NCBI RefSeq assembly: GCF_006345805.1
Contig: NW_021833892.1
Coordinates: 186,001 to 250,000, forward strand
Direction: 5' to 3'
DNA: 64,000 bases
Source: Octopus sinensis
Taxonomy: Eukaryota
In this document: positions 1-64,000 of the stretch, piece after piece
Position numbering within the stretch: the first letter of the stretch is position 1
Layout of the letters: each line of letters opens with the position of its first letter
The notes under the pieces: generated by a model
Database searches by the model: none
What the model saw: only the letters and a program-made list of their open reading frames with translations
Told to the model about the DNA's origin: nothing
Program-made: the position numbers and the translations under genes

Positions 1-149
1 TGCTATTTTGAATATAGTGTCTTTAAATTTATTATAATTATGCATTTAATTTTTTATTCCGTAAATGAAAATAGTGTTTTCCTCAACAAACGTTACAATT
101 TAGACATTTATCTTTGAGTTTAATTGCTTAAATTACAACAAGGTGTTGT

Positions 150-1043
150 AGAGCTTGTCTTCAGTTTAAATATTTTTATGAATAAAGGAGTCTGCCCTTC
201 GTTTTTTAAACTTTCCTTTCAATCGGCATTTTGAACTTAACCAATTTTGTTCTTTTCAAAGTTAGTTTGAATAGTTTGGGTTGGTAGTTTTTGTTGATAG
301 GCAATGTTTGAACCTTTGAAATCTAGACCCCCGTAGATTAGTGTCGCCAGAGAAATAAGGAAAGATTAAACTGCTTCAAATTTGTTGAGTTCTTTCATAT
401 TAAATATTTGTATGAATAAAAACTTTTTTAAAAGTCAGAATTAATTGATAAAAAGTATTGATTCTTTTAATGAGTAAAGCTTTTTCATAACATTATGTAG
501 TCTTTCATGAGTCAATACATTTTAGCAGTGCCAAAAAGTTTCTTACATAATATTTTATTATCCAGTTACATTATATCTGTCTAGATTCGCATTAAGTCAA
601 CTTTTTTGCTTAAAAAACTATAAATTGATATTTTAAAACAATTCTTAGCAAGATTCGAATTATTTTTTTTAATTAAAAATCATTTTTTTACTTTCAAAAT
701 GGGATTTTAACGCAAAATTTAAATTTTTCTGGGCACAATTAATTGGATTTTTTCGTATTTTAATAGAATGAATTAAAATTTAATACGTTGACACCCCCCA
801 CGTGCCTCATAAACTTTTAAGTTTTTTTTCATTGACATAACTAGCTTTTCTAGGTATTTTTTTGGTGGTGGCTCCCATATTGGAAAGAATTTTGTTTCCA
901 AATCTTTTAAATTTTTGGATGGATTTACTCTTCATCGTATCCAAACATGCTCTATTGAATTTGTCTTTTATATATTCAGTTACTGTTCTTGAAAAATAGA
1001 AAGGGGTATTATCTTGCGAAAAAATTAAAAAGTTTAGCCCCAT
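150..1043 (-). pseudogene. Degenerate transposase/integrase-like coding relic, family not identified
   Basis: 78-aa minus ORF (807-1043) plus broken K/R-rich coding-like frames down to ~150. No diagnostic motif could be fixed. Confidence 0.2.
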
Positions 1044-1099
1044 TTTCGACGTTTATTGTTTCAGATTATTTTTATGCACTTTCGCGATGTCATGGATCA

Positions 1100-1400
1100 T
1101 GACAAAGCTTTTGCAGCGAAAGAAACAACAAGAGTTATTAGTTTGGTTCATTTCCCTCTATTCTTGGCGGTCTCCATGAAAGTAATCTAGATTCAAATTG
1201 TCCGTATCAGAAAGTCTCCATGTTCCGGAATTATAAAGGAGAATAGGTTTAACCAGAGAATTGTATAAGCGTATCCGTTTTTGTGTACTGAGTCTTTTAA
1301 AATTTAGCTAATTTTTCTTTTTTCTTTAAGCTGTGTAGTGCGCTGTTTTCATATTTTTAACCATTTTTTACAAAATAAAGTTAAAAAATTAACAAGTAGT
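1100..1400 (-). mobile_element. RTE-type LINE, RT C-terminal relic
   Basis: Minus frame reads KRIRLYNSLVKPILLYNSGTWRL, the typical RTE post-RT motif. Confidence 0.65.
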
Positions 1401-1500
1401 TTAATTTATTTACTGTTTGATAAAAAAAATTTGTTTCGTTAAAAGAAACCTAACATATATTTCAAACCAATATTGAATTCTTGAATAATTCATTAGTCTA

Positions 1501-3931
1501 ATGCTAAAAATTCTAGCATTTATTCTAATTTCTGCTTGTTGGAGTGAGAGCAGTATTTTAAACAGATAGAAATCAGTTTCACGAGATCTACAGAAGAATC
1601 CAATGAAATCCCACCTTTTTCACCAGGGACTTCACCTGACGCCATGGTCAAGTTAATTAAGCTTATAACACAATTTAGAGAAAATTTAAATTCTCAAGAT
1701 ATGGAACAATACCCATTTAAAGCTGATGTTAAAAATATGATGAACGTCATAATTCGGTCAATCTACAAAGTTCGAGATGTACCCTACTGATCATCAGGCT
1801 AATTCTAGATTTTTGTCCGAGAACTTATATCAAACGGTTCAGATGCTTGTGACAAAATCCGAATGTTAGCTTTAACGGACCCTTCTGTTTTGGACACCAA
1901 TCCTGAACTTAAAATAAGAGTCAAAGTCAATGATTTTAGTAAATTACTTTTTAGGCAAATTTGGAAAATGGGACTCTGACATTTGAAGACACTGGAATTG
2001 GAATGACAAAAAATGAACTTATTAATAATCTTGGAACCATAGCCAATTCAGCAACAGCAAAATTCCTTGAAGAATTTTCGAAAAATGAGGCTGAGAATTT
2101 GGAAAATGATTTAATTGGAAAATTTGGAGTTGGATTTTATTCTTTGTTTCTTGGTATTTGGTTTAATGCAGTTCCTAGTGGCCGACCAAGTAACTGTCGT
2201 TTCAAAGTCGAATTTTGACGATCAATATATTTGGACTTCCGACTCAAAGAGTTTCAATATTGTCAAAGACCCGGATGGAAATACTTGGGAAGAGGAACTC
2301 GCATAATTTTTCGGCTGAGAGAAGATTCGACACATTTTATAAAAACCCAAAAATTAAAAGAACTGATAGAAACTTATAGTCAGTTTATTAATTATCCTAT
2401 CTATTTGTGGCAAGATGTTATTTTTTATTTTTATATTCACAGGGTCAAGAAGAAGAGCAGTCAACAGGCGGAGAATGGAAGTACGTAAATCCTGTTAAAC
2501 CGATTTGGATGCAAAAGTAAATATGTAAAATTGATGTGTAGTCCATTGGATGTAACTGAATTAGAATATGCAGAATTTTATAAATCAATCACGAAGGACA
2601 CTGAAAATCCTCTCCATTACATTCACTTGAACGTAGAAGGCGAAGTTCCTTTTTCTGCCATAATTTTTGTTCCTTCAGAAGTTTTTAGTAACAGAGAACA
2701 TACAATCGGGAAGAAATTAAGCCATTTTCGGGTTGTTCTAATCCCATGACACACTAAACTAATTTAGCTGTATACCAGACGCGTTTTTATAACTGACTCA
2801 TTTGGAGACGAAGAATTCATGCCAAGATATTTAAATTTCCTTTTCATCATAGTCAATTCGGAAGATCTCCCGCTTAGTGTGTCTCGAGAACATTTACAGG
2901 AAAGCAAACTACTCAAGTTAATACGAAGAAAAATAATAAAAAAGACTCTCCACTCATTTGCAACCAATGAAGTTGTTATGGGAAAAATTTGGAACCTTTA
3001 TTCAAATAAACTTAAACTTGGAATTGATGAAGACGAAATTAATAGAAATCGTCTAGCGGATATTTTGCGATTTCCTAGCTCCAAAAACCCCAACGAGATG
3101 ACAACTTTGAAAAAATACATTTCTCGTATGGAACCTGATCAGAAGTCGTTATATTATTTTGGTGGAAGCAGTCGGATAGAGGTAACAAAGTCTCCGTTTG
3201 TGGAACTTCTCTTCAAAAGAAACATTGAAATTATATATTGTTTGAATCGTTAGACGAGCATCTATTGGGAAAATTAGAGAGTTATCGTGGGATCTCACTA
3301 GTCAATATCGCACTTGCAAACATGGATGACCTGTTTGACAAAAATGACCTGAAAGAACAAATGGAAACTTATAACAAATTTTACTCAAAGTTCATATCAA
3401 AATCAAAAACAATTCTCGAATCAGCACTGAATGATGTAGTTATTTCAAATCGCTTAATTTCTTCATCTTGTATTGTAAAGGGAGATTTTAATGGGGTATC
3501 TGGAAATTTGTTGAAATTTATTACTTCTCAGGCACACGAAAAAAACGATTTAGCCCAAGCCAAGTTTGATTTATAAAAATGAAATTTTCAGTTATTTTAA
3601 ACAATTGAAAAAAATTATGGAAATAAATCCATTCCATCCAGTTGTCAAAAAACTCAAAGAACAGCTCGATGTTCTTTTTTTTATTTATTTTTAGTTTGAA
3701 GAAGAACCTTCCGAAGAATGGATTGAGAATTTAAAATTCTTTTACCAACTGTGTGAAATCCGGTCTCAATTTACTCCAAAAGACCTGTCCCAATTTGCAA
3801 TAAGGGCAGAAAAATTTTTGAAGGCGGGATTTGGAATTTCAGAAAATAATGAAGTTTTAGAGACAGTAGATGACAACATTTTCAAAAAATACTCGACGAA
3901 TAACGGCGATTCGTTAAGTGTAGAATTATAG
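1501..3931 (+). CDS. HSP90B1: Endoplasmin / GRP94 (ER Hsp90), multi-exon
   Basis: Signal-peptide-like start [14 protein letters not shown]. Motifs [40 protein letters not shown] and [13 protein letters not shown]; middle and C-terminal Hsp90 domains; ends SVEL*. Introns such as gtacc...tctag (30 nt) and gtattt...cctag (25 nt). Two 1-nt homopolymer frameshifts (~2286, ~3242). First intron not resolved. Confidence 0.93.
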
Positions 3932-4059
3932 GAGTTTGGAATAATGTTTTACTAATCTCTTAATGTGCCTAATGGTTAATCTTTTGGAATTTTGTTTAAA
4001 AATGAGCACACATTTATACCTCTCATCTTTAATCGCTTTCTGAACATAACTATACCATT

Positions 4060-4200
4060 TCTCATACTTAATGAGATTAACACTAAACTAAGTGGGATTA
4101 GCAGAAGACTAAGATGGTTTAGAAGAAAACTATGTGGGACTAACAGTAAACTAATTGGAATTAACAGTAGACTAATTAGGATTAGGATTAATAACGAACT
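4060..4200. repeat. Degenerate 21-bp tandem repeat, about 6 copies
   Basis: Units act-aag-tgg-gat-tag-cag-aag / act-aag-atg-gtt-tag-aag-aaa / act-atg-tgg-gac-taa-cag-taa / act-aat-tgg-aat-taa-cag-tag / act-aat-tag-gat-tag-gat-taa. Confidence 0.7.
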
Positions 4201-4534
4201 GAATGAGATCAATAAAGGATTACTTTTATTATAAATATTATATTTTGACCCGGCAAATAAAAATGTTACGTAGATTATTGTAAAAGAAACATCAAATGCA
4301 TAAAAACAAACTAAATTTAATTTCAGCTACAGAATCAGGTGAGGATTGGAAAAAACAGCAATAGAACTCAATATCTAAAGAACGAAAGCATATCGTTGGA
4401 TAAGGGATGGAGACAAATCTGACAGGAGAGATGGAAATTATAGATAAAAATTTAACAAAGAACATGCAGATTTTTTATATCATGCTTTGAAAGCGTTAAT
4501 ACAATTACTCTTTATGGAATAAAACAAACATTTG

Positions 4535-6450
4535 AATTACATTTTTATCCGTGGGCTCTTGCAAAGCATTTGTGGGTCTGGTTCGAACTGGTTCTCGGAC
4601 AGAATCCAATTCTCCTCCACAAAATTTATGACCTCAGTAGCCACCAAGTTAGTCATCAACTTGTACAGGTTGGGCATACAGGTTATCGGACGATTTATTC
4701 GTCAGAGCGAAAGGGTTATCTACCTTAGGAATCAAATAAGTTACCACAGTACATAACCACTCTGGAATCGAGCCAGGGTCAGGTGTAAACTGTTCGATTG
4801 TTTGCAATTTTTTATAAAGAAATTATACACCCTATCGACCCCAGGTGTCTTCCAGTCAGAGAGACGAGTTACTACCTCATCAATCTTCTTGTGGATGTCA
4901 GAGACACCACAAAACTTGGTCATCAAGGGAGCATCGGATCCACAAAACGAAAACGATATACCCTTGCGAGGACATGCATTCCACATACTCCCCCATATGT
5001 CAAGCATTTCGACCTTTTTCGGGGTACCCTTCTTCGTCTCTCCGTCCAGTCGTCGATAGAACAGCTTGCGATTAAACTCAAACAGGTTGTTCTCTTGAAT
5101 GAGCTGACATCGAGACTCATGAAATAAGACCTTTTTTGATAAACGAGAATCAGCTCCTCACTTACTGCCTAGGCACGTCTGAAGTTGTCGAGTTCCCATT
5201 TGGCAGCTCGTTTCCGACGAAGTACAGTACGCACCAAAATGGGAGTCTCTCTCTTGATCCCATTGCTCACATTATAATTGTGCCCAGTCAGCTCTTCCAG
5301 CTCGGCCTTTCTTGCGGATTGTGTAAAAGCCTACGCACGATCGTGTAAAATATGGTACGATTGATGCAACTCATAACGTCACTCCTGAGTTGTTACCGAG
5401 GTATCTTTCAGGTCACTCTGCAATCCGCAAGGGGGACAACACGATTCGCAGGAATATGCCTACTAAATATCTCTTTAACCTGCAAGAGTAGCGATAACTC
5501 GCAACTTTGGTGCTCGTGTTGTTCAAAACACGGAAGAATCCTGACGGCGTAACCCCAGCACCAGTCCTCCCCCGCAAGCCAGGAGGAGGGGTTTTGGCTA
5601 GCTTCTTCAGTACATTCAACGATAGGTTTGAGCTAAAGCGTCGATTGAAGCACTAATGCAGGTTAGGCGACCCATTCCTGGGCATCCTGAAAGCTCTTCC
5701 TAACAGATGGGAAAGAGCGGATTTAACCCAGTCCTCCCGTGCACTCAGTTCCTTCTTTTTATTATTATTATTATTTAAGCCAAACAAAATCACCGTCTTA
5801 ACCATTAACTAACACGTTCAGGTGATTCCGACACTTCTCAACAGTCGAGCCATCTTTTCACGATGTTCCGACCGTGACCCAACACACTTTCTGTATGTAC
5901 GGTGAATGGTTTGTGGTCCATTTCCACGATCCCCCCCATTTGCCTCTACGAGAGACTCCAGTGTTCTATGGACAATTTCCCTATCGGTATGGTCCTTCAG
6001 TAGGTTGATAGATCGTTCTTGAATTTTTTCGATTTTTAGCCGGTTCGTTGCCGTCAGGTTACAGCCCCAAGCAGCACATGCATAGCCTATTGTTGGCTCG
6101 ATATACTGCTTGTAAAGGGTCTCTACCCCTGGCGGATAAGTTCTCCCACAGTTCCAAAGGAAGGCTTTTACAAAATTGTAATGGGAAGAACGATATTCTT
6201 TGAGGTTTATAAATATTATATTGTTCAGAATCGAAATTAAGATAACTGACAAATTTTTTTAATAAATTCAGAAAAAAAGTTCAAGGATTAAAATTATCAT
6301 TAATTAGTGTTTCTTTTCCTTAAAAATGCTGTCCCCTTGTCCGGTCACGTCCAGACATCTCTTTTTTCTTATTTTAGTAAGAAAGCTGACTTCCCTGGAA
6401 AGCCAACTCACACTTCCATCAACTGTTCATCTTTTTCGCAATTCATCTTG
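4535..6450 (-). mobile_element. R4/Dong-clade non-LTR retrotransposon, 5' region and RT N-terminus, 3'-truncated, interrupted by a LINE fragment
   Basis: Minus frames WKTPGVDRVYNFFIK and RPITCMPNLYKLMT...LSENQ. 5136-5755 and 6165-6450 are reverse-complement homologues of 46225-47130. Confidence 0.8.
5761..6165 (-). mobile_element. 5'-truncated LINE 3' end (I/Jockey/CR1-like) with (TAA)n tail
   Basis: LYKQYIEPTIGYACAAWG...KIEKIQERS and C-terminus KMARLLRSVGIT*. (ATT)n at 5761-5775. Absent at the matching position of the second R4 copy (46480). Confidence 0.75.
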
Positions 6451-6469
6451 ATTTTCTGATAAGAGTTAA

Positions 6470-6640
6470 AAGAGTACGGTCTGTCAGGCCGGATGTATGA
6501 GTAACCTGAAAAATTGAGCATAGGGGTTTTGGATGACAGCTTTGTTTCTTGCACCCACGCAATGTCCAGATCGCACTTCTTCATTAAACAGAGTTCAGCA
6601 GTGTTGTGGGCAATCCCATTTGGTATGCGTAGTGGTTCTT
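6470..6640 (-). mobile_element. LINE apurinic-endonuclease N-terminal fragment
   Basis: Minus frame NGIAHNTAELCLMKKCDLDIAWVQETKL...SGYSYIRPDR (APE QETK motif). Confidence 0.65.
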
Positions 6641-6959
6641 CCTCGCGGGTACCAGATTTTGGTCGATGTCTTAGGAAAGAAGAACGGCGTATAAAAGAAA
6701 GATGCTTGGAGGCAACTTTGAAGCAATCAACATCACGGAAAATATCCGAGAATACGACGAAAAACTATCATTTGCCACCATTAGAAAATGACGGATTGAC
6801 AAAATTTGCCGTACGACACTGTTTGTTCCCAGGCGATCACCCAGCGAAGTACTAGAACATGCTGTAATCGCTTAACTGCCGTGTTCGATTGGGAACGGGT
6901 ATTTACGACTAAGTATGATCGTACGTTACTAATAAAATTAATTATAGAGTATACGTGTG

Positions 6960-7090
6960 TTTTGACCTCTTCTATTTCCCCCCCTCCCGATTACTGTGGA
7001 GCCTGGTTTGCTGCAAGTTAGTGTAGCATTTTCGCCGATAAGAGTCGACGCAAGTGGCATCTCAAACTAGAAGCTTGTCCTTTTTGCCGG
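6960..7090 (-). mobile_element. CRE-clade non-LTR fragment (RLE domain)
   Basis: Minus frame LLV*DATCVDSY, matching the LxWDxTCVD motif of the other CRE copies. Confidence 0.5.
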
Positions 7091-7240
7091 TAATAGTCGT
7101 CCGAAGACTTCCGATTTGGAAGACTTTATTCAATTAAGTTTTTTTAAAGCTACTATTGAATAACTCTCTGATTTCACAAAAATAAAATAATTACCTTCTC
7201 AATCAGAAAATTTCCTTAATATCATACACATGTATATAAT

Positions 7241-8100
7241 TTTTTTTTTTTTTTTTTTTTATTAAATTTATACAAACAAGACAAAAATTACAGATAGCTA
7301 AGTTAGTTAAAGGCCTCACGAGACACCCGACCAGCCGCGCGAATGGCGAAGACGTTCCCTCGGATCACAGCAATCGACAGACGTTCCAGGAGCCAAGAAA
7401 ACTCTCTTGGATCGTGACTAGTCCTTGAAATCCGTCGACCGAGCGAGCGAAGGAAGCGGAGTGTCTTGGGACCGAAGATCCCGGAGGACTCCAAGGCAAT
7501 TGGAGTAAAGAGCAGCGAGTTGGACAGGTGGCCGTACTTGAGAATCTTTCGCTCCTCGGCCTGCCTGGAAGCGTGCCCAGGATTGGCGGCGGACAGCGCG
7601 AGATTTCCCAGCGAGAACGTGTCCGAGCAGGTAGAATCCCAAATAAGGGATTTCCCCTGCTCGTAGGGGAAGGTGGACATGCCGTCAGGGCGTTTGCCAT
7701 CCCCTCTAACCAATCCAACAGGTTCAAGGATAGACGGGATGCCTGCTGAGGCGAGGCTCTCTGTACGACTGAGTTGAGTTCACTGTGACGGGGGGCACGA
7801 CCGGCACTCCGCCGGCAAGCGAGGGATGCAAACCGTACTCGTCAACAGTTCCCCCACAACGGCATTTGTGCGACTGGCAGATTTTCAGCCCGACACGGAG
7901 GGAGATTGCGATTCTTAGGCATTCCTTGTCCAACAGGTTCCCGATGGAAGGGAGAGGGAGAGCCTTTAACCAGACACCGCTGCTTTCACAGCGACCTGCA
8001 CGGAGGCAAGCGACACGGTGTTGATTGGAGACAGGAAGCAGGCCTTCGAAGATTGCCTGACAAGAGATTTCGTCCCATTGGCGCTGTACAGATTGAGAGT
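7241..8100 (-). mobile_element. CRE-clade non-LTR retrotransposon, 5'-truncated, with poly(A) tail and TSD
   Basis: CRCGGTVDEYGLH zinc knuckle and GDGKRPDG...LIWDSTCSDTF...ESSG RLE motifs. Poly(T) at 7241-7260 on the plus strand. 10-bp TSD TGTATATAAT at 7231-7240 and 8101-8110. Confidence 0.9.
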
Positions 8101-8142
8101 TGTATATAATTAAAACAAAACCTTCGATTTTAAAAAAACAAA

Positions 8143-9667
<1,525 letters not shown>

Positions 9668-9740
9668 AAGAAAATGATATAGTCATGGAAACATTATTTT
9701 AAGTTATTTAATTTAATTTAGTTAATTAATAATATTAATT
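9668..9740. promoter_or_regulatory. 73-bp AT-rich intergenic between divergent ATGs (putative bidirectional promoter)
   Basis: TTLL1 ATG on minus at 9667; inferred CENP-I-like ATG on plus at 9741. Confidence 0.45.
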
Positions 9741-10619
9741 ATGGATTCGTGTTATGTGTCCGCACATGATCTTAAAAAATTCTCTAAAACATTATTAAAA
9801 TGCAAATACGAAAGTAAATTTAAATATATTTTAATTAAAAATCAGATATAGATAAAATAAAGTCGTTTATTCAAATGGCCCTTCCAAAAGAGCGAATACC
9901 AACTATTGTTGCCAAAAGAATGATTAAATTTGTTATAAAAAATATATATATCAAAATTAAAGACTGCTTAATAACTATTGCCAAATTTTTGGTGATTTCC
10001 TTCGAATTTATTGAAGAAAGTCACGAATTGAGACAGTTTTATGGACATTTAGTGTCAATAATAAACACTCGAGGTTTATCTGAGCCTATATCAATACTTC
10101 TTTGTCTTCTCACAAAGAAATCCGATGTAAACCCTCATGTAATAAAACACATCGAAGAACTTTCAGAATCTAATGTTAAAAACTATTTATTTAAATTTAG
10201 TCCGATGTTTTTATCCTTTTGAACAAATACAGAAATTTACAACAAAATCTTCCCACTGTAGTCATTATATTGTCAATTTTTAGTTTAAAAATATTAGTTT
10301 TGATTTACATAATTGGTCAAAGCGACTTATACGACATTATGAAGTCGTTGAGATCCCAGAAGTCGGTCCTTACTATGTTTTTAATATTTCAGTTGAGTCC
10401 CAACCTTCATTTGAATGGCTACATACTAATGACCTCACACAAAATATGCTTGATGACTTCCTAGTAAAATCTATCGATCGAAACTACTACAAAATGTTTG
10501 ACAACTATGTCGATTTTCATCTTTCTAGTTTTTGTTTTTTAACAAATAGAATTGTTAACCCAATCAAATTCAACCTCCTCTCTTCTCAGCTGTATGTGTC
10601 ATTTCGCAGAATATTTTAA
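9741..10619 (+). CDS. CENPI: CENP-I/Mis6-like protein, shortened to about 260 aa, 4 exons
   Basis: Spliced model MDSCYVSAH...KYE|NIDKIKSFIQMALPKERIP...KFLVISFEFIEESHELRQFYGHLVSIINTRGLSEPISILLCLLTKKSDVNPHVIKHIEEL...|SDVFILLNKYRNLQQNLPT|FKNISFDLHNW...RRIF*. It resembles, from memory, human CENP-I RWLVAMFDFID...LYGFFF...VCHLLYLLTKKENVKPFRVRKLLDL. Three GT-AG micro-introns restore the frame. Confidence 0.55.
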
Positions 10620-11700
10620 CGTTTGTTCAAAAAATAATTTTTTAGGAGATTCCTGAATCGTGTTCCCGATTTGTCCTCCGCGTAGTGAAACGGTGGGATT
10701 TTCATTTTCTTCGAACCGAAATACTCCATCTCATTCCTTATTTGCCTCCTATGGGTTGATCTCTCATTTTTTTCAATTTCAGACCTCCAAAGTGACATAT
10801 TTCTTTGTTTTCGAAGAATCTTGTTGTTCATTACATCAGAAGAAGCGAATATTTATTTCACTGTTTTTTACAGACTATTTAACAATTGGCTACAATATGG
10901 GGACCCTTTGTTGTAATTTGCGTTAATTTTAGTATTTTAGTTCGCAGAATGTGGTACAGAGGGATGTTGACGAATTTATAGTCGAACTCGTCGTTTTTAT
11001 GTCCCGTCTAGGCGTCTCGTATTTAAAAATTCTCACTTTACGTTGTGATGTTGCCACATCCATGCTCAGATCAACTGTGCTGATATTTCTTCATACTGTT
11101 TTTGGTTATTTGCTCATTTGAAAAGGTCTCCACTCTCACTTTGATTCGTGATGCCGATGTTTTTTATTTATTGTTTGTGTACTTGGTGTTTTGTGATGAT
11201 CTGACGCTGGTCATTCCGTCTCTTTCCTTGTTTACTGAGTATTTGTATGTTTTGAATATTTTTCTAGTGCCTACTTATTTTGGGAGAGTAGACAAGATGT
11301 TCATGTACTTTCTTAGGTGATAATTTTAGTTTGAAAGAATCAAGTTATTGATGGCGGATATTATTGCTGTTCTGTGGAATGGGGGGAGTTCTGAGTGTGT
11401 TACTAAACTTATTTATTTGGTAAATCCTCGTTTGCAGGGAGGTTATGTGGAGTCTTCACTTATGACCCACCCCGCTTTTGAGAGCATTGTTGCTGACTAT
11501 ATCGGCATGGTTTTGCTTGGTGTGTTTAAGTTATTTTAGGATGTGGATTGTATTAATGCTGATGTTTGCGGAAGGCTTTTAGTATTTTTTGTTTTTTAAT
11601 TATAGCCATCTATGAAGTTTGGCTTTCTTGAATATCTCCTCAAAAGAAGTTTTGTCTATAAACCGATTTTTGATTTATTGCGTTATTTTGACAATTTTCA
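10620..11700 (-). mobile_element. Probable LINE ORF1 (gag-like) relic
   Basis: Broken minus frames rich in K/N/Q/H, with Cys/His remnants near 10900-11080. Confidence 0.3.
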
Positions 11701-11849
11701 TGTTAATTGACTTTTTATATATTGTGTTTTTTTAATTATTTTGTTTATTTAATTGCAACGAAAGTCATCTTTGTATACAGTTTGTTTTTTAATTTAACAA
11801 AAATAATTTCAATACACTCAGAACTTGTTTCAAAAAAATCTAAGTTGAA

Positions 11850-12400
11850 AAATTCATCTACTTGAAAGCCTCGAGAATTATCCAAAAATTTCCAAATGAA
11901 TTTTCAATTACCCTCAGTGGAGCATTATATTGAAATTTATGGGATATTTGTGTAACATATTATATAAAAAGGTTTATTGAAAAACACAAATTTACGCTAA
12001 AACATATTTCATATATAAACGAATCTGGAAAAACGATTCAAACGTTTCTTCCCAATGCTAGTGATACGAATGATTTTTCATTAAATGTACCGAAGCATTT
12101 GTTCTAGCAATATTCCGTTATATAAACTAAGAAATCCTGCCTTAATCAATTTTTTTCAATACTATCGGATTCATGTTACCTTCAGAATCCAAATGTAAAA
12201 ACAATGTCAATATCACGATAGTACTGCAACACGCCACGTAATTTGACGGTAGCGTGGTTTGGCGTATAGTCAGGATTCCTAAAAATCATGATTTTTTTGA
12301 TTTTAATCAGATTTATTTAAAAGCCTGTAAATAAAGACAAGTTTGGCAGATATGAAACTTGCTTATATTCTACTAACACTTCTTTTGGTGCTGTAGAACA
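11850..12400 (-). mobile_element. PIF/Harbinger-like transposase relic
   Basis: Minus frames FNIMLH / LRVIENSFGNFWIIL resemble the FNxxLSxxRxxIExxFG motif. Confidence 0.35.
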
Positions 12401-12439
12401 TCTCGAATTTGTTTAATTTGTCCAAATCTCGTCATAAAA

Positions 12440-13245
12440 TCTTGTTTTCCTTCTCGTCATAAAATTGGTGGTCCATTACTCGATCAAGTGTACGACTAAC
12501 TACATGAGAACTGTCGACAAAGACTTTAGGACAAAACAGTGTCTATGGTGTTGGCTGGATGAATTAACACTTATAATGAATCTCGGCGGACAGAGTGAGA
12601 TTTCCGACCGAAAACGTGTCCGAACAGATAGAATCCCAAATAAGGGATTTCTCCTGCTCGTATGGGAAGATGGACATACCGTCTGGCGTTTGCCGTCACC
12701 TGTTACTTGTGTTTCGGTTGTAACATCGGATGGAGAAAGCTATCTAATTGACACTGTAGACACCTTTGGACACAGACACATTGCAGAGTATTTTGAATCT
12801 GTTGCATTAGAATATACAAGTCTGGCGAGTAACAGTTTGGATGTTCAATCGGAAGTCTTGTGATGGACAATCCTGCCAACATGACTAAAATGAGACTGAT
12901 AATGATGCAAGATGACAGTGAAATTATTACATATGGCTGCTCGACACATTATTTCAACATTCTCGCAAAAAATGTACAAGTAGCTGACGTTAAAGAAACC
13001 ATCGTAAAAATAAATAAATGCTTTCGAAATGTCCATCTTCCAGTCGCAGTGGTACAAATCTGCTGGAGGAAAAGAACTTGTTCTTCCGATTGATGTTTTC
13101 TGGAACACTTTATCAGATTGTTTTGAATCTTATCTGGATAATTGGTCTAGAATTTTGAGAATTTGTGAAGAAGACAGATCCGATATTGATACAGGTATTG
13201 CTTCCAAGGTCCAAAATATTCTCGTAAAGAATATTTGCGGCTGAT
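12440..13245 (+). mobile_element. hAT (DUF659/Ac-like) transposase relic
   Basis: G*INTYNE|PVTCVSVVTSDG, DNPANMTKMR, YGCSTHYFNILAK, KCFRNVHLP, AGGKELVLPIDVFWNTLSDCFESYLDNW. Confidence 0.75.
12584..12697 (-). mobile_element. Internal ~115-bp CRE-clade fragment inserted in the hAT relic
   Basis: Close match to 7586-7700 (GDGKR...WDS.CSDTF). The hAT frame resumes on both sides. Confidence 0.8.
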
Positions 13246-13249
13246 TTTT

Positions 13250-14490
13250 TCAACTTTTGGATTCCTACATTTGATTTTACGAAATTCGAATTATTGGTAC
13301 GCTCCAGTCAGCATGTAGAATTTTTTGTTCGGAATTTTGTTTCGCCAAGAATAACCAAAGTGTTTTCTTAGTTGGTCTCTGTAAAAAGAGTCAAGTTGTT
13401 CCATGTCTTCCTTTGACGTTTTTCCAAGTGCCTGCGTTGTAGGACTGGTTGGATAAATGCGTAATATAAGCGCAGTCGCATCTTAGCATCAATTTTTTTT
13501 GTTCTTAATAAAATCGATTGTAATTTTTCGAATGCTATTGTGGCTAAGATTTTCCGTCGTGTAGTATCTTCTGAGTCGCCAACAAGTAAATATCCGAGTT
13601 TTCTGACGTTCCTCCACTTCTCCACGTGGGTAGGCATTCGTTCAATAGTGGTTAATTCTTCATTGACTTTATAGACCATTTGCTCAAAAGTGTTTTCTCT
13701 TCAATAATGTCTATAAATTCCCGATTTTCAGCGACAAATCGACATCATCCGCATAAATGAGTTGCGTTAAGTGATCGTCCAGATTTTCGATTTTTTCTCT
13801 CGGATCTCTCAAAGCGGCCTATAGATAATACGGGTGATAGCGTATCTCCTTGTGAGGTTCCAGAATTTTTAAAAATGATATAGACTTTTTAGAACCAACT
13901 CTGACGAGTAGTTCAGTTTCAGACAATAGCATATACTCCTGTACGTACTCCTCCATTGATATCCTGGTCGAAGGGCTACGACTCACTTTGGACAATGATT
14001 TGGTTATACTGGGCTTGCCAATTTTCGAAAGGGGCATAGTTAAAGCCTTGTCGAGAAAGTGGGAATAAATTAAGTTAACTGATCGAATACGTGGTCTTGG
14101 TTTCCATTTGGCGTTCTTGTTGACGAATTTGCTTTTTATTTCGAGGCTTACTTACATCTCTCGTTTATCTCAATGTTTTACTGCTAAGGATTCTTTATTC
14201 AAAACTGATGATCTTTTTCATATGTCCCTCATATATCACAGAAACTTGAAATTGACGGTTTTGCCCAGACAAGCCTCCCCACGAGATCCGGAGGTCCTGT
14301 ATTCTGTTTGCTCTGTGAGCTCTCAGAATATCCTCTGCTTGCCGCATTTGAAACACACTTGGCCTTGGTTTTCCAGAAATTCCCTCAGTTCAAAGAACAT
14401 GGAATGACATTCACTGCAAGAAAATTTTAGAGTCAGTTTGTTCTAAACTGGGTCAACTTCAGCTGGCCTCTTTAAACTGTGCCACGCAGC
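13250..14490 (-). mobile_element. RTE-clade LINE RT relic
   Basis: DKALTMPL, GVRQ-like segment, LIYADD(VD), WRNVRKLG...GDSED...RRKILATIAF, RLRLYYAFIQPVL. Confidence 0.75.
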
Positions 14491-14960
14491 GAAGACTGGC
14501 TCAAAGCTCTCCCAATTCCAAGTACGGGATTGTTCCTGGACGGAGAATCTCTCCTTATCGGTATATATCTAGCCTGGGCTTGGATGTCTGTCAGCCCTAC
14601 ACCAGCACGATTTCTTCGAAAGGCTTGCTACACTCAATTAAATGAGGTCGTTTAAAGAGCTTTCGGTTCCGTCAGGTTTCCTTCAACGCTGGAGCCAGTC
14701 AGTCTATGTCGGAGCGACGGAAAACGTTCTGACGGGATGACTACCTTCCCATTTAGGGAGGGCTGGTCCTTGATTTTAGACACGACTTTCGTTGACTCGT
14801 TCTGCACACGATGTTGCCAAGCTCTGTCAGCAAACCTGATTCCGATAGTGGCAAGGCAGAGGAAAAGAAAGGGATGAAGTACAAAGACATTTCTGAAACT
14901 TTCGAGTTCGGCTTCGAAACCTCTGGAATCATCTGAAGACGGCGACTAAGCTCTTATCGT
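14490..14960 (+). mobile_element. CRE-clade non-LTR fragment (RLE), degenerate
   Basis: LEPVSLCRSDGKRSDGMTTFPFREG...DTTFVDSF. Confidence 0.75.
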
Positions 14961-15129
14961 TAATTGGATCGTTAATTGGATCGAAGCAACGCTTATTAAA
15001 GCAGAGGGAGATTGTGTTTTATTTCACATCCATTCAACCTGTGCTAATTCACCAGGTAGCATTCAAAGAGAAATTTGGAAAAACAGTAACAAACTACATC
15101 AACCATGTGTACAGTTTATTGAGTATTTA

Positions 15130-16000
15130 ATTAGTAGCAGAGGATAAGATGGAATGGCAATTCCCACGCAAGATGGCTATTGATATGCGTTGGAAAAGCC
15201 ATGTCCGTTCCCGATGATCATTTCTCCTTCTGCTTCCAGGTCCCCCAGTTTAATAAGGAATTTTTTAGTTCTGGGACCGAGGAATTTTTGGATGCTATCG
15301 ATTCATTTATTATTTGAATTTTCTTCTTTAAGATAATTCACAACGTTATCGTTTTCTTTGCGGAGCTAACATCTTTTACTTTTTTCCAAATGGATCTTTC
15401 AAGTTTATTAATTATTAGAAAATCATCTTATGCGGAGACCTCAATGCGAAACACCCCCTTTGGCTTTCAAATCAGTTGGCGGATACGAGAGGGAAATCTT
15501 TACTTTCCCAATTGGACAAAAACAATCCTGAACGTCCCATCGAGGAACACAAGGACTCCATTCAGAGTGACTGACAAATCTACTTCACTCGGTAACTCTA
15601 TGCTCTTTATCTACGTAGTGGTCAGTCCTCTATGAAACGAGAAGCCACCACAACCCGATCGCGGTGAAGATCAAAAGAGAAGTTGTCACCAGGAAAGTTC
15701 CCATTTCATACAATTACAAAGCGGCCAACTGGCCATGGTTCCAAGAGATATTGAACACGAGATTAAAGAATTGCAATCTGTGCAATTTTAGCTCTCTCGA
15801 CAAGGCCATTGGCTTCTTCTCGAAGATCATTCTGGCAGCAAGAGCTATGGCTATCTCGGTCCGTCAGCAAATGCCCTGTCAAAAACGGCCTGCCCCCGGT
15901 GCGATCTTGTGTGGGCTCGTGAAAAGATCACTGAGCTAAGATGAGGTCCCTGGTCGAGTGCATCGGGATTACGTGACTTTTGTTTGATTTTTATCGTGAT
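15130..16000 (+). mobile_element. LINE ORF2 relic (APE endonuclease and linker; I/Jockey-like)
   Basis: GDLNAKHPLW...DTRGKS and YNYKAANWPWFQE. Confidence 0.7.
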
Positions 16001-16202
16001 CTTGGCGGTTAAATGAATAAAATCTGTGCTTTTTTTAAATCGCAAAAGATTTGACCTTTTTAATTAAAGAATTAAATTTCTGCATTATTTCAAATATTCA
16101 TCAAAAGGATTCGGTAGTCTAATATTGTAATTAGGTTTAGCCAGAATTATTGAAATTAAATGTTAAATAGCTTAATTTCAGTGCGCAGCGAAATTGTTAT
16201 AG

Positions 16203-17610
16203 ATGAATGATAATCCAAAACAAGGACTGTTTGGGCGACTCAACACAAAAATTAACAAAAAACAATCCATCGACAAAAGCATGACCATAACTCAGCCAGT
16301 TCTATTCACTCACAATCTACACGTGAGCAAAGATTTGTCTGGTCTGCCATCAGAGTGGAAATCCTTGCTTAAAGCATCACAAATTCCGTTTTCAAATCAT
16401 TTCCAACAGTTATAGAGAGGAAGAACAGCAGAAAAATCCTGGGAAGGTAATAAATGCCCTGCAAGTGCTGGAAGATGTTGAACAAAAACACAAAAAATTT
16501 TTACAAAATGCAAACTCTGAAATAAGCTTGGATGAAGCAGAAGAAACAACTCCGAAGTTTGAAAAGAGAAACAAGTCTCCAAAAGGAGGAAAAGTTAGCA
16601 TTGAGTACGTCATCGAGAAACTAAGTATAGTTATGCATCCATAGTTAGGGTCTCTTGTTTCTCTAGAAGACCCTCGTGAAATATACACAATTAAAAAGAA
16701 ATTGGGTTCTGGGTTAGTTTTTTGGTATTTCTTAATGTGCTTTAGTGCTTCTGGTGTAGTCAATTTGGCAGTGAATAATCTTCTTGGATCTACTGTTGCC
16801 ATAAAGTCGATGAATCTCGAACTACAGCCCAAAAAAGAACTTTTAATTTCGGAAATCGAAGTTAACATTTGATTTTAATTTCATAGATAATGCGGAACTT
16901 AACTAAACACGTCAACATAGTTAATTATCTTAATGGCTTCCTGGTTAGTAACAGTGAATTGTGGGTGGTGATGGAATATCTTGATGGAGGGGCCCTTACT
17001 GATGTTGTGATGGAGACAATGATGAAAGAGGAGCAGATGGCTACAGTTATTGGAGACGTTGTTAATGGATTAAACTTTCTTCACAGTCACAACATAATTC
17101 ATCGAGATATAAAAAGCGACAATGTTCTTCTTGGACTCAACGGAGATGTCAAATTAACTGATTTTGGGTTTTGCGCGCAGGTTGTGGGGGATAGTGCCAA
17201 TCGTAACACAATGGTGGGGACTCCCTACTGGATGGCTCCTGAAGTGGTTGCCAAGTATTTTTTATATTTGAACAACATCTAGACAAAAATATGGCAAGAA
17301 AGTAGATATTTGGAGTCTTGGGATTATGGTGATTGAAATGATTGATGGGGAACCGCCGTATCTCAACGAACACCCATTGAAAGCTCTCTATCATATTGCG
17401 AACATTGGACGACCCCAGATTCAGGAGGCAGAAAGAATGTCATCTGCTTTGTCCTCTTTCGTTGACAGATGTCTCGAAGTCAAACCAATAAACAGATCAA
17501 ACTGCGAAGAACTGATTGAACACGAGTTTCTCAAAGGACCAAAAGCCCCTCGCTCTGAAATCAAACAACTAATTCTTGTCGCTCAAGACAGTATAAAAAA
17601 GAAATTTTAG
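16203..17610 (+). CDS. PAK1: Group I p21-activated kinase with CRIB domain, multi-exon
   Basis: [17 protein letters not shown]...[10 protein letters not shown]. Kinase motifs KLGSG|[62 protein letters not shown]1/2/3 paralogue not distinguishable. Confidence 0.93.
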
Positions 17611-18285
17611 TGATTTACTTTTGACGTCTATTTTTATTTAAAATTAACTTTGAATTCAATTTTGTGTTCCATACCCTTGAAAACTCGTTTTTTGAACTTT
17701 ATAATAGTGGCTGTGATACTAAAATATCAATCAATTATTAATTTTTTTTTATTTTTCCGTGTTATAAAACTGAAAAGAGTGATTTTTTTTTTGGATTTGA
17801 AAGGTCTAATTGTCAAAAAGCTTTAGAAAATCTTAATTAAATGAATTATGAGTTAAATACGGAAGTTTATCTTAGACCCTACGGAACACTGGTTCTCATA
17901 GACAAAGTCTCTGTAGCTATACTTGGAGATAATGCCCTTGCTAGACTATTGATCCTTTAATATTAAGATTTTCTGTATTTGCCTTCCAAATGCTTTAGTG
18001 CACTTTAAATACGATAGCGGGCTGCAATAAAAATTATATGAAGAACGCCGCTAAGCGTGTATTTTAGATGCTTAAATAGAAAATTCTGCTCAAAGAACTT
18101 TGAGAATGTCGACGATTTGACGCAAAAGAATATGCAACTTTTTAAGTATTTTTTACTCAATTTTAAAACAAGTATGTGGCATTTTCTGTTTTGGACGTGT
18201 ACTCTGTCAGAATTAAAACTAGGAAAATTTAATTTTTAAAAATATTTCCTTATTTTAATCACAAAATAAACAAACACATTTTGTG

Positions 18286-18698
<413 letters not shown>

Positions 18699-19329
18699 TT
18701 GTCTATTTCTTTATTATTGTTGGTTTCTTACTTAAACGAGTTTTTTTGATTTTCACGCTACTTTCAAGTTAAAAATCTTGTAGATCTATTAGCCGTTTAT
18801 TTCAAAAAATTGTGTAATTCTCAAGAATAATTTTTGGGTCGTGTCAGTACCAAAAATAAGTTTTTTTGATCATATCAAATCATTTAGAGATCTACGATCA
18901 AACATTTTTTTTTCGGAAATTAAATGTACTACTTTTTACTCTTTCATAAAACATTGAGGATTTCTGAGAGCGGATAGAATAGCTGGTCGTTTTTTAATAG
19001 CCGGTTGGTTCATTTTGATATCCTACTAAATAGGGAACTGCAATTGGCATTCTTCCGGCAGGATCATTCAAACTTATGTTCTTTAGTGTTTTGGGGATAA
19101 CCACAGACTGAGTCCTTCGAGACCGATTGAATTGCAGTGATGTTTATAGAATTTATTCAAAACTCCTTCCCATGTTGGTACCAATGGTACCATAGTTACC
19201 TTGACGTTGTGGATTACTTTTAAGCCATAAAGGTTTTAATGTGAAAATACCTTTAAGCCATAAACCATTCCTAAATTAATCACGAAGAAAAGGTAGTTCA
19301 GAATTAAATAAAAACAAACAGCACTATAA

Positions 19330-22150
19330 TAATGAACTGAATGGAAGAAGGTGGAATTCTTGAAACAGCCCCAAAATGTTCATAAGCATGCAAATAATAG
19401 GGATTGGAAATCAATCAGGGAAGATTTTTTTAAACGATAAAGACAGAAAATCAACTGGAAACCTTGTTGAACAACCAAAATTTATTGTTTTGTAGTTTGA
19501 AAAGCTCTTTTTAGTGCAAGACCATAAATCAGATATGCAAAAAACTTTGAAACGATCTATCTTACTGGAAGAAGTCTTTAGAGCAATAAAGAAGCTAAAG
19601 CATGGTCGCTCTACGGCCCTGGACAACATCATCTTTAAGTTGTTAAAGCCCAGAAGAACCTGGAAATTTCTTGATAACATAATTGTGAATAAGGGATACT
19701 AATACAGATCCAGCAAGGAAATCAATTTACCTGGCCTGTAGAAAACTTGCGTTTTATCATTCTCCTGAACACCCAGCAGTAGACTTTTATCTTAATCGTC
19801 GTTGTTTGACTCAAAGATGTGACAGACGATTATTTAGCTTATAGTCAAAATACTTTCAAAACCAGAAGGTCTACGGGTAAAATAGTATGGTTTCTATAGC
19901 ACTGGGCTATTCTGCAAAAATTCCGGAGAACCCAGAATATCCTTGGAATTGATCTCTCTAGAGCAGGGGTGCGCAAGCTTTTTGGGTTTGCGGCCGCATA
20001 GCATTTATTTTTCCTTCTCTTCCACGGCCGCACATTTTCTGCATTATTTTTTCGATATTAATATAGTAATTTTTTTTAATTATTAAAAGTGACCGCATAA
20101 GTTGCCCATTGTCATCGAGACCGAATGAGTTCTTGAACAGGAAATGCTCTCGTTCATCAGCGACATCATATTATTAAAATAAATAATTATTTCATGGAAA
20201 AAAGATAAGAAAGAAGGAAAATTAATTAAAAGAAATGTATTATACAAGTTATTCTAATGACAGCCAGGATCTTTGGTATTTTTTGCGAGCTTATTGAAAT
20301 CCACTGGTAGGATAGATATCATTATGCGCAAACATGACTCTAAGTTTGCATCCGTTATCCGAGATCTATATTGACTTTTTAAATATTTCATTTTGGAAAA
20401 TGTAGACTCACATAAATATGTTCTTCCGAATACAACGAGAATATTTCTTGCCAATAACTGATTTATTGTTATACTCTTCTGAGACATATTCAGTTAGGCG
20501 TGCAACAAATCCTTGTTTTCTACCCAACATTGCTGGTGCGCCATCTGTGCATATTCCTCTTAGACATGTCATGTCCAATTTGAATTCCAAACAACATTGT
20601 TTAACTATTTTAAATATATCTTGACCCCGTACATTTCCAGGTAGTGACTTCATGGATAGAAAATCCTCATGTATTTCAAAATCGAAGGATAGAGTACGAA
20701 TAAATATGATCAGCTGAGCAGAATCACATATATCATTCGACTCATCAATGGCAAGTGAAAATAACGTAGTTTGAGAATTTAATTTTTGTAGGAGTGATAG
20801 ATTAAGATGCTCGGCAATATGAAACTTTCGGCGCTGAATTGTGTCACGTGAAAGTGGAATTGCTTCAAAGTTATGCTCCTTGTTGGGATCAATGCATTTA
20901 ACTGATTCCATGATACATCTTTTCATGAGTTCGCCGTCTGAAAAAGGTTTTCCAGCAGATACAAGGATATGAGCAACTCGAAAGGATGCTTCAACTCTTG
21001 CATTTGCCACATTTAAAAAAGTTTTTAAACATTTTTTTTTGTCTTAATTTGTATTTCAAATTTTCGACGGAATCTTCTCTTGAACACTTGGACTTGACAA
21101 CTAGGTGGTCTAAATGTCTTTGAAAATGTTGTTTAGCATTGTCCCGTTTTATAGTTTTCACAATCTCATGGCACAATAAGCATTGTATGCTATTGTTGTC
21201 TGTTTCGACTACGAAGTATTCACTTTCACAGTTGATATTAAATTTTCTTTTTTCTTAATTCAAAGAACGTCGTCTTTTAACAGGTAATGACATAATATAT
21301 AAAAATAGAATTTTATTTAATATGAATATTTTTAATTATTATTTAGGGTTTTTCTTGATTTATTAATACTATGAGCATTATATTTAAGATTAGTTGCTCG
21401 ATGAACTAATTGTGCCCACGGCCGCACATTCATCGACTCACGGCCGCACTTGCGCACCCCTGCTCTAGAGCTTTTGATATTTTACGTCGAGAAAAAGTGA
21501 TTGAGATGTCGCAAAGTTTCCTGAATCATGACACAGTTGAATTGATTCGAATTTTGTTATCTAGAAAAATCAGAGTTCGTGTTGGAAATTATCTATCTCA
21601 AAAGTTCTTAACGACGTTTACCATATTTAAGGAAATTTACTGTCTTTTTTGTTATCAGAATATATCTGGAATCTGCCATACGGGCGATTGATGACGAATA
21701 TCTCAAAACTTGATGTTAAAAGAGTTAAACGAATGTACTCACGAAAAACTGAAATATTAAAGAAACCCAAGAAACTTCACTTTCTCCTAGGAGATTCTGA
21801 AGACATTGCAATGAGAAAGTTCCTATCAACGGCCAAAATTTCTAAACCGATGAAGAAATGGATAGTCAGACACCTGGACGGCCTTTCGCTCCAAATAAGC
21901 ATTTATAAACCTATCCTGATTTACAATCCTGATAACTGACGAATTTCTGAACTAGAGAAGGAACTCAACTCATTCCATGGAAAAAACTACGAAATCTCTT
22001 GAATTCCGGTGGCTAAAGCTAATAAAGAAGGATGTTTTGTATGGGATTTGTTCCAAAGACCCTTTGAATCAAGTTATCGAGGAGTAGCAATAGAATCTGT
22101 TTGTGCATATCCTAATATTAGAGCCAAGCATACTACAGAATGAAGCATTG
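19330..22150 (+). mobile_element. RTE-clade LINE relic split by a hAT insertion
   Basis: GRSTALDNI; LGIDLS|RAFDILRREKVIE is contiguous once the hAT is removed; LGDSEDIAMRK...IYKPILIYN. Confidence 0.8.
19964..21462 (-). mobile_element. hAT (Buster/SPIN/Charlie-like) DNA transposon, internally deleted
   Basis: Perfect 14-bp TIRs CAGGGGTGCGCAAG and 8-bp TSD CTCTAGAG (19956-19963, 21463-21470). Transposase motifs SLAIDESND, CTDGAPAM, VFGRTYLCESTFSKMK. Subterminal CGGCCGCA repeats. Confidence 0.95.
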
Positions 22151-22399
22151 GATGACTATTTCAAAAATCTAAGTTGGGTGTCTACCGTCCACGCTTCCCA
22201 GGACCCCTGATGGGGATTTAAAATTTGTCAAAAATATTAGTTCTACTAATATAAATTGATTTATTGATAGAATGACAACGTGAAAGTGAAAAAATTGACC
22301 AATAAAAACTACTACAAAATTCTCGATAATACCCAAAATTAATATTTTCCTAATACTAATGTAGACTTGTATGATCTTAATAATAAAATGATATGGGTG

Positions 22400-22400
<1 letters not shown>

Positions 22401-22428
<28 letters not shown>
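22401..22428 (+). repeat. (GTCT)7 microsatellite
   Basis: Read directly. GTCY tracts are typical of DINE-1/HINE-type elements. Confidence 0.95.
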
Positions 22429-22430
<2 letters not shown>

Positions 22431-22454
22431 GTGTGCACACCAACTTCAAATTGG

Positions 22455-23820
22455 CAATACGATGTCCTCGACTTACATGATGAGGTCCTTAAAACCTTCC
22501 CCCCCAAAAAATTAAAAAAAAATTTTTTCTGCGTTTGGTCAAAATGAACAACTACGATGTCCTCGACTTACATGATGAGGTCCTTAAAACCTTCCCCCCC
22601 CCAAAAAAAAAAAAAATTTTCTGCATTTTGGTTAAAATGAACAACTACAATGTCCTCGACTTACATGATGAAGTCCTTAAAACCTTCCCCCCCAAAAAAT
22701 TAAAAAAAAATTTTCTGCATTTTGGTTAAAATGAACAACTACAATGTCCTCGACTTACATGATGAAGTCCTTAAAACCTTCCCCCCAAAAAAATTAAAAA
22801 AAAATTTTTGCTTTTTGCATTTTGGTTAAAATGAACAACTACATGTCCTCGACTTACATGATGAAGTCCTTAAAACCTCCCCCCCAAAAAAAATTTAAAA
22901 AAATTTTCTGCATTTTGGTTAAAATGAACAACTACAATGTCCTCGACTTACATGATGAAGTCCTTAAAACCTTCCCCCCCAAAAAATTAAAAAAAAATTT
23001 TCTGCATTTTGGTTAAAATGAACAACTACGATGTCCTCGACTTACATGATGAAGTCCTTAAAACCTTCCCCCCCAAAAAATTAAAAAAAAATTTTTCTGC
23101 ATTTTGGTTAAAATGAACAACTACGATGTCCTCGACTTACATGATGAAGTTTTTTAAAACCTTCCCCCCAAAAAAATTAAAAAAAAATTTTCTGCATTTT
23201 GGTTAAAATGAACAACTACAATGTCCTCGACTTACATGATGAAGTCCTTAAACCTTCCCCCCCAAAAAATTAAAAAAAAATTTTCTGCATTTTGGTTAAA
23301 ATGAACAACTACAATGTCCTCGACTTACATGATGAAGTCCTTAAAACCTTCCCCCCAAAAAAAATAAAAAAAAATTTTCTGCATTTTGTTAAAATGAACA
23401 ACTACATGTCCTCGACTTACATGATGAAGTCCTTAAAACCTTCCCCCCCAAAAAAAATTAAAAAAAAATTTTTTGCATTTTGGTTAAAATGAACAACTAC
23501 CATGTCCTCGACTTACATGATGAAGTCCTTAAAACCTTCCCCCCCAAAAAATTAAAAAAAAATTTTCTGCATTTTGGTTAAAATGAACAACTACAATGTC
23601 CTCAACTTACATTATGAAGTCCTTAAAACCTTCCCCTCCAAAAAAATTAAAAAAAAATTTTCTGCATTTTGGTTAAAATGACAACTACAATGTCCTCGAC
23701 TTACATGATGAAGTCCTTAAACCTTCCCCCAAAAAATCAAAAAATTATTTTCTGCATTTTGATTAAAATGAACAACGCGAATGTCCTCGACATTCATGAT
23801 GAGGTCCATTAAAACCTTCA
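22455..23820. repeat. Tandem array, about 15 copies of a ~94-bp unit
   Basis: GTCCTCGAC anchor counted 15 times between 22464 and 23783. Variation is mostly in the C- and A-runs; the last copy is diverged. Confidence 0.97.
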
Positions 23821-23999
23821 AGGCAAAAATCTCACGTATTAAGAATATCCTTGATGAAAACGACAGCGAGAATATTAACAATGATGAACTCCCATTATTC
23901 GCGATAAAGAAATTCAATTCATCCTATGTTTTCTTCTTTAAAATTAATTGCATATATCATTATCGACCATGAATCAAAATTAAAGCTATTATCATATTT

Positions 24000-24242
24000 G
24001 ACTTGACAGAATGTGCAATCACAGATTGCACGACTTTGAATAGATGTGCAATTAACAGATTTTGAAAAACCACTTTGATAGTTGAAACCACATTAGCACA
24101 ATCATTAACACAATTTACCACCAATTGACGCACGACCTTGAATAGAGTGTGCATTAACAGATTTTGAAAACACTTTGATAGTTGAAACCACATTAGCACA
24201 ATCATTAACACAATTTACCACCAATTGACGCACGACCTTGAA
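24000..24242. repeat. ~101-bp tandem repeat, about 2.3 copies
   Basis: Unit starts at 24031, 24133 and 24233 (CGACCTTGAATAGAGTGTGC...ACCACCAATTGACGCA). A diverged copy lies at ~42039-42131. Confidence 0.9.
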
Positions 24243-25745
24243 TTTGTCGCCCGCAGGATTGCGTCCCCTCTTAATATTTGGTATTTGGACGACTGTACTA
24301 TTGGTGGTCCGCCCGACATTTTGCTAAACGACTTGCAATCTCTACTCCCGGCGTTGTCATCTATTGGTCTTGAAATCAATTCTCTAAAATCTGAAATCGT
24401 TAATCTTAACGTCGAAGACCTCACCTTCGAAGACCTTTTTTGCCCAGTTTCGTGGCCTCTGCCCGATCTGAGGCAGACCTCTTATTCTGAACTTGAAATC
24501 CTGGGTGCCCGATCCACCACCAATCGGTCTCTCGTATTCTCGATTCCAAGAGAAATGCTCTTGCTTCTCTTTGGATAAACTTGTGGACATCGATTCCCAT
24601 CCGCTTTTTTTATCCTCAAAAAACTTTTTTGATTCCGAGGATCAATTATGTCCTAAGGAGTTCCTGTTGCTTTTCTGTTCCCTCTGCTTTGGAGTCTTTT
24701 GACGCTCTGGTGCGTTCTTCAGCCGAGATTATTTTTAACGTCAAGTTCGATGATGTCGGTTGGCGTCAGGCCAAACTTCCTGTTCCTTTTGGTGGGCTTG
24801 GGCTCCGCTCGGCTCTCGACATTTCTCTTCCTTCGCTTTCCTTTCATCGTCTTCAGGATTGTATCTTCTTGTCCATAAGATTCTTGAAAAATCGCCCGGA
24901 TCTCGTTTGGACTCTGATATTAATTCTGCACTTTTGCTTTGGAAGGAAAAGGGCTTGAGTTCCCTTCTGATAGGTCCCTCCAACGTGAATGGGATAAATT
25001 CTTAGTAAGCATCATGCGGACTCGTTGGAGGCTCTCCTGAACCAGCACAGACTGGCTTGTTACCGTGCCAGCCGCCAACCGCATTCTGGCTCTTGGCTTA
25101 ACTGCCTTCCTTCGACCCATTTGGACACCTGTCTTGACTCCGACGCCCTCCGTTTTGGCATTTGCCTCCGCCTCGGACTTCCGATCTGTAGTCCCCACCC
25201 CTGCCGGTGCGGATCTACTATGGACGTATACGGGCTCCATGCCCTCTCCTGCAAGAAAAGCGCGGGTCGTATTCCACGCCATTCGGCGATTAACAGATCA
25301 TTCTCGACTCACTCGAAAAGCCGGCTACCCTTCTGTCCTTGAGCCTAAGGGTCTCGACCGTGGTGACGGGAAAAGGCGGACGGCTCTACGTTGTTCTCGT
25401 TTTATTCTGGAGACCTTTGGTCTGGGATTCCACTTGTGTGGATACCTTCTCAAAGTCTTTCATCAACGAATCGGCCTCTCTTGCTGGGTCTCGTGCTAAT
25501 AAGGCTGAGCTTTCGAAGTGCCGGAAATATCAGTCTTTGATGGATACTTTTGGTTTTGGCCAATTGTTGTCGAGACTTCCGGCGTCTTTGGCTCCGGGAC
25601 CCTCACTTCCCTAAAGAAATTGGGACATCTTTGTTCTTCGCGGTCCAAGGACCCTAGGAATTTCTTTCCTCATTCAGAGGATCCTGCTGGCTGTCATGCG
25701 TGGCAACAGCTGTTCCCTCCGTCTCGCTGGGAGAATTTATTAGTT
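24243..25745 (+). mobile_element. CRE-clade non-LTR retrotransposon, 5'-truncated
   Basis: PLNIWYLDDCTIGG, AKLPVPFGGLGLRS, CRCGSTMDVYGLHALSC, GDGKR, WDSTCVDTF, VETSG. Confidence 0.9.
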
Positions 25746-25889
25746 TGTTGACTTTATTTTTGTTAATTTCTACATAAACTTATAGTTGTTTGATGAAACA
25801 GGCCCTCCGCAGGAGCTAGGTCGCGGTGAGCGAAGCGAGCTGCCGAGCTAGTATCCAATAAATAAAGAAAACTATTAGTAAGGAAATGG

Positions 25890-27742
25890 TTATTGAGCAT
25901 ATTTCACTGCTCGCAGGAAAGAAGTGTAGAATGCAGACGGAGAACCGAATCTTGAATTAAATTCTGGGTGGAATTGAGTAGCTACAAAAAAGGGATGGTC
26001 TTGCAATTCACAAAAAAATACAACAATCGATCTCAACGATCTCCACGCTCATCCGGACTGCCGAAAAGCCAACAAATTTCATTCCCTTCGACGACAAGAG
26101 TTCGAGATATTGCTTATCAAACTACTATTTGCCCACGTCACAACAACCTCATAATTATTAAATTGTCGTTCGTGGATGCGATCGGTCTCAAATAGTCCTC
26201 CTGTTAAATATATTACGTGATAGTTGTGTTTTTTTGTAAAAAAGTCATACTCGTCAGGGAATTGGTCGATGAGATGAGAACCTCTTTAGAACCATCTTTC
26301 ATGCTCAATTTCTCGGCCTCATTTTTTATCCGGAAACCTCGAGTTAGAGCAAGGGAAATACCACGGGAAATGGTGTAGTTGGATCGACCTCCGTCGTATT
26401 GGCAGATTCCATTCCACAAACATTCCGTGCAAACTCGATTATGGCAAATTGCATTCCGTAGCAGATCCCTTAAAGCATTGACACTAACATTTACCTAAAA
26501 ACGGGATTTTGTTTACTCTAGCATATCCCGCAGCAAGTCCTCTTCCTTCGGCACCCTTCACGCCTGCTCCTCCAGCCACATAATTCCCCTGTAAATGACC
26601 GGTCACTTTCTTACCGACACGACTTCAATAAATTCCAAGAAGACGTATGTTCAGGACTTCCTTGATCTTCCAAATCCGATGACTTGATTTTCTGCAAATA
26701 ATAATGACCCCGCCAACTTTTAGTGTAAAGGGACTGTCCAACCAAATGATTGAATGCTGGAAGGCCTCTTGGACTGCGTCGCATTGGTCGTATTCAGTGA
26801 ATTCGCCCACAACTGCGACCATCAGACCGTCTGTCTCCAATTTGTCACTTTTATTTAAATGTACTGCAATACGCATATTTCGCGAACAATTGAGCTGCAA
26901 TATCAATCATAGGCTTGTCTACAGGTGTAACCTTCTGTTGTATCAGAGACATAAGGTTCTGTTCTACCAAAGACTGAGGCATTTTAAAAAAGTCTCCATC
27001 GTAAGAGAGGATCTACAAAGTCTTCAGAACAGTACTTTGGGTAATTCTAAAGTTGTTCTTTCTCTTTCCGAGTGTTTGCTAATAATCTAAGATGCGGAAA
27101 AACAGTTACCACATCAGGCGATAAACCAAATTCTTTAAACTTCTCAACCAAAGTTTCAAGTTGCCTCAAGTTATTGTCGTCGGCCTTAACATCAAGTCAT
27201 AAGACCACCTCATCATTCCACACATGTATGTGGAAAATGCTTTGATTTCCAATTTTAGAAACAAACTTGCCAAGAGAGAACTGTGCCAATTCGTTTTCAT
27301 TTTTCAAATCTCCAGCGCACTACATTGAACATGGTATATTACATCAATGAGACATATTTCTGGTACTAATTCATTCCCGGGCGTTTGGGGTGTGTCCAAT
27401 AGTCGTTGTACAACATGCTCTTGGGCTTCGAAGGCAGAGTTAAAAGTAGAAGCTGCGTGGTTATTTTCGCAATAGAGTTGATTTATGGTGATCACATGTG
27501 CACTCGTAAGGTCAATTCCAAGAAACCGTTCAAATTTGCCGACAGCAACTGAGCAAACCATTCCATCGTTTAATACTGTCATCTCACAGTCTAAGTAGAG
27601 TAAAGACGTTACATTCAATTTGTTTTGGAGTAGCATCAATGTGAATTAGAGTGGTCATTGATGACTTAAGTAGTAATCCAATACTGCAGGTGACCTCTGC
27701 TCTAGTAGTTTTATTGTCGCCAGTAATGAGGATGTATTTCAT
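25890..27742 (-). CDS. CTPS1: CTP synthase homologue with degenerate synthetase domain and retained glutaminase triad, about 13 micro-introns
   Basis: Starts MKYILITG. Retains [41 protein letters not shown]|[30 protein letters not shown] and [13 protein letters not shown]...RAVKYAQ*. Introns of 22-26 nt restore the frame. One or two homopolymer frameshifts (~26582, ~26335). Confidence 0.88.
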
Positions 27743-28910
27743 TTCTGCTCGATTTTGAACAATACGCAGGAAATAAAAAACAAAGCGAATTAGGCTAAAT
27801 ATACACACCTTATTCTAAACCACAAAAACTCGCAAAAAATTTCAATCCAGAACAACAAATAATGATTAATTTTTAATTAATGCGTCTCATCTCAGTCTAT
27901 TCTCATTTTCTCCGAGTCAGAGTCAATTTTTTCGATGGTCACACACATCCATCTTGCAAGTCAAACTCACTCATTAATATTTTTAAAATTAATTATCTTA
28001 ATCACATTTTGGCTTAGGTGGTAACGTGCCTCTCTTAGTTATGTGACGTGCCAGGGCCATTTACTATCGTCTCATTTAGTGATAAAGGACTATCAGCGAG
28101 TTCGAAACGGAACACTTTGTGCGAGGATCTAGAATCTAGATTGTATGTATTTCCGACCCTAACTTTACCATTTTTTAATGTTTTTAAATTTTCGATCATT
28201 TAAAATATTTACAAGATAATATTCTTGCTCATTAATGAAAAGAATATTCGGTACAAAACCAAGAATTACTCAAAAAATTGGCTGGTGATTTAAAGAATAC
28301 AGGAACATCAGTATCCCTTCGTAAATTACTTCTACACTACGCAATGAAGGTATCAATAAACTAAGTCCCCGTCGTGTTCCGTTATTAAAGAATATACACA
28401 TTTTTGCACAAATTAAATATGCCGAATATCTTTTAAAACAAAGAAAATGAATTCATAAACAATATTTTATGGTTGGATGAATCAAAATACAACTTTTCGG
28501 ACGGAACTACACCCCTTCAATTTAGCGTAAATCCAATCAGGCGTATAAACCAAAATGCACCATACCCACCATAAAGCACAAGGGATAAAGTATCATGCTG
28601 TGTGGCTGTTTTTCATCAAGAGGCGTCGGTTAATTATTTGTAATAGATGGAATTATGAATTTGCTCAAATATTGCAAAATCCTAGAAGAATGCCTGTTTC
28701 GTTTAGTCCCTGAATTAAATTTAACATAACAATGGACATTCCATCATGACAACGACCCAAAACATAAGTCAAAAATCACTGTTGAATGGTTACTAAGGAA
28801 TAAAATAATGTCAATCACCAGACCTCAATCCAATCGAACATTTATAGAAAATTGTAAAAATGAAAGTTGGTTTGAGAAAAATGAAAAACATTCACGAATT
28901 GAAAACAATT

Positions 28911-31712
28911 TGTCACCGGCTGGATAATGCCCTGGGTTGGATAATGCCCCCTCAACGTTATTTTAAAAAAATAAATGGTACATATGTAGTAGTTGGCGGC
29001 CACTTTTTAGCGAATTTTAAAAAAACTATATTTTTTTTGGTGAATAATTACCTTTTTTAAATAATATTACTATAAAAAAATTAGAAGATCTTTTGTTGAA
29101 TAACCCTTCCAGCAGTCTGATATGAGAATGGTGCCTTCTTCTACATTCTCAAGAATAGCCTTCGTAAGGGTCTTCATTGTTCTGTCAGGTATTGCTTCTA
29201 AGAAGCATTGGTTCGTTTCTCTGCAGATTCCGCCGAAAACCCATTGCTCAGGCAACATTCTGCCTCTGTTGTATTTCCTTTTTGAAAAATGACTTTCGTC
29301 AATTTCCACAATCATTCCTTCACCGCCTATTATATTATAAATTTACGCACGCACACCTATTTTGGATCTCTGACGAGATGACGAGACGAGATTTTTAGTT
29401 AAAAAAAATATATAATTAAAAATAATACAATATAAAAATAATAAAATCCCACGCTACTTTAATTTAAATGAGAAGTGAGGTCAATCTATTCAATCTACCC
29501 ACAAATATGTCAGAAGCAATCAATTTCATGCAATCCAGAGGAATCATCCCAAAAAAAAGTGTGTCGCAACGGACACCAAATGACTTTAAACATTGGCAGC
29601 TCTCCGGCTTGGAATTGCTACAGAAGGGGCTGTCGAAGTAAATCGAGTCTAAAAACTGGTATTTATATCATTAAAACTCAACAGGAACGTGGTTAGCAGG
29701 AACCAAAGTACCATTCGAAGATATAATCCGGTTTGTCTACCTGTGGGCAAAAAATATATCTTCTATGGAGATATGCATGGAAAATCTTGGTTGGGCTTCA
29801 CATACAACCGTGGACTGGTCAATGTACATGCGTGAAATTTGCATGCTATCATTGACATCTCGTCAGAGATCCAAAATAGGTGTGCGTAAATTTATAATAT
29901 AATAGGCGGTGAAGGAATGATTGTGGAAATTGACGAAAGTCATTTTTCAAAAAGGAAATACAACAGAGGCAGAATGTTGCCTGAGCAATGGGTTTTCGGC
30001 GGAATCTGCAGAGAAACGAACCAATGCTTCTTAGAAGCAATACCTGACAGAACAATGAAGACCCTTACGAAGGCTATTCTTGAGAATGTAGAAGAAGGCA
30101 CCATTCTCATATCAGACTGCTGGAAGGGTTATTCAACAAAAGATCTTCTAATTTTTTTATAGTAATATTATTTAAAAAAGGTAATTATTCACCAAAAAAA
30201 ATATAGTTTTTTTAAAATTCGCTAAAAAGTGGCCGCCAACTACTACATATGTACCAAATAAATATTTTTTCAAATTAATTTTGATTAGATTTTTTGATTT
30301 TCTTAATTATTTTAGTAATTTATTAAGGTTTTTTTTCAATTAATCTAGCGTGAAAATTTGTTTTGGTATCTAAGTTTTCCAATTTGAAAAAATAATAAGT
30401 ATAATCGATTAAATCTATATTTCAGAAATGGTTTTACTCAACCTTACCAAGATGAACTTGAAGTAATCAAAAATATTCAAATAGATGTTTTTTATATTGA
30501 CCGATTTCAGAAATCTGAAAAGAAAAGATACAGAAAATTAGCAGAACAGTTAATTTTCGAGGAGGAAGGGATAGTATACTTAAAATACAAAAACCAGAGG
30601 TTACGCTTTTTTCCCAAAGAAGAAAAGGAACTTAAACTAAAAACTATCGAGGTGATCGTTACATAATTATTATAGATTAAACATATGAGGACACATTTTG
30701 GAAGAGATAAGTTGCTTTCGATATTGAGAAAGGAAATTTATGCAGTAACCCGAGATGAAATTACTGCTGTGATCTCAAAATGCGTTCACTGTCAGGTGCA
30801 TATGTATTAAATTATTTTTAGACAAAAAAGTTGATGGCGACTAAGCCAACAATCACTCCTATTATTGCAAGAGGGCCTAAAGATCGCTATATTGCAGATT
30901 TAGTGGATTTAAGAAGGTATGCTAGCCTTAATAGCGATAATGGATGGGTATTTTTTGTATAAATTGTAGTTGGTTGTGGTTATAGACTCATTTTCTAAAT
31001 TCGCAGTTGTAAAACTTGCCAGGCGGAAATCAGCGGAGGAAATTACTAGAAAATTAAAGAACATTTTTTACATGATTGGTCCCCCATTTATTTTACAGAC
31101 GGATAATGGGAAAGAATTTAAGAACAAATGTATGGAAACAATGTGTAATGATCTGAAAATCATACACATAAGTGGACGCCGTAAAGCACCATGGATTCAG
31201 GGTCAAGTAGAAAGGCAAGTTATTTGTAACGAGGACGATTGAGACATGATATTGATGCGAATCCAAATAACCGAAAATACCCCCTATACGATCAGATTGA
31301 TTCCACTATATATGAAATATCGGAGGTTGATAAAGACAAATGCGTACTTAAAGATCTTAATGACGAATCATGCAAATATGTACACAAAAGTCGTATAAAA
31401 AAAATATAACTCTTATAAAAAAATTTTTATATAATAAAAATTCATGAATTTTTAATATTTGTTTTTAAATGGTAGACCTAAAAAATTGTATAATTATAAT
31501 AAAATACGTTATTGATTCGGAAAAATTGGTGATGCCGGTTTTTGCCGACTCTTTGAAAAATTCTTTCAATCAAAAAATGGATAAAAATTGAATAAATCGA
31601 ATTAATTCCATTATCAAGTTATTTTTAATTAATTATCAGGTTATTTTCGTTTGATTTAAAAAAAATTTTAAGGGGGTATTATCCAACCCAGGGCATTATC
31701 CAGCCTGTGACA
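28911..31712 (+). mobile_element. Ginger (Gypsy-integrase-related) DNA transposon with intron-containing integrase
   Basis: 42-bp TIRs TGTCAC.GGCTGGATAATGCCCTGGGTTGGATAAT.CCCCCT with 2 mismatches; 5-bp TSD CAATT. Integrase HFGRDK...CVHCQ, IADLVDL, IDSFSKF, QTDNGKEF, QGQVER. Introns at 30652-30675, 30796-30821 and 30948-30969. Confidence 0.9.
28977..30255 (+). mobile_element. Merlin (ISXO2/IS1595-like) transposon in fold-back configuration
   Basis: Inverted arms 28977-29380 and 29856-30255; 8-bp TSD AAATAAAT. Transposase 29468-30162 with IVEIDES...WVFGGI...ISDCWKGY, two 26-nt introns (29659-29684, 29880-29905), and truncated after DCWKGY. Confidence 0.92.
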
Positions 31713-31812
31713 CAATTTGCTATGAAGAATAGGAAAATATTACTCTATTTGAATGTCAGAAGCTTATTTATTCTTACAGAAAAAAGATTGAAGGCATTAC
31801 TACTAGCAAAAG

Positions 31813-32200
31813 GGAATTATTATTATTATTATTATTTAAAGACCAAACACGGGCAAGCCAGTTAATTATAGTTATTCCCGTGATCGCCGATCCAAACGAG
31901 GGAGATCCTTCTGAAAGGTTCAATCCTTCCCGCAAGATCGGCCTGAGACGACGATGTCCCAGGGTCTGCAATTAAATATTAATTTGATTTCGTTCCATGA
32001 CTATTTTTACAAAAAAATCGCTAATTATTACACCACTACGCTCCTCATCCGGGAACGACCTTCCGAGAAAGACCACGAATTACTCTAGAAACCCTTCTGC
32101 ATCAAGACCTAACTTTGATTTGAAAAGCGTTGAAATCTTGAGCAGCTGAGGGAATTATCGAGGAACAAAGGGACTTGAAGCGATTAACAAAACGCATCCA
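31813..32200 (-). mobile_element. LINE 3' end with (TAA)n tail
   Basis: (ATT)n at ~31816-31836 followed by TTAAAGACCAAAC, similar to the LINE end at 5761-5790. It truncates the Tc1 relic. Confidence 0.5.
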
Positions 32201-32799
32201 GGAGAGGGTGGCACAAGCGAAATAACTTTACTAACGTTATTTTGCGGTGTGCTTATTCATAATAAATAATAATTATTGCAGTATAAATAACTCAAGTTAG
32301 TATAGTTTTTTCCTAAAGATTGTAGCTATCTCGCTTGTTATTTTCCCATAGATAACTTTACTAACGTTATTTCAGCTCAGATGCTGATAAGCAAACAGAG
32401 CCAAAACATATAGAGAAATTAACACGCACAAAAAATGTTCAGCAAATTAATTCTAAAACAACACTCTGCCACTTCACTTTGCACTCAAGACCCTGGATTA
32501 TTTGATCTCGTCACCAGACAGATCTATCTAAACAATAGAGTGCTGAAGCGAATCTAAATACAAAGCAATACTTATTGACAGATTTTTATTAATTTTACTG
32601 CTTTTCAACTTTTTTATTGAAATCACCCATTATGTAAATTGCAACACTTTCAGTTCTACTTCCCCCACTTTAAACTTAACGAAATCTCGGAATATTCGTC
32701 TGCCTGCCGTGCTTGGTGCTCACTTGATTTTCCCGCGAGTCTTTCAGTCCGAAGGGCTGGGACGAAATCTTTGGCGTAAATAGTTTATGCAAACTTTTT

Positions 32800-33656
32800 T
32801 CAAAGTCAGATCAACTTTAGCTGGCTTTACTAAACTGCACATGTCAAGTTCATACTGGAGACTGGCCTAAAGCACTCTCTATTTCCAGCAAGAGATTACT
32901 ACTGATTTGTATCTGCATACGCATGGGCGTAAACTGAAAATTGTTGCTTACATGAATATTTTAAAGTTAAAAGAACGAAATTTGATTCACTGCCAAAGCT
33001 TTAATGGTTTAATAAATCCCAAGATAATCCAAGAATAGAAGCATCATATGCAGTAATTTCAATTTATATCTAAAACAAATAAGTCTCAATGATTATCGAA
33101 AAAAACAAGGCTCCACATTATACTGGAGAAAAGATAATTAAACCAGCGGCTCTTGAAATAGCTCGAATTTTGACTATCTAATGATTCAATTTCTGTAGAA
33201 TTTGAAAATTGTCATGTGATGAACTGGGGCAATTAAATAAACGAATCAATAAAAATAAATGTATGATAAGTATTCTGGACAAGTTAACCGACATTTCTAT
33301 CGTCTGTCAGATTATATCCTCTGTCAGATTATACGTTTACATTGTTGATCATGTGATATTATTGATGGGTTTTTATTTTGTTTGGAGACGGATGGACACA
33401 CTCGTGGATCTTTAATATTTTTGACAATTTTATAAAGACGAATAAAATGCAATGGGATAAAATTGGATTTATATTTACTTATGGGGCACCTGCGATGGAC
33501 AAATATGCACTTTTTTCAAACATGTTATTTTTATATAATAAATAATCAAACATGTTCCAACCTGCCACTAACGAGGCCAAAAATTGTACGCTAATAGCAA
33601 AAAATGTTTATTTTATTTAAGATGGTCCCCAATCTAAAAAAGGTTGAAAACCGCTG
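32800..33656 (+). mobile_element. hAT (ZBED/Buster-like) transposase relic with right terminus
   Basis: IEASYAV, KAPHYTGEKIIKPAALEIARIL, TYGAPAM. Ends AAAAAGGTTGAAAACCGCTG, similar to the 34904 TIR. Confidence 0.75.
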
Positions 33657-33689
33657 ATGTAACGGGTAATTATAAAATTTGTAAAAATA

Positions 33690-34300
33690 TAAATATTCAA
33701 TTAATTAATTATTTTTAGAATTAGATTTTATAACCACGTTTTCCTGATAATTTGTTTTGTTGGATTTTTTATCGCATATATGGCATGTTCATTCGACGAA
33801 TGAATCATCTGAATATGCAACATTATTTTCTTGATTGCAACTCTCATTATATATATTTTGAGATACTTATCAAGATACACTTTCGAGGTTTCAAAAAATC
33901 TAGAGTCCCTATTTTATCTAAATGGTCCCTGTCAGATTTTACAATCCGACAATGGGACAGAATTCAAAAATAATGACATTCGGGTACTTTGCGAGAAGTT
34001 CAAAATTCAACATATCCACGACAGACCTAATAACCCTAGATCACAGGTTATCTTATGGAATACATTATTTTGTAGGGTATAGTCGAACGCTTTAATCAGA
34101 CAATTACGAGATCACTATCGAAGTTGAAGTTCCTTAGTGAAAATAAATGGGTCTCCATTATTGAATATTCTGTGTATTGCTACAATACAACGATCCATTC
34201 ATTTTCGAATGAGACCCCATTCAAGCGTTATCGAGGAATTATAGGAACAAATCTGTTACCGATCATGGAATCTGTAGAAAGTGGCATATTTTAAGTAACC
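33690..34300 (+). mobile_element. Second Ginger/GIN-type integrase relic with a micro-intron
   Basis: LQSDNGTEFKN...PNNPRSQ|GIVERFNQTI...YNTTIHS...ETPF, with a 29-nt intron gttatc...ttgtag. Confidence 0.8.
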
Positions 34301-34559
34301 TGAAGAATCGTCAGCAGAAACATCTTTTAATTTCGAAATACATCCGATCGGTGGTGATGATCAAGACATTTATTTCTAGAACAATAGATCTTGAAATCAT
34401 CAGACTAGAAACAATCATTATCCTTCCAACGGACTTCACTGACCATGTCAATATTTAAGTGACGCATTTCAGATGTAACAATATCTAATTTACCAATACT
34501 AATTTTCTTACATTCCACGTTGCAATATTAAGATGATGATACTAGAAAAAGGATTAAAG

Positions 34560-36050
34560 TTTTTAACTATCCGGACAGGAGGATTTGTGAACGATGATAG
34601 CAAAAGAGAAAAGCGCCACATTTGATCTTTTTCTAAATGTAGAAAAACCAAAATAGTGGGAACTCATTATCTGGAAAATAAGAGTTATCTTCAATAACAA
34701 AAAAATAGAATGTGCTGGAAACAATATCTTTATTGGTATTCTGATAACTATAAATGGTGGTTGTGTCTCGGAAATCAATAGACGGATAGCCATGTGCAGA
34801 AATACGGTGATAAAGCTAAATAGGATCTGGAATAGCAAGGATTCTGTCTTAAGACAAAGATAAAATTTGTCAACGCGATTGTGTTCCCAGTCTTTCTCTA
34901 TGTCAGCGGTTCTCAACCTGAAACCAATTCTACATAAAACGTTAAATATAGTTATTAAAACTATCAACGAAATTAATTAAAACAGCAAGTATGATCGTCT
35001 TTTTAGAAAATTTTGCTATGAGGCTAAAGAAGCATGTCCGTCTTGTGCTTAACACTGAGGTTATACTTTCCAATTTTATTTTATAGGTGGGATGGTTATC
35101 AAATGGAAATGCATTAGAACGATTTTTAATATTATTTGACACAATCGTAAATTTTCCAACTTCGAGGGTGACAAAAATTTAGCAGATTTAATTGTATCGA
35201 AAAAGAAAGAAATTGTTTATTTGACGTTGATTTTTGGAAAATTTAATGAAATTTCATTAGAACTTCAGGGAAAGTATGTGACATTAATGGAACGAAATAG
35301 CATAATTGCTACTTTATTTTCCGACACCATACTGTGTTGAATATGGATTTAGATCGAATCTTTGGTCAAAAAACATCAGTCACAGGGGTCCCATTGGTAT
35401 TTAATTGTTATTTATTATAGATTTATGCTAAAATACTAACTTAACATCGAGTTTTTTCATTGAGTTTTGTTTGATTTGATTATTAATAATGAATTCATTT
35501 TAGATAGTTAGTTAACTAATTTTACTTAGTATTGTCTATTGTATATAAAAATATTACTTAGTATTGTCTGTTGTATATAAAATTTTTTAAGGGGGTCGAT
35601 TAAATATTAGGAGGGTCAAAAAAAATCAAGGGATCGACGAATAAAAAAGGTTGAGAACCCCTGCTCTATGTGATGAATTGTGGGCATTGTCCAAAGCAGT
35701 AGAGTGGATTTATTCGAATTATGATTTATTCTTTTGAAAGTAAATTGGTACGACAAAGTATCAGATGACAAAGTTCTCTCAAAATTAAACTATCATTGTC
35801 GCTCGTGACGAAAATATGGAAAAAAATTATCATACCTGGGACACGTACTTCGGTGGGATGGTATAGAAAAGATAATCTTCTTATCTATGTTTACATGAAA
35901 GAGAAAGCCAAGAAAGCCAAAATTAAATTGGATATCACAAGCCGTTAAATAGCCGTACATCATTTTTTGGAGATTGTAGAGCTGGTTAAAGACAGGAATT
36001 CGTGGATTAATAAAATTCCAAATGGCCGGAATCGGCTGAATATGGCCTAG
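34560..36050 (+). mobile_element. RTE/BovB-like LINE relic split by a hAT
   Basis: KTKIV, EINRRIAMCRNTVIKLNRIWN, VNAIVFPVFLY|..ELWALSK. Confidence 0.75.
34904..35663 (+). mobile_element. Non-autonomous hAT, 760 bp
   Basis: TIRs CAGCGGTTCTCAACCT / AGGTTGAGAACCCCTG (1 mismatch); 8-bp TSD CTCTATGT; remnant TEV..WLSNGNALERF. Confidence 0.92.
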
Positions 36051-36642
36051 ATTAACCTAACTTATATCAGATTATGTTGCAGAACAGGCGGTAACTTTTT
36101 TGGGGGTTGTCCACAAAATTTTGATTCATCTGACAGAATGCATTGTTCCATGGCCTGGTAGACAGGTGCAGTTTGATCCGTTTTTATGAGGTAGCAAATA
36201 GCCTTCAACGACCGTATCAACACATTCAAGGAGATATAATTATCATTCATTTACTTATATTTCATTAAACTTCCAATATCTTTTTCTGTTCATTGGTTTT
36301 TGTATTGAATAATTGAGTTAAGTAGTCCTTAAACATTTTCATATACCAGATTAAAAATTTTAAGGCAAAGCTATGGGCTGTTGATTTAAAATGACGCATT
36401 CCTTAAAATTGATACATTAAGTGTAAATTGATAAATTAAAAGTACCCGAAGGTTTAAAAATCACACTAAAACTTTTAAGGTCAAAATATTTGGCTTATTT
36501 TGTGATGTCACAAAATATTAATGATTTTCATTTTAATAATGTACCAATTAATTTTGAATGATAAATTATAATTAATATGATAAATCTTAATATATATTAA
36601 CTCTGAGAATTCCTAGAATATTATTCGTTATCGGACGCTTGT

Positions 36643-38830
36643 ATGGAAAAAACTGCAGATTCGAATATGTATCATCAAACTATTGCACACGGAATGTTTG
36701 TCGTAAGTTTAATACTAACTTTATCTCCTACTTAGATCCCTAATCAAAAACACGCCCTAATTTCTTCTTCGCTGATAAAAGCACTCAATCTAAGAAGAAA
36801 ATACATCACATTGTCTTCTCAAAAGTACAGTTTTGCCACAGAAAATTTCCTTTGCAAAAATAATTACATTGACCAAATCTATGAGCAGCGGGTTGAAAAT
36901 AATACACGAATACTGCCGCTAAGTACAGATTTTCATTAAATTGTAAGATACTTCAGATCTTCATTTAAAAATGAAAAATGGGATTATCGGTATCTTCGAC
37001 AAAAACTCGAAGAATATTTTTGACTTTATTTCGTACAAGGAATTTGTATCTGATCTCGAATACATTCAGTCTCTCGTCGAAAACGGAACACTGTATCAAA
37101 TAAATTAGAAATTTGTTTTTCAGTAAAACCTACTGTCACAAACGATTTCAGTATCTCCAATCCAAGTACTCACTTCACGTCTTGATGAACGATTCTATCG
37201 AATCTCTAGAAAGCAAGGGTACTAGTCACAGAGACCTCTACAACATCAGAAAGGCTTATATATGTTTATTATTTCATTATTCAGGTGGACACCCATATAC
37301 ACTGTGCGTCTGCTATGAATCAAAAACATTTACTTAACTTTATAAAGAGGAAAATTACCTCGTGTCCTGATATGAAAGTATATCTCGATTCGAATGGGAA
37401 AGTTTCTACTCTCCAAGATATCTTTGACGAACTCAACCTGACTGCTTATGATTTAAACATCGACCTTCTTGACATGCGAGCCGTAGTCTGCTATATTCAG
37501 TTTTAGGATAAAACTTTTCATCGTTTTGATAAATTTTCAAAAAAATATAATCCAATAGGGAAGAGCAAACTGCGTGAAATATTCTTAAAATATAACAACT
37601 ACAACAAAGGAAAATTATTTGCTGACCTGATTAAAGTATGTTTTGGTAATTTTTATTAAAAACACAGGAGGTTATATGTTACTTGGAGGAAGAAAAATAC
37701 CAATTGGCGGAATTTCGTCTTTCTATTTACGGAAAATCATATGACGAGTGGGATATTTTGGCAAGGTGGTTCCTTCATAATAAAATGGAGTCCAAAAATG
37801 TACGCTGGATGATCCAAATTCCAAGAATATAGTTTTTAAAATTTTAATTTTTTCTAGCGACGCTCTCCGGTCTTCGAACATTCTGGATAACTTTGGTCAA
37901 ATGATTAATAATATTTTTATGCCGCTGTTTGAAGTCACTTTAAATCCTGACAGTCATCCAGAACTACACCAGGTCATTCATTTGGTGAATTTCAAATCAT
38001 TTTATATAATTTGTAGATCAGTGGATTTGACTCTGTAGACGACGAAGCCAAAACTGTTTTTGACTTTTTGGCCAATTCTACAGTAACTCCAGAGGAGTAT
38101 AATTCCTTTAAAAATCCAGCATATATGTACTACCTCTTCTTTATGTACTCCAATATTTCTACTCTCAATTCTCTTCGAAAAAATTTAAATCTTTCAACTT
38201 TTAACTTTCGGCCACATTGTGGTGAATCTGGAAACCCTTTGAACCTTTGCACAAGTTTTTTATTAGCCGAAAATATTTCTCATGGCCTTTTATTAAACAA
38301 GGTTTTCCGCTATAATATGTTGATAGGTCCCTGTTGTTAAATATCTTTTTTATTTGTCACAGATTGGGATAGCAATGTCCCCAATGAGCAACAATGCTTT
38401 AGTCAAAAAATATAGCAATCATCCATTCAGAAAGTTTTTTGACGAGGGAATGTGTGTCTCACTATCTACAGATGATCCACTCATGCTTCATCTTACTAAG
38501 GTAGGTCTCAAAATGTACATTATTCAAGGATTCTCTCATGGAAGAATACAGTGTAGCCTCTCAAGTGTGGAAACTGAGTCTTGTTGATTTGTGCGAAATA
38601 GCTCTTAATAGCATTATATATTGTGGTTTTTCGGATCAGGTATCTGTAGTTGTAGAATCTGTTAGCTCAAACGTGAGTGGGGAGTAACGGTTTGCTCAGA
38701 TGGGACAATCAATAGTAAAATTGAATTGACAAGCGTACCTACTACTCGTATACACTACAGACATTCTTGTCTAAAGGACGAATTAGACATATTAAATATT
38801 CAGTCAGATAAGTCAAATAATCTAGACTAA
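36643..38830 (+). CDS. AMPD: AMP deaminase, multi-exon
   Basis: HRDLYNIRK|[68 protein letters not shown]. Start codon uncertain. Confidence 0.92.
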
Positions 38831-39139
38831 TCATTTTTAACTTACTAATCTTAATAATAAAATAATTTGTTGTCTATGTGTGGACAACAACCTAAAATTA
38901 GTAAAACACAGTTAATTGTGAAAATCCTTTTCCCTTATAATTAGTCAATAATGGGGCAAGTCAAAAATGATAAAGTCCTCCAAGAATCTTCCAACTAAAA
39001 ATCTAACATATCAAGAATATCCTCGATGATGTCCTTAAAACTTTTCCGCCAAGAAAATTTAAAGAATATTTTCTGCATTTTGGTTAAAATGAACACCAAC
39101 TATGTCCTCAATTCACATGATGAGGTCCTTAAACATGTC

Positions 39140-39420
39140 TTTTTGCGTCTGCGACTGAAGCAGGCACAGCGGCAACGAAACAGGAGATTCACAAAACAAA
39201 TAAATACGGATCTTTATTGGAAAGATTCTTCTTTGAACCTGTGTCTGTGGAAACTTCAGGCACACTAGCAGCATCGACACTACGTTTCCTCACCGAGAGA
39301 GACCGCCATCTCGGAAAAACTGTAAACAACCTCCGCGAGCTCAATCGGCTTTTTGAGCGTGTCTCAATAAGTGCTTTTAGAGGAACTCTTTCTCAATTCT
39401 CTCTACGGCTAGTAGATGAT
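39140..39420 (+). mobile_element. CRE-clade 3' fragment
   Basis: KTNKYGSLLERFFFEPVSVETSG...LFERVSISAFRG. Confidence 0.75.
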
Positions 39421-39649
39421 TGTTTTTGGTTTCTTGTTTTGCTGATTAAAAAAGTTATTTCAATTAATCCAATTTAACATTATCGACCAGTGATTGAGAT
39501 GTAATTAGTTAAAAAATCATAGAATAGAATGTTGTTTATTGATCAGAGAAAAACAGAAACCGAAAAAAAACAAGGAAAGATTGCTAACGAGGAGATTAAA
39601 CGAAACATCATAGTGTCTCTTTAATCCGTATTCCCACTTATTGTCGATG

Positions 39650-40480
39650 TCGACAACCTTTCTCCAAGACCATCCAGATCGTGGGCACAGAAGATTCTTA
39701 CGAGCTTTCTAGCCTTGCGTCAACTTGTACTCCATAAGCCAGATTCAATGCGAAACGTCTTGTTTTTTCCAACTGTTCGACAAGGTAGCCACTCTTCCAT
39801 GGTATATTAATAGACGTGTAGCCTTCAAATTTCACTTTCATTGCTTCCTTCAGCTTACTCTCATTAATGTCAGACTTCGCTGAGGATAGGAGGAGCCTCA
39901 GCTCCGGTGCCCGTTTCGCAAGCGAGCGGGCATTCGTGATCGTTAGTACGATCAATCCTTTCGCCGTCGGTGACTGACCTCCCGAGGAAGCGCCGCCACC
40001 TTGGCTAAAGGAGGCGTATCAATGGTTGCCTTTCCAGACATTTCGAGGGTTTGCCCCTCTATCAAGTCCAGAGTTTCACTTGACTTTGGCTTCCTTTTGG
40101 TCGTTCTTGTTGCGGCGCCCATTTTCACATTGCTCACTTTCTGTGGAATACAGATCAGATCTGTTTGCATGCCAAATTCGACAGTCATCGGCAATCCACT
40201 GAACTCAGCGTTCGTCTGTACACCAACATCAGAGACATTCGGAACAGTTCGTTTCTTAAAAAATCATAAATCTCTGTAAATGGCAGGGGGTTTATCTCCC
40301 TTCGTCGTTTCAAGTGTTTCCGGAGAATGATGAGCATTACATAAACGCAGAAGAGAAAGGCACATCAAGCCAGAAGAATACCTAAGGAAACCAGTTTGCT
40401 CGGTCAGAAACTGTGTTGGCTCAAAAATCCAACACATAGAAAAGCTGAAGACCTTCCTTGGGGTTGTCTGGATTACCTAA
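39650..40480 (-). mobile_element. LINE relic (ORF1 tail and APE N-terminus)
   Basis: IVLTITNARSLAKRAPELRLLLSSAKSDI..ESKL...FEGY. Confidence 0.6.
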
Positions 40481-40494
40481 TTATTTTTTTTAAT

Positions 40495-41975
40495 TAACTT
40501 TGGGCCCATTATTATTTGCCCTTTCCGTGGATTTTATTGCCCGTAAGAATTTGTCGCCTCTGAATATTTGGTATTTGGATGATTGTACTATTGGTGGTCC
40601 GCCCGATATTTTGATAAAGGACTTGGAATCTCTAATCCCAGCTTTGTCATCCATTGGTCTCGAAATTAATTCTCTCAAATTTGAAATCGTAAATGTTAAC
40701 ATCGATCGTGTTAGTTTTCAAAACATTTTTTCTCAGTTTCGAGGCCTTTTGCCCGATCTGAGACATACTTCCACTGCTGATCTCGAAATCTTGGGTGCTC
40801 CGATCTACGACCAATCCGCCATCCGTATTCTTAATACCAAGAGGAATGCCCTTTCTTCCCTTTGTGATAAACTTGCAGATATTGATCCCCACCCTGCTTA
40901 TTTCATTCTCAAAAATTATCTTCTGATCCCGAAAATCAATTATGTCCTAAGGAGTTCCCGCTGCTTTTCTATTCATATTGCCTTGGATTCTTTCGACGCT
41001 CTGGTGCGTTCTTCCGCTGAGAAGATTTTTAATGTCAAGTTTGATGACGTTGGTTGGTGTCAGGCCAAACTTCCTGTATCCTTTGGCGGTCTGGGGCTTC
41101 GCTCCGCGCTCGACCTTTCTCTTCCCGCTTTCCTTTCATCTTCTTCAGGATTGTATCTTCTTGTCCACAAGATTCTTGTAAAATCACCCGAATCAACTTT
41201 GGACTCTGATATCAATTCTGCACTTTTACTTTGGAAGGAAAAGGATTTCGTCTTACCGTCGGAACGATCTCTCCAACGTGAATGGGACAAAATTATTTGT
41301 GAATATTACGTTGACTCGTTGGAGCGTCTCTCGGACCAGCACAGACTAGCTTGCTTCCGTGCCAGTCGCCAACCGTATTCTGGCTCCTGGCTTAACTGCT
41401 TTCCCACGACCCATTTGGATACCGGTGTGGATCAACGATGGACACATACGGGCTCCATGCCCTTTCCTGCAAGAAAAGCGCAGGTCGCATACCTCGTCAT
41501 TCGGCTCTTAACAAGATCATTCTCCAAGCCCTCGAAAAGGCAGGGTATCCTTCTGTCCTTGAGCCCATTGGTCTTGACCGTGGTGATGGAAAAAGGCCTG
41601 ATGGCTCGACGTTGTTCGCTTTCGACACTGGTAAACCACTAGCTTGGGATGCCACGTGTGTTGATTCCTTCTCTAAGTCTGCCATCAACGAATCCGCCTC
41701 TTTGCCCGGGTCCCGTGCTAATAGGGCTGAATATACAAAATCCGAAAAATACCAGGGCTTGTTAGACGGCTTTTGGTTTTGGCCAATTGTTGTTGAGACT
41801 TCGTGCGTCTTTGGCACAAAGACAGTTGATCATCTGAAGAAACTTGGCCACCTCTGTTCATTACGCTCCAAGGATCCTAGGGAATTTACATTCCTAATCC
41901 AAAGGATCCTGTTGGCCTTTGTGCGTGGGAACAGCTGTTCCATCCGGCTTGCTGGCCGATTAATTTCTGATTAAT
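40495..41975 (+). mobile_element. CRE-clade non-LTR retrotransposon, 5'-truncated, largely open
   Basis: 380-aa ORF LGPLLFAL...WYLDD and 178-aa ORF HALSC...GDGKRPDG...WDATCVD...VETS. Confidence 0.92.
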
Positions 41976-42234
41976 TTAACTTTCCGTCCAAAAAAAAAAT
42001 TGATATTCACTGTTGGCGATTTTGGATTAAATAAAAAACGACCTTGGACAGAGTGTGCAATTAACAGATTTTGAAGAATACTTTAACTGTTATAATTCGC
42101 ACAATCATTAACACAATTGACCACCAATTGACAGCGCAATTAGAAGAATTTTCGTAGAAATATAAACTATCTATTTAAGTTTTTCGTAAACATACAATTT
42201 ATTTTCAAGCAAATATTCGGTTGAATTTTCAAAT

Positions 42235-42668
42235 TCCTTAGACTTCTCTGAAATGCCGAATCATCTTTTAAAGTTAAAGATGGGCGTTCTAGTGATTTTA
42301 TTAAGAAAACTTGCGCGACCTCAATTATGCAACGGAACGAGGTTAGTTATAAAAATTTGATTGTTAACTTAATAGAAGCGACGATATTAACAGGTAAGTA
42401 TAGATGTGAGGATATTTATATCCCAAGAATTCCTATTATTTCTGATGAATTACCGTTTAAATTTAAAAGACTGCAATTTCCGTTAAAAATAAGTTTCGCG
42501 ATGACAATAAACAAGGCCCAGGTACAGTCATTAAAGGTGATCGGCTTAATTTTAGAGAGCGAATTCTTTTCACATGGACAGCTGTATGCGGGATGCTCAA
42601 GGGTAGGACAAGAGAAAATTTATACATATATGTCCAGGAAGGGCGGACTAAAACGGAAACCATATTAA
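42235..42668 (+). pseudogene. Helitron PIF1-like helicase C-terminal remnant
   Basis: PNHLLKLKMG, LCNGTRL, IPRIP...FKRLQFPLKISFAMTINKAQ.QSL, FSHGQLYAGCSRVG. Confidence 0.88.
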
Positions 42669-42740
42669 GACGAAATATTCTAATATGCATTTTTCACTGG
42701 GCAATCAAACTTATTTCCTAAAAAACGTAGTAAAATAGTA

Positions 42741-43230
42741 CAGTAAACTCTTTTAAATCCGCCATTTTTGATTCCTGACCGAAACGTGGCAGAATCAAAA
42801 GGGTTTTGTCGATTTTTTAAATTATTTTCTAATTAACATATGAAAATTTTTTTTATCTAAAAAGTCAGCCATTTTAGTTTTTAATTTATATTTTCTCTGT
42901 TTCTGACCAATATTTTCCAACGTGTTTAAAGCTTCCATGTCTATTACATTATGTTTAAAATACTTTAATAACGTTTCCAATGAGCGAAAAGAATCTAAAA
43001 TATTCACAATTTCATTTTTGGCGGTCTCAATTACATTTTCATCAATAGCCTTATCACGAGAAACTTTTTCGAGATTCTCAGATGTATCTCTTGAAGCATT
43101 TCGATTAATTCTTCATTTTTACTGTTGTCGTATTCAATAAAATTCTCCTCAGTCAATTGGTGGTTTATTTGTAATCTCTGTATAAGAGCATCAAATTTTA
43201 TGTAATTCGAATTCTTATTTGTAATCTACA
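42741..43230 (-). mobile_element. Tigger/pogo 3' terminal fragment
   Basis: TA|CAGTAAACTC terminus; minus ORF resembles a pogo C-terminal tail. Confidence 0.55.
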
Positions 43231-43254
43231 GGCCCTAAAACTCCACCACCGCGC

Positions 43255-43345
43255 CCTCGTATAAATTGTGTCGGGACTAAGGAGGAGCACCGAGCAAAGA
43301 TGAGGACCCTCCTCAGAGAAGCCGGGATCACCTGATTAATTAGTT
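43255..43345 (+). mobile_element. Short LINE 3' fragment related to 5761-6165
   Basis: EEHRAKMRTLLREAGIT* versus SEHREKMARLLRSVGIT*. Confidence 0.6.
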
Positions 43346-43801
43346 CTATTTTTTGGACGGTGATCCTGGTTTTAATAATAGTAAATTCGTTTTTGGAGAC
43401 GCTGTGAAAATTCTTGAAATTCTGGTGTCAGGCAGATTCGGATTATTATTGATGAATGTAAAAATTCGGATCTTTTCATTAATGGATAAGCTGGTGAAAC
43501 TTCGAGCCATAAAACAGAAAAAATAAAATCACACCAAAAAATTAAAAATAAATACAATTCAAACGACAAAAAATTAATTTTTTGTCAATAATGGGTGGAT
43601 TCGATAATTTGTATTTTTATTTCAAAAATAAGGGATTCTAAAGAGTTTATCTAAGAACTACTTATCCAATAGAACATTTGAGTAATTTCACTTTGTCCTG
43701 ATTTATTAAACTATGGCAATACATCCAGCTAATTTTACATAACTTGTTTCTATCAGAATAAAAGAATAAAATTAACCAAGAAATTAATTAAAACAAGTGA
43801 A

Positions 43802-45464
43802 CTAAAAAGATTTCGGAATATTTCCAATCCTGACAGAATTATTGTCATAAACAGAAGATGGTTTCAACCGTGTCTTCAGAGCAATCGCCTCTGGAAACAA
43901 AGTGTGATAACTCACAATAGGAATAAAATGCGCCTCAATTGAACGACCTACAATTGCAAACACATCCAACCTCCATAGAACCTTCCATGAAGTGCCTTAA
44001 CAACGAAGAAGCAATACTGACCGACGGGCACTTTAGATAAACATTTCCCTTTTCCAACTCAATAAACATATGAATGCAGCCCCCGAACTTGTCACATTCC
44101 TCAATAATGTCATCTCTCACGTCATCTGCCCAATTCGGCTGTGTCTCCCTATTACCTAATAAGACATTCGTAACTTGGAATAGTCAAATACTCCGGCAAG
44201 CATTAGACAAGGAGTATCAGGAGTAGCCGACGATGACTGATTTTTCATTCTCAGCACATTTTTGGCCCCCTCAGGCAAAGTCATTCCAGTTCCTTTAAAA
44301 AATTATAAAATATCAAACCTTCAGCTAATTTATTCATTAGTTGAAGCTTCCCTACTGCTCCCAACTCCACTCCTCCACGGTCTGACTGGTCGAGGTCAAG
44401 TCGATTATCATTAGTCTCGTTGACAAAACTCATTCTCAATTTAACTCCAGCCAAATCATATCCATTCAACTGGTCAAATGCTCTTCTCCCATCTTCCCCA
44501 TTCGCAAACTAAAAATGACCAATCAAACCAACCGTAACATATCCGTATCCCAACGATTTGCCCGTATAGTGATCCTTTACTATTTTCAAGTCATTTACAC
44601 GTCCATATTTGCAAAAAACAGTATCCAACATTTCTTCTGTCACACTGGGGTGGATTGAGGACATGTAAAGCTTCATTGGGCCCACATTAAAATGAGTGAA
44701 CGTAGTTACGCCCAAGTTGGATGCTATTCGATTCTTCTCGGCCTGGGAATATTGTACAACAACAGGACGGCCACACAAACGCTGCCCCGCCATTTTAACA
44801 GCGTTATCAGCGCCCTCAATAGACTTGAACTCAACATAAGCAACTCCTTTAGACCTTCTTGTCTTGCTATCCGTAATCAACCGAACGTCACGAACCTAAA
44901 ATGATTTTTTAATCAAAAAATACTTTTCCAGCTTCAAAAAAGAAATCCTCAATGTCTCTTTCCCTTACACGAGGTCCTAACTGCATACAAAATACTGTCC
45001 GACAATCTCGTTCCTCAGGAGTGGGTTCCGGAGATGGAGTCCGTCTAAATTCTCAAAAATATGAACCAACTTTTTACGAGATGATTTTTTTGAAGAATGT
45101 CTACGTTCGCGGGAACGATGCCTTCTACGATGTCGATCAGAACGTTTATCTGAACCATCTGACTTTCGAGGAGATTTATCTCGGGATTTCGTTGGAGGTG
45201 GCTCTCTGTGTGTTAGTAATATATCCGTATACATAATCTCCTCTTCTTGTTTGCCGCCCTAAAATAGGTTATTTTAGATAATAAAATAGTTTTCTTCAAG
45301 CCACTACAATATATTTATCAATAACGATGATTTACCATACAAGAACAAGTTGAGAGAGTTCTAGGATATTTGTATGTTGTATTTAAAATAGTTAAATGTA
45401 TTTATATTTTTACCATTCTGTATGAGTCTTCAAGCATTGCATCAACATCAAAGTCGTCATCCAT
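43802..45464 (-). CDS. RBM39: RNA-binding protein 39 (CAPER), RS domain, 2 RRMs and UHM
   Basis: MDDDFDVDAMLEDSYRM; RS-rich segment; VRDVRLITDSKTRRSKGVAYVEF; GPMKLY; MNGYDLAG; UHM GNVYLKCPS...ALHGRFYGG (1-nt frameshift at ~43999). RBM23 not fully excluded. Confidence 0.92.
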
Positions 45465-45544
45465 ATTCAACAATATGTACCACAAGGAATTGTATAGCGT
45501 TATTATTAAAAATATAATTTAAAATTAATACAAATACTAATTTT

Positions 45545-45975
45545 TTAAAACGTTATAAAAAGTGTTAAAAGATTAATCGAAGGGAGGGCCAAATTGTTCC
45601 CCCGGATAACGGCGATCGAGAACCGCTGGAGAAGCGAGTCCACCTCCCGAGGATCGTGAGTTCGCATGGAGATTTTTTCCCCGAGCTTTAGGAGGAATTT
45701 TTCCGTCTTTGGACCAAGAGCACCCGACGTCTTCACCGCTATCGGCATCACGAAAAACTCATTCGAAAGGGCAGAATATTTGAATAGTTTTAAATTTTCA
45801 GCCTTCTTAGCAACAGATTTAGCCTCCAGAGCACACGAAGTTGGATGTGAAGCAGAAAATGTATCCCAGTAGGTTGCGTCCCATACGAGGCTTTTTCGGC
45901 CCTCAAAAGGGAAAAGGGTCATCCCGTAAGGACGTTTCCCGTCACTGCGGTCAAGACCCGGTGGTTCGAAAACCG
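45545..45975 (-). mobile_element. CRE-clade 3' fragment (RLE)
   Basis: GLDRSDGKRPYGMTLFPF..LVWDATYWDTF...SIAVIRGN. Confidence 0.85.
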
Positions 45976-46224
45976 ATTTAAAATTAATTGATTTATCAAA
46001 AATAAAATTTACAATTTCTTAGTTTAATATGGTTAAAATAATAAATAAACTTTCATTGAATACATATCGAATAATATTTTGAATGTCCAAGTTCTATAAG
46101 TCCTGCATGAAAATGTAGAATATAGATGTCTCGAATAAAGCCTACATTTAATCAGTTATAATCAAGAAAACTTTTTAGGGCAGATCGCCGAAGACAGACA
46201 TGCCACAAAAGTTGACAACCCTAA

Positions 46225-48545
46225 TTTGCAAATAAGACGAATATTAGATGGAAGAGAAGAACTGGGAGTGTGAGTTGACCTTCCAGGGAAGTCAGCTTTC
46301 TTACTAAAATAAGATAAAAAGATATGTCTGGACGTGACCGGACAACAGTTTGACGATCCGTCAGGCCTGTGGCCCTCTCTTCGACTAAAAGAATAATTAA
46401 CACTTTGTCATTTATCTTAATTTTTATTCTGCACAATGTGATGTTTATAAACCTCAAAGAACATCGTTCTTACTATTACAGAAGGAACTGAGTGCAGGGG
46501 AGGACTGGGTTAAATCCGCTCTTTCCCATCTGTTAGGAAGAGCTTCCAGGAATGGGTGGCCTACCCTGCATTAGTGCTTCAATCGACGCTTTAGCTCGAA
46601 CCTATCGTTGAATGTACTGAAGAAGCTAGGCAAAACCCCTCCTCCTGGCTTGCGGGGGAGGACTGGTGCTGTGGTTACGCCGTCAGAATGCCCTTTCGTG
46701 TTCTGAACAGCACGAGCACCAGAGTTGCGAGTTATCGCTACTCTTGCAGGTTAAAGAGATATTTAGTAGGCATATTCCTGCGAATCGTGTTGTCTCCCTT
46801 GCGGACCGCAGAGTGACCTGAAAGATACTTCGGTGGCAACTCAGGAGTGATGTTATGAGTTGCATCAATCGTACATATTTTACACGATCGTGCGTAAGGC
46901 TTTTACACAATCCGCAAGAAAGGCCGAGCTGGAAGCGCTGACTGGGCACATTTATAATGTGAGCAATGGGGTCAAGGGCAATACTCTCACCTTGGTGCGT
47001 ATAGTACTTTGTCGGAAACGAGCTGTGAAATGGGAACTCGACGAGTTGAGGCACTTCAGAGAGTGAGGGGCTGATTCTTGTTTATCAGAAGAAGCTCTCA
47101 ATTCATGAGTCTCGGTGTCAGCGCATGGAAGAGAACAACCTGTTTGAGTTTAATCACAGGCTGTTATATTGGCGACTGGACGGATAGACGAGGGAGGGTA
47201 CTCAGCAAAAGACGGAAACTCACCAGTGTTGATGTGGGTGAATGTGAAGAAAGCATATGACTCGGATGACCATGCCTATTTCGTTGAGTGTCTGCGAAGA
47301 CTCAAGTTGCCTTCCTGGTTTATCAAATTTGTTGCAACTGTGATAGACAGGTGGAACGTGCATCTGCACTACAACAAATGCGATATAGGCGAGGATATAA
47401 ACTAGAGAGGGGAATACTACAGGGCGAAAGTACGTCTCCGCTGCTGTTTTTCTTCTGCCTAGATCCGCTGAGTAGAGTCCTCACTTCTCAATTCGAACAA
47501 ATGTTGATCGAATATGATAGAAGGTGTTTTAGCACCAACCATCTCATGTTTATAGACGACATTAAACTGTTCGCTCGGTCTTCGGAGATCCTCCACTTGA
47601 TGGGCAAAGCCTTAGAAGGGTCTGGAGTTCAACTACAACAAGTCGGCAACTAACACTCCTGTATGTGTTGACCTAGTCAACGTCTTGGGAGGGCAGCAAC
47701 AGTATAAGTATTTTGGCGTGGTTGAGAGGCCAGCCTTATTAATCACCCCTTAAACAAGAAAGTGTGTAGTAGAGGATGTGCTTAGTAGGGCAGCAATGTT
47801 ATGCAAAACTCGCTTCAGTGCAGGGAATTTATTTCATGCCTTGAACGAGTACGCGATTTTATTGCTAAATTACTACATTGGCCTGATCGAATTTAAGCCA
47901 AAGAGTACTCCGAGAGAATCACGTCCACATGTTGGCAATCAATAATGAAAGATTATACTTGTCTCGCGAGCAGCTAGGACGTGAACTGAGTAACATTGTA
48001 CACTTAAGTGGGCGAATTCTTACTAATTTAACGACACCTTTTGGAGTGGATCGAGTGTATCCTAAAGGAAGGCTGCCATCCTTGTACACATTTTGGAACT
48101 ATAAAAGTATGGTCTGGATGCTACTCAAGTTAATATGAAGGAGTTGATCAAACTTAAAAGGGAATTGCTAATAAAAAAATATCAACTTAAAGTCCTTTAC
48201 AAGACTCTCTTTAGTAGCCTGGAAAATCCACACATTGACGTATCGTTGTCATCAACGTGGCTGAAATACTGGAATGACCGTTGACCATTTAGCCACAAAG
48301 TGCGGGAGTATAGTTTACCATGATTACACATGGAGGCATAACGAGGTGGTGAGGTCCCTCTATCTTCTGCTCTGCAATAAGCATGGCTTGAGGCGGTCCA
48401 GAAAGTTGCGAACCCATCGAATTCAATCGGTGTGTGAGAACTTGCGGGTGTGCATTAAGGTGGATACCCCCATACGCACCTCGATTGTTGTCCAGCACAC
48501 CAAACCCGATATTGTGGTGTACAATAAAGTTGTCGAAAAGAAGAA
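46225..48545 (+). mobile_element. R4/Dong-clade non-LTR retrotransposon, internally deleted
   Basis: NVKKAYDSDDH, GILQGESTSPLLF, NHLMFIDDIKLF, TVDHLATKC...RHNEVV, KPDIVV (RLE). Confidence 0.9.
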
Positions 48546-48846
48546 AGTAGTGAACTTTCATGTTCTTTTAACTACAAAAAATCTAAAAATGGAAAGTTTG
48601 AAAGAACATCGACTACAATAAATGATCAAATTGAAATTTTGAACAAGTTCGTAGATAGAAGATGACAATCCCGAATTTATTATCAAACCTTTGATGAAAA
48701 TCATTTGACAAAAAGCTAAATCCTACTATGCATAATTTCTTCCCTAGTTGGATTATCTCTACATTTTAATGTAAAAATCCTGACATATTAATTTATAAAA
48801 AAATTGATTAATTAATTTTAATTTTGTCAATATATTTTTTGTACGC

Positions 48847-50217
48847 ATGTCGGACTCTGATGTGGATATCGTTGATCCATGGACTGTCAAAACCAAAGGA
48901 AAAAATGGGATTGACTATCAAAGGCTGATTGGTTTTTTCATCAATATAACAATCCTTCCAGAAAAATTTGGCTCCAACCAGATCACTCAAGAATTACTAT
49001 CAAAATTCGAACGGACAACAAACAAGAACGTGCATTTTCTGCTTCGTCGTGGAATATTTTTTTCACATCGGTTTATATGTAAATTTTTAAAATTTAGGGA
49101 CTTAGACGTCCTTTTGGATCATTACTCAAGCGGAAAACAATTTTATTTATACACAGGAAGAGGACCTTCTTCAGAATGTCTCCACATTGGCCACATAATT
49201 CCTTTTATTTTCACAAAGTTAAATTTTTTAATCAACTCAGATGGCTACAAGAAGTATTTGATGTCCCGCTCGTTATACAGCTCACTGATGATGAAAAATT
49301 CCTTTGGAGGGATCTGTCTATTGAAGAACTCGAGAAAGTGACCATATCCAATGTTAAGGACATCATTGCGGTGGGATTTGATCCTCGAAAAACTTTCATC
49401 TTCTCTGATTGGGATTATCGAGGGTTGACATTCGGGGCTCATCTTCGATAGAAAATCAATGGCTTTCAATCAAACTATTTCTCAAGTTGCAAAATTGACG
49501 ACATTTAATCAAGCACGAGCCATTTTTGGCTTTACTGAGTCAGATAATATAGGAAAGATTGGTTTTCCAGCCGTCCAGGCTGCTCCTGCTTTTGTTTATA
49601 GTTTTCCACGGATTTTTCCTTCAGCAAATCTTAATGAGACAATGTGTCTTATTCCATGTGCTATTGATCAGGAAAGTTGACCTAATTATGTTTAGGATCC
49701 CTTTTTTCGAATGACGAGAGATGTTGCTCCTAGAATTAAACATCCAAAACCGGCACTAATTCATTCCCGATTCCTCCCCTCGTTACAGGGGATTGATAGT
49801 AAAATGAGTGCGAGTGATCCCAATTCGTCTATTTTTGTGAATGACTCGCCTAAGACTATTCGCAAGAAAGTTGAAATTATGGGATTTCATCGCAGATTAT
49901 GAAGTATGCCTTTTCTGGTGGATGGTCTACTGTGGAGGAGCATAGGAAATTCGGAGGGAATTGTGAAGTGGACGTTTCATTGGCCTATCTCAGTCTGTTC
50001 ATGGAGGACGATGCTAAGTTTGAAGATATTCGTTCTGTTGTTTTGTAAGGGATAATATAAATAGAGATATGCGTCTGGAGATATGCTCACTGGGGAACTT
50101 AAACAGATCTTGTGTGACACGCTTATTCCATTTATGGAGGACTATCAACGGAGACGACAGGAGGTGACAGACTTGGATGTCGATATGTTCATGTCAATTA
50201 GGAGCATCCCTATATGA
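48847..50217 (+). CDS. WARS1: Cytosolic tryptophanyl-tRNA synthetase, multi-exon
   Basis: [44 protein letters not shown]|[32 protein letters not shown]. Confidence 0.95.
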
Positions 50218-50399
50218 TTCATTTTTAATTTCTTTATTTGTTTTTGTTAAACTAAATAAAGCCGAGGGTGAAACCATGCCAGCTGATCATAGACAAACAT
50301 TAGTTAATTATTGTTAATTATCTTTTTGAGGCGTTTAAATTGTACCTTTCTCACTTTTCCTTTACTATCTTTAACATTTACAAAATTGTTGGACAATTA

Positions 50400-52510
50400 G
50401 TGACAGCATCTCCGTAAAGATGCTCAAACCTTTGCAGATGTAGTGAAGGATTAATTCCATTGTCCTTCTGAAAAAATATTATTTTAAACATAACATGAAT
50501 TAATTAAGTACGTTGTCCGCTGGAGGTTAATCTCCTCCTTTTAGAAGAGGAAGTAACCAACACCACTCATTGATCCTCTGTCTCCAAGTTAGTTATGAAT
50601 CTTTTCCCCTCATTCTCCATATTATCATCATATAAGACTGAGTTCCGTTTTTGATAGCCAACTTTTCAAGTCCTTCTGAATATAAACCTTCTAAGTACAG
50701 TAGACTATTCATTTAACGAAAATGAAAATTGAGCATTCGTTAAATGAATTTAACGAAAAATTCGCAGACGACAGGTGCACAGACAGGAAACTCAATCATA
50801 ATTTCACTTTTATTATCTTTAATTGTAAGGTGATTTAAATTTAATACCTTTTTCGTTAGTGGATTCTTCAAGTATTTTTTCATCTATCTTCGCACAATTA
50901 TTTAATGCCTTGTTAAAGCAATTTTTGATAGTGTCCACTGTGACTTCGTTCCAAGCCTCAATAATTAAAGGTAGAGCATTCACTAATTTGAATTTGGTAA
51001 GTTCATCTGTATATGACAATGTTCCTATATTTGTTCCATACTCAATTTCTAGTCATTCCTTTTTTATACAACGATTTAAATGAATGCACAATCCCTTGAT
51101 CAATTGGTTGAATCTTAGATGTTGTCTTTGGAGGAAGAAAATACAATTCGATATTACTGAATTCGCCATCAAAATAGTGAACTGGCGCATTATCTAAAAG
51201 AAGCAAAATCTTTCTATTTTCCGCACTCATTTTGGAATTTAACCGTTGGAGTACATTTGAAAAAACAGGGGAGTTTCATCGCAGTTGTAAAAATTTTTCG
51301 ATCCATATTTTTTTAACATGGCTGCAAAGCGTTCATATGAATCTATAAGCAAAACGGGATCCACTAATTGTTCTTCTCCAGAAATCGTGAGTGTTTTTAT
51401 TTTATACTCTTCCTTAAAGCGTGAAATCCATGGGTAAGATGCTTTGAAATTTTCAATATAAAATCGTTGAGCAATTTTGAGTGCAATTTCGCGTACCATT
51501 TCATTAGTTATGGTGTGATTATAGAAACGTTTGTTCTGAATCCATGCATATAGTGGTTTATATATCTTATCAGTACAACTTTTAAATGTAATATTCTTTT
51601 TTTGTTTGTGACGCCTTGATCCATACAATTGCATTTTCTTCAACGTTAATTTGATCACTCCAATAGGCATATTAAACCGCTGAGCCAAATTTTCTTGAGT
51701 AACAGCAGGATTATTCTTCTTGAAATCAATAACTTCCAGTTTTTGTTGAATTTAATAAGTTTTTCTTTTTTTCTTCATATTGGTCACCCTTGCACACATG
51801 GTTTACTACAAAGAAATAGCGAGGAAAAATTATTTTAAAATTTTATCAAAAATTTTAATTTTCGTTATTTAAATATTCGTTAAATATATTTAAATATTCA
51901 CTAATACAAAGAAAAAAAATTTTATTTTTGAATTTATCTAAAGAAAAACGTAAAAAAATATTTTGACTTTCGTAAAATGAATATTTTCGTTAAATTTTTT
52001 TTCGTTAAATGGATAGTCTACTGTAATTATAAATTGAATTCACTATCTCTAATTTTAAATTCACATTTTGATCGATGCACTTCTATCTTTTTATTCATTC
52101 TTCTATAATAAAGAGAATTCAAGTCTACTCGAGGAACATCAAATGTGTGATTACCTTTTGTAAAATAATAAAACTTTACTATATTTTTCAGGCTGTCCTT
52201 ACCGCCTGGCTCTGTTGATTCAGGAATATTATACATAATTATCCTCACATTGGTTTGTTTTTGTGTATTTTTTGAGTAATAATTTTCAATTCTTCTGTGT
52301 TTGTTTAAACTATAACAAGCTAATGGAGTCGATTAGTATTTTGCAGATACAGTGTCAGTCAATAAGAATGAAATTTTCACCTTACTTTTTTATTCAGAAC
52401 TTTCTAACTGTCGAAATATCCACGTCTTTCCCTTCAATGATTGATTTCAGTAAGTGGTACTCTGTATCATCCTTAACACAAATAATCGTATTAATTATCG
52501 CAACTGCTAA
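50400..52510 (-). other. Unidentified coding relic family, copy 1, split by a Tigger
   Basis: Minus frame continues across the Tigger TA site. A 72-nt block (DNMENEGKRFITNLETEDQ*VVLV) is homologous to 54608-54680. Confidence 0.45.
50698..52023 (-). mobile_element. Tigger/pogo DNA transposon, 1326 bp, internally deleted
   Basis: 25-bp TIR CAGTAGACTAT(T/C)CATTTAACGAAAA and TA TSD. CENP-B-type HTH, FYNCDETPLF, LLLLDNAPVH, IQPIDQGIV. Confidence 0.95.
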
Positions 52511-52519
52511 TTTTGAAAA

Positions 52520-52778
52520 TCAGAATTCGCCAGTGGCCGCACCGCGGATAGCAAGTGAGTTACCTCGCAAGATTGCTATCGATACCTTCTGGTACAGCCA
52601 ACTGGTTCCGCGGGAGTCATTTGTTTTCTTTCCAATGGCATCCCGATCAACGAAAGAATCCTCATATCCTCGGGTCCAATCACTCCGCTCGTCCACACGG
52701 CGATTGGGATGAAGTGGTACGCGTCAGGAAGCGACGCGTACTTCCTCCGTTTGTTTTCCTCGGCCTCGGCATCGACAT
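52520..52778 (-). mobile_element. CRE-clade 3' fragment
   Basis: KRRKYASL...FIPIAVWTSG...WLYQKVSIAILRGN. Confidence 0.8.
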
Positions 52779-52987
52779 TTTATTTTGAAGGAAAAAATTT
52801 CAAGTAAAATTTGTTCTATTAATTTGAAATGTGAAGTATATTTTACATAACTACTTAAATTCTATACTACTATCTAACTATTGTTGAAAATAACAAAGTG
52901 TACTGTTTACATATTACTTATTTAAGTGGGAATTCAAGAACTTTTAAATTAAGTTGAAGTAGAGTACTCCACACGTACGATCTACTT

Positions 52988-53520
52988 TAGGGGTGTCAAA
53001 CCCACTCCTTTAACAATTTTAATGAAAAACTGAAAATAAGAAAATCTAAATATGTAATCAACATCTTTTAATCTTGCTTAGAGCTACTTCCAAATGATTG
53101 ATTGACATATTTTTCCGATACAATTTTTTATATGTCGGACTGAATTATTTGTTTATTTCCGACTTTAATTAAAGCCGATAAATTTTCATCTCTGAGTCAA
53201 GTTCTATGAACAGTTTTTGTTAATTTCATAAATGAAAAAAGTTGTTCACACATATATCAAACCAAACATAGCAATTGTTTTGATGTCAAAATTTCTAAAT
53301 TTTCTAAACTTTTCGTAAAGAAGGCAGGTATTCCAAACTCTAAATATTTAGCCTTTAGTATAGAATCCGATTGGATCTTCAACAATTTCATTTGTAAACT
53401 TGTGTCTGCATTGGAAGCATCGAAAAGGAATCGTGCTGTGAATAATGAAAATTCATGCTCAACAGACGAGAAATCATTAAATCTTTCATGAAATTCTTTT
53501 AAAAACAAATCCAATTTTCT
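52988..53520 (-). mobile_element. hAT (SPIN/GTF2IRD2-like) 3' terminal fragment
   Basis: Terminus TAGGGGTGTCAAAC; EFHERFNDF...LQMKL..IQSD..LKAK; CEQLFS. Confidence 0.75.
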
Positions 53521-53754
53521 TTTATACTTTCAAAAATTCATTACAGTATGTGATTTAAAGTAAATTCTGCTTCCTTGAGAATTGGCACAGATCCGAAAAG
53601 TCACGATCATTTCTATTGTATTGACTTGTTTACTAAATTTTATAAATTCTATAAGTTTTATATCAAAGATTTAAAATAGGTATTCCGTTTAGAGTTTTTA
53701 AAAAGAATTTTTACGCAATTCTAAATTTATGTCATAATTACATTTCAAACAATT

Positions 53755-53945
53755 GCTAGGTGTTGGAATAGAGTGACCTGGGTTACGGGTTCGATTCTGC
53801 CTGCTGTTCATTCGTTGAAAGGTTTCACGCATGTATGATTCTCAGAAAATGGTTTGACAAGTAACGCAGGTATCAGTGGATTTCCACTTCGGAACCGGAT
53901 TGTCTGTGAAGGACCCACACGCAAAAAAATAAAAAATAATTTATG
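53755..53945 (+). mobile_element. Possible tRNA-derived SINE, 5'-eroded
   Basis: B-box GGGTTCGATTC at ~53787, GC-richer body and A-rich tail. No clear A-box and no second copy. Confidence 0.35.
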
Positions 53946-54189
53946 ATCATTTTCTTGTTCCTACGATTAATTAACAGTTACTGTTCTTCAATTAAAAATA
54001 AAATTTATGTCTTGCTTATGCGGGGCTATAAAGTACTATGGCTTTCGTGAAAGGGCTCTGTTATTACAATTCTGAAAAAAGTATTGTTATTTTTTCACTT
54101 ATCATATGCTAAAGTTTGACATTCATTTAAATAATATTAATTTAACGTCACATAATATTATATTAATCGATGATTTTAAGATTTATAAA

Positions 54190-54720
54190 AATGATAATAT
54201 AAATGCTGATGGACAACTAGACAAAGAATATTGATAAGTTTTTTCAAAACAGAATAATAATCTTATGTTCCAACCGAAAAGTTGAAACAAATCAATTATC
54301 GTTTATATATATTTTATCAAACCCTCTCAATAGTATGCACTCAAAATTTTTCAAGAGCGTTTAGAAAAATTTACGGTTTAATTAAACTATCTTTCGAGTT
54401 GCAAAAATTATTTAGTCAAGTATGCATAAAAATTGCATGTAATTATTTTTCTCTACTTTGGGAAATTTATTTATCAAATTTTATGAAAATTGAAATAAAT
54501 ATGATCTTGAGAGTATGATTGTTGAGCACAGGCAGGGGATCAAAATCACTGATGAGGAGATAAATTCAGCCAATAGCCTCTTAATTGAATCAAGTCATTT
54601 GTCCAAAGATAATATGGAGAATTAGGGAAAAAGAGTCGTAACTAACTTCGATACAGAGGATCAAGGAGTGGTGTTGGTTGACATCAATTAAATAATATTA
54701 ACTTAATTAATTTATGTATT
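54190..54720 (+). other. Unidentified coding relic family, copy 2
   Basis: IVEHRQGIKITDEEIN...DNMEN*GKRVVTNFDTEDQGVVLV, homologous to the 50550-50620 region. Confidence 0.45.
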
Positions 54721-54909
54721 TTCTATTTATTAAACATGAATAAATATGATCCTGTCAGGATATTTTGAATGAATTCTTTTTTAAATCTTTAAATTTTAAA
54801 ATACTTAACTAAAACATTACCATAACTCGGTCAAAATTTCCTTTCTTTTTTTTCTATTTAACTTATTTTTAAAGTTTAATTTTGAAAATGAGAAATAATT
54901 TGATTTCTC

Positions 54910-54985
54910 CAGCTCTTTGAGCGTGTCTCAATAGCCGTTCTCAGGGGGAACTGTTTCCCAATTCTCCCTGTAGGTAGTCTTTGGC
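54910..54985 (+). mobile_element. CRE-clade extreme 3' fragment
   Basis: LFERVSIAVLRGN. Confidence 0.7.
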
Positions 54986-55812
54986 TGCCATTTGTTTCGT
55001 TTATTTACAAAATTTTGGTATTAAACAATATTGATTATTGAAATGACAAATTTTTTCGGAATTAAATACTGACAAATTTAGTTACTGTCGATAAGGAATT
55101 TTTTAGTTTTTCGATTATTTTGAAAGAAATAGATTCAAACTTAACCTTTTAAAATTTACCAAGCTACCGCCAGTATATCTAGTATAAAATTCTGAAATAT
55201 TTTAAAAATGAATTGTTGAAATTCAACAATCTAGGTTAGAATCATTTCACCCTAAATTTCCAAGTGAAAGGAAATGATTGATGGGAAATATTGATAATCT
55301 ATTAACCTAATCGATGACGATTTAATATTGACGTCATCTAATAGGAATATACAATAATGAATACAAAAGTATTAGAACCTCAAATATCAAATATCTTTTC
55401 TCAAGTAACATATGTAAAAGAAGTGAAAGATAATTTTTTCGTATAAAGCAATATTTTAGGTTGACTTGTTAAATTAACCTATGTTGTGGTTAATTTGAAA
55501 ATCGACTTTTTCACATTAAAGTGATTTTAGCTTTGATTCAAGTAAAAAAATTATCTGTTCATTCTACAAAATATCACTTTTACTTTTTCTACAAAATATC
55601 ACTTTTTTACTTTTTTGATTAGTTGATTTTTGATCTTCAAAATTGATAAAAATATTTCCTATTTCAATAAAATTATTATAATATTATTGAAATAGTAAAA
55701 ATATTGTATTTTTAATAATTATTATTAATTCTATTAATAAATATTCATTAAGTTTTGCTAGTTGTTTTTAATATATAATTGATTAGTTAATTTTATAATC
55801 CTGCTCGGTACT

Positions 55813-56471
55813 ATGAACAGATTACAAGGTTTCTCTGAAGATTTTACTGAAATAAACTTTGTAATTTCCGTTCCAATGGAATTGTAGAGCCGCAAACAAC
55901 ATCACAATGCACTCGAAAGACAACGGAGGGGAGTTCTTAAATGGAGCTTTCAGGAATTAAGACGAATAATCCCCCTTTGTGGCGACAAGATGTCCAGAGC
56001 AAATATTTTGAGCAAATCCTGCGAATATGTGACCTATTTAATGACCAGTGGTCAACGGTTGGACGACTACCTCTCAAGATATGAAGACATGCTCACTTTT
56101 CTAGATTCTCAGAGTTTATCTCTAGACCTAAATTTCTAGTCGGAATGATAAAAAAAGGAGAAATAGAAAATCTGTGCTCTGGTCTGTCAGCCATATGTGA
56201 AGCCAACATCGACGAATTAAAAGAATTCTCGAAGGAAGATTTGGATCCCTGCCTCGGGTTTATAGAATCCCAATACAACAATTCTCAAAATAGAGATAGT
56301 CGCTTGCATTCTTCGCTGGAACTGCTAACTTCTCAGGCCTCGAGTGAAGATGACGAATCGGAAGCCTATCACATTCAGTCAGTTAATGAGCTCATTGACG
56401 AGTATGTATTTGTTGACAAGGATCCTCTCGATATCAAGCCTTGTCTGTCTAATATTAGTCAATTTAGATAA
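55813..56471 (+). CDS. MAX: Max-like bHLH transcription factor
   Basis: MNRLQGFSEDFTEINF|SRKQHHNALERQRR...AFQELRRIIP...KMSRANILSKSCEYVTYL. Frameshift in a G-run at ~55930. 3' exon structure ambiguous. Confidence 0.72.
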
Positions 56472-56844
56472 TTCTGTTTTATTTTTTCTTGGTTTTCTTA
56501 ATTCGTTTTATTATTTTGAGTAGAGGGTTTTAATTACAAGCCACTTTCCGCATATTTGTGGTTATTGTATTCGTCTTTAAGCGGATAATTAATTTGTCTG
56601 CCTAGCTACTCAAGTCTATTCAGTTAATCAAATTAAATATGTAAATTAATCATCAATATGTTATAATTAATGTCTTCAAACTGAAGAGTATTTCTGTAGC
56701 TCTTCTGCTCTATTGTTATTATTCTTTTGATCTTTTTATCCAGCTTATCTTTTCTTATTCTTTTTAATTTATCGTTTCATATTCTTATTTACTTATCTTT
56801 TTATCTCTTTTTATTTATAATTCTGTCTTTTCTTATGATGCCTA

Positions 56845-57030
56845 AAACATCATCAGTCGAAACTTCAGGCACACTAGGACCATCAACACTTCGCTTACTC
56901 ACAGAGAGAGGCTGCCATCTTAGAGGAATTAGAAACGAGTCCCGCGAGCTCAATCGGTTTTTTGAGTTTGTCTCAATAGCAGTTCTTAGGGGGAACAGTT
57001 TCTCAATTCTCTCTGAGGGTAGTATATGAC
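56845..57030 (+). mobile_element. CRE-clade 3' fragment
   Basis: SVETSGTLGPSTLR...FEFVSIAVLRGN. Confidence 0.78.
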
Positions 57031-58149
57031 TACCTTTTGTTTCTTATTTAATAAAAAACCGAAAAAAATAATGTCGAATGGTATCACTTTAAATTTATCT
57101 TATTGTACTTTAACTGTTTATCGATAATGGGCTTTAGTTCCATTAAGATGAAAAAAGACAGAAATAACGACTTTAATATTCGAAACATTGCGAACTTTAA
57201 GTTTGCTGTTTTTAAGACTTTCTTATATAGAACTGAATAACAAATTCCAAATTGTAATTAAATCTTTCATTCCACGATGTGCGGGACTTTCAGATTTAAA
57301 TTTGCCCACCTTCAGCTTTTTATTTCTATTATTTCTTCCGGTTTTTATATGGGCACTGGTTTCTTCTTTCACTGGTTCTTATATAAGCACCCTTTAAATT
57401 TTATAGATTGTAAGAATGTATATAGGTGAAAGAGTAGAGGTAAATAGCGTATCTTCAGATTTTCTCGGAACTAAATTTGTTGTTGAATTTAAAAATACCC
57501 ACTATTACCCGATGTAAAAAAATTTGTCACAAAAAATTGAATGTTATTAAAATAAAAACGATCGATGCTTTTAAAGGAAATTTTTAAAAATTCAAATATT
57601 CAAAATTCTCATCGATTAAAAGTATAATCAAGAAATTCAGTCTGAAAAATTTTTTTACAATCAAAACATCCAGTCTATTTACTGTGAATAAGTAAACTGT
57701 AAATAAACATTTGATTAACATAAACTTAATCTAAACGGAAAATAAGTTTATCAAATGAAAAAATTGAATTCAGATGCATTATTCAAAAGGAAACGAAAAG
57801 GATTAGTTTGAATTATGACATCTTAAGTGATTTACTATTATGACGCGTTACAACGCATTAAAATAATCTAATTTTAACAATGAAAATGTTATTACAAATA
57901 ATGTTAACGGTTTTTAGTCTTAATTGTTCGCAAAATCTGAACAATTTTTGTTGTTCCATTTTTGTAACAAATCGAATTTTAAGCATTTAGTATTAGTTTG
58001 ACACTATTATTTGAATGTAATACTGTCACTCAAATTTGCTGTCATTAATTCTATTGTTACTACTGGCATTTTACTGGACCGGCACTCAAAATTGTTCTAA
58101 TCATAACGATAATTTGTGCTGTAGTCTTTTTTAACTTTAATCTTTGAAT

Positions 58150-58780
58150 CAAAGTCATTAAATTTTACTTTATCGCTTATTTTAATGGAATATGTACCGT
58201 TATGAACTCCCACCTTTCTTAACAGAGATTCCTCGATATCTTTTGTAAAAAGTCTTGTTGGAACACCAATGAGGAGTTAGTTGTGATAATAAACTACTTT
58301 ATCGACAAGGCTCACTTATTTTTTCTTTTCGTCGCCCAGCATATGAAAAATTATCTTAATTATAGTTTGATTGAATTGTTTAACTATTCCCTGCGATTGA
58401 AAATGATTTGGCTGTTCATGTTTTAACTTCCACCATAATTGTTCAATCATTGAGTTTTTAAGCTATACAGCCAGATTTTTGCCGCATTTGTTTGAGCAAT
58501 GCAAAGTTTGTCTTCTTCATTTTCTGGTATAGTTTTTCGTTTTCAATTTTCGTTTTTTAAATAATTTAGTATCGTTTTAGTCTTAGAAAAGTCGGCAATG
58601 AATTCTAGATAGTAAATTTATAACTAAGAAGTATTCTTCTGGATCTCATACATAACTTCTATACATTGTCGTTTCCGTGATGGGAATTAACCTTTTTATA
58701 ATAATGACAGTGACGGTTCCAGCTGATTTAAAAGATAAATTAGGAATGCCCCTATAAAATGTAGATATGTAGCTTTGCTC
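58150..58780 (-). mobile_element. Third Ginger/GIN-type integrase relic
   Basis: AGIVKQFNQTIIK...VVYYHN...IGVPTRLF resembles QGxVERFNQTIK...YN...GxSPxxL. Confidence 0.5.
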
Positions 58781-58878
58781 TCAAAATGTAGAAAGGCACT
58801 TAAATTCCGTCGGAAATTTTGATTGGAAAAAATTTTTAAATACCGTAACAAATATTATAAGAATTAGCTATTGAATAA

Positions 58879-61200
58879 TTAATTCTCCGATACTTCAAAT
58901 CTCTCACTCAGTGACAATTTACATTGAAATAAACGATTCAACGTGTTTAGCAAAAAAAATTGTTTTTGGACGTCAAATTTGACATTCTTAATCTCTGAAT
59001 GCCTATCCTTTAATCGATTACTTTCAGACTCGGCTTGTATCAGTTGGATTTCGAGCCAATTCCTATCAATATTTATTTAGTTTACTGATACATAACTTGC
59101 TTTTGTTTTGATTGGTCTTCACAATCTGCTAATTCATTCCTCGATTGCTCCAATTGAGCGATTTGATAATGATATTCTTTTTCAAACGAATCCTGTTTTT
59201 TTCGCAGCTTTAAGTATTCCTTTAATGTTATTTATGTTAAAGCGATACTTGTTTAACATCAAAAATTGTGGATTCTAATTCTGCTTCTTTTTCTGTATAT
59301 TTTATCTTTTTTGTTTCTAATTGATTTTTCATTTCCTTTAGATGTGTTTAATAATACATTTTCAAAACTTTATGATCATTTCGCAGTAGTTTAATTTGAT
59401 CCAGCTGCTTTGCTAGTGAATCATTTTTATTTTTGATTGTCTCGTTCAAAGCATTTATCCTATCTTTCAGTTCATCGAAAGTGACGTTGCTGTAACTTTG
59501 GCTTTTTGAAAGTGCAAGCTTCTCATTTTCCACAGAAAAATAATTTGGAATACCGATTTCAATTTCAATTTCAGCCTTTATAATTTTATTAAAAATAAAA
59601 ACCAATTTTTGGTTCAATGATGCATTTTTTTGTTGCATAGATTCTAATTTATTTAATGACGATTTTAGCTCCAAATCAGTTTTATCAAGTCGACTTTTTT
59701 TATCATGATACTCTGAGCCAAGTGACTTTAATTCATCATGTTTAGCATGGATCTGTATTATATTTTTTTAATAATATCCACCTGATTGATCAATACCTTA
59801 TTCATTCGTGAATATAAAGTCTTTCTTGTTGATTCAATTTTATTTTCAATTTTTTCTTTCTCACGGGTCATTTCCAATAGGACTTCGGAATGTTTTTCCT
59901 TTTTTCTTGTCACTGTTCGTGCCTTTATAGTGAAATTCCAGTAAATTCCATACTTGGTTTTTAAATCCAACCATTTTATCATCTTTATTTTCGTCTTGGA
60001 TCAATCTATCTTCTCCTAATTTGACAATTTCACATCTCATTTGTTTAATCTAAAATTTTTCATTTATAATTTCAAACATTTGATTTGACAGTTTCTATTT
60101 CTGTCGGTGAAACATTCTCTGCCTCAATAAGTCGAAGACTTTTTAATTCTTTTTTTAAATTTTCTATTTGAAGAGGAAATTTTTCAGAAATTAGATATTT
60201 TTTGAATGTAAGCTCGTTTTTTAATTTTTCAATTAAACCTGGAAGTAATATCCGTAATAAAAGTAAACCATTTGGGTTAATATCTTCATTGATGTTTTGC
60301 GAACGCTCAAAGTCCACTTTAAGTCTGTTAACTTTACATTCGTTTTTTGAAAGCTAGATATATTTAATCTATATACAACAAACTTCTTCTGTCAATTTTT
60401 TTCCTTCTATCTGAAGTTTTGCCATTTTTTTTCTTTGTTGGTGAATTTCTTTGCACAAACTTTCTAACTTATTAGGATAATCCAGTCCTTTTAACTAAAT
60501 TAAAAATATTTATTAATGACGTTTTTCTTAGTTTGGCTGACTCTAAGATTTAAGTCTTGTTGCTCTTTCTCAGCTGAATCAAGTACGATTTTTAACTCCG
60601 ATCCTTCTTTAAAGGAATTTTTCATTTCTTCGTAACCTCGATGCATTTGTTTAAATTTTTCAATTGATTCGTTGTACTAAAAAGGAAACTTGGCGATTAT
60701 TTACTACCTGAGTATATAAGTCTGATAACTGGTTATTCTGCAAAAACTCAGGGGGTATGTTTATTCTTATTAGATATTTGGCCAAATATGCTCTCGTCGA
60801 CAGCTTTTCAAAATTTTTTAAAAGCCAAATCATGATATTGTAGAGAACAGGTTTTTTGCCTCTTACCAAATCTGCCTGAAAAATTCTGAATAAAGTATTT
60901 TTTGATAAAAATAAATTACTCGTTGGTTGTTTCAAATGGAAATTTTAAGATATTGAGAGACACACTAATTCTTTTTGTGGTTTTTTTCAATCCTTCTTCC
61001 AGAATTTTTATTTTTTCTGACTAGAGTAATATTATTGACATATTTTGAACCTTCGATTCAATCTGACATAAAATATCGCTTACAAGTTGTAGCAGAGAAA
61101 CTCCCTCCAAGTTGTCAAATGATATTCTAGTATAGTTTTTTTCAAATGGAGGTCTTATTAAATACTCGATGATTTCTTTTGATTGGGTTTCCATAGACAT
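58879..61200 (-). CDS. IFT81: Intraflagellar transport protein IFT81, multi-exon
   Basis: IIEYLIRPPFEKNYTRISFDNL...LLQLVSDILCQIE; LVRGKKPVLYNIMIWLL...RAYLAKYLIRINIPPEFLQ; long coiled coil. 3' end approximate. Confidence 0.88.
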
Positions 61201-61489
61201 TTCCTGAATTGTTTCCTAACAACACTTCTTGTATTTGATATTTTTTAACTGTTAAATATTAAATAATCAAAATCTTAAAAATAAGGTCGATCGTCATTAA
61301 AATAACTAGATTAAATATACCAAAATTCTCATTAGCGTTTAAAAGTAAATAATAAAACCAACGGTAGATAGATAAAAATTAAAAATCAAGTTAATTTTCT
61401 TTTTTTCACACTGTTTCAACTTGAAATTCAGTTTATCTGATGTACATTTCATCTGTCCATCACTGTTGAAACAAACGTGACAAACCATG

Positions 61490-62135
61490 AAAGCAACATG
61501 AGTCTTCGCAAACACTCAAGAGGATAGATATAATCAAAATAGTCATATGCCTTTGTCACATCCAGCTGGATTGTCACTAGTTAGTATCGGTGCACTTTTA
61601 CGAAAATTTGTTGGGCAATCCCTGCTTTTTAGTTTTCTGACAATTCCACGAGTTCCTAGCTAGTTTTAGAATAGAATCCAATTCATTTCTCAAAAATTTC
61701 TGACCTTAGTAATCAATTTATGCATCAATTCATACAGGTTTCTGATTATATATTTAAGAATTAAATAAGTGACGCCAGTGAATAATAACTCTGAAATTAT
61801 GACGAAATCGAGTGTAATCTACTTGTCACATATAAAAATGAATGGTTTAAATTTTTTAAATAAAAAGTCATACACTTTAGTTGAGAGATACTTTACTGCT
61901 TCGTCAAACTTCTTTGAATGTCAGAGCCATCATAAATGGCTACATTATGAGTTGGTACCGATTACTCTGAAATCCCAAAACTACATCTTTTATCTGCACA
62001 AGTAGCGATAACTTACTATCCTGATATTCATATTGTTTTAAATACAGAAGTAACCTGACGGCATAATTGTAGCCTTACTTCCTCCTCAAGAGCCGGGAGG
62101 AGAATCTTTAGCTAGCTTCTTCAGTGCGTTCACAC
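61490..62135 (-). mobile_element. Third R4/Dong relic
   Basis: DVTKAYDYFDYIYPLECLRRL; 62055-62130 resembles 5550-5620. Confidence 0.65.
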
Positions 62136-62289
62136 AGATTTTCTCTAAAACAAAAATTGAATCTTATTTCAGTGAGGACTCTAAAGCTGTCAATTTAATT
62201 CAGCTATATCAATTAAATTCCATATTTATAGTTTTTATTATATATGTTTTCAGATTCATTTTATTCATTTTACCCCTTCTCAATTCCTA

Positions 62290-64000
62290 AAATCTTATCT
62301 GCGCTTCCGAAGCGAATCATTCATCCAGTAAGGATTCAAAAAATCGGCCAGACCCACTGTGGCCAAGTCCCTCGCAGCCTTGATCGACCAGGCGCTGGCT
62401 TCCAGCGCTCCTGACCCTTGGTTCAAGCTGTTCTCTTTCTTTCCCGTTTGCCTCAATTCTTCTCCCATGCGCTCATGCGCTGCTAATCACGTTTCTTCTG
62501 CCCAGCGGATTAAGGACGTTGTACATCTTACGTCCACTCAGAGTTCAACTCTGATTGGCTGTCTGTCTCTCTCACGCCCCCTTGTAAGGAGGCACCCTCA
62601 AAACGGCCCGGTCTCGCAGAATTGCGCTTTTCCCGGGCAGTCCGAAGCAAACTCCTCCAGGGCGATATCTCTGGAGCAGTGCGCGCAATTTCATCCAACT
62701 CCTCTGTGGCTCCTCGGTGTGATGCTGTCCTGAATCAACTCCGCAGCAAACACCCAAGCTCCCACCGACCTCCGTGCAACACCGACGTTAGTTTCGGCTC
62801 CGTCCAACCCGATAACCTCGTCTGAGGTTTCGGCCGCTCTCGGGTCTTTTGCGCCCAGTAGCAGCGGCGGGATAGACGGTGTTAAAGCCCATCCACCTAC
62901 GCGATCTCCTGAGCCCATTGACCCACGAATCCGGAAAAGACCTGCTATCTTCTGTCACTCGTCTTTGTTCGCACATTGTCTCGGGCGAGATTCCAACCGT
63001 CGCCAGAGATCTTCTTTTCTCTGCTGGCCTCATTGCCCTGTCGAAAGCCGATGGTGGCGTGAGGCCCATTGCGGTCGTAACGTTTTCAAGGAGACTCTCG
63101 GCCAAGATAATGTCCCGCAGGGTGGTTCCCCCCCTGAGTCTGGAGTTTCTCCTTTCCAGTACGGTGCCGGCGTCCAAGGTGCCTGCGAAATTCTCGCGCA
63201 CGGCACTCGCCAACTTGTCCAGTCAAAGCCAGAAGACTGCAAGTTCATCGTGAAGCTGGACGTCAGCAACGCATTCAACTGCGTCCGCCGGGACCATCTG
63301 CTCGAAGTGGTCTCGGCACGTGCCCCGTTCTCTTCCCAATTGTAAAGCTGGCATACTCTGCCCCAAGCTGCCTTCTGATCCATGATCAGATCATCATGTC
63401 AGAATGCGGCATTCAGCAGGGTGACCCACTGGGCCCATTGCTGTTTGCCCTCTCTGTTGACCACATTGCACGGAACCTTTCTTCCACTGTTAACTTCTGG
63501 TACCTGGACGACGTGACGATTGGTGGACCTACAAGAGGTCGTTATGGAAGACGTTAAGAGAATCACTTCCGGTTTCTCCAAGATCGGACTATCTCTTAAC
63601 GGCGGAAAATGCGAACTCGTAAACATTTCTCTTGCCCCCGCCGCTCTCCGCAACACATTCTCCTCTCTCAGCAGCCTGATCGTTGGGTTAAGGCTAACGC
63701 CCACCAGCGATCTAGTTATCTTGGGCTCTCCATTTCCGCTGTTGGCATAGAAAATGCTTATCGTCTAAATGGGACGAAATTAAACTACTCACTGATCGGA
63801 TCCGTGGGCTTGGCTCGCATCTTGCGTTTTTCTTGTTGAAGAACTTTCTTTTCGTCCCCAGACTGACCTATATTCTCCGTTCCTCCCCGTGTTTCGCTGC
63901 CACAGACTCATTATCCAGAATCGATAATCTTGTCCACCAATCGCTAACATTCCACCTCATTTGAGGTTCACTGCTGACGGTTTTACCCGTGCCATTTACC
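62290..64000 (+). mobile_element. CRE-clade non-LTR retrotransposon with RT core, running off the window end
   Basis: LIALSKADGGVRPIAV, PFQYGAGV, KLDVSNAFNCV, GIQQGDPLGPLLFAL, FWYLDDV. Confidence 0.92.

What the first reader, a model, noticed from the sequence alone, without database searches (positions are those of the whole stretch)
25890..27742. CTP synthase homologue with a dismantled synthetase site but an intact glutaminase triad
Seen, spliced translation: the ATP/UTP-binding motifs of the amidoligase domain are replaced. GGVxSxxGKG becomes GDNKTTRAE; KIDPYxNxDxGTxSPxEHGEVFV becomes [16 protein letters not shown]; DLDLGNYERF becomes [10 protein letters not shown]; GDYLGKTVQVVPH is absent; ELGGTVGDIE becomes [10 protein letters not shown]; KTKPTQ becomes NNLRQLE. 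The class I GATase nucleophile (GICYGMQ) and H-x-E (FHPEF) are retained, while PGGFG becomes AGGAG and ERHRHRYEV becomes ERQFNNYEV. About 13 introns keep canonical ends and the exons stay open, which argues for purifying selection rather than decay. Established: those motifs are near-invariant in CTPS and are needed for UTP phosphorylation and GTP-activated glutaminase; CTPS also polymerises into cytoophidia. Inference: a pseudo-synthetase repurposed as a stand-alone, GTP-uncoupled glutaminase or amidohydrolase (ammonia release or glutamine use in a parasite), or as a non-catalytic regulatory or filament subunit. I know of no described case. This is the best candidate for new biology in the window.
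Basis: partly seen in the sequence, partly recalled or inferred. Interest (0 to 1): 0.85.

Follow-up and report, generated by a model that had tools for sequence, protein, structure and literature searches.

The report
CTP synthase gene with dead synthetase site
A tiny-intron parasite genome (probably the dicyemid Dicyema japonicum) carries a full-length CTP synthase relative in which every nucleotide-binding site has been replaced but the glutamine-splitting centre is intact, so it cannot make CTP and has probably been kept for another job.

Summary
The gene is real. It lies on the minus strand, from ATG 27742 to TAA 25890, with 14 exons and 13 GT-AG introns of 22-50 nt. It encodes a ~498-aa two-domain CTP synthase (CTPS) homologue (human CTPS1 E=5e-52, full length).

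Measured against 120 canonical CTPS:
- The synthetase half keeps 20 of 62 near-invariant residues (22% identity).
- The glutaminase half keeps 36 of 54 (40% identity).
- The catalytic residues K16, K38, D70 and E145 are changed, as are the UTP and ATP contacts and every conserved GTP contact.
- The Cys-His-Glu triad, the oxyanion glycines and Gln403 are kept.
- The hydrophobic core pattern of both halves is kept.

This rules out simple neutral decay and a working CTP synthase.

First, the homology-best splicing leaves a 1-nt gap near 26581. The same kind of gap occurs twice in the endoplasmin gene of this window, so I read it as assembly error. Second, "open exons with canonical introns" carries no weight here: TrpRS kept such a path in 150 of 150 simulated frameshifts.

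No orthologue, transcript or structure could be obtained. Whether it acts as a glutaminase, a deamidase or a scaffold is inference.

The parts
25890..27742 (-). CTPS-like gene, start codon to stop codon. It has 14 exons and 13 introns. The conceptual product is 498 aa, with X at a 1-nt gap.
   Evidence: Human CTPS1 E=5e-52 over residues 1-493 against 1-545.
27613..27742 (-). Exon 1: MKYILITG + GDNKTTRAE (remnant of the P-loop) ... [10 protein letters not shown].
   Evidence: S12N, G13K, G15T, K16R and G17A relative to Drosophila/human numbering.
27591..27612 (-). Intron 1: 22 nt, GTAACG..TTAG, phase 1.
   Evidence: Chosen with all three reference proteins.
27343..27590 (-). Exon 2 (82 aa). It holds YCEMTV (H55Y, V58M), [10 protein letters not shown] (D70A) and [14 protein letters not shown] in place of GDYLGKTVQVVPH.
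   Evidence: Searched alone, it finds no CTPS and no orthologue in 1.84 billion representatives.
27320..27342 (-). Intron 2: 23 nt, GTAATA..GTAG, phase 0.
27209..27319 (-). Exon 3: CAGDLKNEN in place of LGGTVGDIE (E145D on the last codon of exon 2, G147A, T149D, D152N, E154N).
   Evidence: The 3' end may be 27206 if the 21-nt version of intron 3 is used.
27185..27208 (-). Intron 3: 24 nt (or 21 nt from 27205), GTGGTC..TAAG. It is the only intron whose length is a multiple of 3, and it carries an in-frame TGA.
27110..27184 (-). Exon 4: [10 protein letters not shown] in place of GEQKTKPTQ (K192N, T193L, K194R), then FGLSPDV.
27087..27109 (-). Intron 4: 23 nt (or 26 nt from 27112), GTAACT..TTAG.
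27036..27086 (-). Exon 5: [17 protein letters not shown] (R216K). It is about 14 residues shorter than the canonical sequence.
27013..27035 (-). Intron 5: 23 nt, GTACTG..GTAG.
26873..27012 (-). Exon 6: end of the synthetase domain and the interdomain linker.
   Evidence: This junction is the least certain in the synthetase half: the three references chose introns of 25, 40 and 17 nt.
26848..26872 (-). Intron 6: 25 nt, GTATTG..AAAG.
26718..26847 (-). Exon 7: start of the glutaminase domain, [16 protein letters not shown] (K306E, Y307F; D312 kept).
26692..26717 (-). Intron 7: 26 nt, GTTGGC..GCAG.
26615..26691 (-). Exon 8: [25 protein letters not shown](R). The Trp equivalent to filament-contact W358 is kept, and H355 is changed to T.
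   Evidence: The filament residues are taken from PMC8325340.
26589..26614 (-). Intron 8: 26 nt, GTAAGA..ACAG, phase 2. This is the strongest-looking intron of the gene.
   Evidence: Chosen with all three references.
26580..26581 (-). A two-base codon, AT, where three bases are expected. This is a 1-nt gap inside G-I-(I)-V-A-G-G-A-G. It is probably an assembly deletion; otherwise it is a real frameshift.
   Evidence: all three references. The same type of gap occurs at 2286 and 3242 in the endoplasmin gene.
26495..26588 (-). Exon 9: (R)[15 protein letters not shown]...IPFL(G). The oxyanion glycines are kept. F373A and R376K.
26623..26644 (-). Alternative 22-nt GT-AG intron (GTCTTC..GAAG). Together with retention of intron 8, it keeps the frame open without any correction.
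   Evidence: Such rescue paths are always available in this genome.
26469..26494 (-). Intron 9: 26 nt, GTAAAT..TAAG, phase 1. The AAG acceptor is fixed by homology (PFLG|ICYGMQ).
26362..26468 (-). Exon 10: [17 protein letters not shown]... It holds the nucleophile Cys (residue 355, equivalent to C399) and Gln403.
26318..26361 (-). Intron 10: 44 nt, GTATTT..TGAG. Versions of 47 and 50 nt are also possible. This is the least certain junction.
26251..26317 (-). Exon 11: [22 protein letters not shown]. This is a shortened wing (L13) loop with R449K and L450D.
26201..26250 (-). Intron 11: 50 nt, GTATGA..ACAG. Homology supports it: [16 protein letters not shown] matches NSVMRKLYGDADYLEER.
26145..26200 (-). 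Exon 12: (R)[18 protein letters not shown]. The GTP-binding ERHRHRYEV motif is lost here (R479F, R481N).
26122..26144 (-). Intron 12: 23 nt (or 26 nt from 26147), GTTGTG..GTAG.
26022..26121 (-). Exon 13: [32 protein letters not shown](C).
26000..26021 (-). Intron 13: 22 nt (or 25 nt from 26024), GTATTT..CAAG.
25890..25999 (-). Exon 14: [14 protein letters not shown]... with the triad His and Glu (residues 473 and 475, equivalent to H526 and E528), then the TAA stop. There is no C-terminal tail of the kind animal CTPS carry.
24225..25750 (+). Fragment of a non-LTR retrotransposon, ending about 140 nt downstream of the gene's stop codon. It is context, not part of the gene.
   Evidence: The ORFs are similar to the element at 40500-41974.

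Best explanation
This is a vertically inherited CTP synthase gene of a tiny-intron parasite, most likely the dicyemid Dicyema japonicum. It has lost CTP synthesis but is still kept as a protein-coding gene.

**Shown.**
- The two-domain CTPS architecture and the buried hydrophobic pattern of both domains persist.
- In the N-terminal amidoligase domain, the residues that bind ATP and UTP/CTP and that catalyse UTP 4-phosphorylation are replaced.
- The residues lining the ammonia tunnel are replaced.
- All conserved contacts of the allosteric activator GTP are replaced.
- The C-terminal class I glutaminase centre is intact: nucleophile Cys, His-Glu, oxyanion Gly-Gly and Gln403.

**Inferred.** The protein folds like CTPS. 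It can no longer phosphorylate UTP or respond to GTP. With the tunnel and the GTP 'plug' gone, any ammonia made at the Cys-His-Glu site would be released to solvent or to a partner. The protein would therefore work as a GTP-independent amide hydrolase, with the dead synthetase domain serving as a scaffold or oligomerisation module. The substrate could be free glutamine, or protein Asn/Gln side chains as reported for human CTPS1.

**The single 1-nt frame gap** near 26581 is most likely an assembly deletion.
For: **Homology and architecture.**
- Human CTPS1 aligns over the full length at E=5e-52.
- Pfam finds CTP_synth_N plus GATase.

**Loss of the synthetase.**
- CTP_synth_N scores 39 bits against 403 for a fly CTPS. 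The PyrG equivalog model scores 215.8 bits against a cut-off of 462.75.
- Only 20 of 62 near-invariant columns of the synthetase half are kept, against 36 of 54 in the glutaminase half (Fisher p=3.6e-4).
- Identity to canonical CTPS is 22% in the synthetase half and 40% in the glutaminase half. Canonical pairs show 53% and 52%.
- Residue map: K16R, K38 gap or H, D70A, E145D, T149D, D152N, E154N, K192N, T193L, K194R, R216K, H55Y, P52Q, V58M. The roles of these residues are those given for Drosophila CTPS in PMC8325340.

**Targeted loss of the GTP site.** Six of 6 conserved GTP contacts in the glutaminase domain are changed (K306E, Y307F, F373A, R376K, R479F, R481N). Of the other invariant columns of that domain, 12 of 48 are changed (p=7e-4).

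**Glutaminase centre kept.** C399, G401, Q403, H526, P527, E528, G371, G372 and G374 are all retained.

**Not neutral decay.**
- The 258 codons of the synthetase half have no stop. About 17 stops are expected, so P is about 2e-8.
- Hydrophobic residues are kept at 80% (synthetase) and 96% (glutaminase) of core columns, against 43% in shuffles, with 0 of 5000 shuffles reaching the observed value.

**Frame gap as an assembly error.**
- Two gaps of the same type sit inside conserved exons of the endoplasmin gene.
- The published D. japonicum assembly merges an Illumina assembly with a PacBio Falcon assembly, and no polishing step is described.

**Amide-hydrolase reading.** CTPS1 deamidates histone H1, and this requires C399/H526/E528 (also PMC7872357).
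Against: - There is no transcript, orthologue or structure, so current expression and selection are not shown. dN/dS could not be computed.
- Read literally with the best splice sites, the frame breaks before the catalytic Cys.
- Canonical CTPS has low glutaminase activity without GTP and without the 4-phospho-UTP intermediate (PMC9138612), so a GTP-blind version might be nearly inactive.
- F373A and the shortened wing alter the entrance to the glutamine site.
- Retention of the three triad residues alone would occur by chance about 30% of the time at 67% overall retention (my arithmetic).
- Four or five of 13 acceptors are AAG or GAG, against 0 of 22 in three control genes. Two introns are longer than any control intron. 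This could mean weakened splicing.
- The gene sits among transposon fragments.
- The hydrophobic-core test is biased upward, because the alignment itself favours such matches.
Confidence: 0.55

Rival explanations
1. It is a recently dead unitary pseudogene. The gene lost CTP synthesis long ago, survived for a time under some other constraint, and is now inactivated by a real 1-nt deletion near 26581. That deletion truncates the protein before the catalytic Cys.
For: - All three references prefer the frame gap, and the premature stop follows if the gene is read literally.
- Non-YAG acceptors and two unusually long introns.
- Transposon-rich surroundings.
- No matching protein in the databases.
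Against: - Identical-type 1-nt gaps occur twice in the conserved endoplasmin gene of the same window, so the gap is not specific to this gene.
- The organism's TrpRS is also absent from the databases, so absence from them says nothing.
- There are no stop codons in any exon and no other lesion in about 1.5 kb.
Confidence: 0.2
2. It is a wholly non-catalytic pseudoenzyme. The protein is kept as a scaffold, a regulator or a filament subunit, and retention of the triad is incidental.
For: - The hydrophobic cores of both domains are kept.
- The filament-contact Trp (W358 equivalent) is kept.
- Without GTP, the glutaminase activity of CTPS is intrinsically low.
Against: - All nine residues of the glutaminase centre that are invariant in canonical CTPS are kept. 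The 18 invariant residues lost from that domain all lie outside the glutaminase centre; 10 of them sit in the GTP contacts and wing loop.
- The second filament contact, H355, is changed.
- No canonical partner CTPS is known from this organism. That point was not testable here.
Confidence: 0.15
3. It is still a working CTP synthase whose active site has merely diverged in a fast-evolving lineage.
For: The full-length two-domain architecture is present. K16R, E145D, K194R and R216K are conservative changes.
Against: - D70A, loss of K38, K192N, T149D, D152N, E154N and P-loop glycines changed to K/T/A hit residues that are 98-100% conserved.
- K16A and K38A mutants of Drosophila CTPS showed dramatically reduced activity.
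- The other proteins of this window are not extremely diverged: TrpRS is 58-63% identical to animal orthologues and PAK is 52% identical.
Confidence: 0.03
4. It is a gene-model artefact, and correct splicing would restore the canonical motifs.
For: Tiny introns make many alternative models possible.
Against: - The changed motifs lie inside long exons that are contiguous with conserved flanks ([12 protein letters not shown]..., ...[12 protein letters not shown]).
- No other reading frame carries the canonical motifs.
- tblastn finds no second CTPS locus in the window.
Confidence: 0.02

Closest known systems
Glutamine-hydrolysing CTP synthase (PyrG / CTPS1, CTPS2 / URA7, URA8; EC 6.3.4.2)
   Same: - Same two-domain order and near-full-length colinearity.
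- Eukaryote-type N-terminus MKYIL.TG.
- GLSPD, GxCxGxQ and HPEF motifs.
- Triad, oxyanion glycines and the W358 equivalent.
   Different: - The catalytic and ligand residues for ATP, UTP/CTP and GTP, and the tunnel residues, are replaced.
- About 35 conserved alignment columns are deleted from the synthetase half.
- No C-terminal regulatory tail.
- Fails the PyrG equivalog cut-off: 215.8 bits against 462.75.
CTP synthase C-terminal region-related (seleno)protein (NCBIfam NF004836 / PRK06186)
   Same: It shows that a CTPS-type glutaminase domain can exist without a working synthetase domain. The glutaminase half of this protein matches the model over its full length (110 bits).
   Different: - That family is a stand-alone protein of about 228 aa in prokaryotes, whereas this protein keeps the whole synthetase domain as a degenerate module.
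- The score is far below the 260-bit cut-off, and a canonical fly CTPS scores about the same (125.7 bits). This protein is therefore no closer to that family than any CTPS is.
Moonlighting protein deamidation by CTPS1 and other glutamine amidotransferases (histone H1 N76/N77, IRF3)
   Same: This activity needs only the C399/H526/E528 centre, which is what this protein retains (PMC12074999; PMC7872357).
   Different: It was shown for an otherwise fully active human enzyme. Nothing here shows a protein substrate.
Viral pseudo-amidotransferases (herpesvirus vGAT, homologues of PFAS/FGARAT)
   Same: They are a precedent for a nucleotide-biosynthesis amidotransferase turned into a pseudoenzyme with a new role (PMC12282450).
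   Different: They come from a different parent enzyme. There the enzymatic function as a whole is considered lost, whereas here the glutaminase centre looks intact.

Membership tests
Glutamine-hydrolysing CTP synthase (PyrG/CTPS) | N-terminal CTP_synth_N domain followed by a class I GATase domain, colinear over the full length. | tested here: met
   Pfam PF06418 scores 39.2 bits (cut-off 26.1) and PF00117 scores 67.5 bits (cut-off 22.8). Human CTPS1 aligns over residues 1-493 against 1-545.
Glutamine-hydrolysing CTP synthase (PyrG/CTPS) | Score above the curated equivalog cut-off of TIGR00337 (PyrG) or NF003792. | tested here: not met
   215.8 bits against 462.75, and 194.9 bits against 308. 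A canonical fly CTPS scores 751 and 693.
Glutamine-hydrolysing CTP synthase (PyrG/CTPS) | Catalytic residues for ATP-dependent UTP 4-phosphorylation: P-loop GxGKG with Lys16, plus Lys38, Asp70 and Glu145. | tested here: not met
   K16R with G13K, G15T and G17A; K38 is a gap or His; D70A; E145D. Residue roles are from PMC8325340.
Glutamine-hydrolysing CTP synthase (PyrG/CTPS) | UTP/CTP-binding residues: Asp152, Glu154, Lys192-Thr193-Lys194, Thr149, His55. | tested here: not met
   D152N, E154N, K192N, T193L, K194R, T149D, H55Y.
Glutamine-hydrolysing CTP synthase (PyrG/CTPS) | Allosteric GTP site: Lys306, Tyr307, Phe373, Arg376, Arg479, Arg481, Leu107, Phe50. | tested here: not met
   K306E, Y307F, F373A, R376K, R479F, R481N, L107F, and position 50 is Pro. 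Six of 6 conserved contacts in the glutaminase domain are changed (p=7e-4).
Glutamine-hydrolysing CTP synthase (PyrG/CTPS) | Formation of CTP from UTP, ATP and glutamine. | not testable with these tools
   This needs a recombinant enzyme assay or complementation of laboratory ura7 ura8 yeast or pyrG E. coli.
Class I (triad) glutamine amidotransferase domain | Nucleophile elbow G-x-C-x-G-x-Q, His-x-Glu, and oxyanion Gly-Gly. | tested here: met
   GICYGMQ (C355), FHPEF (H473, E475) and AGGAG (G327, G328, G330). Activity itself was not tested.
CTP synthase C-terminal region-related (seleno)protein (NF004836) | Stand-alone protein of about 228 aa scoring above 260 bits. | tested here: not met
   110.1 bits. 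The protein has a full N-terminal domain.
Pseudogene (unitary, non-processed) | Frame-disrupting lesions or in-frame stops in exons that are not attributable to sequence error. | tested here: inconclusive
   There is one 1-nt gap near 26581 and no exonic stop. The same type of gap occurs twice in the endoplasmin gene, so it cannot be told apart from assembly error here.
Pseudogene (processed) | Loss of introns. | tested here: not met
   Thirteen introns are present.

The most novel reading that the evidence does not exclude
The dicyemid has no working CTP synthase at all, so it would be an animal that depends on host cytidine for CTP. Its only CTPS gene would have been converted into a GTP-independent glutaminase or protein deamidase that uses the dead synthetase domain as a scaffold. 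This would be a natural separation of the two half-reactions of CTPS.
Probability: 0.25. Interest if true: 0.8.

Novelty: new variant of a known kind. Interest (0 to 1): 0.55.

Why it matters
[quoted passage not shown] It is one of the most conserved metabolic enzymes: canonical pairs from all domains of life are about 53% identical in the synthetase half.

A full-length copy has lost the ATP, UTP and GTP sites but kept the glutaminase centre. It would matter in three ways.
- It would mark loss of CTP synthesis, and therefore pyrimidine dependence on the host, in an animal parasite.
- It would be a natural experiment on what the CTPS glutaminase domain does when it is uncoupled from GTP and from the ammonia tunnel.
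- It would give independent support to the recently reported non-metabolic (deamidase) roles of CTPS.

It also carries a methodological warning. In genomes with 20-30-nt introns, an open spliced reading frame is not evidence of selection. Unpolished long-read regions can mimic pseudogenes.

Tried and rejected
- **Shortest-path splicing search.** Many open paths exist, so it has no discriminating power. I replaced it with a homology-guided aligner of my own that models splicing and frameshifts.
- **First model M1.** It used the 22-nt intron at 26644-26623. I rejected it as the primary model because all three references prefer the canonical 26-nt intron plus a 1-nt gap, which restores [11 protein letters not shown](I)VAGGAG.
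- **A 16-nt intron at 26216-26201.** It gives the wrong frame. The 50-nt intron fits homology.
- **Orthologue searches.** The full protein finds nothing above 31% identity. The synthetase half alone finds no hit at E<=1e-3. Exon 2 alone, against 1.84 billion representatives, finds only two repetitive proteins that I take to be unrelated (7-8 short matched stretches in 719- and 3166-aa proteins).
- **Exact-sequence look-up of a window ORF.** Not on record.
- **TrpRS as a control for database coverage.** The best hit is 61-63% identical, so this organism's proteome is not in the database. Absence of the CTPS-like protein there therefore means nothing.
- **Structure prediction and the representative search with the spliced protein.** I did not try to get round this, so there is no fold evidence.
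- **Supplement of the D. japonicum genome paper.** It lists pathway names only, with no gene-level statement on CTPS.
- **Organism identity.** It rests on indirect fit only: GC 35.6% against 36.7%, introns of 22-33 nt, abundant LINE-type repeats, and bilaterian-like TrpRS. A myxobolid myxozoan is the alternative and was not excluded.
Full report
**What is there**

The finding lies on the minus strand. Translation starts at ATG 27742 and ends at TAA 25890. Three-frame translation shows CTPS-like segments that hop between frames every 50-250 nt. This is the signature of very short introns.

I built the gene model twice:
- by hand;
- with a dynamic-programming aligner of my own that aligns a reference protein to DNA while allowing GT-AG, GC-AG and GA-AG introns of 15-70 nt and penalised frameshifts. 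The references were three canonical CTPS returned: a fly (P0076), a nematomorph (P0077) and a chytrid (P0040).

All three references give the same architecture of 14 exons and 13 GT-AG introns. Eleven introns are 22-26 nt, one is 44 nt and one is 50 nt. A few junctions are ambiguous by 3 nt. The product is about 498 aa.

**Is it a CTPS homologue?**

Yes.
- phmmer against the PDB gives human CTPS1 at E=5e-52, aligned over residues 1-493 against 1-545. Human CTPS2, archaeal, fly, yeast and bacterial CTPS follow.
- Pfam finds CTP_synth_N (39.2 bits) followed by GATase (67.5 bits), both above their cut-offs.
- tblastn finds no second CTPS-like locus in the 64-kb window.

**Are the motif losses real?**

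Yes. Each replaced motif lies inside an exon that is contiguous with conserved flanking sequence, and no other frame encodes the canonical motif. The one correction is that the GDYLGKTVQVVPH segment is replaced in place rather than deleted.

I mapped the residues that the 2.5-A Drosophila CTPS structures identify (PMC8325340). Drosophila and human numbering coincide at these positions.

| Site | Changes in this protein |
|---|---|
| Catalytic residues | K16R (with G13K, G15T and G17A, so the P-loop is destroyed); K38 gap or His; D70A; E145D |
| UTP contacts | H55Y, T149D, D152N, E154N, K192N, T193L, K194R |
| ATP ribose contact | R216K |
| Ammonia tunnel | Y42L, P52Q, H55Y, V58M; about 7 residues of the 41-50 loop are deleted |
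| GTP contacts | K306E, Y307F, F373A, R376K, R479F, R481N, L107F; position 50 is Pro |
| Kept | C399, G401, Q403, H526, P527, E528, G371, G372, G374, D312; the filament-contact Trp (W358 equivalent) |

In the same paper, K16A and K38A mutants showed dramatically reduced activity.

**Quantifying the asymmetry**

I aligned the product with the 120 canonical CTPS.

| Measure | Synthetase half + linker | Glutaminase half | Calls |
|---|---|---|---|
| Columns >=95% conserved that this protein keeps | 20 of 62 | 36 of 54 | 39, 46 (Fisher p=3.6e-4) |
| Median identity to canonical CTPS | 22% | 40% | 46 |
| Median identity among canonical pairs | 53% | 52% | 46 |
| Pfam domain score, this protein against a fly CTPS | 39 against 403 bits | 67.5 against 124 bits | 53 |

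- The NCBIfam PyrG equivalog model scores 215.8 bits against a cut-off of 462.75.
- Within the glutaminase half the losses are targeted. Six of 6 conserved GTP contacts are changed, against 12 of 48 other invariant columns (p=7e-4). Most of the remaining losses lie in the wing loop.
- The protein has therefore lost the synthetase site and the GTP coupling device together, while sparing the glutaminase centre.

**Is it decaying?**

- The synthetase half is 78% different from canonical CTPS, yet its 258 codons contain no stop. About 17 are expected from its base composition, so P is about 2e-8.
- It keeps hydrophobic residues at 80% of the columns that are hydrophobic in canonical CTPS. The glutaminase half keeps 96%. 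Shuffles give 43%, and 0 of 5000 shuffles reach the observed value. This test is biased upward, because the alignment itself favours such matches.
- A single locus cannot decay neutrally at two different rates. For most of its history the protein was therefore under selection to be made and folded, with much stronger constraint on the glutaminase centre.

First, the frame is not strictly open.
- With the homology-preferred splice sites the exons sum to 1496 nt, which is 2 modulo 3.
- All three references place a two-base codon at 26581-26580, inside GGA ATT AT_ GTG GCT GGA GGA. That is G-I-(I)-V-A-G-G-A-G, which corresponds to the canonical G-[VI]-[IL]-V-P-G-G-F-G.
- Read literally, the mRNA would stop before the catalytic Cys.
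- An alternative 22-nt intron at 26644-26623, combined with retention of the strong 26-nt intron, keeps the frame open. It discards the conserved [11 protein letters not shown] segment.

To judge the gap I modelled three conserved genes of the window in the same way.
- The endoplasmin (GRP94) gene at 1489-3874 has two gaps of exactly this kind, inside conserved exons at short homopolymers: ACTT_GGG at 2286 and TTG_AATCG at 3242.
- The PAK kinase and TrpRS genes have none.
- The published D. japonicum assembly merges a Platanus assembly with a PacBio Falcon assembly, and no polishing step is described.
- I therefore treat the gap as a probable assembly deletion. A real frameshift cannot be excluded here.

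Second, 'canonical intron ends and open exons' is not evidence of selection in this genome. After a random 1-nt exonic deletion, TrpRS still had an all-GT-AG open path to its true stop in 150 of 150 trials.

**Introns compared with control genes**

- The 22 control introns are 22-33 nt. All end in YAG. All begin with GT except one GA-AG intron in TrpRS.
- The CTPS-like introns look similar at the donor (GTA or GTT). Four acceptors are AAG and one is GAG. Two of the AAG acceptors (introns 9 and 13) are fixed by homology.
- Two introns, at 44 and 50 nt, exceed the control range.
- This may indicate weaker splice signals. It is noted but unexplained.

**Source organism**

- The window has 35.6% GC, 22-33-nt introns, many LINE-type and DNA-transposon fragments and a TrpRS that is 58-63% identical to bilaterian orthologues.
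- Among animals, introns this short are reported only from myxobolid myxozoans and Dicyema japonicum (PMC13644364).
- D. japonicum has 36.7% GC and 49% repeats rich in LINEs (PMC6736024). It is the best fit but is not proven.
- The organism's own proteome is absent from the protein databases. That explains why nothing more than 31% identical was found for the CTPS-like protein. It also explains why the synthetase half alone and exon 2 alone found no relatives.

**How it most likely works**

- Shown: the anatomy described above.
- From established CTPS biochemistry (PMC8325340, PMC9138612): without K16, K38, D70, the P-loop and the UTP triphosphate clamp there can be no 4-phospho-UTP, and so no CTP.
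- Without the GTP contacts there can be no GTP activation and no GTP 'plug' over the vestibule.
- With the tunnel residues changed, ammonia has no guided route.
- Inference: if the Cys-His-Glu centre turns over, the protein is a GTP-independent amide hydrolase that releases ammonia. The substrate could be free glutamine, or protein Asn/Gln side chains. Human CTPS1 does the latter with the same triad (PMC12074999; PMC7872357).
- The synthetase half would then serve as a scaffold.
- A purely structural role and a recently dead gene are the main rivals.

**Comparison with what is known**

- The protein derives from CTPS but fails four of its defining features, so it should not be annotated as CTP synthase.
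- One literature search for a CTPS pseudoenzyme found only a paper on viral pseudo-amidotransferases.
- NCBIfam lists a prokaryotic stand-alone 'CTP synthase C-terminal region-related' family. This protein is no closer to that family than any CTPS is.
- I rate it a new variant of a known kind.

**Limits**

- There is a single sequence, with no transcript and no orthologue.
- The rest of the genome could not be searched for a canonical paralogue.

Noticed in passing
window 1489-3874 (+), with gaps at 2286-2287 and 3242-3243: An endoplasmin/GRP94 gene, 40% identical to my from-memory copy of human GRP94, with introns of 17-33 nt. It carries two 1-nt gaps inside conserved exons at short homopolymers (ACTT_GGG and TTG_AATCG). 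These are most simply uncorrected long-read assembly deletions, so apparent frameshifts in this assembly should not be read as pseudogenes.
   Followed up: yes
window 49672-49695 (+): The TrpRS gene (48847-50217, 7 introns) needs one non-canonical GA-AG intron of 24 nt (GAAAGTTGACC...TTTAG) between the conserved CAIDQ and DPFFRMTRD. No GT-AG alternative keeps the frame.
   Followed up: partly
window 25890-27742 (-) compared with 1489-3874, 16160-17598 and 48847-50217: Five of 13 acceptors in the CTPS-like gene are AAG or GAG, against 0 of 22 in the three control genes, all of which end in YAG. Its introns are also richer in GC (35% against 26-30%). The cause is unknown.
   Followed up: partly
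window 6808-6926 (-): A complete 5S rRNA gene (Rfam RF00001, 84 bits). It lies between ORFs at 5818-6252 and 7303-7713 that resemble retrotransposon ORFs found elsewhere in the window. It could be a 5S-linked or 5S-targeting element, or a coincidence.
   Followed up: no
window 28965-29350 and 29882-30267: A 386-nt inverted repeat, 99% complementary, with 531 nt between the arms. Each arm holds an identical 81-aa ORF with an ISXO2-like (IS1595-type DDE) transposase domain. An integrase-core (rve) fragment lies next to it at 30970-31242.
   Followed up: partly
window 24225-25750 (+), 40500-41974 (+), 5818-7713 (-): Several copies or fragments of one non-LTR-type retrotransposon family with shared ORF segments (e.g. 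...LDRGDGKRPDG...). One fragment ends about 140 nt downstream of the CTPS-like stop codon. Pfam gave no hit for these C-terminal ORFs.
   Followed up: partly
window 16160-17598 (+): A PAK-family serine/threonine kinase gene with 6 introns of 22-33 nt, 52% identical to my from-memory copy of human PAK1. It has a much shortened N-terminal regulatory region.
   Followed up: no
window 51239-51688 (-) and 20408-21010 (-): A Tc5/pogo-type transposase DNA-binding domain ORF (HTH_Tnp_Tc5, 43 bits), and a 200-aa ORF that resembles hAT-like or GTF2IRD2-like transposase-derived proteins from memory only. Pfam gave no hit for the second.
   Followed up: no
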